Below are positions 1 to 64,000 of a stretch of DNA of 64,000 bases, piece after piece. The notes beneath the pieces were generated by a model. The model worked only from the letters and a program-made list of their open reading frames with translations, made no database searches and was not told the origin of the DNA. Both the position numbers and the translations under genes were made by a program. The stretch comes from Tubulanus polymorphus. Its lineage: Eukaryota; Animalia; Nemertea. The stretch lies in NCBI RefSeq assembly GCF_964204645.1, contig NC_134030.1:22900210-22964209 (forward strand). Direction: 5' to 3'. Positions within the stretch are counted from its first letter, which is position 1, and each line of letters begins with the position of its first letter.

Positions 1-54
1 TCACTCTTTCACTCTCTCTCACTCTTTCACTCACTCTCTCTCTCTGAATTGTAG

Positions 55-209
55 ACTCGTGAGATTCTACAGGAAGAAGAAGAACTCTCCGAGATTGTAC
101 AGTTAGTCGGTAAAGGTTCCCTCGCTGAATCCGATAAAATCACTTTAGAAGTCGCTAAATTATTGAAAGATGATTTCCTTCAACAAAACGGATATTCATC
201 GTACGATAA
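55..209 (+). CDS. ATP6V1A: V-type proton ATPase catalytic subunit A, third-last coding exon (gene begins upstream of window)
   Basis: A pyrimidine tract and TAG acceptor end at 54. The exon translates [51 protein letters not shown], matching the conserved V-ATPase A C-terminal region. Donor GTAAGT at 210 (phase 2). Confidence 0.97.
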
Positions 210-283
210 GTAAGTACGCCCGACCTCTCGACACGTCACATGTTCGAGGTTCACGTGATGTTTATAAATGTTTGTTATTTCAG

Positions 284-455
284 ATTTTGTCCGTTCTATA
301 AAACGGTTGGAATGTTAAAGAATATGATCACATTCTACGACAGCGCTCGCCATGCGGTAGAAACAACTGCTCAGAGCGATAATAAAATCACCTGGGCAAT
401 CATTAGAGATAGTTTATCAAATATCATGTATAAACTAACCAGTATGAAATTCTCT
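284..455 (+). CDS. ATP6V1A: V-ATPase subunit A, penultimate coding exon
   Basis: TTTCAG acceptor ends at 283 after a 74-bp intron. Split codon AA|A = K, then [57 protein letters not shown]. Donor GTAAGT at 456. Confidence 0.97.
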
Positions 456-547
456 GTAAGTATTCATCCACTCTTAATCCACTTCCACTTGTTCCCAGTT
501 CCACTCTCGATTCATTTCCACTGGTACCCAGTTCCACTCTAGATCGA

Positions 548-1072
548 CAGTTCTGGATCAAGTTCCACAGTTCTGAACCCAGTTCCACAGTTCTGAACCC
601 AGTTCCTCATCCAGTTTCACAGTCCTGTATCCAGTTCCACAGTTCTGAACCCAGTTCCACAGTTCTGAACCCAGTTCCACAGATCTGAACCCAGTTCCAC
701 GGTTCTGTATCCAGTTGCAAAGTTCTGGATCCAGTTCCACAGTTCTGGATCCAGTTTCACAGTTCTGGACCAAGTTCTACAATTCTGGATCCAGTTCCGC
801 TGTTCTGGATCCAACACAGTTCTGGATCCAGTTCCACAGTTCTGGATCCAGTTCCGCAGTTCAGGATCCAGTTCTACAGTTTTGGATCCAGTTCCACAGT
901 TCTGGATCCAGTTCCACAGTTCTGGATCCAGTTCCGCAGTTCAGGATCCAGTTCTACAGTTTTGGATCCAGTTCCACAGTTCTGGATCCAGTTCCACAGT
1001 TCTGGATCCAGTTCCGCTGTTCTGGATCCAGTTCCACAGTTCTGGATCCAGTTCCACAATTCTGGTCCCAGT
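548..1072 (-). repeat. 20-bp satellite array (about 26 units) in the last intron of V-ATPase A
   Basis: Tandem CTGGATCCAGTTCCACAGTT, the reverse complement of the 9.1-18.3 kb satellite monomer. Confidence 0.95.
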
Positions 1073-1213
1073 GCAAGTCTGGCAATTGTCCAGGGGATAA
1101 TTTTAGTAGAATCTGTATACATGAAATGTTATCGATGTTGATACTGCTGTTGCCATGCTAATGCTGCTGCTGTTGCCATGCTAATACTGCTGCTGCTGTT
1201 TTTGTTGTTTCAG

Positions 1214-1306
1214 GATCCGTTGAAAGATGGAGAAACAAAAATCAGAAGTGACTTCGAAGCTTTGAACGAAGAAATCCTACAAGGATTCCGAAATCTAGAA
1301 GACTAA
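1214..1306 (+). CDS. ATP6V1A: V-ATPase subunit A, last coding exon
   Basis: TTTCAG acceptor ends at 1213. DPLKDGETKIRSDFEALNEEILQGFRNLED* matches the typical metazoan C-terminus. Stop TAA at 1304-1306. Confidence 0.97.
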   Translation, partial: DPLKDGETKIRSDFEALNEEILQGFRNLED

Positions 1307-1688
1307 ATAATTAGCGAACACTGGTAACCAGTCCAAACATCGAAGACCAGTCTATCCATTGCAGTCGCTGGAAACCAGTCCAAACGTTGGACAGCAGACT
1401 ATCATTCACACTGGAAACCAGTCCAAAAGTTATAAAACTAGTCAGCTTTACGCGTGTTTGAACAAAATCTTCAAATATAGAAACACAATAGAATACATAG
1501 TTTTAGTGGATTCTGTATCAATTTATTATATATATATGTGTATAATGTGTATCATACTGTATGTATCAGGATACCGTATCATGCAATGTATCATATACAA
1601 AACGACCAGAATTATATCATGTATTTCGGGGGTTTGAAGTTTGCTGGAATTTCATACGAATGACTTCTGAATGAATTTTGGCGTTAGC

Positions 1689-1694
1689 AATAAA
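1689..1694 (+). promoter_or_regulatory. Candidate polyadenylation signal of V-ATPase A
   Basis: AATAAA about 380 nt after the stop, followed by GT/T-rich sequence. An alternative AATAAA lies near 1985. Confidence 0.45.
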
Positions 1695-2444
1695 ATCGAT
1701 GTGTTTATTTCATGCGTTGTGGATTTGCGTATCGAGTTTAAACTGAGTTTAAACCGAGTTTAAACTCGGGTCTACTGTATTTATTCAATGTCTGTAAATA
1801 TATAAGATTATTATGCGAATTTAGTAAATATATAGTGTGTTACGAAATAAGTGTTCTTCGTATTAGACCTAAACATTGGAAATAGAAGCTGACATTAATT
1901 ATTGATTATTGCAGTTGGAAACATGTGTGATAGTGGTTAGTTTTAATGGACTGGGTTTTCAATCTCTAGACTCGTACTAAGATAAATAAAAGGTATTTTA
2001 AAGATGATTTCAGATGATAACATCGTATAAGGCTCATCGGTGCTAAAACCGATCACACACTTTGGACTAATGGACTTGACTGGGTCCTGAGGTTAAATTG
2101 AGTCCCAGTCTATAAAACTTGTTTGAATATAAGACATTGAGGCTTTTAAAAAACCCTATCGAATTATATAGAATTATATATAGGTATTTTACTGGTACTG
2201 GTAGAAAACTGTGCTTGAATATAGGAATATATGATACATTGAATCTGTTAGAAAATGGTTGCACATTCCAAAAACTAATACCTGTTGTTATATCTAACGG
2301 AAAGAGTTCGGTAGAAAATTCTTACTTCCTGTGTATAAAAAATGTGGAATTCATTGTAAAATCAAAACCTGTCAAATAAAATACATGTAAAATTCGACAT
2401 CAACAAATAGTCGAATTGTTAATAATTTCTATCATCACGATGAG

Positions 2445-2550
2445 ACCGAGGATTCATTGATAATCTCATGAGGGTTCATTGAGGATCTCGTGACGATTCA
2501 TTGAGAATTTCATGAGGATTCATTGATAATCTCGCGAGGATTCATTGATT
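2445..2550. repeat. About 22-bp minisatellite, about 5 copies
   Basis: Repeats of GAGGATTCATTGATAATCTC(A/G)(T/C). Confidence 0.8.
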
Positions 2551-3249
2551 AGGATTTTCTGGTCACTGGTTCCTCAACCTGCTTGTAATCCTCTTTCTAA
2601 GTAACTCAAACGATTTCTTAAGTCTATCTACGTATCCATTTTTATTTTCTCTTAGCCGGAAGTACATTCTATCGCTCAAGCGCTGATCGCTTCTCTCAAA
2701 GACTGATCTCCCCTTTTATATCGTTTACTGTTTAGAAACGCGTGTGCAGGCTCTTAACACCACATGGTATTCATACGTCACAACATTCCACCGACCCATG
2801 TATGGAATGTTTTGGTCCTACACACGTCACAATATTCTAAATATACTTTTGCACTCGCCAGAGCTCATGGCCACACCATAGGCATAATTAGGTTTCCTTA
2901 AGCGGATACATAAACACCTGAAAATATCTGAAAGTACAAACATCTGAAGGACACTGGTTCTGGTGACCTTCAGTAGAAGATGATGCGAGTGTTATAGTGA
3001 AATGTGTCAAGTGTCATTGTTTATTGTTCTCGTGACGATACATGACCCGCGCTTAACCGGTTTCATCCAGTTTAGATGTGCGGATTGTATACCCTTTAGC
3101 CAATCAACGACGAGTATGACGAATAATGCGTCCAATCACTGATGAGGATTTTCGGACGCGGTGACGACGCGGTTGTCTCTACAACGAAAATCAACCATAA
3201 ATTTATCCGTGAAATTAACATCAATAGTTGTTAAGTAGAATGTTCAATG

Positions 3250-3335
3250 ATCGCGCAGTGGAATAAAGCGGTATGTTGCGATTCACTTTGATCGGTGCTG
3301 ACTGAGAATAAGTGGGTTCGAGTCCCGCTAGCGGT
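3250..3335 (+). mobile_element. Degenerate tRNA-derived (SINE-like) segment in the GPCR1 3' flank; inverted copies at about 6505-6590 and 6710-6790
   Basis: B-box GGTTCGAGTCC at about 3315-3325 with a weak A-box-like GCGCAGTGG upstream. No complete cloverleaf. Confidence 0.45.
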
Positions 3336-3408
3336 GCTTTTACTTTAACGCCGCATATCGGGGGCCGAAGATGTAAAACAAGATTAAAGAACATTATTGA
3401 CTCATTAG

Positions 3409-4404
3409 CTATCCGCCATGTTTACCAGCTGAGCCCACGCAGCTTAAAGCGCCAGCTCTGACATCGTTACGGAATGAACTGCTGCATATGAATATGAAAG
3501 CATTGATCCAGTGATTGATGCTGGCGATGTAGGCAGCAGCCAATTCCCCCAAACCCAAAAACATCGCGTAATTCTGATAAACACAGCTCGCCAAATAGAA
3601 ATCGTACGTTTCCACAAGACTCCCTTTCTCGAACAACAGGAGATAGATGAGGCCTTTTAGAAACGACAAGAAGAAAAAAGCGACCGATGTAGAAACGACT
3701 AAAACTGTGATCTTTTTCGCGGCTGCCTTTTTCTTATCGTCTGCACCCTGTTGGTTTGACATATTCGCCGAGCCGCGAACCCCGTATATGATCGCCCCGT
3801 TAGCGATGGCCATCACGAATATCGGTAGATATATATCCATGATATTGTTGTAATGGAAATACCACAAGTAGACAGTGACGTAAGGTATGCGACAGTTTGT
3901 GACCGTTCCGTTCATGATGTCCCGTCCTTCGAATAGCGCCGACCAGACGAGCTGGATTATGATCAGTACAGCACTCGTAACGGCTATCGCTCGCTTAGCT
4001 CTACCTACAGTGCACAGAGTGGCAGCTTGAAGAGGTTTAGAAACGGCTACAGCGCGATCAACCGTCATCAGAACCAAGATCCAAACAGCTATCTGTTTCG
4101 GGCAGATAGTATGAAACGCTTTGATGATACAACCAGCGCGATTCGATTTGATACGATACATGTCAATCAAATGCGTTACCGAGATACAGACCATCGCGTA
4201 CAAGTCAGCCCCGCCCAGAAATAACATGTAGAAATGACCGGCACTGGATGGCGCTTTTTTGTACGTCCCGAAAGCGATCAGAACCAAACCGATCAAACTC
4301 AATATCGGGTACGAATAATCTAAGGCGTACATCAATGGATTCAGGAAATACATCATCCAACTCATGTCAGCGGGTTGACAACTTCCGGTTTTGTTTCCTA
4401 CCAT
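3409..4404 (-). CDS. Orphan rhodopsin-like (class A) GPCR, 331 aa, single coding exon; divergent FMRFamide-receptor-like / putative chemoreceptor
   Basis: Seven hydrophobic segments; TM2 LGGADL; Cys at the top of TM3; LMTVDRAVAVSKPL (DRY-type); ECL2 Cys; TM5 YLP..AN; TM7 INHWINAFIF; helix 8 SSFR; N-terminal NKT sequon. Splice acceptor (TTTTCACATTCAACAG) 6 nt upstream of the ATG. Confidence 0.93.
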   Translation of the reverse strand: MVGNKTGSCQPADMSWMMYFLNPLMYALDYSYPILSLIGLVLIAFGTYKKAPSSAGHFYMLFLGGADLYAMVCISVTHLIDMYRIKSNRAGCIIKAFHTICPKQIAVWILVLMTVDRAVAVSKPLQAATLCTVGRAKRAIAVTSAVLIIIQLVWSALFEGRDIMNGTVTNCRIPYVTVYLWYFHYNNIMDIYLPIFVMAIANGAIIYGVRGSANMSNQQGADDKKKAAAKKITVLVVSTSVAFFFLSFLKGLIYLLLFEKGSLVETYDFYLASCVYQNYAMFLGLGELAAAYIASINHWINAFIFICSSSFRNDVRAGALSCVGSAGKHGG

Positions 4405-4909
4405 TTCGACCTGTTGAATGTGAAAAGCGAGGAATCGTTTTAAGTTTTCAAAGACTTTTTTAAAGAGTTTTTAAAGACTCGCTAGTGCTCAGCCATGCAT
4501 GACTTATTCTTGGCATTTTCAAAAATCCATCTTCAAGAAAACATCCAGGCCGACCAACCTTATTCCCCAAAAACTTATTTCAATCATAGTTAATGAATAA
4601 TTAATCTAAAGCAACATATTTTCTGATACACCGCGTATATTCCAACCCGTTTCTATTGGCATTATCTCATTTCTAATAACTACTGGATATTGTTCATAAG
4701 ATCAATGATGAATTCCCATCAGACCAGTTTGTATTATTGAGGTTATTTATATATCAGTTCAGCTGATATTTAATGGTTTTTCCTCATTTTTTATTACTTC
4801 GAGTTATTTCCAAATTCTCTGTCATTTCATTCATGTTCTAATTATTTCCAAAATATCTAAACATGCTATTTTACAGTTGAAATTTTCTAAAAGTACAAAA
4901 TCTACTCAC

Positions 4910-5065
4910 AACAACAAGTTTTCTCTTGAATTCCTATAAACACTAACAATACGTAGATTCCTGCTGCTGTTAATATCTCAGATATCTCGAATCTCTGTTT
5001 ATCTCGATTATGAACCGTTCCTGTCTGTAAGGCGTTGTTTTATAATCAGTTTTTCAACCAATCGG
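4910..5065 (-). promoter_or_regulatory. Candidate non-coding first exon and core promoter of GPCR1
   Basis: Minus-strand donor GTGAGT at 4909 pairs with the acceptor at 4411. TATAAAA on the minus strand at 5038-5044 and a CCAAT at about 5058. Inferred from motif geometry only. Confidence 0.45.
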
Positions 5066-5181
5066 TGAGCCGAATTTTGAAGTGTCGTCGTAAACTCAAC
5101 GGAGCAAAGACAGACTCAACTGGACAGATCAAAACCATTCTATCGATAAATACCCGACAAACAAAATGGTTTCGGCGTCCG

Positions 5182-5315
5182 GGCTGAGAGTGTGCAGGGT
5201 TCTGACTGAGGGTGTGCAGGGTTCTGACTGAGAGTGTGCAGGGTTCTGGCTGAGAGTGTGCAGGGGTCTGGCTGAGAGTGTGCAGGGGTCTGGCTGAGGA
5301 GGGTGTGCAGGGTTA
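5182..5315. repeat. About 22-bp minisatellite, about 6 copies
   Basis: Tandem CTGAGAGTGTGCAGGG(T/G)TCTG(A/G). Confidence 0.9.
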
Positions 5316-6077
5316 GTCCAGGCTAAGAGGTAACATGAGTAAAGAAGTTGGCTGAATGTAAGGACTGAGTTGTATGTTTGGCGATGAAATCTTTGATTGT
5401 GTGTTTGTGTGTGTGACCCCACCTCGAAATAATCAATAACTAGTCACGTCGTTTCGTCCATCAGTTAGCAATCTAACACAGGAAGTGACGAGATAATTCA
5501 AACAGTAGACCACACACGTGAACGCGGAGATAGCTTTCAATAAAACACGCCATACACATTTTATCGACAATAAATCGTAATTAGCGATTTATAGCAGCAG
5601 ATGATTACTGAGCTTAAAAAGAACGCGACCAATGAGTATAGCCTACTTAACTTCACTTTTACAAACACTCAATATTCACTTTATATTCCCTGATAGTTAA
5701 ATGGAAAACGCCTTTATTTCACTATCGTCGTTTAGCAGCAGTTTTTAATCTATTGCAGGTGATCATCAAATTACAAAGAACCTGCTGATATCATCCCTAA
5801 TTTGCTCCTCTCGAAAATCTGTACAACTCGTTAACTAGAGGCATTACCATTAAAAACGTTGTAAAACTAACAATGCGGCTGAAGCTTTCTGAGCGATTTA
5901 TTCTAGATAAATATTTAATTTCTATTCTGGAAATGTTATCTCTGATAATGATCCACTGTTTGTATTAGAATTAAGTGCAGAAATAAATTATTTTGTCAAT
6001 TAAATGCATTAAAGTGTCAAGCATGAAGTTTTGAAACGCATATTGATGAGTGGTGAACGGCCCGGGAATAGTTATTT

Positions 6078-6146
6078 GTCGACCGGGGAGTAACCCTTTC
6101 AATTCTCCACCATTTGAAATGCTCCATGGTAGAACAGTTCAGAGGA
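6078..6146 (+). mobile_element. Possible tiny Ty3/Gypsy integrase remnant
   Basis: With indels it reads STG...(F)SPFEMLHGRTV-RG, resembling the integrase motif TGFSPFELLYGRTVRG. Very short. Confidence 0.3.
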
Positions 6147-6319
6147 AGAAGAAAGATTTAAAAACGAGAACAAAATCAAATTTGCCTAAAGACCGTCAAC
6201 GCAGGCATCTCCGGTGAAAGATAGAGAATAAATGAAGAAAGATGCAGAAGATGAGAAACAGATATCTAAATACGAGGTCTCTTCTCTAGAATTACTGACT
6301 GCTGAAGATATTCGGACCG

Positions 6320-6434
6320 TTAGGTCTTGTAGAATTGTGTCGCAAGCATCAATCACTGGATCGATGCTTCCGTAATGATGTCAGAACTGTGCGCTATAGG
6401 CTGCGTGGCCTCAGCTGGTAAACATGGCGGATAG
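6320..6434 (+). pseudogene. Inverted pseudogene fragment of GPCR1 (TM7 to stop); homology continues through the 3' flank to about 6670
   Basis: Encodes LGLVEL..ASINHWIDA../FRNDVR../CVASAGKHGG* versus GPCR1 LGLGEL..ASINHWINA..FRNDVR..CVGSAGKHGG*, with two deletions and a 1-bp insertion. The next ~240 bp are the reverse complement of 3175-3408. Confidence 0.9.
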
Positions 6435-6810
6435 CTAATGAGTCAGTTATGTTCATTAATCTTGTTTTACATCTTCGGCCCCGATATGCTGCCTTAAAAT
6501 AAAAGCACAGCTAGCGGGAATCGAACCCACTTATTGTCAGTCGGCACCGATCAAAGTGAATGCAACATGCCGCTTTATTCCACTGATCATGGGACAATCT
6601 ACTTAACAACTATTGACGTTAATTTCACTGATAAATTTATGGTTGATTTTCTAATTTTGTCGTAGATACAATAAATTTCGAATATTCTGAGCGACTTTAA
6701 AGTAAAAAGCACAGCTAGCGGGACTCGAACCCACTTATTGTCAGTCAGCACCGATCAACGTTAATGCAACATGCCGCTTTATTCCACTGATCATGGGACA
6801 TTATACTAAA

Positions 6811-7397
6811 AGGGCTCAGCTCATCTTTTGTATCTATTTGTGTTAGAAACCTTTATAAATACATTTTCAAAACAACAGAAAAACATTTCACCTAATACTT
6901 TATCCAAAAAGAGGGTTTTGTAGAGTGCCTGCCGCCATTTTCTCCACGTAGCAGACGCTTTTCCCCGGCTGTGACGTAGTTCGGCCCACTTCGATACGTG
7001 TTACTGCTGCTATTCATAGTGTTTTCATCACTTTAAGTCCAATAACAGTTCTAAACTGCAGCATGATGCCACATCAGCAATTATTTGGATATGTTTCACA
7101 CAGTGAGTGGATAAATAAAAGTAAAGACCCCACTGGCAGCCCAGCAGGAGTATTTCAACTGAGATCTTCAATGAGTGTATCTGGAGTGTGTGATGGGCCG
7201 GGATACGTCATCAATGTTTACATGCCTAACTTTCAATATGGCGGCTCTCATCTGCCGTAAATTCTGCTGATAACGGTATCAAAATCGTTGAATACAAGTT
7301 CATTAGGAAGAATTGGAAATTTCAACTAGCATAATGCTAAACAACAACACGAGTAGAAATGAATGGCCAATTATAATTTTTTGACTGCAGTTCCCCT
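6811..7397. mobile_element. Non-autonomous Kolobok-like DNA transposon (about 590 bp)
   Basis: It interrupts a duplicated segment at a TTAA; the empty site is visible at 6603 and 3231. Flanks TAAA|AGGG ... CTGCAGTTCCCCT|TTAA. AG..CT termini and a TTAA target fit Kolobok. Symmetric internal motifs GCCGCCATTT / AATATGGCGGC. Confidence 0.75.
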
Positions 7398-7521
7398 TTA
7401 ACAACTATTGATGTTCATTTCACGGATAAATTTATGGTTTATTTTCAAATTTTGTTGTAGATACAAAAAATTTCGAATATTCTGATCACCGTGGTTCCAT
7501 ATCTTCCACACAAGGCTCCCC

Positions 7522-7953
7522 GAATCTACATCCAGGTCGAGGGAGGGTATCTACTTCCAGGTCGAGGGAGGAGGAAATCTACAGCCAGGTCGAGGGAGGG
7601 AATCTACTTCCAGGTCGAGGGAGGAGGGAATCTACATCCAGGTCGAGGGAGGGAATCTACTTCCAGGTCGAGGGAGGGAATCTACATCCAGGTCGACGGA
7701 GGGAATCGACAGCCAGGTCGAGGGAGGGAATCTACATCCAGGTCGAGGGAGGGAATCGACAGCCAGGTCGAGGGAGGGAATCTACATCCAGGTCGACGGA
7801 GGGAATCGACAGCCAGGTCGAGGGAGGGAATCTACATCCAGGTCGAGGGAGGGAATCTACATCCAGGTCGAGGGAGGGAATCTACGGCCAGGTCGAGGGA
7901 GGGAATCTACAGCCAGGTCGAGGGAGGGAATCTACAGCCAGGTCGAGGGAGGG
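7522..7953. repeat. 25-bp G-rich minisatellite, about 17 copies
   Basis: Tandem CCAGGTCGAGGGAGGGAATCTACA(T/G). Confidence 0.95.
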
Positions 7954-8250
7954 CGAATCCAATAAAGAGACGAGACTAACAGTGCGATAGATATGATGAG
8001 TTTCTACAATACGTTTTTGTAGTTTTATTTGTTTCAAAATTACAGAATGATACTAAATAATGTGACCACCAACTCGGGAACCCAGTATAGCGTTCTTCAC
8101 AAACAAGAGGGTATCCCAGCGACAACGAGCCATCGTCCGTTCTTTCTATCAATCGCAACACAATCTTCGGATCCACTAGATCCTTGGTTGTTTGGTTCAC
8201 TTCCTGCCATCTCGTGTAACGCCAGTACTAAAATGAGAAGATAACTGAAT

Positions 8251-8372
8251 AAAACCCGCTGAGTCCCTGTGAGGAACACAACTTTAAAACCCACTGAGTC
8301 CCTGTGAGGAACACAACTTTAAAACCCACTGAGTCCCTGTGAGGAGCACAACTTTAAAACCCACTGAGTCCA
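8251..8372. repeat. 35-bp minisatellite, about 3.5 copies
   Basis: AAAACCCACTGAGTCCCTGTGAGGAACACAACTTT. Confidence 0.9.
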
Positions 8373-8652
8373 AGCGCTGTTAATGAAGCACGTCTTAAAA
8401 ATTTAAACCCATTAATGCAGTTGGTATAGAAGATAACAATAGCCACACGTGGATCAAGTACAGTAAAGACGGGTATAGTTGAACCAGAACACAATGTAAA
8501 ACTTGAAACAGATATCAATAAATCATAATCGCTGGATTTCAGCCTGGAGCCAGTAACACACAGTACCACACAGTACCACATGTATAATGTGTATCAGGAT
8601 AAAACATTTAAAATATACTGAAACAAAGTTTACTTGCCTAATTCGAGTTTTC

Positions 8653-8818
8653 GGGGTCATTCATTTATTATGTACGCGTTAGGGGAGGGGGAGGGGGTCA
8701 GTGCAATTGCGTACTGTAATACTTAATGTATACGAAAAAATGGCCGATTTTGCGTACAGGGGGGAGGGGGGGTTGAAAAATTCAGATTTTATGCGTACGT
8801 AATAAATGAATGATCCCT
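8653..8818. mobile_element. MITE (about 165 bp) with about 25-bp TIRs, possibly PIF/Harbinger type
   Basis: GGGGTCATTCATTTATTATGTACGC ... GCGTACGTAATAAATGAATGATCCC, with TTTC on both flanks. Confidence 0.85.
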
Positions 8819-9095
8819 TTTCGGGGTCCCTCAAAATTATCTGTCGAGATATTACTGGAGTGCGACAGCAGCTGACAGAAACTGATATCAATAAAATTGA
8901 TTTTTTCATCGAACTTTGAGATCAAATTATGGATCCTGTAACCTCTATGTACTTAATTTTCATCTCTAACATTTCTACACCTGAATTAAAAAGAAAAATG
9001 GGAATTTAACATATCAAGTTCGTTAAATGTTTTCAAATATTTGCATGTACGAAATCCACAGTAAGAACCCAGTCCCATATAGATGTGAGTTGGAC

Positions 9096-12000
9096 AACTG
9101 TGGAACTGGATCCAGAACTGTGAAACTGGATCCAGAACTGTGAAACTGAGTCCAGAACTGTGAAACTGAGTCCAGAACTGTAGAACTGAGTCCAGAACTG
9201 TAGAACTGGATCCAGAACTGTAGAACTGGATCCTGAACTGTAGAACTGAGTCCAGAACTGTAGAACTGAGTCCAGAACTGTGAAACTGAGTCCAGAACTG
9301 TAGAACTGAGTCCAGAACTGTAGAACTGAGTCCAGAACTGTAGAACTGAGTCCAGAACTGTAGAACTGAGTCCAGAACTGTAGAACTGAGTCCAGAACTG
9401 TAGAACTGGATCCAGAACTGTAGAACTGAGTCCAGAACTGTAGAACTGAGTCCAGAACTGTAGAACTGAGTCCAGAACTGTGAAACTGGATCCAGAACTG
9501 TGGAACTGAGTCCAGAACTGTAGAACTGAGTCCAGAACTGTAGAACTGAGTCCAGAACTGTAGAACTGAGTCCAGAACTGTGAAACTGGATCCAGAACTG
9601 TGGAACTGAGTCCAGAACTGTAGAACTGAGTCCAGAACTGTAGAACTGGATCCAGAACTGTAGAACTGAGTCCATAACTGTGAAACTGAGTCAAGAACTG
9701 TAGAACTGAGTCCAGAACTGTAGAACTGGATCCAGAACTGTAGAACTGGATCCTGAACTGTAGAACTGAGTCCAAAACTGTAGAACTGAGTCCAGAACTG
9801 TAAAACTGGATCCAGAACTGTAGAACTGAGTCCAGAACTGTAGAACTGAGTCCAGAACTGTGAAACTGAGTCCAGAACTGTAGAACTAAGTCCAAAACTG
9901 TGAAACTGAGTCCAGAACTGTAGAACTGAGTCCAGAACTGTAGAACTGGATCCAGAACTGTAGAACTGGATCCTGAACTGTAGAACTGAGACCAGAACTG
10001 TAGAACTGAGTCCAGAACTGTAAAACTGGATCCAGAACTGTAGAACTGAGTCCAGAACTGTAGAACTGAGTCCAGAACTGTGAAACTGAGTCCAGAACTG
10101 TAGAACTAAGTCCAAAACTGTAGAACTGAGTCCAGAACTGTAGAACTGAGTCCAGAACTGTAGAACTGGATCCAGAACTGTAGAACTGAGTCCAGAACTG
10201 TAGAACTCAGTCCAGAACTGTAGAACTGAGTCCAGAACTGTGAAACTGGATCCAGAACTGTGGAACTGAGTCCAGAACTGTAGAACTGAGTCCAGAACTG
10301 TAGAACTGGATCCAGAACTGTAGAACTGAGTCCATAACTGTGAAACTGAGTCAAGAACTGTAGAACTGAGTCCACAACTGTAGAACTGGATCCTGAACTG
10401 TAGAACTGGATCCTGAACTGTAGAACTGGATCCAGAACTGTAGAACTGAGTCCAGAACTGTAGAACTGGATCCAGAACTGTAGAACTGGATCCAGAACTG
10501 TAGAACTGAGTCCAGAACTGTAGAACTGGATCCTGAACTGTAGAACTGAGTCCAGATGTGTAAAACTGAGTCCAGAACTGTAGAACTGAGTCCACAACTG
10601 CAGAACTGAGTCCACAACTGTAGAACTGGATCCTGAACTGTAGAACTGGATCCTGAACTGTAGAACTGGATCCAGAACTGTAGAACTGAGTCCAGAACTG
10701 TAGAACTGGATCCAGAACTGTAGAACTGGATCCAGAACTGTAGAACTGAGTCCAGAACTGTGAAACTGAGTCCAGAACTGTAGAACTGAGCCCAAAACTG
10801 TAGAACTGGATCCTGAACTGTAGAACTGAGTCCAGAACTGTAGAACTGGATCCTGAACTGTAGAACTGAGTCCAGAACTGTAGAACTGGATCCAGAACTG
10901 TAGAACTGGATCCAGAACTGTAGAACTGAGTCCAGAACTGTGAAACTGAGTCCAGAACTGTAGAACTGAGTCCAAAACTGTAGAACTGGATCCTGAACTG
11001 TAGAACTGAGTCCAGAACTGTAGAACTGGATCCTGAACTGTAGAACTGAGTCCAGAACTGTAGAACTGAGTCCAGAACTGTAGAACTGGATCCAGAACTG
11101 TAGAACTGAGTCCAGAACTGTAGAACTGGATCCAGAACTGTAGAACTGGATCCAGAACTGTAGAACTGAGTCCAGAACTGTAGAACTGGATCCAGAACTG
11201 TAGAACTGAGTCCAGAACTGTAGAACTGGATCCAGAACTGTAGAATTGGATCCAGAACTGTAGAACTGAGTCCAGAACTGTAGAACTGAGTCCAAAACTG
11301 TAGAACTGGATCCAGAACTGTAGAACTGAGTCCAGAACTGTAGAACTGGATCCAGAACTGTAGAACTGAGTCCAGAACTGTAGAACTGAGTCCAGAACTG
11401 TGAAACTGAGTCCAGAACTGTAGAACTGGACCCAGAACTGTAGAACTGGACCCAACTGTAGATCTGGGTTCAGAACTGTGGAACTGGGTTCAGAACTGTG
11501 GAACTGGGTTCAGAACTGGGGAACTGAGTTCAGAACTGTGGAACTGGGTTCAGAACTATGGGCCTGGGATCAGAACTATAGAACTGGACCCAGAACTGTA
11601 GAACTGGACCCAGAACTGTAGAAATGAGTCCAGAACTGTAGAACTGGGTTCAGAACTGTGAAACTGAGTGCAGAACAGTGAAACTGGATTCAGAACTGTA
11701 GAACTGGGTTCATAACTGTGGAACTGGGTTCAGAACTGTGGAACTGGGTTCAGAACTGAGGAACTGAGTTCAGAACTGTGGAACTGGGTTCAGAACTGTG
11801 GAACTGGGTTCAGAACTGTGGAACTGGGTTCAGAACTATGGGCCTGGGATCAGAACTATAGAACTGGACCCAGAACTGTAGAACTGGACCCAGAACTGTA
11901 GAAATGAGTTCAAAACTGTGGAACTGAGTGCAGAACAGTGAAACTGGATTCAGAACTGTAGAACTGGGTTCATAACTGTGGAACTGGGTTCAGAACTGTG

Positions 12001-15000
12001 GAACTGGGTTCAGAACTATGGAACTGGGTTCAGAACTGTGGAACTGGGTTCAGAACTGTGGAACTGGGTCCAGAACTATGGAACTGGGATCAGAACTGTA
12101 GAACTGGATCCAGAACTGTAGAACTGAGTCCAGAACTGTAGAACTGGATTCAGAACTGTAGAACTGAGTCCTGAACTGTGAAACTGAGTCCAGAACTGTA
12201 GAACTGGATCCCGAACTGTAGAACTGAGTCCAGAACTGTGAAACTGAGTCCAGAACTGTAGAACTGAGTCCACAACTGTAGAACTGGATCCTGAACTGTA
12301 GAACTGAGTCCAGAACTGTAGAACTGGATCCTGAACTGTAGAACTGAGTCCAGATGTGTAAAACTGAGTCCAGAACTGTAGAACTGAGTCCACAACTGCA
12401 GAACTGAGTCCAGAACTGTGAAACTGAGTCCAGAACTGTAGAACTGAGCCCAAAACTGTAGAACTGGATCCTGAACTGTAGAACTGAGTCCAGAACTGTA
12501 GAACTGGATCCTGAACTGTAGAACTGAGTCCAGAACTGTAGAACTGGATCCAGAACTGTAGAACTGGATCCAGAACTGTAGAACTGAGTCCAGAACTGTG
12601 AAACTGAGTCCAGAACTGTAGAACTGAGTCCAAAACTGTAGAACTGGATCCTGAACTGTAGAACTGAGTCCAGAACTGTAGAACTGGATCCTGAACTGTA
12701 GAACTGAGTCCAGAACTGTAGAACTGAGTCCAGAACTGTAGAACTGGATCCAGAACTGTAGAACTGAGTCCAGAACTGTAGAACTGGATCCAGAACTGTA
12801 GAACTGGATCCAGAACTGTAGAACTGAGTCCAGAACTGTAGAACTGGATCCAGAACTGTAGAACTGAGTCCAGAACTGTAGAACTGGATCCAGAACTGTA
12901 GAATTGGATCCAGAACTGTAGAACTGAGTCCAGAACTGTAGAACTGAGTCCAAAACTGTAGAACTGGATCCAGAACTGTAGAACTGAGTCCAGAACTGTA
13001 GAACTGGATCCAGAACTGTAGAACTGAGTCCAGAACTGTAGAACTGAGTCCAGAACTGTGAAACTGAGTCCAGAACTGTAGAACTGGACCCAGAACTGTA
13101 GAACTGGACCCAACTGTAGATCTGGGTTCAGAACTGTGGAACTGGGTTCAGAACTGTGGAACTGGGTTCAGAACTGGGGAACTGAGTTCAGAACTGTGGA
13201 ACTGGGTTCAGAACTATGGGCCTGGGATCAGAACTATAGAACTGGACCCAGAACTGTAGAACTGGACCCAGAACTGTAGAAATGAGTCCAGAACTGTAGA
13301 ACTGGGTTCAGAACTGTGAAACTGAGTGCAGAACAGTGAAACTGGATTCAGAACTGTAGAACTGGGTTCATAACTGTGGAACTGGGTTCAGAACTGTGGA
13401 ACTGGGTTCAGAACTGAGGAACTGAGTTCAGAACTGTGGAACTGGGTTCAGAACTGTGGAACTGGGTTCAGAACTGTGGAACTGGGTTCAGAACTATGGG
13501 CCTGGGATCAGAACTATAGAACTGGACCCAGAACTGTAGAACTGGACCCAGAACTGTAGAAATGAGTTCAAAACTGTGGAACTGAGTGCAGAACAGTGAA
13601 ACTGGATTCAGAACTGTAGAACTGGGTTCATAACTGTGGAACTGGGTTCAGAACTGTGGAACTGGGTTCAGAACTATGGAACTGGGTTCAGAACTGTGGA
13701 ACTGGGTTCAGAACTGTGGAACTGGGTCCAGAACTATGGAACTGGGATCAGAACTGTAGAACTGGATCCAGAACTGTAGAACTGAGTCCAGAACTGTAGA
13801 ACTGGATTCAGAACTGTAGAACTGAGTCCTGAACTGTGAAACTGAGTCCAGAACTGTAGAACTGGATCCCGAACTGTAGAACTGAGTCCAGAACTGTGAA
13901 ACTGAGTCCAGAACTGTAGAACTGAGTCCACAACTGTAGAACTGGATCCTGAACTGTAGAACTGAGTCCAGAACTGTAGAACTGGATCCTGAACTGTAGA
14001 ACTGAGTCCAGATGTGTAAAACTGAGTCCAGAACTGTAGAACTGAGTCCACAACTGCAGAACTGAGTCCAGAACTGTAGAACTGAGTCCAAAACTGTAGA
14101 ACTGGATCCTGAACTGTAGAACTGGATCCAGAACTGTAGAACTGAGTCCAGAACTGTAGAACTGGATCCAGAACTGTAGAACTGGATCCAGAACTGTAGA
14201 ACTGAGTCCAGAACTGTAGAACTGGATCCTGAACTGTAGAACTGAGTCCAGATGTGTGAAACTGAGTCCAGAACTGTAGAACTGAGTCCACAACTGTAGA
14301 ACTGGATCCTGAACTGTAGAACTGAGTCCAGAACTGTAGAACTGAGTCCAGAACTGTAGAACTGGATCCAGAACTGTAGAACTGAGTCCAAAACTGTAGA
14401 ACTGAGTCCAGAACTGTAGAACTGAGTCCAAAACTGTAGAACTGGATCCTGAACTGTAGAACTGGATCCAGAACTGTAGGACTGGATCCTGAACTGTGGA
14501 ACTGAGTCCAGAACTGTGGAACTGGATCCTGAACTGTAGAACTGAGTCCAGAACTGTAGAACTGAGTCCAGAACTGTAGAACTGGATCCAGAACTGTAGA
14601 ACTGAGTCCAAAACTGTAGAACTGAGTCCAGAACTGTAGAACTGAGTCCAAAACTGTAGAACTGGATCCTGAACTGTAGAACTGGATCCAGAACTGTAGA
14701 ACTGGATCCTGAACTGTGGAACTGAGTCCAGAACTGTGGAACTGAGTCCAGAACTGTAGAACTGGATCCAGAACTGTAGAACTGAGTCCTGAACTGTGAA
14801 ACTGAGTCCAGAACTGCAGAAATGGATCCAGAACCGTGGAACTGAGTCCTGAACTGTGAAACTGAGTCCAGAACTGTAGAACTGGATCCAGAACTGTAGA
14901 ACTGAGTCCAGAACTGTAGAACTGGATCCAGAACTGTAGAACTGGATCCAGAACTGTAGAACTGAGTCCAGAACTGTGAAACTGAGTCCAGAACTGTAGA

Positions 15001-18000
15001 ACTGAGTCCAAAACTGTAGAACTGGATCCTGAACTGTAGAACTGAGTCCAGAACTGTAGAACTGGATCCTGAACTGTAGAACTGAGTCCAGAACTGTAGA
15101 ACTGAGTCCAGAACTGTAGAACTGGATCCAGAACTGTAGAACTGAGTCCAGAACTGTAGAACTGGATCCAGAACTGTAGAATTGGATCCAGAACTGTAGA
15201 ACTGAGTCCAGAACTGTAGAACTGAGTCCAAAACTGTAGAACTGGATCCAGAACTGTAGAACTGAGTCCAGAACTGTAGAACTGGATCCAGAACTGTAGA
15301 ACTGAGTCCAGAACTGTAGAACTGAGTCCAGAACTGTGAAACTGAGTCCAGAACTGTAGAACTGGACCCAGAACTGTAGAACTGGACCCAACTGTAGATC
15401 TGGGTTCAGAACTGTGGAACTGGGTTCAGAACTGTGGAACTGGGTTCAGAACTGGGGAACTGAGTTCAGAACTGTGGAACTGGGTTCAGAACTATGGGCC
15501 TGGGATCAGAACTATAGAACTGGACCCAGAACTGTAGAACTGGACCCAGAACTGTAGAAATGAGTCCAGAACTGTAGAACTGGACCCAGAACTGTAGAAC
15601 TGGACCCAACTGTAGATCTGGGTTCAGAACTGTGGAACTGGGTTCAAAACTGTGGAACTGAGTGCAGAACAGTGAAACTGGATTCAGAACTGTAGAACTG
15701 GGTTCATAACTGTAGAACTGGACCAGAACTGTAGAACTTGGTTCAGAACTGTTGAACTGGGTTCAGAACTGAGGAACTGAGTTCAGAGCTGTGGAACTGG
15801 GTTCAGAACTATGGAACTGGGTTCAGAACTGTGGAACTGGGTTCAGAACTGTGGAACTGGGTTCAGAACTATGGAACAGGGATCAGAACTGTAGAACTGG
15901 ACCCAGAACTGTAGAACTGGGTTCAGAACTGTGGAACTGGGTTCAGAACTGTAGAACTGGACCCAAAACTGTAGAACTGGACCCAGAAGTGTGGAACTGG
16001 GTTCAACACTGTGGAACTGAGTGCAGAACAGTGAAACTGGATTCAGAACTGTGGAACTGGACCAAACTGTAGAACTGGGTTCAGAACTGTGGAACTCGGC
16101 ACAGAACTGTGGAACTGGATACAGAACTGTGGAACTGGGTTCACAACTATGGAACTGGGTTCAGAACTGTGGAACTGAGTGCAAAACTGTGAAACTGAGT
16201 TCAGAACTGTGGAACTGGGTTCAGAACTATGGAACTGGGTTCAGAACTATAGAACTTGACCCAGAACTGTAGAAATGAGTTCAGAACTGTGGAACAGGGT
16301 TCAAAACTGTGGAACTGAGTGCAGAACAGTGAAACTGGATTCAGAACTGTAGAACTGAGTTCAAAACTGTAGAACTGGGTTCAGAACTGTAGAACTGGCC
16401 CAGAACTGTAGAACTGGGTTCAGAACTGTGGAACTGGGTTCCGAACTGTGGAACTGGGTTCAGAACTCCGGAACTGGGTTCAGAACTATGGAACTGGTTC
16501 AGAACTGTGGAACTGGGTTCAGAACTGTGGAACTGAGTGCAGAACTGTGAAACTGAGTTCAGAACTGTGGAACTGGGTTAAGAACTGTAGAACTGGGTGC
16601 AGAACAGTGAAACTGGGTTCAGAACTGTGAAACTGAGTTCAGAACTGTAGAAATGGGTTTAGAACTGTGGAACTGGGTTCAGAACTGTGGAACTGTGTCC
16701 AGAACTGAAAAACTGGACCCAGAACTGTGGAAATGGGTTCAGAACTGTAGAACTGGACCCAGAACTGTAGAACTGGACCCAGAACTGTGGAACTGGGTTC
16801 AAAACTGTGGAACTGAGTGCAGAACAGTGAAACTGGATTCAGAACTGTGGAACTGGGTTCAGAACTATAGAACTGGACCCAGAACTGTGGAACTGTGTCC
16901 AGAACTGTGGAACTGGACCCAGAACTGAGGAACTGGGTTCAGAACTGTAGAACTGGACCCAGAACTGTAGAACTGGACCCGGAACTGTGGAACAGGGTTC
17001 AGAACTGTAGAACTGGACCCAGAAATGTGGAAATGGGTTCAGAACTGTAGAACTGGACCCAGAACTGCAGAACTAGACCCAACTGTAGAACTGAGCGCAG
17101 AACTGTGGAACTGAGTGCAGAACCGTGTAACTGGATTCAGAACTGTGGAACTGGGTTCAGAACTGTAGAACTAGACCCAACTGTAGAACTGGGTGCAGAA
17201 CAGTGAAACTGGGTTCAGAACTGTGAAACTGAGTTCAGAACTGTAGAAATGGGTTTAGAACTGTGGAACTGGGTTCAGAACTTTGGAAATTGGTTCAGAA
17301 CTGTGGAACTGAGTTCAAAACTCTTGAACTGGGTTCAGAACTATAGAACTGGACCCAGAACTGTGGAACTGTGTCCAGAACTGTGGAACTGTGTCCAGAA
17401 CTGTGGAACTGGACCCAGAACTGTGGAACTGGGTTCAGAACTGTAGAACTGGACCCAGAACTGCAGAACTAGACCCAACTGTAGAACTGAGTGCAGAACT
17501 GTGGAACTGAGTGCAGAACAGTGAAACTGGATTCAGAACTGTGGAACTGGGTTCAGAACTGTAGAACTGGACCCAGAACTGCAGAACTAGACCCAACTGT
17601 AGAACTGAGTGCAGAACTGTGGAACTGAGTGCAGAACAGTGAAACTGGATTCAGAACTGTGGAACTGGGTTCAGAACTGTAGAACTAGACCCAGAACTGC
17701 AGAACTAGACCCAACTGTAGAACTGAGTGCAGAACTGTGGAACTGAGTGCAGAACAGTGAAACTGGATTCAGAACTGTGGAACTGGGTTCAGAACTGTAG
17801 AACTGGACCCAGAACTGCAGAACTAGACCCAACTGTAGAACTGGGTGCAGAACAGTGAAACTGGGTTCAGAACTGTGAAACTGAGTTCAGAACTATAGAA
17901 ATGAGTTCAGAACTGTGGAACTGAGTGCAGAACTGTGGAACTGGATCCAGAACTGTGGAACTGGGCACAGAACTGTAGAACTGGACCCAGAACTGTGGAA

Positions 18001-18261
18001 CTGGGTTCAAAACTGTGGAACTGGGTTCAGAGCTGTGGAACTAGGTTCAGAACTGTGGAACTGGGTTCAGAACTGTGAAACTGGACCCTGAACTGTTGAA
18101 CTGGGTTCAGAACTGTGGAACTGAGTTCAGAACAGTGGCACTGGGTTCAGAATTGTGAAACTGGACCCAGAACAGTGGAACTGGGTTCAGAACTGTGAAA
18201 CTGGACCCTGAACTGTTGAACTGGGTTCAGAACTGTGGAACTGAGTGCAGAACTGTGGAAA
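9096..18261 (+). repeat. 9.2-kb satellite of about 460 20-bp monomers with two subtypes and higher-order repeats
   Basis: Subtype A is CAGAACTGTAGAACTG(AGT/GAT)C and subtype B is CAGAACTGTGGAACTGGGTT. Diagnostic variant CCCAACTGTAGATCTGGG at 11451, 13109, 15387 and 15605. Confidence 0.99.
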
Positions 18262-18652
18262 TATATATCAGATCAATAAATGTATGAATTCAACAAGTAA
18301 AAATGTTTTCAAATTATACGAATGTTTTTCATCATCTAATACTTTTACGTCGATCTGACCTTGACATTCAGACACTGCAAATACACGTTGAGTTTCACGT
18401 GTAAAATCGGTGGCCTTTGTTACAATACGGTCGTCTAGGTTTGCGTTCAGGTTTCGATTGTGGTTTAGGTTTGGGCGCCCAAAATGAAGAGCCGAACTTT
18501 AAACAGCTTCACAAGTTTACAGTATCGTCTCTATGCTTAGAACATACCCTTGTTTAATACCCGGCAGTTTTAACCAATCAGTTTCTTGGAGACACACCAA
18601 AAAAAACTATGAACCCTAATCAAATAGATTTTCCATATTTCAATTGGATTCT

Positions 18653-18731
18653 TAACTGTCGAACTGGATCCCGAATCGTGAAACCGGATCCCGAATCGTT
18701 GAACTGGATCCAGAATCGTGGAACTGGGTCT
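18653..18731 (+). repeat. Degenerate 20-bp satellite units (about 4)
   Basis: GAACTGGATCCCGAATCGTG-type monomers. Confidence 0.8.
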
Positions 18732-19121
18732 TTGCTCAAAATTTGGTGAAAAATAACCGACTAGAATGGTTCGAGGAGAAATAAGTGTCAGTTAATTGTT
18801 AACTTGATTATCAAACGGATCCTCGAGTATCGATTATCGGAACCAATAAAACTGCAAATTCATTAATTCGGTCGTCTCTTTATTCTTTCGGGTTATCTGT
18901 TAGACGAAGAAAAGACTGTCAGACATATACCACGTGATCTTATGGAATTTCTCAATCAGGATTGAACATCTCACTGCGCATGCGTATACATGTATTTTCC
19001 CAAAGAGGATTACTCCGTTATAATTAGTTGATCAATTTGTCGCGACATCGAATTCAAACTTCTTTTGTAAAATAGTGATTCAGATTTGTTCTGATGACGC
19101 AACGTATAACTGCCCTTGACC

Positions 19122-19414
19122 GATCAGATTGTAGCCAATCAGATTGCAGGATAGAACGCAGCGACCAATCAGATTGTAGGATGGATTCCCCAGACCAATC
19201 AGATTGCAAGATAGAACGCAGCGACCAATCAGATTGCAGGATGGATTCCCCAGACCAATCAGATTGCAGGATAAAGCTTATTAACCAATCAGATTGCGGG
19301 ATCGAGCTTATCAACCAATCAGATTGCAGGATAGAGCTTATTAACCAATCAGATTGCGGGATCGAGCTTATTAACCAATCAGATTGCGGGATCGAGCTTA
19401 TTAACCAATCAGAT
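19122..19414. repeat. 30-bp minisatellite, 10 copies, each with RRCCAATCAGAT (NF-Y/CCAAT-like)
   Basis: CCAATC ends at 19140, 19170, ... 19410. Two unit types. Confidence 0.92.
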
Positions 19415-21183
19415 AGAAAATTAAATGAACTGAACACAACGTATTTTTCAGTAAGGCTGAAATAGTTTATATACACAGAATCATCGTATAATATCATATA
19501 ATATCATAATATCGTGTAATATCGTATAATATCGTATAATATCATGAACACAGCTTTTTAATTTGATACAATACAATAATATATACATCATCATCATCAT
19601 CCAATTCACAGCCCTGTTTTTGATCATGAGCCAGATATGTACAAACACGATTGATGACGTCATGGGGTGAATTCGTAGAGGCAGCCATATCTATGTTTGA
19701 ATGATTACGAGTCGTTATGTGTGGGACGCCATTTTGAAAGGAATGCCTTTGTGGATATCGGGCGCGTATGGGTAATATTGAAATTAAATCCAATAGTGTT
19801 AGGACATGTTACATTCATACAAACATACCACTGACGTCATAGGGTGATAAAGTGAACCAACGACATTTTGTTTTTTGAAAATTTCATCTTCATTTTTATC
19901 AGTCTGCAGCCTAGTATCAGTCACTATCAATCTCCATCCCCCTCAACCTTCAGCCTGGGTTCTAGTTCCCCGATAATCTTACGGTGGACCATGCAACATT
20001 CGACATACATTCGATACTTTATCACAATTAACTTCTAAAACACCGGACACGAAACATTAACAGCACACTTTCAAAAACTGATCATCCAAACTTACAAACT
20101 GACGGGACGAGATTTCTGAATGACACAAACAATTTCTAAAAGATGAAGAATTAAAGTTTATTCGGTCGGACAGAAAATACGAAACGGATTTTTAGAAACA
20201 TTTACACCGGGATTCTAGTATAGGGTATTCACGATTGAAGGCACAGAAATATGATACATTTCAACTACTCGCACTGTCCACACGCACACACGCACCGCAC
20301 GCATAGTTTTAGTTCTAAAGATGAAACTCAGGGGGCGCTTTAGTGTTAACTCAAGACCCGATTTGACCCTAACAAGGATTATAGAGTCAAATGAAACCGA
20401 ATTCTGGTTTTATGGCTCCGATATTTTACAATTTTTCTCTTTGTTTCTCTTGATGTTTGTATTTACTACTGCTGCGTCTCTATGTAATCGATACAATGAC
20501 TGTACATCGAATTAAAACCCGAATCTACGAATTAGAATTTACTTTAAAAAACAAAGAACAACATTGAAAATTGAAAATGACTCCCTGATTATATATATCA
20601 CATTATCGCGTTCTATGTATTTCACATTAAACCACCATTTTACATAGATACACACATATATACATATATATATTTACTACCTAAAATTTACATTAATTAT
20701 CATAATGATTAACTAATTACAATTAGTAATAAATTAACTTCAATCAGTTAAGCATTCAACGATATTGATTATTCATGATCATTATCAACATTATTATTAT
20801 TATTATTATTATTATAATTATTATTTTTGATTACAATCTTTAAAGCAACTAATTTTTCTTTTAAAACATTGAGAATACGGTTTGCGGACTCTATGTACAC
20901 GAAATGCATCTGTTTTATCTTATCCGGTGTATTAACGATGCTATTATCGAATCTATTGAATTTAATGACAAATCCGAAACTTAGATAGCTACGATCGTTA
21001 CAAGTTAGATTCGTGAGCTAGACATTTGATCAGTTCATTTAGGTCAAATAACTCGCTAACCGGTGTCGGTTTCTTTTCGCGAGTTTATTACAAAACAAAC
21101 ATGTTCCGGTGTGGCATCCAGTGCCATCTAGCGGCAATTTCAAAACAGTTAACGTGACTGCGGTAAGCGAGGTGACTTTACGA

Positions 21184-22383
21184 TCACAAGTAAGTCTGCG
21201 GTCCGTTCGTTATTCTGAGCGATGTTTGCCGATGAGCCGGACTACGCGCCGGACTACTATCGACACCGTTACGCTCGTGGCTATCCGGCCGTAACAATTT
21301 AGCCGGCGACGTGCTGCCCTCTGTCGTCGTTTTAGCGAACGCGCACCTGCAGCCGAACAATTCGTAAAACGTATCTCGAAACATCGAACTGAACGTGTAA
21401 TAAAGAATGAAATTGACGGCGCTATTTATCGCCAGTAACAGATCGGTGAATTCGCGGATTCCTCGCACCAGGGGGTTAGCGTCGTAATAACCGAGTTTAA
21501 AAAACGACATAATAGCGTCGGGAGTGATACAAATTAGGAAGATAATTACAACAGCGATCAACATCATCGTAATTCTGTTTCTGGAAGACTGTTGTTTACC
21601 TTTGATACGCGACTGAAACAGGGCGTAGATAATCAACGAATTTAGAATCGCCAGAACGAAAAGAGGTATGATCGAACGCAGTAAGTTTTGCACCCACATG
21701 TACGCCGTGATGAACAGTTGATTGCGACCCAGTTCCGTCGGTTCCACTTCCCAGCAAGTTTGATTCGTGATGTTCGAGATTTTGAGAACTCGTTGGTATC
21801 TCAGTCCGCTGGGTATGGCTAGTACAGCCATAAGTATGAACACGGACGCCGAGACGATGCGGGCTCGCTGTATCGTGCATAAAGTGATCGCCCGAGTCGG
21901 ATGACAAACACTGATATACCTCTCCGCCGAGACAGACACCGTCAACCAAGCCGTTATACAAACCGCCATATTGAATATATAATGAGCAAACGGATATAGA
22001 AGCGTTAAAGCGCGGTTTCCGGTTTTGGTATCGTATTGATCGATGGCTAATACGAGGAAATACATGAAATCGGTGACGAGTTTAATCAGGTCGGATACGG
22101 ACAGCGCCGACAGGAACACGTTAGTCGATGTGGCCATCTTCTTCCGACTGAGAACCACTAAACTCAACGCGTTACCCGTTATACCCAGGATAGTAACAAT
22201 CGGGTAGGATACTAATCCGGTGGCATACCGCGCCCCCTGGTAGAACGATTCGTATTGATCGTTTGGATTAACGCCGGTGGCGACGTCTGGTGGCCGGTTC
22301 TGATTACCGAGATGTTGGTTCAGTATTTTGCTGATGTATGTTTTGTTATCGATCGAATGCTCGATCACTTTGTACGGTTCCAT
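21184..22383 (-). CDS. FMRFamide-receptor-like class A neuropeptide GPCR, 399 aa, single coding exon
   Basis: TM1 GITGN; TM2 LSVSDL; TM3 WLTVSVSAERYISVCHP; ECL2 NITNQTC; TM5 IIPL..LN; TM6 FLICITP; TM7 INSAVNFILY; helix 8 FRDTF; Cys palmitoylation site and Ser/Thr-rich tail. Acceptor TTTTCAG at 22408-22414, 24 nt upstream of the ATG. Confidence 0.95.
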   Translation of the reverse strand: MEPYKVIEHSIDNKTYISKILNQHLGNQNRPPDVATGVNPNDQYESFYQGARYATGLVSYPIVTILGITGNALSLVVLSRKKMATSTNVFLSALSVSDLIKLVTDFMYFLVLAIDQYDTKTGNRALTLLYPFAHYIFNMAVCITAWLTVSVSAERYISVCHPTRAITLCTIQRARIVSASVFILMAVLAIPSGLRYQRVLKISNITNQTCWEVEPTELGRNQLFITAYMWVQNLLRSIIPLFVLAILNSLIIYALFQSRIKGKQQSSRNRITMMLIAVVIIFLICITPDAIMSFFKLGYYDANPLVRGIREFTDLLLAINSAVNFILYYTFSSMFRDTFYELFGCRCAFAKTTTEGSTSPAKLLRPDSHERNGVDSSPARSPAHRQTSLRITNGPQTYL

Positions 22384-22555
22384 CCTGAAATCCGTTACAC
22401 TTTAAACCTGAAAATATATGAAAAATATTTTAATTTGATGTTTTAAAGTGATTCCGATCCCGACCATCCCCTCACCGCTCCCCCCTCCCCTCACCGCCAT
22501 CAAACATAAATATCAAAAGAAATATTCTATCTTAGTGCATTTAAGTCGTATTGTA

Positions 22556-22681
22556 ATCACACTGCCCCCTGGTGACCTTAGCACGAATAAGACTGCCTCT
22601 GGTGACCTCAGCACGGATCGAACTGCCCCCTAGTGACCTTAGCATGAATCACACTGCCCCCTGGTGACCCTAGCACGAATC
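22556..22681. repeat. About 31-bp minisatellite x4, each unit with a CTCF-like motif
   Basis: ACTGCCCCCTGGTGACCTTAGCACGAAT. The reverse complement GTCACCAGGGGGCAGT resembles the CTCF core. Confidence 0.8.
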
Positions 22682-22789
22682 TCGGCGCGCTGTTGCGACG
22701 ATTTTCGCGCATAATTCTGAAATATGGCGAAAAAAGAAACTACAAGTGATTCAGTACACGTGGATTTATAATAGAATTCTGATCAGGTT

Positions 22790-23080
22790 TCACCGGAGCG
22801 AATGTGTTTCGAACTCGACGAGGGTATATCTACTACGGGGTTACAGTTCATTCGTGTCTCTTAGAAAAATACTGCTACCCTCACAACACATCCCTGTGGA
22901 ACTCCTCAAAAACTTGACTAACACGTAACGCGATGTAATTGATGTATTTTACTACTGATAGCACTTCATGAAGATATATCTACTACGAGGTAACAGTTCA
23001 TTCATGTTTCAGTCTCCGAGATAACAATCTAAAAAACAGCGTCGTCCCCACAACACACCCTTGGGGAACTCCTACAGAAA
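22790..23080 (-). mobile_element. Two tandem, heavily decayed non-LTR retrotransposon RT fragments
   Basis: The minus strand encodes GVPQGCVVGTTLF..MNEL and GVPQGCVVRVAVFS..TNEL, resembling LINE RT GVPQGxVLxPLLFxLYxNDL. About 150-bp diverged duplication. Confidence 0.55.
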
Positions 23081-24805
23081 ATCCTCCGCCGAATGAGAAA
23101 AAAATACTAAATAACAAATCGTGCGACTCTATTCGAATTAGTAACGATAAATCAAGGTCGACAGGATTGGACTCTCTGGAGGAATCGACGGGCGACAATT
23201 TTAGCGAATTATTTATCGCGAACTATTGTAAAATGTTGTCGCTAACGGCAGCGATTAATCACTGAAATAACCGCTCTAATTGTTGCCCCTCGAATTGATC
23301 GCGATCACGTGACGCGCACTTGGCGCAGATGAACGAGAGTCAAGGTCTTCATCTCTCTAATACGGCGGCAATTATTTTTACTCCCGGATCACAAAGTGTG
23401 ACGATTTACTCCTAGTTTATGTTGATCGATGTCATTGTTATTTGCGCCGGAAGTGCGAAATTATCGCGCAGTAATTGCCGGCTGTGAAATCTATGATCGT
23501 TTTCCTGAATTGTGACGTCATTTATTATTGTCGTCGCGAACGATAAAAACCAGTTCAAATTGGAGAAGTTTAGATTTGAACGAGATATCGATATTCAATA
23601 AAAGTTGACAGGCCGACAAATATAAATGTCGGTTAATAATCGACAGTTTGAAAAGGTTATGAACGTTAAGAACCGAGGAATTTTACCGGTTGTACACACC
23701 AGATGGCGCAACATTTACTCGCCGTGAACTATCAATCTTAGTCAGGAGAAAAAAATTATATCTTATCTAATCTTAAAAATAGTTCATTTTTGATGAAATT
23801 TAAACCTGATTAATACGTCACATATATCTGTGTGTGATGAAACGTCACGCAGATAAGTGATACAGATAGAAGGTCACAAAATCCAACAGGTGGCGCCAAA
23901 TTACGGTCATGGGACCAAAATCCAGACAAAGGACGTGGGGCAGGATATCGGAAATACCCCTCTCGGAGCCGTCCTCATTCCTCCGTCTCAGGATTTCATT
24001 CCGCTATTAGTACCGACGTCAGAAAAGATCAAAAATCATAATCCAGCGAGTAGCGCGGAGCGGAAGCTACAATAAGTTTAACTTCCGGCTCAGATAAGAG
24101 TTACTCCGGTGTAGGTTTAATCGCATGTAACCGAGCGCAACTGTGACACGTGATGTCTAACTTCCGGTCGACGGTTCAGTTTATCTCGCTGGCTCGAAGT
24201 CGTTAAACATTTTTTCTCTGGTTCATAAATCATTTTTTGTCGCCGTAAAGACGAGAACGATCAACGCGGCGCTTTTGTCCACGAACGACCCGCCGACGAA
24301 AATCACGAACAAGCGATTTCTCGAGATCGACGTGTTACCGGTATTGCGTGCTTAGAGGAGTCGGTTCTGTCACGCGCACGGATCCGTTGTGCATCTGTAC
24401 GCGTGACGTTCAGAAAACAGTAATCAATGAGACGAAACGAAGTGATTTTTATAACTGATAATTTATAGCGTCTTGAGGTGATAGTAGCTGGTGAGTGAGG
24501 GAGGGAGTGAGTGCCTGGTAGGGTGATTGATATATGGCACCCGGTGAGTCCGACTAGACTCTGAAAAGTCGAAAATGTCTTCGTTATTTGTGATGTGCGC
24601 TGTAACGTTTTCCCCCAAAGACAAACATTTATTCCCAAACAAAAAGGCAGTGGATATATAACCGTATACGGTTGATTATTTATTTCCGCTATTTTACCGT
24701 AAATCGTCGCTGATTGGCTGATTTACGCAGCGCATGCGCACGGAGGTGCGCGACTTCGAAAAAAAATTCGATGGAAGCGTGGAGTTAGAGAAAATAGAGC
24801 GGTTT

Positions 24806-24872
24806 GAGCGAGACTCGAACCCGGGTCAGTAAATTACTAGCGCAGCGTCATACCACTAGACCACCGAGCTCG
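24806..24872 (-). mobile_element. tRNA-derived SINE head / pseudo-tRNA
   Basis: GCTCGGTGGTCTAGTGGTATGA...CCCGGGTTCGAGTCTCG: A and B boxes, with a 5' half resembling tRNA-Pro. The anticodon arm and acceptor stem do not pair. Confidence 0.7.
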
Positions 24873-25094
24873 CTGAAGACCAATCGACTGTTTTAACTAT
24901 CTAGAGTACCTTACCTTACCCTAATCCTATCCCTAGGGGTAAAACGGAACCCTCTGGACCCTCTTCTCGCCCTCTTGACACTAACCCTATCGAGACCCTA
25001 AGCCCTTAACCCAGTATAATGATTTTATTGTTACATATAGTAATAATCTACGGTATCAACTTCGAAACAAAAATTACCACACGGCATCTTTAAA

Positions 25095-25258
25095 ATTTAA
25101 CCCTAAGGAAAACAACATGATACCTAGTCTATAAAACATGGCTCTGGTTAAGCATTTATCTCCAGAGAGAACAATATGATAACCAGTTTATAAAACATGG
25201 ATCTGGTTAAGTATTCATCCCTGGCTAGCGGTAAACCGTGTGACCCAGTCTATAAAAC
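25095..25258. repeat. About 60-bp degenerate tandem repeat x3
   Basis: Recurring ...AGTCTATAAAACATGG(C/A)TCTGGTTAAG... Confidence 0.7.
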
Positions 25259-26684
25259 CGCCGAAACTTTTCCACTTTTACAAGTATAATAAAGTTTGAC
25301 TTGTGAGAAAACCAATAATTCAACTCGCTCGCGGCGGCGACGGACACCTCTCCTTCCCATGGATCTCCTTTAACCCTAACTATCTTATATTGACGATTCA
25401 TTTGTATCTCGAGTGACTCCGGAAATGTTCTTAAATTGCCAACTACCGGTCTGTCCCGAGAGCGCCGAGGGCAATGACTAGAACTGTTTAATGTTGATTA
25501 ACACCGATAGACCTGTCTGAGAGCCTGTTTAATGTGATCGACTCCAATCAGTATCACCGAGTCGTTTCAGTCGAGCGCCGCAATTGATTGTTATCGGTTT
25601 TTCTGTTCGACTCTTAGAGTTGTTTATTTTACTGGTTGCTGTATGTCCGGCAATGACCGGTCTAAATGTTTAACACGACGTTTGTGGTATCGACATTCGA
25701 GAGGTTGATCTACAGTGCTATCGAGTGGAGGGGAGAGAGAGGGAGGGAGGTCGCTGGCAGTTCAATTCGTCTCTCTCTCTCTCCCTATCTGCACGTGTCT
25801 GAGATAAATTGATAGGTTAATAAGGATTCCAGCAGCGGCTGATTTTTAGTTTTTATCACGCCTCACCCGATCGAGTCCCGAACAAAAGACTAATCTTAAA
25901 GCTACCCGTCGATAATTTCCGCTGCGCGCAGTGGTTTAGGCTTTTTGACGGTCGGAAGTAAGTATTGTGTTATAACCCGATCCGTTCTGATCGTTCACGT
26001 CACTCACGTGTATCTCAGTGCAACTCGTGGGAGGGAGGTACCATGCGGGTCTCATTCTGCTGTCGATCGACAAGTTCACGATTTACAACAAGAACTGGGC
26101 AGAAACTAGACGAATTTATAGAAAATAACTTCGTTGCCGCCCCACGACAACCAGTGTGACGCGAACAATCTTTGGAAAGGAAATATGGTCAAGGTTGTTA
26201 AAAGTTTATATTTTTCACAGTTCACGATTCGATGTTTGTTTTGAATGAAAAGATTGTGTTATCGATTGAGCACAGATCGGCTGTTAGTGATACACAATAC
26301 TCGTAAAACATTTACCTTCAGCGGCAAACACCCAGACTAGTCTATAACGCGTTTCAGGTTTTAATGAATTATCCATGATTTTTCCTCAAAATTGCCATAA
26401 AATTTCATTAAAACCTCGCGAATAATGACCCCGTTAGGACGCCCTACAGCAATAGATATTTTCGTTCTGAAGGTTTTTTTGTCACAAGGTTAACGAGGAT
26501 AGTGCATTCGCACTGCATGATTTATTTGACGCTTAAGTGAATCAGGAATCTGACGGAAGGAATCGGGAATCTGACTGCTCCACAGCAGGTAGATTCAATA
26601 AACATGTCTATTCTGATCAAAATCTCGGAGATCTGTATTGTTACGAACTGGGACCTGCTGCGCTCCATCATCTCTACAGCCAGA

Positions 26685-28272
26685 CGCGTGCGGAGAGGCG
26701 CGGCGGGCACGAGGTCTCGCGTGCGGAGAGGCGCGGCGGGCACGAGGTCTCGCGTCCGGAGAGACGCGGCGGGCACGAGGTCTCGTGGCCGGAGAGGCGC
26801 GGCGGGCACGAGGTCTCGCGTGCGGAGAGGCGCGGCGGGCACGAGGTCTCGCGTCCGGAGTGGCGCGGCGGGCACGAGGTCTCGCGTCCGGAGTGGCGCG
26901 GCGGGCACGAGGTCTCGCGTCCGGAGAGACGCGGCGGGCACGAGGTCTCGCGTCCGGAGTGGCGCGGCGGGCACGAGGTCTCGCGTGCGGAGTGGCGCGG
27001 CGGGCACGAGGTCTCGCGTGCGGAGAGACGCGGCGGGCACGAGGTCTCGCGTCCAGAGAGACGCGGTGGGCACGAGGTCTCGTGGCCGGAGAGGCGCGGC
27101 GGGCACGAGGTCTCGCGTCCGGAGAGGCGCGGCGGGCACGAGGTCTCGCGTCCGGAGAGGCGCGGCGGGCACGAGGTCTCGCGTGCGGAGAGGCGCGGCG
27201 GGCACGAGGTCTCGCGTGCGGAGAGACGCGGCGGGCACGAGGTCTCGCGTGCGGAGAGGCGCGGTGGGCACGAGGTCTCGCGTGCGGAGTGGCGCGGCGG
27301 GCACGAGGTCTCGCGTGCGGAGAGGCGCGGCGGGCACGAGGTCTCGCGTCCAGAGAGACGCGGTGGGCACGAGGTCTCGTGGCCGGAGAGGCACGGCGGG
27401 CACGAGGTCTCGCGTCCGGAGAGGCGCGGCGGGCACGAGGTCTCGCGTCCGGAGAGGCGCGGCGGGCACGAGGTCTCGCGTCCGGAGAGACGCGGTGGGC
27501 ACGAGGACTCGCGTGCGGAGTGGCGCGGCGGGCACGAGGTCTCGCGTCCGGAGTGGCGCGGCGGGCACGAGGTCTCGCGTGCGGAGAGACGCGGTGGGCA
27601 CGAGGACTCGCGTGCGGAGAGGCGCGGCGGGCACGAGGACTCGCGTCCGGAGAGGCGCGGCGGGCACGAGGTCTCGCGTCCGGAGAGGCGCGGCGGGCAC
27701 GAGGTCTCGCGTGCGGAGTGGCGCGGCGGGCACGAGGTCTCGCGTGCGGAGAGGCGCGGCGGGCACGAGGTCTCGCGTCCGGAGAGGCGCGGCGGGCACG
27801 AGGTCTCGCGTGCGGAGTGGCGCGGCGGGCACGAGGTCTCGCGTCCGGAGAGGCGCGGCGGGCACGAGGTCTCGCGTGCGGAGAGGCGCGGCGGGCACGA
27901 GGTCTCGCGTCCGGAGTGGCGCGGCGGGCACGAGGTCTCGCGTGCGGAGAGGCGCGGCGGGCACGAGGTCTCGCGTCCGGAGTGGCGCGGCGGGCACGAG
28001 GTCTCGCGTGCGGAGAGGCGCGGCGGGCACGAGGTCTCGCGTCCGGAGAGGCGCGGCGGGCACGAGGTCTCGCGTGCGGAGTGGCGCGGCGGGCACGAGG
28101 TCTCGCGTGCGGAGTGGCGCGGCGGGCACGAGGTCTCGCGTGCGGAGTGGCGCGGCGGGCACGAGGTCTCGCGTCCGGAGTGGCGCGGCGGGCACGAGGT
28201 CTCGCGTGCGGAGAGACGCGGTGGGCACGAGGTCTCGCGTGCGGAGAGGCGCGGCGGGCACGAGGTCTCGCG
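26685..28272. repeat. 33-bp GC/CpG-rich minisatellite, about 48 copies
   Basis: CGCGT(G/C)CGGAG(A/T)GGCGCGGCGGGCACGAGGTCT, with no indels seen. Confidence 0.99.
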
Positions 28273-28773
28273 CCGGCCGGTCATCAATCTAACTTTGTGC
28301 CGCGATGGACGAAAAGGAAGAAAAAACTATTTGCGTCGGGATCATTAAACATCGATTTGAAACTAATCAATATTGAGTCGGACACGCGGCCAGAACCTCA
28401 TCTTCATTAGACAATATAGAGACAGCTAACAGACAGCCAACAGACAGTTAAGGCTTCCGATAACCTTACCGGTTTCATTTCCCGCCATCAATCACGTGTT
28501 CGATCTGATCGCGGTCACGTGACTCGATACCGGAAGTGGACGGTGAGAGTGACCGGACGGAGTTTTTCTGTAAGAACGCGATGTTTTGATTTTTGTTCGA
28601 GGGTCAACACCGGACATGGGACGTAATCCAGTTCTGAATCCAGTTTGTCTCAGATCGCGGTTTGCTATCAGATAATTTGCTCGATACACGTCGATTAAGA
28701 TTCATGTTATTCTTTGAAGTTGATTTGTTGTAACCGTACGGGTCCGGTGTTTATTAACTTGAGCCACTGTATA

Positions 28774-29043
28774 ATGGGTTCAGAACGTGTAACTGACTCT
28801 TGAACTGTGGAACTGAGTTGTGAGTTGCGAAACTGGATCTTAAACGGTGGAACTGAGACCCCAACTGGTTATAGAACTGTGGAACTGAGTCCATAAGTGT
28901 GGAACGAATGCCAGACGAACTGTGGAACTGAGTCCAGAACTGTGGAACTGAATCCATAACTGTGGAACAAATGCCAGACGAACTGTGGAACTGAATCCAT
29001 AACTGTGGAACAAATGCCAGACGAACTGTGGAACTGAGTCCTG
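28774..29043 (+). repeat. Dispersed 20-bp satellite family cluster with a compound ~42-bp variant
   Basis: AACTGTGGAACTGA(G/A)TCCAT alternating with AACTGTGGAACAAATGCCAGACG. Confidence 0.85.
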
Positions 29044-29633
29044 CAATGATTTCCCTGTAAAGCCATCTCCGACTGTTGTCTATGAATTGCACATTTGTGG
29101 TTTGTGAAGCTGAAATTTTATTACCTATTTCATTCCCAGGAGTATGATATGTAATAGACTTGTAAACGAGTTACTTCGGGCGTCGAGTAATTCATTATTC
29201 GCGACCCGATAAACATCACAGCAATTATAACGCGCTGTTGAGTAGGGACTAATTTTCAGGACGGCATTGTAACCAGTTAACAGCCGTAATCAATCTAGTC
29301 TCAGCCGCGTCATAACGTGATATATATCATTCCGCACGCTGTGAAGTCAAGCGGCAGAAAGTAGTTCGTCTTCGTTCCTATTTTTCTAATATTATACGTA
29401 TATACAAATCACTTCCGGTTTCGGGTGTGCCTGGATTATTCGATACCGGAAGTAATTCGTCTCAAGGTCGAAGTTCGTTACTAAGTAACATTTAAAAACA
29501 AAGTGCGCACCCGGGTATGTAGCTGTCTCAAATGTAGATCCAGAAATACCTTTCTTAAACTAGTAAGCTACTCCGTTAAGTTACTACGTAAGCATGGTAG
29601 AATGATAGATGGAGTGGGGTTTTTTAGTGAATA

Positions 29634-29790
29634 TGGTCACCACACCTGAGTGGTCACCACCAGTTACCATATTGACCACACAAACTCCGCCAGTCACCAT
29701 TGATCTATGGTCTAGTGGTTAGCGTACTCGACTAACATGCTGGAGGTCACAGGTTCGAGTCCGGCTAGGGTTGGGATTAGGATTATGGGT
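29634..29790 (+). mobile_element. tRNA-like interspersed element with a TTAGGG-like tail (copy 1)
   Basis: GGTCACC-rich leader, A-box TGGTCTAGTGG at 29708-29718, B-box GGTTCGAGTCC at 29752-29762, then TAGGGTTGGGATTAGG. Homologous to 50079-50330. Confidence 0.7.
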
Positions 29791-30643
29791 CAGCTAAAGT
29801 TTTTTAAGCGCCGTGAGGACTGGAGCGGGGTATTGTTTTTCAATTTTTTTTCAATCCAGCCAATCCTAGAGAAAGGGAGGTTACTAAACGTTGAACCCTC
29901 CCCATCCGCCTCCCCTCCTCCTATTAAAACTACGGGTATCTAATGTGTCTTGAGAACTAATAAGGCAAAAGTGCTAAACGAAAATATCGGTAAAAATCGC
30001 TCTTCATTTGCTGTGCAGCTCCGACGTGAAACTCGACTGAGCAGCCACTGACTTTTTATCAGTTTTCCTTTTAGTTTTCTGTGAGACCAATTATCGATAT
30101 ATGTTGATACACGAGGAGAGTGTAATTAGAGACGCTCTCTCATACTACAAACACGAAAAACCGTATAACATTACACCATTTGGCGGTTCCCATAAAACCA
30201 GCGCGTCACACTGGCCTCTGAAGTGTAGAGATTCATCGTCTAAACGCAATTCAGACGTAACACGATTCGATATGACTCCATTTAACCACTTGCTAATTAA
30301 CGACCATCAAAAACTAGCCCGACTTTATGACGTCAACTTTTAGGTCGTAACTTAGCAACGTATATATCGTCGTAAAGGGGTTAGGGTTATATTCTACTCT
30401 TCAAAGTAACGACGACGCGGCTTCCATTAATATCGACATTTCGATGTTTATGTCATTATCTCCGCATCGTAAAAATAGATTGATATTTCGTTGATTTTCG
30501 AGTGAGTATGAATTACAAGGGTTATCGGATTTTATCTTGACATGAAATCCGACGATATGAAAATGAAAACGAGTCCGAAACATAGAAAGAGAACTCAACA
30601 ATAATAAATAATATCCGGAAATGTTTTCCACGAGCTACAGTTT

Positions 30644-30689
30644 AAGTCGACGTTTCGACTATTAATCAAATAGTCATCTTCAGGATATA
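30644..30689 (-). ncRNA. Minimal type I hammerhead-ribozyme-like motif (Penelope type), weak helix I
   Basis: Minus strand: TC CTGAAGA T GACTATT tgatt AATAGTC GAAA C GTC GA, with a perfect 7-bp helix II. Confidence 0.6.
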
Positions 30690-30797
30690 CTGAAAGATAG
30701 AAGGAGTTATTCGTGAAGATGACTATTAGAATATAGTCAAATTATGAAATAAACCCAAATTAGACAAAGAGAAACAATAATTGCATCGCAAATTTAA

Positions 30798-30852
30798 TAT
30801 TCCTGAAGATGACTATTTAAAGTATGTAAGGAAACAGTCGAAACGTCGAATA
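30798..30852 (+). ncRNA. Minimal type I hammerhead-ribozyme-like motif (Penelope type)
   Basis: TATTC CTGAAGA T GACTATTT..AAACAGTC GAAA C GTC GAATA. Helix I TATTC/GAATA, helix II 7 of 8 bp, palindromic ACGT helix III, GUC triplet ending at 30847. Confidence 0.7.
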
Positions 30853-31610
30853 AACCACTGGAGTTTCGAAATGAAATTAACTTTTCGAGATGAGCAGAAA
30901 ATCTAAGAAATTGGTCGAATCAATAAAAAGAGCCGAGAAATATCACAGATCTGAATTATTAACTAACTAAAACGTAGCGGATTAGAAATCCAGAAATAAA
31001 GTAAATCTAGAAATTCGAGTTAATTCAAATTTCATAGACATGTAACACTACGAATACAAGGGTTACAGTAATCTAGAAATGAGTTTACGCTTTGGAGCTG
31101 ACAGAGAATGGGACCAACTACACGCCAACAAACACCTCTCTTATATTTCACTAATAATTGCAGTTACGCAATTGCGTCGCTTTTCGATTTTAATGATTCA
31201 ATTAAAACGTCTAGTTTCTCAGCTAAACTCGTATTAATTTTGCGTATTTCTCGTTTTACAATTAGTGGTAGGAAGTTAATTATTAAAAGAAGTTGTCTTC
31301 CTTTAACGGGAAAGAACTGATATCAATATCAATCATAGAACAACATCAAAAGCCTTTGAGAAATCATCACAACTCTAGTAAAACGATATCGTTGCATCAG
31401 GGTTTTTTCAATTCGTTCCCACATTCGGCCAGTAATAGAAACTTATTAATTATTAATTAATGAAGTGAAACCATGAATTTGTCTCTCAGAGATTCTATCG
31501 TGGATCAGTGATTCTATCACAAGTGTCATTTTACTAACATCAAGACAAAAAACCTGCAAATTATTCAACAGCAACTTCAAGGCATAGAGAATCATTTTTT
31601 TCCGCAGAGA

Positions 31611-31869
31611 CAGTGGCGGATCTAGGGAGTGGTTTTCGTGGGGGAGGGGGGGACATATGCCTTCTAACTCTGACGTCGCTGCTGTTTTTGTCAGGACAGT
31701 GATAGTGCTAGAACCTGCCGCATAAATTAGACACCATCCTCTCAGCGGAAAATTACATCATTTCGTCAAAAAACTCTAAACCCAGCGGGATGTCACTAGC
31801 AGCACTCACATCCCGATCATGGTTCTATCGGAGGATTACCTTTCCTTTTACTAAATGGATCTGCACCTG
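31611..31869. mobile_element. Possible degenerate hAT-like MITE
   Basis: CAGTGGCGGATCTAG ... GGATCTGCACCTG. No TSD recovered. A similar end lies at about 60333 (CAGGGGCGGATCTA). Confidence 0.4.
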
Positions 31870-32185
31870 AATTTGCGCGGAAAAATGCATCGAATTCATT
31901 TCGTTTTCATCGCGGTATCGCATGACGTTAATTGTATATCGCATGCGGTAAATTGTATATCGTTTGTTGTTGTCCCCGACGGGCGATAAACAGCGACATG
32001 AATAATTTGTTGTCGAGAAATTGATGCAGGGAAATTCATGCTTTAAAAAGTATCATCACTTCCTCGTACTCGAATCTGTCTACGCTGATCTAACATGATC
32101 ATTAAATATGCGAGGCGGTCACTGGCAGTCGAGTAATATTCATCTGGCAATCAAGGAGCCATAATATTTCTTTTAAGTTGTCTTG

Positions 32186-32375
32186 TGGCAATAGAGGAAC
32201 CGCTAGGTGCGCTACTGTAGCACAATGAGTCATCCTCTGGCAATAGAGGAACCGCTAGGTGCGCTACTGTAGCACAATGAGTCCTCCTCCGTCAATAGAG
32301 GAACCGCTAGGTGCGCTAGTGTAGCACAATGAGTCCTCCTCTGGCAATAAAGGAACCGCTAGGTGCGCCAGTGTA
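32186..32375. repeat. 52-bp minisatellite, about 3.6 copies
   Basis: GGCAATAGAGGAACCGCTAGGTGCGCTACTGTAGCACAATGAGTCCTCCTCT. Confidence 0.92.
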
Positions 32376-33227
32376 GGTCTACTCTGAGTTCCCGAAAAAC
32401 GAGAGATGACATGATTTTCAAAATTATATCGTGACGGGATAGATAAATATGTGCAGTAAATTCAGGATTCGAACCAGGGCCAGCAGTTAATAACATTACA
32501 AGCGCAAGCCATCGGAACACGAATTGCGCTTTAAATCACGCCATCTGATGACATAACTAGAAACTAATCTCGTTATTCCTATTGTCTTATAAATGTGTCA
32601 TAAATTCAGACTGAATTCGACGGCGCGTAAAAATGATTATTTTTCCGGCGGCGACGCGGCAGTGTTAGACGTCACTGTTAGACTATGAGACTATCAGTAA
32701 ACAGGTGAACCGAACAGTAGACCCCCGCTGAGTCGATCACATCACCGGCGGATAAAAACGTGAAGTCATTTCTCAAACTCGTCTCTTCTACTCGGGAATG
32801 CAATTTGCTTTTGATATATTTACTGACAAAGAACGAACTTATTTACGAAGTTATCGGTGAGACACAACGCACATAAAAAACACACTGTGAATATTTGCTT
32901 TTCGGGGCCACAATAGTTTCCAAACGATAGCTAACCTCATTTCCTGTGTCCCAGCGGCGCAGCGGTCGCCCGCGATATTGCGTTCATACATATACTAAAT
33001 AAACATGAGATCGTTGTAGGACATGTTTCGGGCGACAATTCATCGCACACAAAAACTTACAACATCGTTCTGATGATTTATTTATGGCCGATTATTATCG
33101 GCAGCGAAATGTTGCCCCCAGCCCGATATAAATGACACACACCTGTGATCCGAATTATTCATTCAATACTTGTCTGATTCAAACAGATCATTTATCATAC
33201 GTATATATTAGCAATTGATTTATGATT

Positions 33228-33318
33228 ATAGGAAGACTCCGATAAGCTTCTGAACCGATAGGAAGACTCCGATAAGCTTCTGAACCCATAGGAAGACTCC
33301 GATAAGCTTATGAACCCA
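33228..33318. repeat. 30-bp repeat x3
   Basis: ATAGGAAGACTCCGATAAGCTTCTGAACC(G/C). Confidence 0.9.
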
Positions 33319-33339
33319 GTTCTTACGTCGTTCGGGACC

Positions 33340-33593
33340 CTGGAGCTGTGGAATTGAGTCCTTAACTGTGGAACTCGATCCACACCAAGTTCCACAGGTT
33401 AGGACTGGTAGAACTATAATTTCAGAACTGTAGAACTATAATTTCAGAACTGTGGAACTTAGTTCAAAACTGTGGAACTTAGGATACAGGACTGTGGAAC
33501 TGGATTCAGGACTGTGTGGAACTAGATACAGAACTGTGGAACTGGATACAGAACTGTGGAACTGAGTCCAGTAACTGTGGAACTGGATCCAGG
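33340..33593 (+). repeat. Degenerate 20-bp satellite family cluster
   Basis: AACTGTGGAACTGGAT(A/C)CAG units, plus one inverted unit (CCAAGTTCCACAG, about 33385). Confidence 0.85.
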
Positions 33594-34559
33594 ACAGAGT
33601 AAAACTGTAACGTGAGCTGTCAGATCAGATCTCAGTGAAGGACACGTCAGTTTTATGACTGATGATTAATTGATTCAATGTTTATGAACTAATCGCATTA
33701 TCATAGAACTGATGTTTGTCTCTGGTCATGTTAAATCCTGCTGCTGACCGTTATTAGATTGTCTAAACAGTGATATATTGACTCCACTGGTCGACAGCGC
33801 GCAGCCGCGGCCACGCACGTACAATCAGCGTGCAGTCTCTCATCACCGGGTTAGTTATTATTACACACAGTTTGATGGCTCCATTTACACATGATCTGTG
33901 TCTAATTTCAACAATCAAATGAGACCCAATTTGTTAAAATCAGTGGTGATCAGTGCGCAGACTCGTGACGTCATCCGTGCATGAATGATTACCTGTCAAA
34001 AATTTGACTAATTCGACCCTCAGATGAACTACTATTGAACACCCCGACCCCCCAACCCCGACCCCCCACCCCCGTGTTAAGCGAGGTGAAAATGTGGGAC
34101 TCGAACCCAAATCAACTGGCTACACCGATCCGAAGTAGGTTAAGCGTTTTTGTTGAAAATTCGGAACTCGAACCCAAATAAACTGGCTACACCTATCCCG
34201 ATACTCGTCTATATTTCAATGTTTCATCAACGAACTGAACTAATTACCTAACACGTGATCAGTCGAGTGTGCGTATTAATCTACCCGAGTTTAGAACTAT
34301 TTTCCGGAAGCTCGCCTGCGCGGCGCGTTCACGCCGGAAGTCGCGAGTAATCATAGAAATTTTTGCTTCGTCGAATTCAACGCTCCTCTAATTCGTAATA
34401 TCGCGCGAACTAAACACGTATCGGTACTACCGAGCTGGTATGTAGAGCAGCTGCTAGTCACGTGTTCATACTATTCCTGACTACACACAAATGACGATGA
34501 TGAAATTTGGTTCTATTTGGTTCTATTTGATTCTATTTATTAGCCCGGATCTACGGTTC

Positions 34560-34735
34560 TAGTTTTAACCTATTACTGGCCATCTTCATCACGTTGAAGA
34601 GATTTGCCATCTGCGGACTTTAGTTGTTAAATCAGTGAGTCGGACAAGCACTGATATGTGTCCTACCCGTATAACCATGGTTTCACTAGGACTCGAACCC
34701 ACAACCTCTCGGTTGTGAGTCAAACACCTAATCCT
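34560..34735 (-). mobile_element. tRNA-derived SINE fragment
   Basis: Minus strand GGATTAGGTGTTTGACTCACAACCGAGAGGTTGTGGGTTCGAGTCC has a B-box and a tRNA-like arm. The extent of the body is uncertain. Confidence 0.55.
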
Positions 34736-35555
34736 TCAGATGGTTCGGGCTTCAAAGAGAACCATTGAACAATTTTTAGCAATTGTAGCCGATTTTGAGA
34801 TCCGATTTTCGAATTTCTCCCCTCTGATTTGAGAGAACAATATAGATTTGCTTGAGATGTTCCTACGGTATTTGCGCCGTGTATTTCTGTGTCATTTGAT
34901 TCTTCAAATATCGCCGCGCTCGAGATCATAAATGGTTGTTTTTTTGTTTGATCCGTAGAAAAATCTATCGCTCTCTCAAGGCGACGTGAATATATAGAAA
35001 TATATTTATCTTTATAAGTGAAATAACACTTGTTCACGCTCGCCTTAGTGAAGTGGAATATCTTCAGTTCTTTCGGTGACAACACGACTGTGGGCATACT
35101 CGTCGCTCCGAGATAGTGCCATCAAGGAGATGTGGATGATTCATTGAAGGTCATCGTCGAGTTTAAAGATAAACGTAAATCAATTCTCCGGACCATAAAT
35201 TAAAAAAGCCTTTCAGGGCTACATTCACGAGGACGTCAGAGAGGGTGCATGGATAAGAAATAATCAATATTAATGGAACTGGATGATACTATGAAGCTTT
35301 TGAAACATAGATAACACGGACCTGAATTTTGGAAAAGTGCTCTTTCTGCAAATTTCATTGTTGTATCCAATAGAGCTGTCCTTTATGTGGCTCGCCCCTC
35401 GAAACGATAGGTAACATCCGTTAGATTAGTTCGTAAAGCTTAAAGTTTAGACACGACACGAACTTTCTCTAGAGACAATCGTCAGGTGTGAGGCATTCAC
35501 TAGAAATTATTTTCTGATATAAGAATTTGATTTTGCTTTCAATGCAGCACTTCAA

Positions 35556-37660
35556 GAGCGGTTCCTGAACTTCGCTGAAAAAGCTGAAATCCTGAAACGC
35601 TGAAATAAAAACGCTGAAATTTCAGGGAATTTCCGAAAAACGCCGAAATCGTGCTAGGTACCGACAATACACGTTTTGAAATATCTTCCGGGCCGGTGTC
35701 CGCTGCCGAGTCCTGAACCGTGTTTTAGTCTCTACCTTCGGTTACAGAGACATGCATGGACAGTATGTGTGGAGTACACTTCTAGAGGGCCATTAATTCG
35801 CTTGAAATCCGGATTATTAATGCATACAGGCAGCATAATGAGGAAAACCCATTCACAAACCGTGCAAGCCAACTTAAACACTATGCTCAATAGGTAAAAG
35901 TGCAGATCCGCACCTCTCGTGGTTGACGCAATCTGCTGAATGACAGAATCCAGGCTTAAATCTTTCTAGTGAAGATATCTTAAAATGAACCAATGGCAAT
36001 GTACTGAATTGCTGATGACATTTTGAATATGAAACATTGATATTTAATGTAATTGATTGAACCGAGAGGTGCGGATCTGCACTTTTACCTGCTCAATATT
36101 CTAAGAATATGGTTAACTGCAAGACACAAAAAATCTTATCTGACCGTTCATGTATAAAACATGATTATGAGCAACTTTTCTTTTGTCAACACGTTGATGG
36201 GCGACGGACTATGGTATTCTCTGAAGGAGGTAAATTAAATTTGACAGCTAGTTATATAAATAATGCAGCTTTTGGACAAAAGGGATCTAACTAAATTTCT
36301 TTTTTTAAGTCACCTTGGAATGGAATGGAATGGATTGACGCCAATGGCATGCAGTAGGCCCCTACGTATGAGTCATACTAATTAGCGTCAACCAATTAAT
36401 CTAAATCGGGCTAACCATTCAACAACTGTCAATAATTTATTTGTTGTGGTGTGACAATAATTAGTGTTTTTTGAAGAAATGACATACCAACTGTTAGAAA
36501 AATGTACCGATTCTTATTTTTAGACTACTACTGAATCTATAAAAGGAGGAGTCATAGACTAAGTTGATTTGCTTAGCTTGAGACACTTCTTGTCAAGTAC
36601 ATCATCTCAAGTACTGGGTGTTTTGTAAGTTTAATTTCAGTATTTATTTACTAAGTGCTGTTACCTCAGACCTCAGTGCTTTCAAATTAGGCCCACCCCA
36701 TAGGCTGTATAGTCCAGGGTGTATTATCACTATTCTTTTATTTCCTACTTAAATGCGCCTTTTTCTATTTTTAGACTTGGGCTAAGAATGTGCAAATGTT
36801 TTGAGATACTGAGAAATCAGATGGCACCAGTAAACGTCAACTGCGAAATTTGCAGCTGGATAGCTGAACGACACAATTTTTAAAAATAAAATGGCTATTC
36901 GAGACAAACGTCCAATTATTGGATCTTTCTTGTTGACTCGTTTAATATTGTCAGTTTTGAGTTCCAGTCAATCCACAATGTGCAGTGCCTTCATCTACAC
37001 TGAAGCCAAGCTTGTGTATGGGAAAATGTCGTTCGACTCTTATAAGCCAGACAAATCAAAGCATGCAATACATAGCAGATAGTGGTCTCCGGCAAGTCGA
37101 AAGAGAAAGTAAACCAGGGAACAAAGACACGTCAAGACTCCTTCCTCCTTGTAGAAATTGTAGAAATATGGCACCCAATCGTAGCAATGCTAAGTACAGT
37201 ATACTATGATGGTTGAGCACTTAATTTGGGTTATCAGGTTCAGCCTAACTGTACTTTCATTCAGCTACTACTTGTATGAGACTTGGCAATGATAAGTTGC
37301 AAGAAATCACCAAACATAAGAAAAAATATTGAGAATTAATATTACTGTAATTAAGAATTTATTCAAATGAAGTGATAACTTCATTGTTAGATCGTACCGG
37401 TATATATGCACATAAAACAAAAATCAGCTAACAACAATCCACGCAATCCGCAATCGATCAAGTAGAACATGACGACGACCTTAAGGCATGTCTCTGTAAC
37501 CGAAGGTAGAGACTAAAACACGGTTCAGGACTCGGCAGCGGACACCGGCCCGGAAAATATTTCAAAACGTCTTTTGTAGCACGATTTCAGCGTTTTTCGG
37601 AAATTCCCTGAAATTTCGGCGTTTTTATTTCAGTTTTTCAGCGAAGTTCAGGAACCGCTT
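35556..37660. mobile_element. Non-autonomous DNA transposon, 2.1 kb, with about 175-200-bp TIRs
   Basis: 35557-35755 (AGCGGTTCCTGAACTTCGCTGAAAAA...GGTTACAGAGACATGC) is the near-perfect reverse complement of 37486-37659. Flanks TCAA|GAG and CT|TTAA or CTT|TAA. No intact transposase ORF. Confidence 0.92.
35893..36089. mobile_element. MULE/Mutator-type MITE (197 bp) nested in the 2.1-kb element
   Basis: 27-bp perfect TIR GGTAAAAGTGCAGATCCGCACCTCTCG and an exact 9-bp TSD TGCTCAATA at 35884-35892 and 36090-36098. Confidence 0.93.
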
Positions 37661-38309
37661 TAAGAGGTATCTCTCCTCGCGTACAGACTATTCTACTGTT
37701 AGATTTGTGTAAAGATGTTTGTCAACTTGAGATATAAAAGTGAATTCAAATGTCAATCAAACACTTTCATGGTTTTATGCTGATTCAGTAGAGTAACGGC
37801 GAGGAACTGTTTAATCTGAAGGATGTCAATCATAATCGTTTATACTAATCAGTATTCTCTGTGTACCTGCGCCGTCAGTGAGACGTGAATTATACCGTCA
37901 CCGATTTTACTGACGTTTTACTGAAAAACGTCAAAACGTCAAAAACACACGCGACACCGTTACAATGAACGTTGTCTCCTGGTTGCATGAAACCACCTGA
38001 ATATCTGTCACTGTGAATCCGACCACGACTTGAAAATATGTTTAATCGTGGTTTACTAATCTCACAATTTGAAGGGAAGTTTCACAGACAGCGTTTATTT
38101 TTATAGAACTAAACTTATTCGACTAAGGTCGAGCTAAATGGTTATCAGAGTTAGTCGGAAGTGAGACCGAATTTCATTTAAGTCGAAACTACAGTCGCCG
38201 GAACTGGTCAGCCACGGGATTGGGCGCGGTCGCTGCAGTTCGGACCTATTTCCAAGATGGCCGATACTGTGAAATGCGTTACGACCGACGGACTACAGTG
38301 CGTTCGGTT

Positions 38310-38560
<251 letters not shown>

Positions 38561-39169
38561 CTGGTGGAATCTACGGGGACTTCACCGGATATTACACGAG
38601 AAACAATGATTATCATCAATTTCGAGCTAGATCAATTTATCAGTGCGTGGTGCGTGGTGCGTGGGGACCCCGCAATCTATCAGTGCGTCTCTCTGTAATA
38701 ACGTTGCGAGGTGCGTGGAGACCCCCATAGCGTCTGTCACATAAATATCAACCAATCTCGACCACTTGTCAGGCGACAAGTTTCACTGCGCGTTTGGGAC
38801 CACGCAGCGCCGGAGTAACCGCAGACGGTCACTCGCTGTTCGCAAATTGTTCCTATACCGTGTGGACTTGTGTAGTCGAATTAGATTATATAAACCTCGC
38901 TGTTTATTAGTGCATTCACTATCGACGTTCCGTAACGACTAAATCATTTTCCATTTCATCCTCGTCCCTCGACTCGCCGGTACGCCGACCTCCTATTTAT
39001 ACGGACGATAAAAACCGAATAATCTCTTTAACCGATTACGTCACCGGGGAAATACGGCAGTGACGTCATTTGGAAGATACCCGCTGGCACGGTAGAGAGG
39101 AGTCTGATCGCCAGTCGGCTGATTACTGAAACCTCGCATCAGTAATCACTTTCATTGTACTGTACACAG

Positions 39170-39315
<146 letters not shown>

Positions 39316-39538
39316 CACGGGTCAAACACGGTATAATCAACCATTCCAAAATATTATTGGGCTTCCGTGCCTTCCATCTTAGTTCTTCGCTGTTCTTTTT
39401 AACATTATTGCATTCATTCAGCTATGAATATCTTTCATTACTACTGAAGTTTTCATTAATCGTCTATAAACTTTCGACCAGGTCCGACATCAGACCACAC
39501 TATACCTGATATCTCTAGATCTCAATAATTTTGACATC

Positions 39539-40050
39539 AACTAGAATGCCGCTAAGAGTGAATCCCCGAATCAGGTGAAACAACTGAGTGTAAAATACTC
39601 CCTGATCGTATGACGACACGTATATGAAGCCAGCAAATGAAAGATACAAAATGGCTTCCTGTGACAGTAATTTCTGCTGTCTTTGACGTTTGACCTACAC
39701 AACTCGAATTCTATTCAGTTGTCCACTCTCTGTGCAGGGCCATCAAGTTTCACCAATTTACCTTAAACCGTTTTTGAATTAGAGCCCAAAAATGATAAAC
39801 TGACCTTGAAAACTGACCACGACCTTGACCTTAGACCTACATGATCCAAAATCTAATCGGTTACTAAACCTCATCTAGTACGACACAATTGTTGAATTCC
39901 AAGAATATCCGGGTTTGAAATAAAGGGTTTAGGTGCTAGGGCGCGGAAACCACTGCGGAGGAAGATGGACGGATGCACGGACGGACGGGCGCACGGACGA
40001 CGAAAAGAATACAGCCCCCCCCCCCCCCCACAACGTACGCCAGGGGACCA
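39539..40050 (+). mobile_element. Non-autonomous Helentron-associated element (HINE/DINE-1-like)
   Basis: Starts AACTAGAA, has internal TGACCTTGACCT-type motifs and an (ACGG)n microsatellite near the 3' end, then a CCCC..GGGG terminal hairpin. This is the typical architecture. Confidence 0.6.
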
Positions 40051-40965
40051 CGATTCTATAGTTACGAGTCTGAGTTGAAAGTTGAACGAATTGTACAGAA
40101 ACGAATCTATTCATTTCTTGCAAATGACTCGAAGAGATGAGTCGAAATCGATTGAAACGTGAATCATGTAAATAAAATCATAATCATCATGAAGATTTTG
40201 ATAGTTGCGTTTATACTATTATTATTCAAATAAAACCAGCCCCGGTACTGCAGGTTAAATTGAACATTGTCTATGAAACCAGCCCCTGCCTGTGCTGCAG
40301 GTTAAATAGAACAGAATCCACGGATTCTATGAAAGGACATTCATTGAGACGTCGAAACGACTTTAAATGTTGCAGCGATTCTGGCTCTTCCGGCGTGAAA
40401 TTCAGCGTGTTGCAGAAATTTCCGCATCCGAGTAAAAATAGGTAAATTTACATAAAACGACGACGTCGTTGAGTGCGCGGTATTAGAGACGATGTGTCTG
40501 TGGATAATTGAAGTAATTATGGACAATTTTCTGAACTTCTATCGAGTAGGAACCGAACGGATTTTACGACGATGGCGCGCGAGCGATGCAGCGAAGTTTC
40601 AAACGGTTATTTAGAGGTCGATTCTCTCTCTAACAGACACAGGATACAAATCTACGGTTTATTGTAACTTGACCTCGACATAGATTCCAAACGTCTCTAA
40701 AAAAGCAGATAAAAACTAATTTGATGGAGAAGATTTGGAAACGATTGAAGACATTCAACTGAAAGTGTCGCGGTTCATCGAAAACTTGTTTTAAAGTTTT
40801 CGAAATTGGAAGCGAAATTTAGCCAGGTTTTGATTGGTCTTATGATTGTTTATTCCGGGATCTGTAAACTTGATACCAGAGTTTGTAATCCGGAAATACT
40901 TTATAATTCCTAAATATCGGTATCATGAAACGTTATGCCCCCGGAAAGGCCTTCGACCGATACTG

Positions 40966-41087
<122 letters not shown>

Positions 41088-41647
41088 ACCATGTATATAA
41101 AATACCCTGCGGGGGGCCATATATGACATATCGGGAAAATGCTGATATGAGAATGGATGCCCGGTAGGGTATAAACTGGGGGAAACACCGAAATATGTGG
41201 AAATCGAAGCCAGTTTCAATATCTGGGGGATTTTACGCACATACAAATTAACACTTAGCAGAAGTTCGGAATCACTGTCTACCTATAAGTGAGTTATCGA
41301 TCGCCGACGGTCGAAATTGCTGAGACAAATTCTAAATCGATTTGATATATCGCCATTAGATATTTCTATATGCAGTTTCTAGATATCTCTGATATACGTT
41401 ACTCAATTGAGAATCGATTTATATTGAACCAAGCTGTTTATGGATTACAACATTTCGACTTGTAATAAGTGTAATACATTCGATCCTCGTTATCAGTACG
41501 ACTTCAACTTATGATTTTAAGAATTCGCGGTTTTTCTTATAGTATTTTCCTATACAAATATTTACTTGTCGCGATCACATTAATATTAGATATTCCCGGT
41601 AATACGATGTAAAATCTCACTAGCTCCTTATTCATTTCTATAGTAAA

Positions 41648-41866
41648 TAAACACCCTCAGTAGTGGTTCCTAATCTTTTAAACACCCTTAGTAGTGGTTC
41701 CTAATCTTTTAAACACCCTTAGTAGTGGTTTCCCATCTTTTAAACACCCTTAGTAGTGGTTTCCCATCTTTTAAACACCCTGAATAGTGGTTCCTCATCT
41801 TTTAAACACCCTTAGTAGTGGTTTCTCATCTTTTAAACACCCTTAGTAGTGGTTTCCAATCTTTTT
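41648..41866. repeat. 31-bp minisatellite, about 7 copies
   Basis: AAACACCCTTAGTAGTGGTT(CCTA/TCCC)ATCTTTT. Confidence 0.95.
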
Positions 41867-42692
41867 TAAAGTTGAACTCATTAATTCTGCATCGCCTGAG
41901 CTATCTATTGTGTAGTGGCCCTGACCAGTATAATGTTGAGGTAATTATGGAATTATGTTCATCAAATGGTTCAAATTAATACGAAATTCGGTTAGTGCGA
42001 TGATGACTTTTGAGTTTCTCACGGAAATCGTCGTAATGAGGTTCGTCAGTGGAAATATATGATTCTATGTTAAAACGTTATAGTTTATCTACACGTGAAC
42101 ATCAGTAAAGCTTCATTGTGTGATACCCGTGGTTCCACCAGGACCGAAATTCAAACGCGATGAACAAATATTGGTCGAATAACAGTAATATTAGATCATT
42201 TAGAAAATCATCTTACATGAAACGATATATAAATTGGTCAGGTCGGTTTCTGTGGGGTGGGGTTTAAACTCGACGTATTTAATTCCTTATTGTCAGTTGC
42301 CGCAAGGACAGTTATAATATACCCAATACTACTGCATATATTCATAAATATTCAATTACAAATCAGAATCAAATCAGATCTATCTACAAACACAGATATA
42401 TCCGATCGAATTCTGAGACAATCTTCAACGTGTTACAATTGCTTTAATATAAACCATAAACAAATATCTCTTAATCGGATTATTCTGCTCTTTCTGACTC
42501 TCATTAACAGCGGCCCTGTCTTATATCTAGGACTCACTCTCCCGTTCCATTTTCATGTGTGGTTTAATTATAACCGCGCGAAGTAAAAAGCGGTGACACA
42601 AAAGTGAGTTTTCATCCAATTAGTGAAACATTATCTGTCTGTAGATCGTCGCGTGTGTGGATCAGAACAACATCGACTCGAGAGGGAGATAG

Positions 42693-43097
42693 AGCAAGAA
42701 GAGAGGAGGAGGGAGGGGGCAGGTGTGAGGAGGGAGAGGGCAGGAGGGAGGGGGCAGGAGAGAGGAGGGAGAGGGGGCAGGAGAGAGGAGGGAGAGGGGG
42801 GCAGGAGAGAGGAGGGAGGGGCAGGAGAGAGGAGGGAGAGGCAGGAGAGAGGAGAGAGGGGGCAGGAGAGAGGAGGGAGAGGGGGCAGGAGAGAGGAGGG
42901 AGAGGGGGGCAGGAGAGAGGAGGGAGGGGCAGGAGAGAGGAGGGAGAGGGGGCAGGAGAGAGGAGGGAGGGGGCAGGAGGGAGGAGGGGCAGGAGAGAGG
43001 AGGGAGAGGGGGCAGGAGAGAGGAGGGAGAGGGGGCAGGAGAGAGGAGGGAGAGGGGGGCAGGAGAGAGGAGGGAGAGGCAGGTGAGAGGAGGGAGA
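42693..43097 (+). repeat. Polypurine minisatellite
   Basis: GGCAGGAGAGAGGAGGGAGAGGG-type units. Confidence 0.95.
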
Positions 43098-44517
43098 GTA
43101 AAGGAACTGGATCCAAAACTATGGAAATAGGTTCCCAACCATGGAAATGGATCCAGGTCGATAGTTTTTCTAGATTCGATGAGAAAGATTCAAAGGCTAT
43201 CTTCTCGAAACCACGTGGCATGTATCAATAATCAAACAGCGATGTAGAAATATGAGTTCCTGGTTTCATCTAACACAATTCTCTCAATCCGCCTGCAACA
43301 GCGATCTAGTGCTTACAATATCCACTGAGACAAAAAAAAACGACCAGAAAAAAAACCTATTTATCTTCGCAGGAGATTTTTTTGTGTCGTTGTTCATGTG
43401 TTGGTCGTCGATGCGGCGGGATGTGGTGATCGGTCTTACCGGGGACATCCACTGCGCCAGTGACGACGTTCGGCGATTCGAATCAATTATTCCTTTCTTT
43501 ACATGCGTCGCAGCTCAGTTTATCGGAAGGCTCTGAGTTATTTTATCATTTCTGTTCGGCCGCACACGAATTCCCAATAGGGAAAGAGAACTTTTATCCG
43601 CTTTGATAATGCGGAAAATTGAAATGGAAATATATCGGGAACTGAATATGGGATTCGACGCGAAATGAAATTAGCGGAGCCAGAATTAATGGGGTTCGAA
43701 CCTGAATAAAGTGCGCGTCGCTCGTTGAATGGCCTGTAATTGAATGATGTTACTGTTGTCGTTAGTAGGTTTCAGTAAGTTGGACAGGTTGTGAATTAAA
43801 GATAGATCCATCACCCGGTCACAAACAGACAGACGGACAGCCAGACAAACGGACAGCCAGACACATTGTTCCGAGGAGCTATAGATTTACTACCTTTGTA
43901 CTGATGAATTAGCGCGGCCAGGACAGGGGCGTGGGGGGGGGAAAGGGGGAGGGAGGGGAGGGGGCGGGGCATTCATCATCGTCGTCGTCAATCATCCGTT
44001 TTATTGTCACAGAGTCGTACAGTGCCCTCTGGTGGTCAGCGGTCACAATAATAGCCTATAATACCCGGCAATTTTCGGTGTTGATGGTCTCTAAATGCCA
44101 TCATTCCAACACGCCCTCTAGCGACGACAAGTCACAAACCCGATAGCGCCCTCTAGCAGTGAGTGGTCGTACTAATAGAAACTACAGGATCAGGTAAGTA
44201 TTCTACTTATCTCTAGTTGATAATCTCAACAGCCTGAGTTTAACAGATGATATATTTTTCTACAAACATATTGGATCGAACAGCGGGTTGAACTGAAGGT
44301 CAAGTGGAGGTGGCCGGTTGAAGTAGGTAATTAGTGCGCTATCTATTCGAAGACAGGTGTGAATCAATCACTGACTCCCGTGAGAGAAAGAAGATACCGA
44401 ATTCTAACTGTTAACAACAGCGGCCGCCATGTCGATAAACTTTACCGAACCGCCGCAGTGATTCCCCGTGTATCGACCCCTGGCCTACCTCTCATCGGTG
44501 TACAATAGTAATTGAAC

Positions 44518-47021
44518 ATACCCTACAACAATATATCCATACAACTACCTCCATATATCCCCACAACTACCTCAATATATCCCCACAACTACCTCTATAT
44601 ATCCTCACAACTACCTCCATATATCCTCACAACTACCTCCATAAATCCTCACAACTACCTCCATATATCCTCACAACTACCTCCATATATCCCTACAACT
44701 ACCTCCATATATCCCTACAACTACCTCCATATATCCCCACAACTACCTCCATATATCCCCACAACTACCTCCATATATCCCCACAACTACCTCAATATAT
44801 CCCCACAACTACCTCCATATATCCCCACAACTACCTCCATATATCCCTACAACTACCTCCATATATCCCTACAACTACCTCCATATATCCCCACAACTAC
44901 CTCCATATATCCTCACAACTACCTCCATATATCCTCACAACTACCTCCATATATCCCCACAACTACCTCCATATATCCCCACAACTACCTCCATATATCC
45001 CTACAACTACCTCCATATATCCCTACAACTACCTCCATATATCCCCACAACTACCTCCATATATCCCCACAACTACCTCCATATATCCTCACAACTACCT
45101 CCATATATCCCTACAACTACCTCCATATATCCCTACAACTACCTCCATATATCCCCACAACTACCTCCATATATCCCCACAACTACCTCCACATATCCTC
45201 ACAACTACCTCCATATATCCCTACAACTACCTCCATATATCCCCACAACTACCTCCATAAATCCTCACAACTACCTCCATATATCCTCACAACTACCTCC
45301 ATATATCCTCACAACTACCTCCATATATCCCCACAACTACCTCAATATATCCCCACAACTACCTCCATATATCCCTACAACTACCTCCATATATCCCCAC
45401 AACTACCTCCACATATCCCCACAACTACCTCCATATATCCTCACAACTACCTCCATATATCCCCACAACTACCTCTATATATCCTCACAACTACCTCCAT
45501 ATATCCTCACAACTACCTCCATATATCCCCACAACTACCTCCATATATCCCCACAACTACCTCCACATATCCTCACAACTACCTCCATATATCCCTACAA
45601 CTACCTCCATATATCCCCACAACTACCTCCATAAATCCTCACAACTACCTCCATATATCCTCACAACTACCTCCATATATCCTCACAACTACCTCCATAT
45701 ATCCCCACAACTACCTCAATATATCCCCACAACTACCTCCATATATCCCTACAACTACCTCCATATATCCCCACAACTACCTCCACATATCCCCACAACT
45801 ACCTCCATATATCCTCACAACTACCTCCATATATCCCCACAACTACCTCTATATATCCTCACAACTACCTCCATATATCCCCACAACTACCTCCATATAT
45901 CCTCACAACTACCTCCATAAATCCTCACAACTACCTCCATATATCCCCACAACTACCTCTATATATCCTCACAACTACCTCCATAAATCCTCACAACTAC
46001 CTCCATATATCCTCACAACTACCTCCATATATCCTCACAACTACCTCCATATATCCCTACAACTACCTCCATATATCCCCACAACTACCTCCACATATCC
46101 CCACAACTACCTCCACATATCCCCACAACTACCTCCATATATCCTCACAACTACCTCCATATATCCCTACAACTACCTCCATATATCCTCACAACTACCT
46201 CCACATATCCCCACAACTACCTCCATATATCCTCACAACTACCTCCATATATCCCCACAACTACCTCCATATATCCCCACAACTACCTCCACATATCCCC
46301 ACAACTACCTCCATATATCCCCACAACTACCTCTATATATCCCCACAACTACCTCCATATATCCTCACAACTACCTCCATAAATCCTCACAACTACCTCC
46401 ATATATCCTCACAACTACCTCCATATATCCTCACAACTACCTCCATATATCCCCACAACTACCTCCATAAATCCTCACAACTACCTCCATATATCCTCAC
46501 AACTACCTCCATATATCCTCACAACTACCTCCATATATCCCCACAACTACCTCCATATATCCTCACAACTACCTCCATATATCCCTACAACTACCTCCAT
46601 ATATCCCTACAACTACCTCCATATATCCCTACAACTACCTCCATATATCCCCACAACTACCTCCATATATCCCTACAACTACCTCCATATATCCCCACAA
46701 CTACCTCAATATATCCCCACAACTACCTCCATATATCCCCACAACTACCTCAATATATCCCCACAACTACCTCTATATATCCTCACAACTACCTCCATAA
46801 ATCCTCACAACTACCTCCATATATCCTCACAACTACCTCCATATATCCTCACAACTACCTCCATATATCCCTACAACTACCTCCATATATCCCCACAACT
46901 ACCTCCACATATCCCTACAACTACCTCCATATATCCTCACAACTACCTCCATATATCCCTACAACTACCTCCATATATCCTCACAACTACCTCAATATAT
47001 CCCCACAACTACCTCCATATA
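44518..47021. repeat. 22-bp satellite, about 114 copies
   Basis: ACAACTACCTCCATATATCC(CC/TC/CT); no G seen on the + strand. Confidence 0.99.
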
Positions 47022-47658
47022 ATAATCCTGAAAAGACCGCACAGTCTGTCTGGAAGACCTGACAAGAAAAGATGTCCACCTTCATAAATCACCAACCTGC
47101 CTATTTATAATTAGATCTACAGATCCTTCTAGAAAAGATGTCTGCCTCCATAAATCCCCCTATGACATCATAAAAAGATACCTACGATTCAATTTATTTC
47201 TCCTTCATAAATACAGTTTTACACTGAATCTATCGCTGGGTCATAAGATTTATAGAGGCCATTCTTTCCTGAACCGGTTTCCTAAGCTGCTTAGGTAATA
47301 TTCGTATTGTCTGAGACACGGACCCTTTCTATCAGATTCTATTTCTTTATCTTTTGCCTTCAAACTATTTTCGCTGATAAGACGCCGCCGGTCTCGCGAG
47401 AGTAACGTCTTCTCTCGCTAAACAATCCGTTTAATCATCCAATTTCCGGGATTTATTGTTACCCGTTTCCACTATTGTACGGAATTCGATTGATGGCCAC
47501 GTTTTCAAACACGTCTCAAAAAGGAATCATTTCCCGTTCAGAGGGAAAGCTCCAGTCAAAAGGAAAGCTCCAGTCAGAAGGAAAGCTCCAGTCAGTCAAC
47601 GCGTTATTTATAGAAAAATCTGGTTTCCAAAAAACAACCAGACTTAAGACCAGAGACA

Positions 47659-47734
<76 letters not shown>
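47659..47734. repeat. (GGCT)19 microsatellite
   Basis: Pure tract. Confidence 0.98.
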
Positions 47735-48138
47735 CATATCCAACACATATTAGAATTCCTCGATCGACTGAGAATAAAACGGATCAATTTAAGAAAAATG
47801 AAGCGTGACTTTATTTTTCGTGTTGTCGGAATAGATATTAATTTGAGTTGAGGCGCGCGTGTGTGTGTGTTCAGAGTTGCGTGACCGTCCACACTTAAAC
47901 AACATTAGACATTCGTCCTAACGAGTAACAACTCTCACAAGTCACGCTCTCTCTCACTCTCTCTCATTCCGGAACGAGATTAAAACTCGATTACGTAATT
48001 CAATTTTGTTTTTTAACAGTTGAACAGTTCACGAATTCGTGATTCAATTCGTGATTCAATTCGTGCTTCAATTCGTGATTCAATTTGTTTGAAACATTTT
48101 CCGCATAAACCTCGAAATCAGGACCATTAGTCGCCAAA

Positions 48139-48427
48139 GAGTCCGTGCTTTAGTCACTGAGTCCGCGCTGTAGTCACTGAGTCCGCGCTGTAGTCACTGA
48201 GTCCGTGCTGTAGTCACTGAGTCCGAGCTGTAGTCACTGAGTCCGTGCTGTAGTCACTGAGTCCGCGCTGTAGTTACTAAGTCCGCGCTGTAGTCACTGA
48301 GTCCGTGCTGTAGTCACTGAGTCCGCGCTGTAGTTACTGAGTCCGCGCTGTAGTCACCGAGTCCGCGCTGTAGTCACTGAGTCCGCGCTGTAGTCACTGA
48401 GTCCGCGCTGTAGTCACCGAGTCCGCT
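48139..48427. repeat. 20-bp minisatellite, about 14 copies
   Basis: GAGTCCG(C/T)GCTGTAGTCACT. Confidence 0.96.
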
Positions 48428-48648
48428 ATGAATTTTTTTTTTGGTTGTATACATCTCTATAGAACAGCTAAACAGTAATGAACTGTGGGTAGAACTGGAT
48501 GTGGAGGATGGTGTTAAATATTAACTCTAAGGGCGCGGTTATTGTCAGATAATCAGGTTTATATCTTACACAAACATCGTTTCAATTTGTGTCCGCAAAG
48601 TCAAACAATTAACATCTATCAAGTAAACAGATATTCATTAGATCCCTG

Positions 48649-48785
48649 GGTTCAGTCGCATAGTCGGGACTTAATTCCAAAAATGGTCGTAATCTTAAGA
48701 CTGGTCTTAAGTTGAAAGATGGGCAAGATAAACAAAATTGGTCTTAGACTGGTCTTAGTTAAAGCGATGACTATGCAACCAGCCC
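48649..48785 (-). mobile_element. Harbinger-like MITE, diverged inverted copy of 50659-50796
   Basis: CTG|GGTTCAGTCGCATAGTC ... GACTATGCAACCAGCCC|CAG with internal CTTAAGACTGGTCTTAAG. Confidence 0.8.
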
Positions 48786-48961
48786 CAGAATGACATCATC
48801 AAATCTCCCTAGCTCAAACTGCTGCAACTACACGCATGTTGAATTCACGAATCATACTGTTTAATTCTATAGAAGAAATCGCTAATAATTTTAAGTTAAT
48901 CGGCAAAGAAAATTAAAGAAACTCCTTTTTCGATTCAGTAAAACAAAAAGAAAGAACTTAC

Positions 48962-49180
48962 TTTCAAAAAGAGCCAAACTTCGGTATCATTCCAAACTGT
49001 TTGTTGTTTAACGTAAATCCCACCAGAGCGTTTTGATACATCATGGGCAGCTGCAGCAGCGCAGAAACTTGCAGCGACAGCAGCGGCAGCAGCAGCAGCA
49101 GCTGCGGCGGCGGTTAGTTAAACAGTTACTGAAACTGACATTATCATCCAGCGTTGAGGCTACACCAGCAGCATATCTAC
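48962..49180 (-). other. Candidate non-coding 5'UTR exon (possibly of the FMRFamide-receptor-like gene)
   Basis: Consensus minus-strand donor AAA|GTAAGT at 48961, a CTG/CCG-rich UTR-like segment, and an adjacent 400-bp GA/CT tract upstream. Confidence 0.3.
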
Positions 49181-49185
49181 TACCC

Positions 49186-49601
49186 CCATCCCCTCCCTCC
49201 TCTCTCTCCTCTCTTCTCTCACTGTCTCCTCTCACTCCCTTCTCTCTCTCCCCATCTCTCTCCCTCCACTCTCTCCCCATCTCTCACTCCCCTCCTCTCT
49301 CTTCTCACTCCCCTCTCTCTCCCTCCTCTCTCTCTCCCTCTCTCCTCTCTCTCTCCCTCTCTCCCTCCTCACTCCTCTCTCTTCTCTCTCCCTCCTCTCT
49401 CCTTCTCTCTCCCTTTCTCCTCTCTCTCTCCCTCTCTCCCTCCTCACTCCTCTCTCTTCTCACTCCCCTCTCTCTCCCTCCTCTCTCTCTCCCTCTCTCC
49501 TCTCTCTCTCCCTCTCTCCCTCCTCACTCCTCTCTCTTCTCTCTCCCTCTCTCCCCTCTCTCTCCCTCCTCTCTCCTCTCTCTTCTCTCTCCTCTCTCCC
49601 C
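49186..49601 (+). repeat. Polypyrimidine low-complexity tract
   Basis: About 415 bp, almost all C/T. Confidence 0.95.
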
Positions 49602-50078
49602 GTCGCAATATCAGTAAATAACAATTTAATGTCTGATTCTTCACGTTATAAAGTCATTTAATTTTGCGTCGCCTCGTCAGAGACATGTCTAGTAACGTTT
49701 CCATTTATTCTGCGCCTTCAACTGGAATTACACCGTCAAAATGTTTGTCACTAACACCCCCTCCCCCTCCTCACGCCTCTAACACCCCTCCCCCTCCTAA
49801 GTAACCTTAGCCCTAACAGATGAAACGACCCCTAACGGATGAACCACTGACCCCTGATAGAAACCCTATCACAGGCGTTCATCACCTCATCGCTCGCTCG
49901 CGTCGCACGTGTTCAGAATTCATTTACACACAATCAGACCGGACACAAACCAGACGTCAAATAATTCTTAATTCATATAATATTTCATCGAAGCTATCGA
50001 CATCACAATAGATAAATGATGATATGGATTGAAAGTTCGGTCAGGTCCCGGGTAGCCCTGAGACCGAACACTTTTTTC

Positions 50079-50330
50079 TGGTCACCGGTTGCCACACTTG
50101 ACTGGTCACGAGTCACCACACTGACCACACAAACTAGCTATCACTGCCAATCACTACTCGTCTATGGTCTAGTGGTTAGTGTGCTCGGCTGACGTGCCTT
50201 GGGTCGCAGGTTCGAGTCCTGTTAGGGTTAGGGTTACGGGTGACCTGGGGGTTTCAGTCGAGCTAGGGTTAGGGTTACAGGCGACCTAGGGTTACGGCTG
50301 AGCCTAGAGATAGGGTAATTGAGAAACTAG
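50079..50330 (+). mobile_element. tRNA-like interspersed element with TTAGGG repeats (copy 2)
   Basis: Leader shared with 29634 (GACCACACAAACT). A-box at 50165-50175, B-box at 50209-50219, followed by TTAGGGTTAGGGTTA blocks. Confidence 0.7.
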
Positions 50331-50658
50331 GGACGTCTCGGGATGTATTGCCGTTCCAGTTGACATCTTTTTTTGTATCTTTCGTACCGGAAAATCTGCA
50401 GGAAATTCATCGCATCTCATGAAATCCCTTCTGCCATCAGAGAACTGTCATCGTTTTATGACGAGATGAATTGTAATACAAATAGTGTGTTTCACATTGA
50501 GATACTGAAACGACTGTTCACTTCATCTCTTAACATTGACGGCTCTGATCAAGGATGATACTTCTAACGTATCCTTTTTCACAACCCATCTATTTCTCAT
50601 AAATACATTCCGCAGATTCGATAAAATGATAAAACAATTTCCTCCTTGTCCGAACCAG

Positions 50659-50796
50659 GGGCCAGTTGCATAGTCATGGCTTAGACTTAAGACCATTTTA
50701 ATACAAACTTAGTTCTATAGCTAACCTAACAACTTAAGACCAGTCTTAAGATTTAAGACCACTTTTGGACTTAAGTCCCGACTGTACAACTGGCCC
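50659..50796 (+). mobile_element. PIF/Harbinger-type MITE, 138 bp
   Basis: TIR GGGCCAGTTGCATAGTC / GACTGTACAACTGGCCC, with an exact 3-bp TSD CAG at 50656-50658 and 50797-50799. Confidence 0.9.
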
Positions 50797-51204
50797 CAGT
50801 AGTTTATAGGATGTACAGTGTGTATAGAATACATCGGAATTCTCTATTTACAAATTGAATGTCAACTACATAATGAATGGATTATTTGCGTGTGTCAGAC
50901 TCAGCGGAGGTGCATTAGGCTCTCTACACTCCCTCATCTCTCTCTCTCTCTTCTCTCTTTGGTTCTGGTCGTAATATTCATTTTTCTAAAGAATGACATT
51001 GAATGACAAATATTCTGTAAGTACCCTCGCTTGCTCCTCGCTCGGTTGGTTCAGTGGCCATGAAACAAAATATGAGTGATCTACTCGATACGGAGTGCGT
51101 GTCCGATATCGTGTCCTACTCAACTCCTCCAGCTCCGACCAAAGAGAAAATAGATTTCTGTTTCAATCCATAATTATCATCATCATCAAACTGTTGTCGA
51201 GAAA

Positions 51205-51463
51205 TGGTCTTAAACTGAAGACCAGTCTAAGCTGATTTTGGTTCTATAACCAATCTATCAACTTCAGTCTAAACTCATTCTGGTTCCATAATAAATCTAT
51301 CAACTTAAGACCAGCCTAAGCTAATTTGGTTCTATAGACAATTTAAAAACTTAAGACCAGTCTGAACTCATTCTGGTTCTATAGACAATCTAACTACTTA
51401 AGACCAGTCTAAACTCATTTTGGTTCTATAACCAATCTAACAACTTAAGACCAGTCTAAACTT
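51205..51463 (+). repeat. About 47-bp tandem array homologous to the MITE interior, about 5.5 copies
   Basis: AACTTAAGACCAGTCTAAACTCATTTTGGTTCTATAACCAATCTAAC. Confidence 0.88.
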
Positions 51464-52077
51464 AACTGTTTCCATCTTTATTTCAAACTTTTCAGTTCAC
51501 AAACGTGACATATTTGGATATATATATATATGTATATTAAATGCGTGGAGACGACCCGGAGGTGAGATTTGTGTTCAATAAAAGGCTCGACAAAGTAAAC
51601 GGGTCGTTTAGTAGTAGTAGAATATCAAGGGCAGGTGTAGCTAAAGGTAAAACGATAATATCGTACCATCATTTAACACGTGATCAACGAAAACAGCAAC
51701 TTCACGTGCGATATCATCGAGAGGTGATTACATCACACGTGGAATACCCGATTAGTTCGTAATCTCCATTCAACGCGATTAGGTTCGAATCTCAAATAAA
51801 TGTGAAAATGTTAAAAGAGATTAAAACGAAACGATCACCTGTCCTGATCGCGAACCGTTTCACGCGGTAAATATGGCGTCCGGTTTTGTTTCTGCCTGTC
51901 ATTACCCGTCATGCATCGTTATTATTGCGTGATAATTGGATTTATCAGGACAGGAAGCGGAAGTGATCAGTTATTGCAGAAGTAATTGATGATTTGTCAA
52001 AGCGATGAAGGATGCTCGTACTTAGAACTGTAATACTTCATCTGACAGCAGTTCTGTCAACAACTCAGTGCTGCCAG

Positions 52078-52305
52078 TAACCTAAATCTGAGGAATTGGA
52101 TTCGGCGAATTAGATGTTAACCTAAAACTGAGGAATTGGATTCGGCGAATTAAATGTTAACCTAAAAGTGAGGAATTGGATTCGGCGAATTAAATGTTAA
52201 CCTAAAACTGAGAAACTGGATTTGGCGAATTAAATATTAACCTAAATCTGAGGAATTGGATTCGGCGAATTAAATGTTAACCTAAAACTGAGGAACTGGA
52301 TTTGG
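52078..52305. repeat. 40-bp minisatellite, about 5.7 copies
   Basis: TAACCTAAAACTGAGGAATTGGATTCGGCGAATTAAATGT. Confidence 0.95.
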
Positions 52306-52679
52306 CTCGTTCGAATGAAACGTTACACGCCTACACCGGAAATAAAATCTCGCGATTCAATCAAATTCTGAGGACACTTTGAATAAAATTCGACTAAATG
52401 TTAATTATCTGAAGTGGTTTTTCAGCTCTGATGTTGGGTCAAGCACTCACTCTAATTACCCAGCAACATCCGGCTAAAATCTAAAATAGCTCAAGTGATC
52501 GCTTTCAAATTAACGTTGAAACGTTGCGACCGTTACTAACTGACCAATCACAAGAGAATATGAAGCAACGATTTTAGTTACGTTTGATATCAGTTTTGTT
52601 TGAATTCTCAATACTTTTAAATTGATATTTCAAACCATTCGAATAAAGCCTCTGTTATAAAGTACACATTAGAATGTGA

Positions 52680-52995
52680 ACCTCCACCCTCTCTCCTCCA
52701 CTCACCCCTCTCTCCTCCCCTCATCCCTCTCTCCTCCCCTCAACCTCATCTCTCTCCTCCCCTCACCCTCTCTCCTCCCCTCAACCTCATCTCTCTCCTC
52801 CCATCACCCCTCTCTCCTACCCTAATCCTCACCCCTCTCTCTCACTCTCCTCCCCTCACCACTTCGCTCACTCCCCTCCCCTCACCCCCGACCTCACCTC
52901 TCCCCTCACCCTCACCCCTCTCCCTCCCCTCACCCTCACCCCTCTCCCTCCCCCTCACCCTCGCCTCTCTCCCAACCCCTCACTCTCACTCACTG
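52680..52995 (+). repeat. C/T-rich low-complexity tract
   Basis: CTCTCTCCTCCCCTCACC-type units. Confidence 0.9.
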
Positions 52996-53801
52996 ACTAG
53001 CTGTTATTCCAATTAACAGTTGACAGGTTTAAGTATGATTGGCAGCTGTAGGGTTTCAATTAATCAAATCTACCAAATTAATCCTATTACATTTTAATTA
53101 ATTTCTCTTTGTAATTAATTGCTTTGAGGTGTTTGTCACTTTGTGTTAATACAATGTAATCAAGTATGAAGTTTGATAAGGTCAAACAGGTCAATCGAAC
53201 CGAACAAACAACCGAGTCCGGGTAACTTGTGAAACTCTGTAAAAACATTAAACCTTTTATCTCAACACTTTCAATATTTTTATGTCACTGTAAAAAATGA
53301 GTTTATATTGCCAGTACGGTATGTCTGCTGCTGCTGCTGCTGCCGCTGCCGATGCCGCTGCCACTGCCACTGCCGCTTCTGATGCCGATCTGTCCCAGTC
53401 TCTGATAGGAGTTTATCGAGTGTTAATAGCACGGATCTGATGTGGTTTTAACTTGTCGGTAGCTGTTGATTACTCTTGGTGTATCATGGGCAGCGGGGAT
53501 GGATATCATCACCTACAGATACATCCAGCATCCAGTAACACATCCTCCGGCTACTGACTGATTGTCAGCGGCGACAATAGCAGTAGATGATGCTTTAATG
53601 CCAATATGGCCGCAAGGCAGCAGTCGACAGAGGAATAAACTCAACGCGACATTAGAATGTTCTAGTTGAGGTCAGAGCGCGATACGATTCATTGAACATC
53701 TCTGAGAATATTGCAGAATTCACCAGAGAAAATAGTTTGAATCGGAAAAACATTTTATATTGTCTAAATAACTCTCACGGGAAACGTTTTATGGGAATCT
53801 G

Positions 53802-53992
53802 GATCCAGTTCGTCAGTTCTGAGATAAATGTGACTCTAGAGATAAATATTGAATATGAACTGATTTCAATTCAGAGTTAACTCTAAGTCACAACTGTGAA
53901 ACTGGATCCAGAGTTCAGAGATAGCTCTAACTCACAACTGTGGAACTGGGTCCTGAGTTCACAGTTAACTCTCACACTGTGGAACTGGGCCC
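53802..53992. mobile_element. 107-bp MITE (53802-53908) whose TIR equals the 20-bp satellite monomer, followed by two tandem duplicates of its right end
   Basis: CTG|GATCCAGTTCGTCAGTT ... AACTGTGAAACTGGATC|CAG, then ..CTCACAACTGTGGAACTGGGTC|CTG and ..CTCACACTGTGGAACTGGGCC|CCG. Confidence 0.75.
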
Positions 53993-54963
53993 CGAATATT
54001 ATATCTGTGACTGCAGTAGCGATATCTAGGACTCTGTGGCACCGCGGAATTCAATCAAAAAATCTGTTCAGCAAAAAGTTGTACTGATTCATATATATAT
54101 TGTACCTGATGAATTGACAGTTGTATGGACCCCCACCGCCCCTCCGCCCCTCCACCCCTCCACCCTTCCGCCCTTCCGCCCCCCTGTATGATCCCCTCCA
54201 GGTGTAACCATCACAAGCAAACAGACACGGTCCCGCATCAGCAGCCGCCGCTGGCTATCGTACACTGGTTTATTGAAGCGAGGGAACAGGTAGCTAATTA
54301 TCCATCGTCTTCTAAACTACACGACGAAGAACGAACGGTTCCGGTTCCGGTTGTGACGGCCTTGGGTCAAAACAGCGGTCGTCATAATTACCGCGCGAAA
54401 CCGACTCAATTCGCATTGATGTCACGTGACTGAGCACGCTGACAGTATTCACGATGATACGAGACTCCATGTGTGCGTGGTGGTGTGCGTGGTGCGTGCG
54501 TGGCTGCGTGCCATGGCTCTGTCCATCGCCCTTTTAAAAAACTTCCGAAAGATCAAAAGGCTGTCCATTTAACAGAGAAAAGACTAATCCAACATGGCGG
54601 ACAGGTGACTTCCTAATCTCTCATCGCCCATAATGCACAGCTCAGACCGGAACTTCCTTGAAAGGCGCCTCGACATTTAGACAGGCCAGGTCATTAGATA
54701 GAAATAAATGTTCTCAGAAAGATCTCTTGTTATTTTGTTATTCTATCATCATTTCTCCGGCCATATCCAACCGCACGATTTGGAGTCGTTACCCAATGTA
54801 GGTGTAGGAGTTCAGTGGGTTCGAATCCCATATTTTGCCGGTAACGCGCTCGGTTATCTGTAATTGGATACGGTGAGGTTTTTGAGTAGATATCGCGGTC
54901 AATAAAATCGAACAGAAATTCGTACGAAATGATTCTATTTTTTACGAAATCAATTTATTTGTA

Positions 54964-55060
54964 TTTGCGGCAGAAATAGCGGCGGTAATAGCCTCAGTAG
55001 TGGTGACACTAGATCTAGTGTAACCACTACTGACGCTCTATAGAGACTGGTTGCCGCAAA
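54964..55060. other. Palindrome / fold-back
   Basis: 40-bp palindrome at 54994-55033 with one mismatch, plus outer arms TTTGCGGCA / TGCCGCAAA. Confidence 0.85.
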
Positions 55061-56029
55061 CACAGAGACTGGTTAACGCGAAAACAGACACCGGTTAATC
55101 GAGTATCAAAAAACTGATCGAAACAAAAACCGGAGCATTCCTTCTCCATCCGAGAGTCCATTTTGTGTCGTTTGAATTGCACGCTCGACTTGTTTGCGCT
55201 AGTTGTGCATAATCTATCTCCTCATCACTGGCTAATTCGTCTCCACACCAAGCTCCACATCGCGCACGGCCTGGCGAAAAATACCGATACCGCGTAAAAA
55301 TAACCTTCATCACCGGTCACTGAATCTGTTCGCTATAGAGTTATTTCATTGTGATGTGTAGTTATTCGTAAATTGCATTTTCTGCGAAAGCGAATTTAAC
55401 GGTTTCTTTGATATATTTATTGAAATGAAAATCACCTTAAAGTAAATAAGGCTTTAGAACTAGAATTAGCTGAAGTTAAGACTGATCTTAAGTTGTTAGA
55501 TCGGTAATGGGAATAAGAGATAGTATTGAACTGAATTGTCGACTGGAACCAATGGACAAACCGATATCTAATCAATAGGCATAGTGTATGGTGTTTGTAA
55601 TGTGTCTCTAATGGCCCCGGTTTGAAATTATTAATACACACAGTCTGTACGAGCCTAGGGTCACATAAACCCCCAGTAATCAATAGCTAATGACCATTGC
55701 TCCAGGAATATCAGTCCCTCGACGCATCCGAATCATCGCTTCCCCGCAATAGTTAACACTTTTTACATATTTGGCTTCGCGCTCGGGGCTCCAACACTCT
55801 GGATAATCGACATTTCCTTCTCTGTTAGGTTAATTCGGCGGTTTTTGTCGTATCCTATTAGCTGCCAAAATTAGTTATCAGGTCGAATTTCTCGTAGAAT
55901 TTCAATTAATGGCCTCAAACCTGCTAAGTGCCACCCACCCACCTGAGGTTAGAGGTTTTCTTTTTTCAGGGTCATATAAAAATGAAGATCAATTTCTAGA
56001 CAGCAAGACCACCACCATCGGGGCTTGGT

Positions 56030-56310
56030 TGTTAGTCAGGGCTTAAAAGTGGACTTGAATCTTGAAACTGGTCTGAAGTTGTTGGATTTGTTTTGGAACC
56101 AAATTCGACCTAGACTAGTCTGAAGATGCAAGATTGACTATATGAACGAAATGGTTAGAAAACCAAAATGAGTTCAGACTAGTCTTAAGATGTTAGATTG
56201 ATTATAGAACCAAAATGAGTTTAGACTGGTCTGAAATTGATAGATTGGTGGTTATTGACCCCGAATGAGCTCAGGACTGAAATTAAACTGATCTTAAATT
56301 GATAGAATTA
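56030..56310 (-). repeat. Degenerate 47-bp MITE-interior array
   Basis: AGACT(G/A)GTCT(T/G)AAG..TTAGATTG.TTATAGAACCAAAATGAGTTT units. Confidence 0.75.
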
Positions 56311-56778
56311 TTCAAGGATTGAAAATTGAGTATTCTAGATGTCAGATACAGTACATTCTAACATCAGTCAGTATAGTGAATTAGTCGATGACCATCTCTA
56401 AAGATAGATAGACGGATATATGTCGCTCATTGACGTGATGTTATTAGGTAAATTGAAATCAATTCGTAGAAATATAGCGTGTAGCGGACCTTTTACTGCC
56501 ATCAGAGATGTGAGCGTTATACACAAAATTGCAGCTATTACGTACGGTAGCTTTGACACAAACTCGCTGCCAGCTTACGACACATCTTTTCCCCTCGTGT
56601 CATGTACATTCGGTTTGGCTCACGATTTTTCCGGTAGCTGTCACTAGACATTATCATCATCAGATCGACTGAACGAAAGGTCGAGTTAACATCGAGTCCG
56701 GAGTCAATCCACAATGTCAACACGAAAACAAACTCACTTATAAAACAAACAAAAACATAAAAACATTTTGCGCCTAAA

Positions 56779-57945
56779 AAACTCGGGGTAGAATTTTACC
56801 GGTCTCAACTTTACCGCAGTAAGAGACAGAGTCTACTGTATTTCACAAACTCTTACTCAGTATTTGACACCAACTCGGGGTAGAATTATACCGGTCTCAA
56901 CTTTACCGCAGTAAGAGACAGAGTCTACTGTATTTCACAAACTCTTATTCAGTATTTGACACCGACTCGGGGTAGAATTTTACCGGTCTCAACTTTACCG
57001 CAGTAAGAGACAGAGTCTACTGTATTTCACAAACTCTTACTCAGTATTTGACACCAACTCGGGGTAGAATTTTACCAGTCTCAACTTTACCGCAGTAAGA
57101 GACAGAGTCTACTGTATTTCACAAACTCTTACTCAGTATTTGACACCAACTCGGGGTAGAATTTTACCAGTCTCAACTTTACCGCAGTAAGAGACAGAGT
57201 CTACTGTATTTTATAAAATCTTACTCCGTATCTGACACCAACTCGGGGTAGAATTTTACCGGTCTCAACTTTACCGCAGTAAGAGACAGAGTCTACTGTA
57301 TATCACAAACTCTTACTCAGTATTTGACACCAACTAGGGGTAGAATTTTACCGGTCTCAACTTTACCGCAGTAAGAGACAGAGTCTACTGTATTTTATAA
57401 AATCTTACTCCGTATCTGACACCAACTCGGGGTAGAATTTTACCGGTCTCAACTTTACCGCAGTAAGAGACAGAGTCTACTGTATATCACAAACTCTTAC
57501 TCAGTATTTGACACCAACTCCGGGTAGAATTTTACCGGTCTCAACTTTACCGCAGTAAGAGACAGAGTCTACTGTATTTCACAAACTCTTACTCAGTATT
57601 TGACACCAACTCGGGGTAGAATTTTACCGGTCTCAACTTTACCGCAGTAAGAGACAGAGTCTACTGTATTTCACAAACTCTTACTCAGTATTTGACACCA
57701 ACTCGGGGTAGAATTTTACCAGTCTCAACTTTACCGCAGTAAGAGACAGAGTCTACTGTATTTCACAAACTCTTACTCAGTATTTGACACCAACTCCGGG
57801 TAGAATTTTACCGGTCTCAACTTTACCGCAGTAAGAGACAGAGTCTACTGTATTTCACAAACTCTTACTCAGTATTTGACACCAACTCCGGGTAGAATTT
57901 TACCAGTCTCACCTTACCCCAGTAAGAGACAGAGTCTACTATATT
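56779..57945. repeat. 92-bp satellite, about 12.7 highly similar copies
   Basis: AACTCGGGGTAGAATTTTACCGGTCTCAACTTTACCGCAGTAAGAGACAGAGTCTACTGTATTTCACAAACTCTTACTCAGTATTTGACACC; ACTC starts at 56781, 56873, 56965, ... Confidence 0.99.
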
Positions 57946-58525
57946 TCGTGAACTGTATCTCCACAAACACTTTATATATCTGTTAGAAATGATCAACTCA
58001 GATAAAAATCCAAAATTCAATTCAAACAGATTCGCATCGATTCTTGGTAAAGATGAAAATGATGACAAATCAAAAGATCGCAGTTTTATTTTTAGCGATG
58101 AAGCGAATGAAGCACTTAATCTTCTCGTGATTAAGATACATTCATCACAATTTGCAGTAAATTACGGATTTTCTGTAAACAGATCCTTGGAGTCCATATA
58201 AACGACATAGCGAGACGTGATCGCGAGCGCGTGAGCTTAATGTTGGATTTACATGCGAAAAAAATCCGATTCGAAAATAAATCAAACTCGTGTCGACTGT
58301 CGACTGTCGACTGTCGATGTTATTTAATTAGTCTCGAGATTATAGCTGGAAATAACACGCCTTAATACTGTATTAAACAGAGTAGTCTGTGTAGGCGCCG
58401 TACAGATTGAAAACTAACACTGATTGCTGATATCTCGGAGACAAAACAATGACTGCGTTCAACCGAGTCAGAAGTCAAGGTCACTGTCAGTTCGACCAAT
58501 CAGCGATACTAATAACTCAGGAACC

Positions 58526-58688
58526 CAGGACTGTGGAACTGGTTGCAGAACTGTGGAACTGGATCCAGAACTGTGGTACTGGGTCCAGAACTGTGGAACT
58601 TGATACAGAATTGTGGAACTAGGTCCAGAACTGTGGAACTGGGCCCTGAACTGTGGAAATGGGCCCTGAACTGCGGAACTGGGTCCAT
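58526..58688 (+). repeat. 20-bp satellite family, about 8 units
   Basis: CAGAACTGTGGAACTGG(AT/GT/GC)C. Confidence 0.93.
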
Positions 58689-61077
58689 ATCTTGGAGTCT
58701 TAAAAAACATTTTCTAATTCCCTGATGTTCGATAAACTTTCAAAACATTTTTATCTGTTAATTTCGAAAACACAAAGAACAAAACCAAAAATCATCTCTT
58801 ATGAAGAAACTGTTTTTATTTATTAAAAAGCGCGGGTCACACCGAAAATCAATCAGTCAGAAACAAACATCATCTTCGAGGCAAAAATCGAAACTAATTT
58901 TCAGTTTAAAAACTTCAGTATTTAAAACAAAAAGCGATTTTTAACATTTTAATCAAGACGAGAAGTTTCAAATAAAACGGTCGCGTTTGAAATAGAAAAA
59001 GCTCGTCTCTGATTGGTCGGTTTGTCGGAGATGAACTTTTTTTATTGGCTATAGCCCGAGGCTGATTGGTTGTAACCGCGTTCAATCCGCCTGGGTTGAT
59101 GATGAGATTCTGTCGTTACAAGTAGGACTAGAAAGCCTGCGCCCTCCTCCCCTCCTTCCCCGAGGGGGGGGGTGAAACTCTACACAATTTGTTGTAAAAT
59201 GAAAATCTGTAATGAAGTTAATCTAAAGACTGATGTCGAAAGACGAACGAATCGTAAATCCCGAAATGATCTAGACGGATTAGAGAACGTTGTTACGTCA
59301 TTTACTTCCTTCATGTCAGTTTCGGATTTGACAAGACAGGAAAGCTCGACATTTGACCCCGGGGCAGTGAGAGAGGGGAGAGAGGGGAGAGACAGACAGG
59401 CGTCGAGGTGTAACCCTCATCACTACAGCTCGAAATGAGGATTTAGCGAAACGAGATAAAGATATGAATATTCTCTTAAAAAAAATCGCTTGTAACAAGA
59501 TTATTCCGTTTGAGTTCAATGACTTCTATCAGAAGCACAACTTTCCTTCCATACGAGATGTGGGTGAAAAAGAGAGATTTTGAGCTATATTTAACCAGCC
59601 CCCCTTCCCCCAGCCCCCCTCCTCCCCCCGCGCACACGAATACACCTCTTATTCATATCCGTTCTGTTAAATTAGCAAACAACAAAATGCTAATTTCATT
59701 GATGTCAAACTTGTCATCCAAATAATCGTTAAGATTCTTTACAAAAAAAGCTCGACAAAAATCGATATGTTTGAATTGTTTTTATCACGGGCAGAAATGC
59801 GGACGCTTTTAAGAGGACAACGTTTTTGAAAAGGTCAGAGAATATCAGCAGCAAATAGAAAACAGGATGAAATAGTTTAAACGGTCTTAAGAAGGCTGAG
59901 TTTGGTATCTTCCCGGAAAGACAAGGCGAACGAACAGTTTGTCGAACTCGTACGAACAAAGAATTCGTAATCGTGTTTTTAGACGAAATCAATAAACCGC
60001 GATACAACAACAAGATTACACCGTGTGTAATCTCGAATCAAACACAGCCGCAAGGCGACTACCCTGCCTCATATAGATAACATCGGCTTATATAAACACT
60101 TTACTCTCAAATTCATCAGTCTCAAAACTCGCTTTATGAATATCTGAAATGCGGTCTGTTAGGAACAGCGGATTAATGTTTGTACAATCATTTTCTTATT
60201 TGGCTGATGAAGTGGATAGTATGTGGATAGTATGTGGAATTACATAGTTCGTTCCACGTGATAGCGATGATAAAAGATCAATAGAAGACATTCCTAGAAC
60301 TACGTCTCAGCGCGCTTTACAATCAAATATAGCAGGGGCGGATCTAAGAAAAGCGGAGCCACCCTTTTCTCGGATTAAGCAGAAAATACCGCGAATGATG
60401 TTAGACATTCTTGGAGAAATACATTCGAAAATATGCAATTTCCGAGAGGATCAGTGCAGCAAGTTCCAACTATTTCTATCTCGATGGAAAGAGGAGGGAG
60501 GGATAACCTGAACGGTAAAACAGGTTTATGAAAACCCGACATCACGCCATAGTTTTCGTCAGAACAGACTGTAAGTGATTGAGTTGTGTTCATAACCCTT
60601 TTGTGAAAAACCTTTAAAATGTAAAACAAACTTTGAGCTTCCTTCGCGAGTCATATCTGTAAATCCCTTCCAAAGACTGTTCGTGTCACAGTCTAAACTC
60701 GTGTGCTGTTTTTTACAAGTTCAAATTCAGATTTCTACCCATTCAGTTCCCATAAGAAAACGCGCTGTGAAGAGCTTATAGATTTTAGAAAATACAGCTA
60801 AAATCCATTATAGTTTTTTTCTTACAATTTGAAATAATTTCAGATTTGAATAACACAACACACTCAGGTCGCTTACCTTAGTAATTCTTATGTAACTCAT
60901 TTGAGGAACTCGCGTCGGTTTGAAGCAAGCGCTGAATTTCAGCGAACCTGCAACAAAAAGTATATAATAACATATTGAAATATGAAATGGATTCAACTTC
61001 AGGTAAAGGTTTCATTTATTTGATTTCGGCTTCAAATGAGAAAATAAATACTTTCAAATAGTCAAATCCCTCGATGG

Positions 61078-61345
61078 TATATTAAGCCCTCCCTCTCCTC
61101 CCCTCAGGGGATATTAAGCCCCCTTTCCCTCTGGGGGATATTAAGCCCCCTCTCCTCCCCTCAGGGGAAATAAAGCCCCCTCTCCTCCCCTCAGGGGATA
61201 TTAAGCCCCCTTCCCTCTGGGGGATATAAAGCCCTCCCTCTCCTCCCCTCAGGGGAAATTAAGCCCCCTCTCCTCCCCTCAGGGGATATTAAGCCCCCCT
61301 CTCCTCCCCTCAGGGGATATTAAGCCCCCTTCCCTCTGGGGGATT
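61078..61345. repeat. About 27-30-bp minisatellite with CCCCTCAGGGG hairpins
   Basis: GGGATATTAAGCCCCCTCTCCTCCCCTCAG variants, about 9 copies. Confidence 0.9.
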
Positions 61346-62251
61346 GAAACTGTTTCATTAGTTAAACGTGTTCTCTATGATGATGATGGAATCTACCGGA
61401 AAATGTTAAAATTCTACGCAGATAATTGCGATTTCGTGAGCCGAGTTTCCAGACACCGAGAGACAACATTTTCCATCAATTTTAAATGAACATTTTATCA
61501 GCTCAATGATTTCAATGCAGCTCCGTCGCGGCGCATTCGCTTTAACTCACATTACTGTACATAGATTTCCGAATATCAAAATTGATACGAGTACGAAATA
61601 TCTATTTCACTCCGACTATTTCCAAGGAAAAAACAGTTCTACAATTGATTAATCACAAAAATTTAAAATAAAACCGTTTTAAAACTTAATAAACGGGTCA
61701 CTTTCACTAAGTATATACATATGCTTTTTACAATACATATATACTTCCGGGAGGATTTAAAATTAAACAGTGCAGAACAGCGCCCCCTAGTGACGAAAAC
61801 AAACATCTCTTGGCCAGTCGGATAGAGGCCAGTTGTGGTTCAATTCAATCACCTCATAAACCTATAATTCAGCGACTGGGCTCCGAACCATCTGTTTACT
61901 GTGTCTTTAGGTGAAATAATTCTATCATTCCCGACCCTTTCCACGGTATAAGCAAAAAACGCCCCCTGGTGGCTAGAAAGTGAAAACAGTTGTTCCTCTT
62001 CGTGATATTCAACCGATACAAACGGAATCTTAAGAAAACTGATAACAAATTCTTGTCGCGGTCGAAAACCAGTTTCGTCCTTATTAGAATAAACATTGGA
62101 GTTCATGGAGAAATATTAAACTAGTTGAGGAGAAGTGAATGAATGATATTCCGCTAACGAGTCGAGATACAAAATAAACACTTCAATACCATCTACATAC
62201 TACACCATATGCACTTATATCAGTTTTGAGTTCAAGTGTGCTCGTTGTCAG

Positions 62252-62343
62252 TAGCGGCAGCGGCAGCAGCAGCAGCAGCAGCGGCAGCAGCGGCAGCAGC
62301 GGCAGCAGCAGCAGCAGGAGCAGCAGCAGCAGTAGCAGCAGCG
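62252..62343. repeat. Interrupted (CAG/CGG)n
   Basis: AGC-based trinucleotide tract. Confidence 0.95.
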
Positions 62344-62376
62344 GATTTTATTTACACTCCAACCATTTCCATAGTA

Positions 62377-62475
<99 letters not shown>
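62377..62475. repeat. (TATGGG)n, about 16 units
   Basis: Pure hexamer tract. Confidence 0.98.
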
Positions 62476-62647
62476 ACTAGCGACCCCTGGTGGATCATCA
62501 CTTGCCACAAGTGGAACCCTCTATTACCGCAGTATTTGATGTCCTACTGCACACTAGTGACACCTGGTGGATCCTCACTTGCCACAAGTGGAATCCTCTA
62601 TTGCTGCAGAAGTTGAAGTCCTACTGCACACTAGCGACACCTGGTGT
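62476..62647. repeat. About 76-bp repeat, about 2.2 copies, with a CTCF-like motif
   Basis: ACTAGCGAC(C/A)CCTGGTGGATC..CACTTGCCACAAGTGGAA.. Confidence 0.85.
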
Positions 62648-62984
62648 TAGTTCAGTGTAGTTTTGATAATATTAAAGTAGTTTCAGAGACACATGTTGTC
62701 AACGGTAACATTATTAATGATTTCAGGCAGAGAAATTTGATTAATACTTGAATAGAAGGAGACGATGGGACGATGAAGTGGAAGTGGATGTGGATGTGGA
62801 TGTGGATGCAGTGACTGGTGATACCGAGTTTGCGTTTATTCATCACACAGTTAATTATATCAGTAATCAACCGAATGAATGAGAAACAGCAATCGGCATC
62901 AGTCAATTTATAGTCAGTTCTAAAACAGTTCTAAAACAGTTCGGTAAACGAATCAAATCTTAGAACACGTTAAAAATAGATAAC

Positions 62985-63312
62985 TGAAATGAGTTTAAAC
63001 TTGTCTTAAGTTGTTAGATTGGTTATAGAACTAAAATGAGTTTAAACTGGTCTGAAGTTGTTAGATTGTTTATAGAACTAAAATGAGTTTAGACTGGTCT
63101 TAAGTTGTTAGATTGGTTATGGAACTAAAATGAGTTTAGACTGGTCTTAAGTTGTTAGATTGGTTATAGAACTAAAATGAGTTTAGACTGGTCTTAAGTT
63201 GTTAGATTGGTTATAGAACTAAAATGAGTTTAGACTGGTCTTAAATTGATAGATCGGTTATAGAACTAAAATGAGTTTAGACTGGTCTTAGAATGATTGG
63301 CTATTGAACCAA
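62985..63312 (-). repeat. 47-bp MITE-interior array, about 7 well-conserved copies
   Basis: AGACTGGTCTTAAGTTGTTAGATTGGTTATAGAACTAAAATGAGTTT at 63091, 63138, 63185, ... Confidence 0.95.
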
Positions 63313-63552
63313 AACGTCTGATCTTAAATCTAGACCGTTCATAATGATTCCTCCCGGCCAGTGTAGTTTCTCTCTCTCTCTCTTCTCTCTTTCTCTTTCC
63401 GTATGTGTTTGTGTTCGCAAGTCATGAACGTTAAGTTTTTAAGCTGGTCTGGAAATCACGAGGGAAATCACGTGTTAATCGTGCGGACCGTTGTCTAAAT
63501 GAATTACTACTATAAATGTATTACTACGCGATGTTGCATCGAGTCCTTTTCA

Positions 63553-63663
63553 CTGCTGCTGCTGCTGCTGCTGCCGCTGCTGCTGCCGCTGCTGCCACTG
63601 CTGCTGCCGCTGCTGCTGCCGCTGCTGCCACTGCTGCTGCCGCTGCTGCCGCTGCTGCTGCTG
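63553..63663. repeat. Interrupted (CTG/CCG)n
   Basis: Trinucleotide tract. Confidence 0.95.
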
Positions 63664-63907
63664 ATACTGAGGGTAAATCAGAAATAAACCTATTTCTCCC
63701 ATCTCACATAATTACAAACTGTGGCCGTGTGAAGCCTACTGCGGTAAGTGAAGCCTACTGCGGTAAGTGAAGCCTACATAATGTCATAATCCCTTCGTCA
63801 ATCGTCACGGAATTCATTTTGATTCTGACCCAGTTTTCTAATCCGGTTACACTATAACACGTAGGTGCTGCACGGTTTGACATCGTCCTGACCGCTTTGT
63901 TAGCTTA

Positions 63908-64000
63908 ACTAACTGACCACTGAGTGCGTACTAACTGACCACTGAGTAAGTACTGACTGACCAGTGAGTAAGTACCAACTGACCACTGAGTAAGTACTCA
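63908..64000. repeat. About 22-bp minisatellite running off the window end
   Basis: ACT(A/G)ACTGACCACTGAGTAAGT units. Confidence 0.85.

Follow-up and report, generated by a model that had tools for sequence, protein, structure and literature searches.

A 9-kb satellite array in the nemertean Tubulanus polymorphus probably derived from one end of a Harbinger-type MITE

Introduction

Terminal inverted repeats (TIRs) of transposable elements are a common source of satellite units (PMC9659126; PMC12628747). A stretch of 64,000 nucleotides from the Tubulanus polymorphus genome (hereafter the window), located on a 23.04-Mb contig at a distance of 80–144 kb from its end, contains a 9-kb array of a 20-bp repeat, which raises the question of where such an array comes from and, if a transposon was involved, whether the element or the satellite existed first. 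A sequence-only reading of the window had interpreted the array as the tandemly amplified end of a MITE together with its flanking trinucleotide. The analysis presented here supports this interpretation in its main points. The 9-kb array is probably a satellite that arose from one end of a non-autonomous, NuwaI-type PIF/Harbinger MITE of approximately 108 bp, which is abundant and was recently active in this genome.

Results

Structure of the 9-kb array

TRF analysis of the 64-kb window reported 9096–18260 (forward strand) as one array with a period of 20, 459.5 copies and 85% matches. Our own parse of the same interval gave 460 units in 99 variants, and both results agree with the approximately 460-fold array at about 9065–18261 that had been recognized from the sequence alone. 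The distance between units was exactly 20 bp in 433 of 453 cases, the others being units of 18–19 bp or 40-bp steps comprising two units. The array is not interrupted, and the mean similarity among its units is approximately 84%. A degenerate 20-mer matched 485 times in the window, compared with 0.03 matches expected from shuffled sequence. The most frequent unit is AACTGTAGAACTGAGTCCAG with 86 copies and the consensus is AACTGTAGAACTGGGTCCAG; the unit quoted earlier, AACTGTGGAACTGGATCCAG, does occur there, though only rarely. That the monomer carries either CAG or CTG was seen correctly, with A at position 19 in 405 and T in 36 units.

The segment 10704–12451 (1748 bp) recurs at +1658 bp with 99.3% identity, the segment 11043–11667 recurs at +3936 with 98.1% identity, and a 118-bp higher-order repeat is present at 17393–17866. 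As the 1748-bp duplicate is 99.3% identical while single units average 84%, the array has grown by blocks, and these block duplications are recent. No gradient of unit divergence from ancestral to derived was found along the array. On the right, the array breaks off within a unit and lacks a canonical terminus. The 9.2-kb array offers 460 potential CWG targets and contains no insertion.

The unit corresponds to a MITE end and its insertion footprint

A comparison of the array consensus with the consensus of 20 young MITE copies showed that the 17 outermost bp of the right inverted end of the MITE, in right-end orientation, and the following 3 bp (CWG) together make up the unit. All 20 of 20 positions correspond, which bears out the proposed parse of the monomer into MITE end and CWG flank. 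The MITE is about 108 bp long and non-coding; in the consensus of the 20 young copies its arms are complementary over approximately the first 24 bp and partly beyond, and the whole element folds as a hairpin. The consensus TIR begins with GGT, with GAT and GAC as variants. Searching the 268-Mb genome gave 1652 first-look candidates for this family, a number that represents a lower bound like all our genome-wide counts; about 85 loci were read. Forty scored copies, distributed over all large contigs, were 93–95% identical to the query, so that a multi-copy family with these termini does exist. Sampled copies share 91–99% identity with their own consensus, and the sequences flanking the dispersed copies are unrelated. 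The family is abundant and was recently active.

Within the window, an old copy of the MITE is located at 53802–53991 (forward strand). Its basic element of 107 bp (53802–53908), flanked by CTG at 53799–53801 and CAG at 53909–53911, is identical to the family consensus at 95 of 114 positions (83%). The ends of this element had been placed correctly, but its continuation was missed: after 53908 there are two more tandem units, 53912–53955 (44 bp) and 53956–53994 (39 bp), each composed of spacer, 17-bp end and trinucleotide. A second MITE family with a related TIR is represented at 50659–50796 (forward strand), with CAG on both sides as target duplication. Its TIR starts with GGG and is identical to the consensus TIR of the 108-bp family at 13 of 16 positions; the 12 of 16 matches noted before for the satellite monomer are correct as well. 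The 47-bp arrays at 51213–51462 and 62982–63290 derive from the interior of this second element.

CWG is a target-site duplication

Flanking trinucleotides were identical in 12 of the 20 young MITE copies, including a non-canonical AAG/AAG pair. CAG or CTG was found at 32 of 40 flanks, and 11 of the 14 young copies with CWG on both sides had the same W on either side. Two empty sites could be reconstructed. One copy (L099) is inserted in a tRNA-Thr(UGU)-like gene, whose 5-bp anticodon stem is restored only when a single CTG is kept; another resides in a tandem repeat, of which another unit carries a single CTG. The tRNA argument is based on a cloverleaf that was recognized in the sequence by eye. 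As the stretch analysed does not include the final bases of the acceptor stem, ARAGORN made no call on the reconstructed tRNA, and the match to the Rfam tRNA model was sub-threshold. The matching flanks of young copies together with the two reconstructed empty sites indicate that the CWG adjoining the 17-bp end represents a genuine duplication of 3 bp of target sequence, as had been assumed. In older, array-bearing copies we found no direct repeat of 2–9 bp at any offset; the flanking CWG was equal in only 6 of 20, and the match was not above chance (4/14). The terminal unit of these copies therefore no longer carries the original footprint. Taken alone, the older copies would have spoken against the footprint idea; the young single copies speak for it.

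The NuwaI group of the PHIS (PIF/Harbinger-ISL2EU-Spy) superfamily is characterized by a 3-bp duplication of 5′-CWG-3′ and by TIRs that usually start with GGG and measure 12–61 bp (PMC4482050). As our MITE combines a CWG duplication with TIRs starting with GG, its assignment to the CWG-targeting, NuwaI-type branch of PIF/Harbinger appears reasonable, and with it the earlier label ‘Harbinger-type’. It shares with NuwaI the 3-bp CWG duplication, a TIR length within 12–61 bp, an animal host and, with a consensus beginning with GGT, the GG of the usual GGG start; it differs in that we have only non-autonomous copies and in that nemerteans are absent from the hosts listed in PMC4482050. Assignments to hAT or Helitron elements were rejected, there being no 8-bp duplication and no TC...CTRR ends. 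The same applies to the foldback type (FB, Galileo, Tetris), since in all loci read the arrays lie on only one side of an asymmetric interior.

An autonomous Harbinger with the same TIR, for which the sequence-only reading proposed to look, did not emerge: no element combining this TIR with a DDE transposase and a Myb/SANT protein was found among the termini and TIR sites read. The genome contains at least 150 DDE_Tnp_4 matches. None of the termini of five readable Harbinger families, determined from the breaks in copy-to-copy similarity, resembles the TIR of the MITE. Likewise, neither the 39 perfect GGTCC-type TIR sites whose neighbouring sequence is not that of the MITE nor the first 100 of 379 sites matching a broader TIR pattern are located near a DDE_Tnp_4 or Plant_tran match. 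Copies sharing the terminus occur at intervals of approximately 12 kb at C10:13.96-14.17 Mb. Three candidates were discarded. A TIR-like motif in one Harbinger family (L034, L036, L038) is internal and lacks an inverted partner, and the similarity runs past it. Two perfect TIRs in inverted orientation, separated by 7.75 kb (C2:4565454-4573207), enclose no DDE_Tnp_4 or Plant_tran match. Finally, the best transposase match (L031) is preceded at a distance of 1 kb by a CAG-GGCCAGTT site, but its locus contains no inverted partner of this site.

Intermediates between MITE and satellite

Most of 30 loci showed the layout left TIR, 92 bp and n units of 44 bp (n = 1 to 28). The 44- and 37-bp units consist of contiguous subterminal MITE sequence, the 17-mer and CTG. 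Units of 17, 21, 24, 26 and 30 bp all contain the 17-mer, and the same 17-mer is kept throughout in arrays with units of 17 to 37 bp. At two loci (L069, L071) left TIR and interior are followed by units of 20 bp. Many arrays stop at a CWG boundary and not in mid-unit, and three array-bearing copies with 44-bp units have matching CTG/CTG flanks. Among 40 ends of young copies, 7 showed the configuration CAG-17 bp-CAG or CTG-17 bp-CTG. Two of the 20 young copies (L084, L093) are positioned precisely at the footprint of another CWG-type MITE, with a CAG in common, and one MITE copy (L086) is joined head-to-head with a copy of its own family. A head-to-tail tandem of full-length elements (113-bp period) was not observed in any locus read.

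The region 9065–9093 (forward strand), which adjoins the 9-kb array, had been described as an inverted left end. It is probably a degenerate left TIR of the MITE family with the subterminal TGTGAGTT, with approximately 60 bp of MITE interior missing. In a local alignment, the left arm of the consensus matched 9069–9091 in inverted orientation at 19 of 23 columns with one 2-nt gap, covering TIR positions 4–24; the match is modest, as 21 of 4090 control tiles of 55 bp (0.5%) and 1.4% of those of 130 bp scored as well. A left TIR also directly abuts the array at two further loci (L081, L083). Among independent 20-bp arrays an inverted partner is enriched on the 5′ side (6 of approximately 28, compared with 1.4% of control tiles), although about 70–80% of the 20-bp arrays have no recognizable partner; the pairing of arrays with an inverted copy is more frequent than by chance but not systematic.

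Other arrays and their genomic location

The window contains further arrays of the 20-mer. A short array of about 26 units at 547–1065 has the opposite orientation (reverse strand) and no recognizable inverted partner. The others are on the forward strand: a degenerate array of 3.3 units at 18661–18727, 400 bp past the main array; short arrays with higher-order units of 43/63 bp at 28783–29041; a short array with units of 20/42 bp at 33313–33597, preceded by inverted TIR-like copies at approximately 33313 and 33385; and an eight-unit array without inverted partner at 58525–58687. Genome-wide, 4032 junction matches of the 20-bp repeat were counted as a lower bound, and none for a control pattern. 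Among the first 100 listed matches, 88 were located within 1.4 Mb of a contig end. The 20-bp repeat hence occurs throughout the genome and is concentrated near contig ends.

Discussion

Origin and growth of the array

A trinucleotide derived from the target is part of every unit, and longer units reach into unique MITE sequence. The footprint inside each unit and the inward extension of the 44- and 37-bp units argue that the element came first, and the direction thus appears to run from element to satellite. The following course can be envisaged. The first tandem copy of end and footprint would have been produced by slippage or break repair involving the footprint and a second copy of its trinucleotide immediately internal to the 17-bp end, an arrangement that some ends of young copies already have. 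Unequal exchange of multi-unit blocks may then have enlarged the array, a process that would be favoured by the recombination-prone, repeat-rich chromosome end. Meanwhile, the left end would have decayed and the right terminus would have been lost.

Seeding might also have occurred by repeated insertion, in which a second element lands in the CWG footprint of a resident copy, forming a tandem with a common footprint that is then reduced to 44 or 20 bp by internal deletion and multiplied by unequal exchange. Such insertions are conceivable since the duplicated target is itself a preferred target, and this route would account naturally for the footprint inside every unit. Double insertion at a duplicated target is a published route to transposon tandems (PMC12628747; PMC9659126), and the two copies sharing a CAG with another CWG-type MITE, as well as the head-to-head copy, fit this route. 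On the other hand, the expected head-to-tail tandems of full elements with a 113-bp period occurred in no locus read, and each of the many unit lengths would need an additional precise deletion, so that we regard this route as rather unlikely. It is less probable still that a subtelomeric 20-bp repeat pre-existed and supplied the MITE with its ends, for instance through a transposase that came to use satellite units as termini. The abundance of the repeat and the lack of any other MITE part in most arrays fit such an origin, and the Xenopus MITE miDNA4 has been proposed to have captured tandem repeats that existed before it (PMC12628747). However, the last 3 bp of the unit are a target duplication that is host-derived in single copies, as seen from the empty sites in the tRNA and the tandem repeat and from the AAG/AAG pair; if the satellite were older, these 3 bp would fit the target preference of the element by chance in approximately 1/32 of cases. 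Moreover, the 44- and 37-bp units run inward into unique MITE sequence, and the related family at 50659 has a similar TIR yet no such satellite. A mere coincidental similarity between satellite unit and MITE end, for which only the shortness of the unit could be adduced, is practically negligible in view of 20 of 20 matching positions including the flank, graded intermediates and orientation-specific partners.

A different question is whether the multiplied ends were kept for a function, either improving mobilization by providing more transposase or Myb sites, or damping the family by soaking up transposase, or serving the host at its subtelomeres. Each unit represents a potential binding site for the transposase of the family or its Myb partner and a potential CWG target, as judged from its sequence. 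The 17-bp terminus is always kept across units of 17–44 bp with otherwise unrelated spacers, and the three 44-bp array-bearing copies with CTG/CTG flanks are compatible with movement as arrays. Expansion in place, however, predicts matching flanks equally well, the 460 potential targets have not received a single insertion, and units that are only 84% alike give no sign of constraint. We consider retention for function improbable; most likely, the 9-kb array is a by-product without host function. A more far-reaching proposal, to which we likewise attach little probability, is that the terminus itself is the object of amplification. Transposase cuts at the junction of end and footprint, or selection for extra binding sites, would then repeatedly yield end-plus-footprint units of many lengths, and array-bearing elements would stay mobile. 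An active Harbinger-type family could in this way keep producing and spreading subtelomeric satellite, and the arrays would feed back on transposition as decoy ends or as a transposase sink.

Comparison with known systems

The origin of the 9-kb array from a MITE end, which we favour, follows a transposon-end route to satellites that is already known; the array adds a clean case to it but no new principle. Its value lies in the coexistence of single-copy, few-copy and 460-copy stages in one genome, in which the source MITE is still young and abundant, and in a repeat unit of which every base can be assigned either to the transposon end or to the insertion footprint. Together, these stages and this parse make the element-first direction unusually clear. 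The 3-bp direct repeat that brackets the 17-bp end suggests a way of seeding that can be tested, and the CWG-targeting Harbinger branch and a nemertean join the list of satellite sources. Arrays have expanded mainly near chromosome ends, though the MITE itself is dispersed. For genome annotation, thousands of short ‘satellite’ matches are best regarded as parts or derivatives of one MITE family.

Several comparable cases have been described. In Xenopus, the Xmix MITE gave rise to the Xstir tandem repeats (Hikosaka and Kawahara, 2004, cited via PMC12628747 and PMC9659126); there, single MITEs, composites of MITE and array, and arrays alone also occur and the unit comes from the inverted-repeat region. 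Our unit is much shorter (17 bp of TIR and a 3-bp footprint), comes from one end only and from another superfamily, and its arrays lie near chromosome ends. In the Tc1/mariner MITE miDNA4 of Xenopus tropicalis (Scalvenzi and Pollet, cited via PMC12628747), repeat number varies within MITE copies as it does here, and MITEs carrying a long array have been proposed to turn into classical arrays that lack inverted ends, with microhomology invoked. The miDNA4 repeat lies in the interior of the element and is regarded as captured, whereas here the terminus itself is repeated and the footprint in each unit argues for the direction from transposon to satellite. Tandems formed by double insertion in Drosophila melanogaster (PMC12628747; PMC9659126) resemble our array in that the unit junction has the length and motif of the target-site duplication; they involve whole elements or large parts of them, in contrast to the 20-bp unit described here, for which no tandem of full elements was seen. 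Finally, tandem repeats from the inverted ends of the foldback transposon Tetris of Drosophila virilis also form independent long arrays, the TIR-220 satellite (PMC4079207). In Tetris both arms are built of repeats and the 220-bp unit is internal to the TIR, whereas in Tubulanus polymorphus only the right end is repeated and the unit consists of the terminus and its target duplication.

Turnover of the 9-kb array and its surroundings

The 20-bp satellite at 9096–18260 was reported by TRF as a single array (period 20, 459.5 copies). A parse anchored on the conserved core of the unit resolved it into 460 units in 99 variants, with the consensus AACTGTAGAACTGGGTCCAG. Spacing was exactly 20 bp in 433 of 453 cases; the remainder were units of 18–19 bp or 40-bp two-unit steps, where the anchor missed the intervening unit. 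Differences between units average 3.2 per 20 positions; the variable positions are 7, 14, 15 and 17, and at position 19 there are 405 units with A and 36 with T. No gradient of divergence was found along the array, and no foreign insertion anywhere within its 9.2 kb. A block at 10704–12451 is repeated 1658 bp downstream with 99.3% identity and is partly present a third time with 98.1% identity, and a 118-bp higher-order repeat was found in the right part of the array. These block duplications are very recent and point to growth of the array by exchange of multi-unit blocks; it is being remodelled in this way at present.

In the 267.8-Mb assembly (G000, 77 contigs) the window corresponds to G000:C6:22900210-22964209, 80–144 kb from the end of contig C6 (23,044,209 bp). 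Tandem repeats are dense in it (96 TRF rows). Two intronless open frames for rhodopsin-family GPCRs, both Srw-like and on the minus strand, flank the array on either side, at 3409–4404 (7tm_1, E 1.6e-18) and 21184–22383 (7tm_1, E 3.6e-28); the arrangement resembles a cluster of subtelomeric receptor genes with repeats in between. Other repeats of the window include a 33-bp minisatellite at 26685–28276 (48 copies, 93% alike), which forms a block of 65% G+C against a background of about 41%, a 22-bp satellite at 44531–47021 (113 copies, 94% alike) whose strand asymmetry is extreme (GC skew about −0.7), and a 92-bp satellite at 56780–57947 (12.7 copies, 95% alike). A short interstitial tract of TTAGGG-like telomere repeats, intermingled with a 23/41-bp repeat, lies at 50223–50316, roughly 90 kb away from the contig end.

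The unit is a MITE end plus its CWG footprint

A genome search with window 53790–54000 returned many matches (at least 165 among those listed), and 30 fetched loci showed a recurrent layout: an inverted copy of the unit, a direct copy 92 bp on and then 1 to 28 further direct copies spaced 44 bp. Using the left end and interior only, 1652 first-look candidates were obtained, 40 of which were scored; these had 93–95% identity and were on all large contigs. Twenty of the 40 were fetched and aligned (hereafter young single copies) and proved to be single 108-bp elements, 91–99% identical to their own consensus. The element starts with G[G/A][T/C]CCAGTTCCACAGTT and finishes with its complement; complementarity of the arms extends over about 24 bp from the ends and in part further inward, and the asymmetric interior gives the element an orientation. 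The hairpin of one copy (L099, 48–167) gave sub-threshold matches to several plant microRNA precursor models (45–47 bits, gathering thresholds 74–100), themselves MITE-like hairpins; this is a structural resemblance only. The window copy at 53802–53908, followed by two extra units up to 53991, is 83% identical to the consensus and is an old family member.

Flanking trinucleotides were identical in 12 of the 20 young single copies: CTG/CTG nine times (counting L086, whose head-to-head junction is ambiguous), CAG/CAG twice and AAG/AAG once. Where CWG was present on both sides, the W was the same in 11 of 14 copies. At L099 (G000:C9:2712960-2713160) the element splits a tRNA-Thr(UGU)-like gene in the anticodon stem; only when the element is taken out together with one CTG, leaving the other in place, does the sequence regain a 5-bp stem and a perfect cloverleaf. 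At a further locus, L085, the element interrupts a tandem repeat, the intact units of which carry a single CTG. Identical flanks and these two empty sites thus indicate that CWG is a 3-bp target duplication made by the MITE. The parse of the 20-bp unit proposed in the sequence-only reading, into a 17-bp transposon end and CWG, is therefore exact to the base. In the first sample, which comprised older array-bearing copies, CWG matched between the two sides no more often than by chance, as would be expected if homogenisation overwrites the terminal unit. Han et al. (2015, PMC4482050) define the NuwaI group of the PIF/Harbinger (PHIS) superfamily by its CWG duplication; the group occurs in animals, and its TIRs mostly begin with GGG.

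Intermediates between element and satellite

The 17-bp end recurs in units of several lengths. The 44-bp unit consists of four bases, 20 bp of contiguous subterminal MITE sequence, the 17-bp end and CTG, in that order, and the 37-bp unit of 17 bp of subterminal sequence, the end and a trinucleotide. Arrays with 17-bp units contain the end only, and those with units of 21, 24, 26 and 30 bp combine end and trinucleotide with an unrelated spacer.

Several of the 20 independent 20-bp arrays that were retrieved from three contigs retain the left TIR at the 5′ side: two (L069, L071) have left TIR and MITE interior ahead of the 20-bp units, and in two others (L081, L083) the left TIR directly adjoins the array, as in the window. 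By local alignment, an upstream inverted partner was detected in 6 of about 28 independent arrays compared with 1.4% of control tiles; such partners are enriched, although the pairing is not systematic. The two downstream partner matches are left ends of neighbouring elements. The degenerate inverted left end described earlier in front of the 9-kb array does align to the left TIR at 9069–9091, but the match is modest, and MITE interior is absent at that edge. Many 20-bp arrays stop cleanly at the CWG boundary; the right edge of the 9-kb array falls inside a unit. In this series from MITE to array, the 9-kb array stands at the far end.

Genomic distribution and search for an autonomous partner

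A pattern across the junction of 20-bp units matched the genome 4032 times (reversed control, 0). Among the first 100 matches, on C1 to C4, 88 are no more than 1.4 Mb away from a contig end; at the level of arrays the figure is 31 of 38. The 44-bp array-bearing copies showed the same bias among the matches listed, whereas single elements are spread more evenly (among the 40 scored) and Harbinger transposase matches lie in contig centres (among those listed). This contrast is indicative only.

No autonomous partner with the TIR of the MITE family was found among five Harbinger families and the listed perfect-end sites. The five families were rejected as source, since their termini, read from similarity breaks between copies, differ from the MITE TIR; flanks are ANT-like (Pangu type) in one and TWA in another. 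A perfect 17-bp end with non-MITE neighbouring sequence occurs at 379 sites, 39 of which have a GGTCC start; no transposase match was seen near these 39 or near the first 100 of the 379. At 17 of these sites the perfect end continues with GTTGA where the MITE has GTGAG (G000:C10:13961596-13986049, minus strand; 14122088-14169442, plus strand; and 11 other places); among them are triplets spaced about 12 kb near the end of C10. They may represent a larger relative or a segmental repeat that shares this end. Nine loci (L052–L060) on seven contigs (C1–C4, C7, C8) carry a Harbinger-type family whose open frame is 400 aa long. At least nine of its copies are 100% identical over 3.3 kb, and its activity seems to be very recent; the family terminates in ...GAGCCCC with ATT or AAT next to it, an ANT-like flank (Pangu type).

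Seeding and growth of the array

At 7 of the 40 ends in young copies, the 17-bp end has the same trinucleotide on its inner side as the footprint on its outer side, and hence a proto-repeat of 1.15 units exists already. One slippage or misaligned repair event could convert it into a dimer, and source ends reading ...CAG, 17 bp, CAG are consistent with the CAG predominance of 20-bp arrays. Alternatively, a second element could have inserted into the footprint of the first. Insertions of this kind do occur next to other elements: two of the 20 young copies (L084, C5:20.11 Mb; L093, C6:21.33 Mb) have CAG in common with a different CWG-type MITE, and one of the 20 adjoins a unit of its own family. 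However, a tandem of full elements, the product of such an event within the family, was not seen in the loci read. The MITEs beside or around L084, L093 and L094 (C3:24.99 Mb) have GGGCCAGTTGC-like ends and, where adjoining, a CAG footprint in common, which suggests a common target preference and frequent landing beside resident elements. Expansion would proceed by unequal exchange in the distal chromosome while the solitary left end decays, a path proposed for other MITE-borne repeats (PMC12628747).

The window holds a second, independent conversion of a MITE into tandem repeats. The 138-bp CWG-type element at 50659–50796 (TIR 16/20 complementary, CAG/CAG footprint) already contains 1.4 copies of an approximately 47-bp unit in its interior, and tandem arrays of this unit lie at 51213–51462 (5.4 copies) and 62982–63290 (6.6 copies).

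TIRs and other repeated transposon parts are given in reviews as the commonest source of satellite units (PMC9659126, PMC12628747). Known examples are Xstir from the Xmix MITE and TIR-220 from Tetris (PMC9659126, PMC12628747, PMC4079207), and known paths include a MITE with a growing internal array and double insertion at a duplicated target (PMC9659126, PMC12628747). The present array belongs with these TIR-derived satellites. It is characterised by its minimal unit of terminus plus footprint, by the several unit lengths built around one 17-mer, by its one-sided amplification, by its CWG-targeting Harbinger-type source, by its nemertean host and by its subtelomeric bias.
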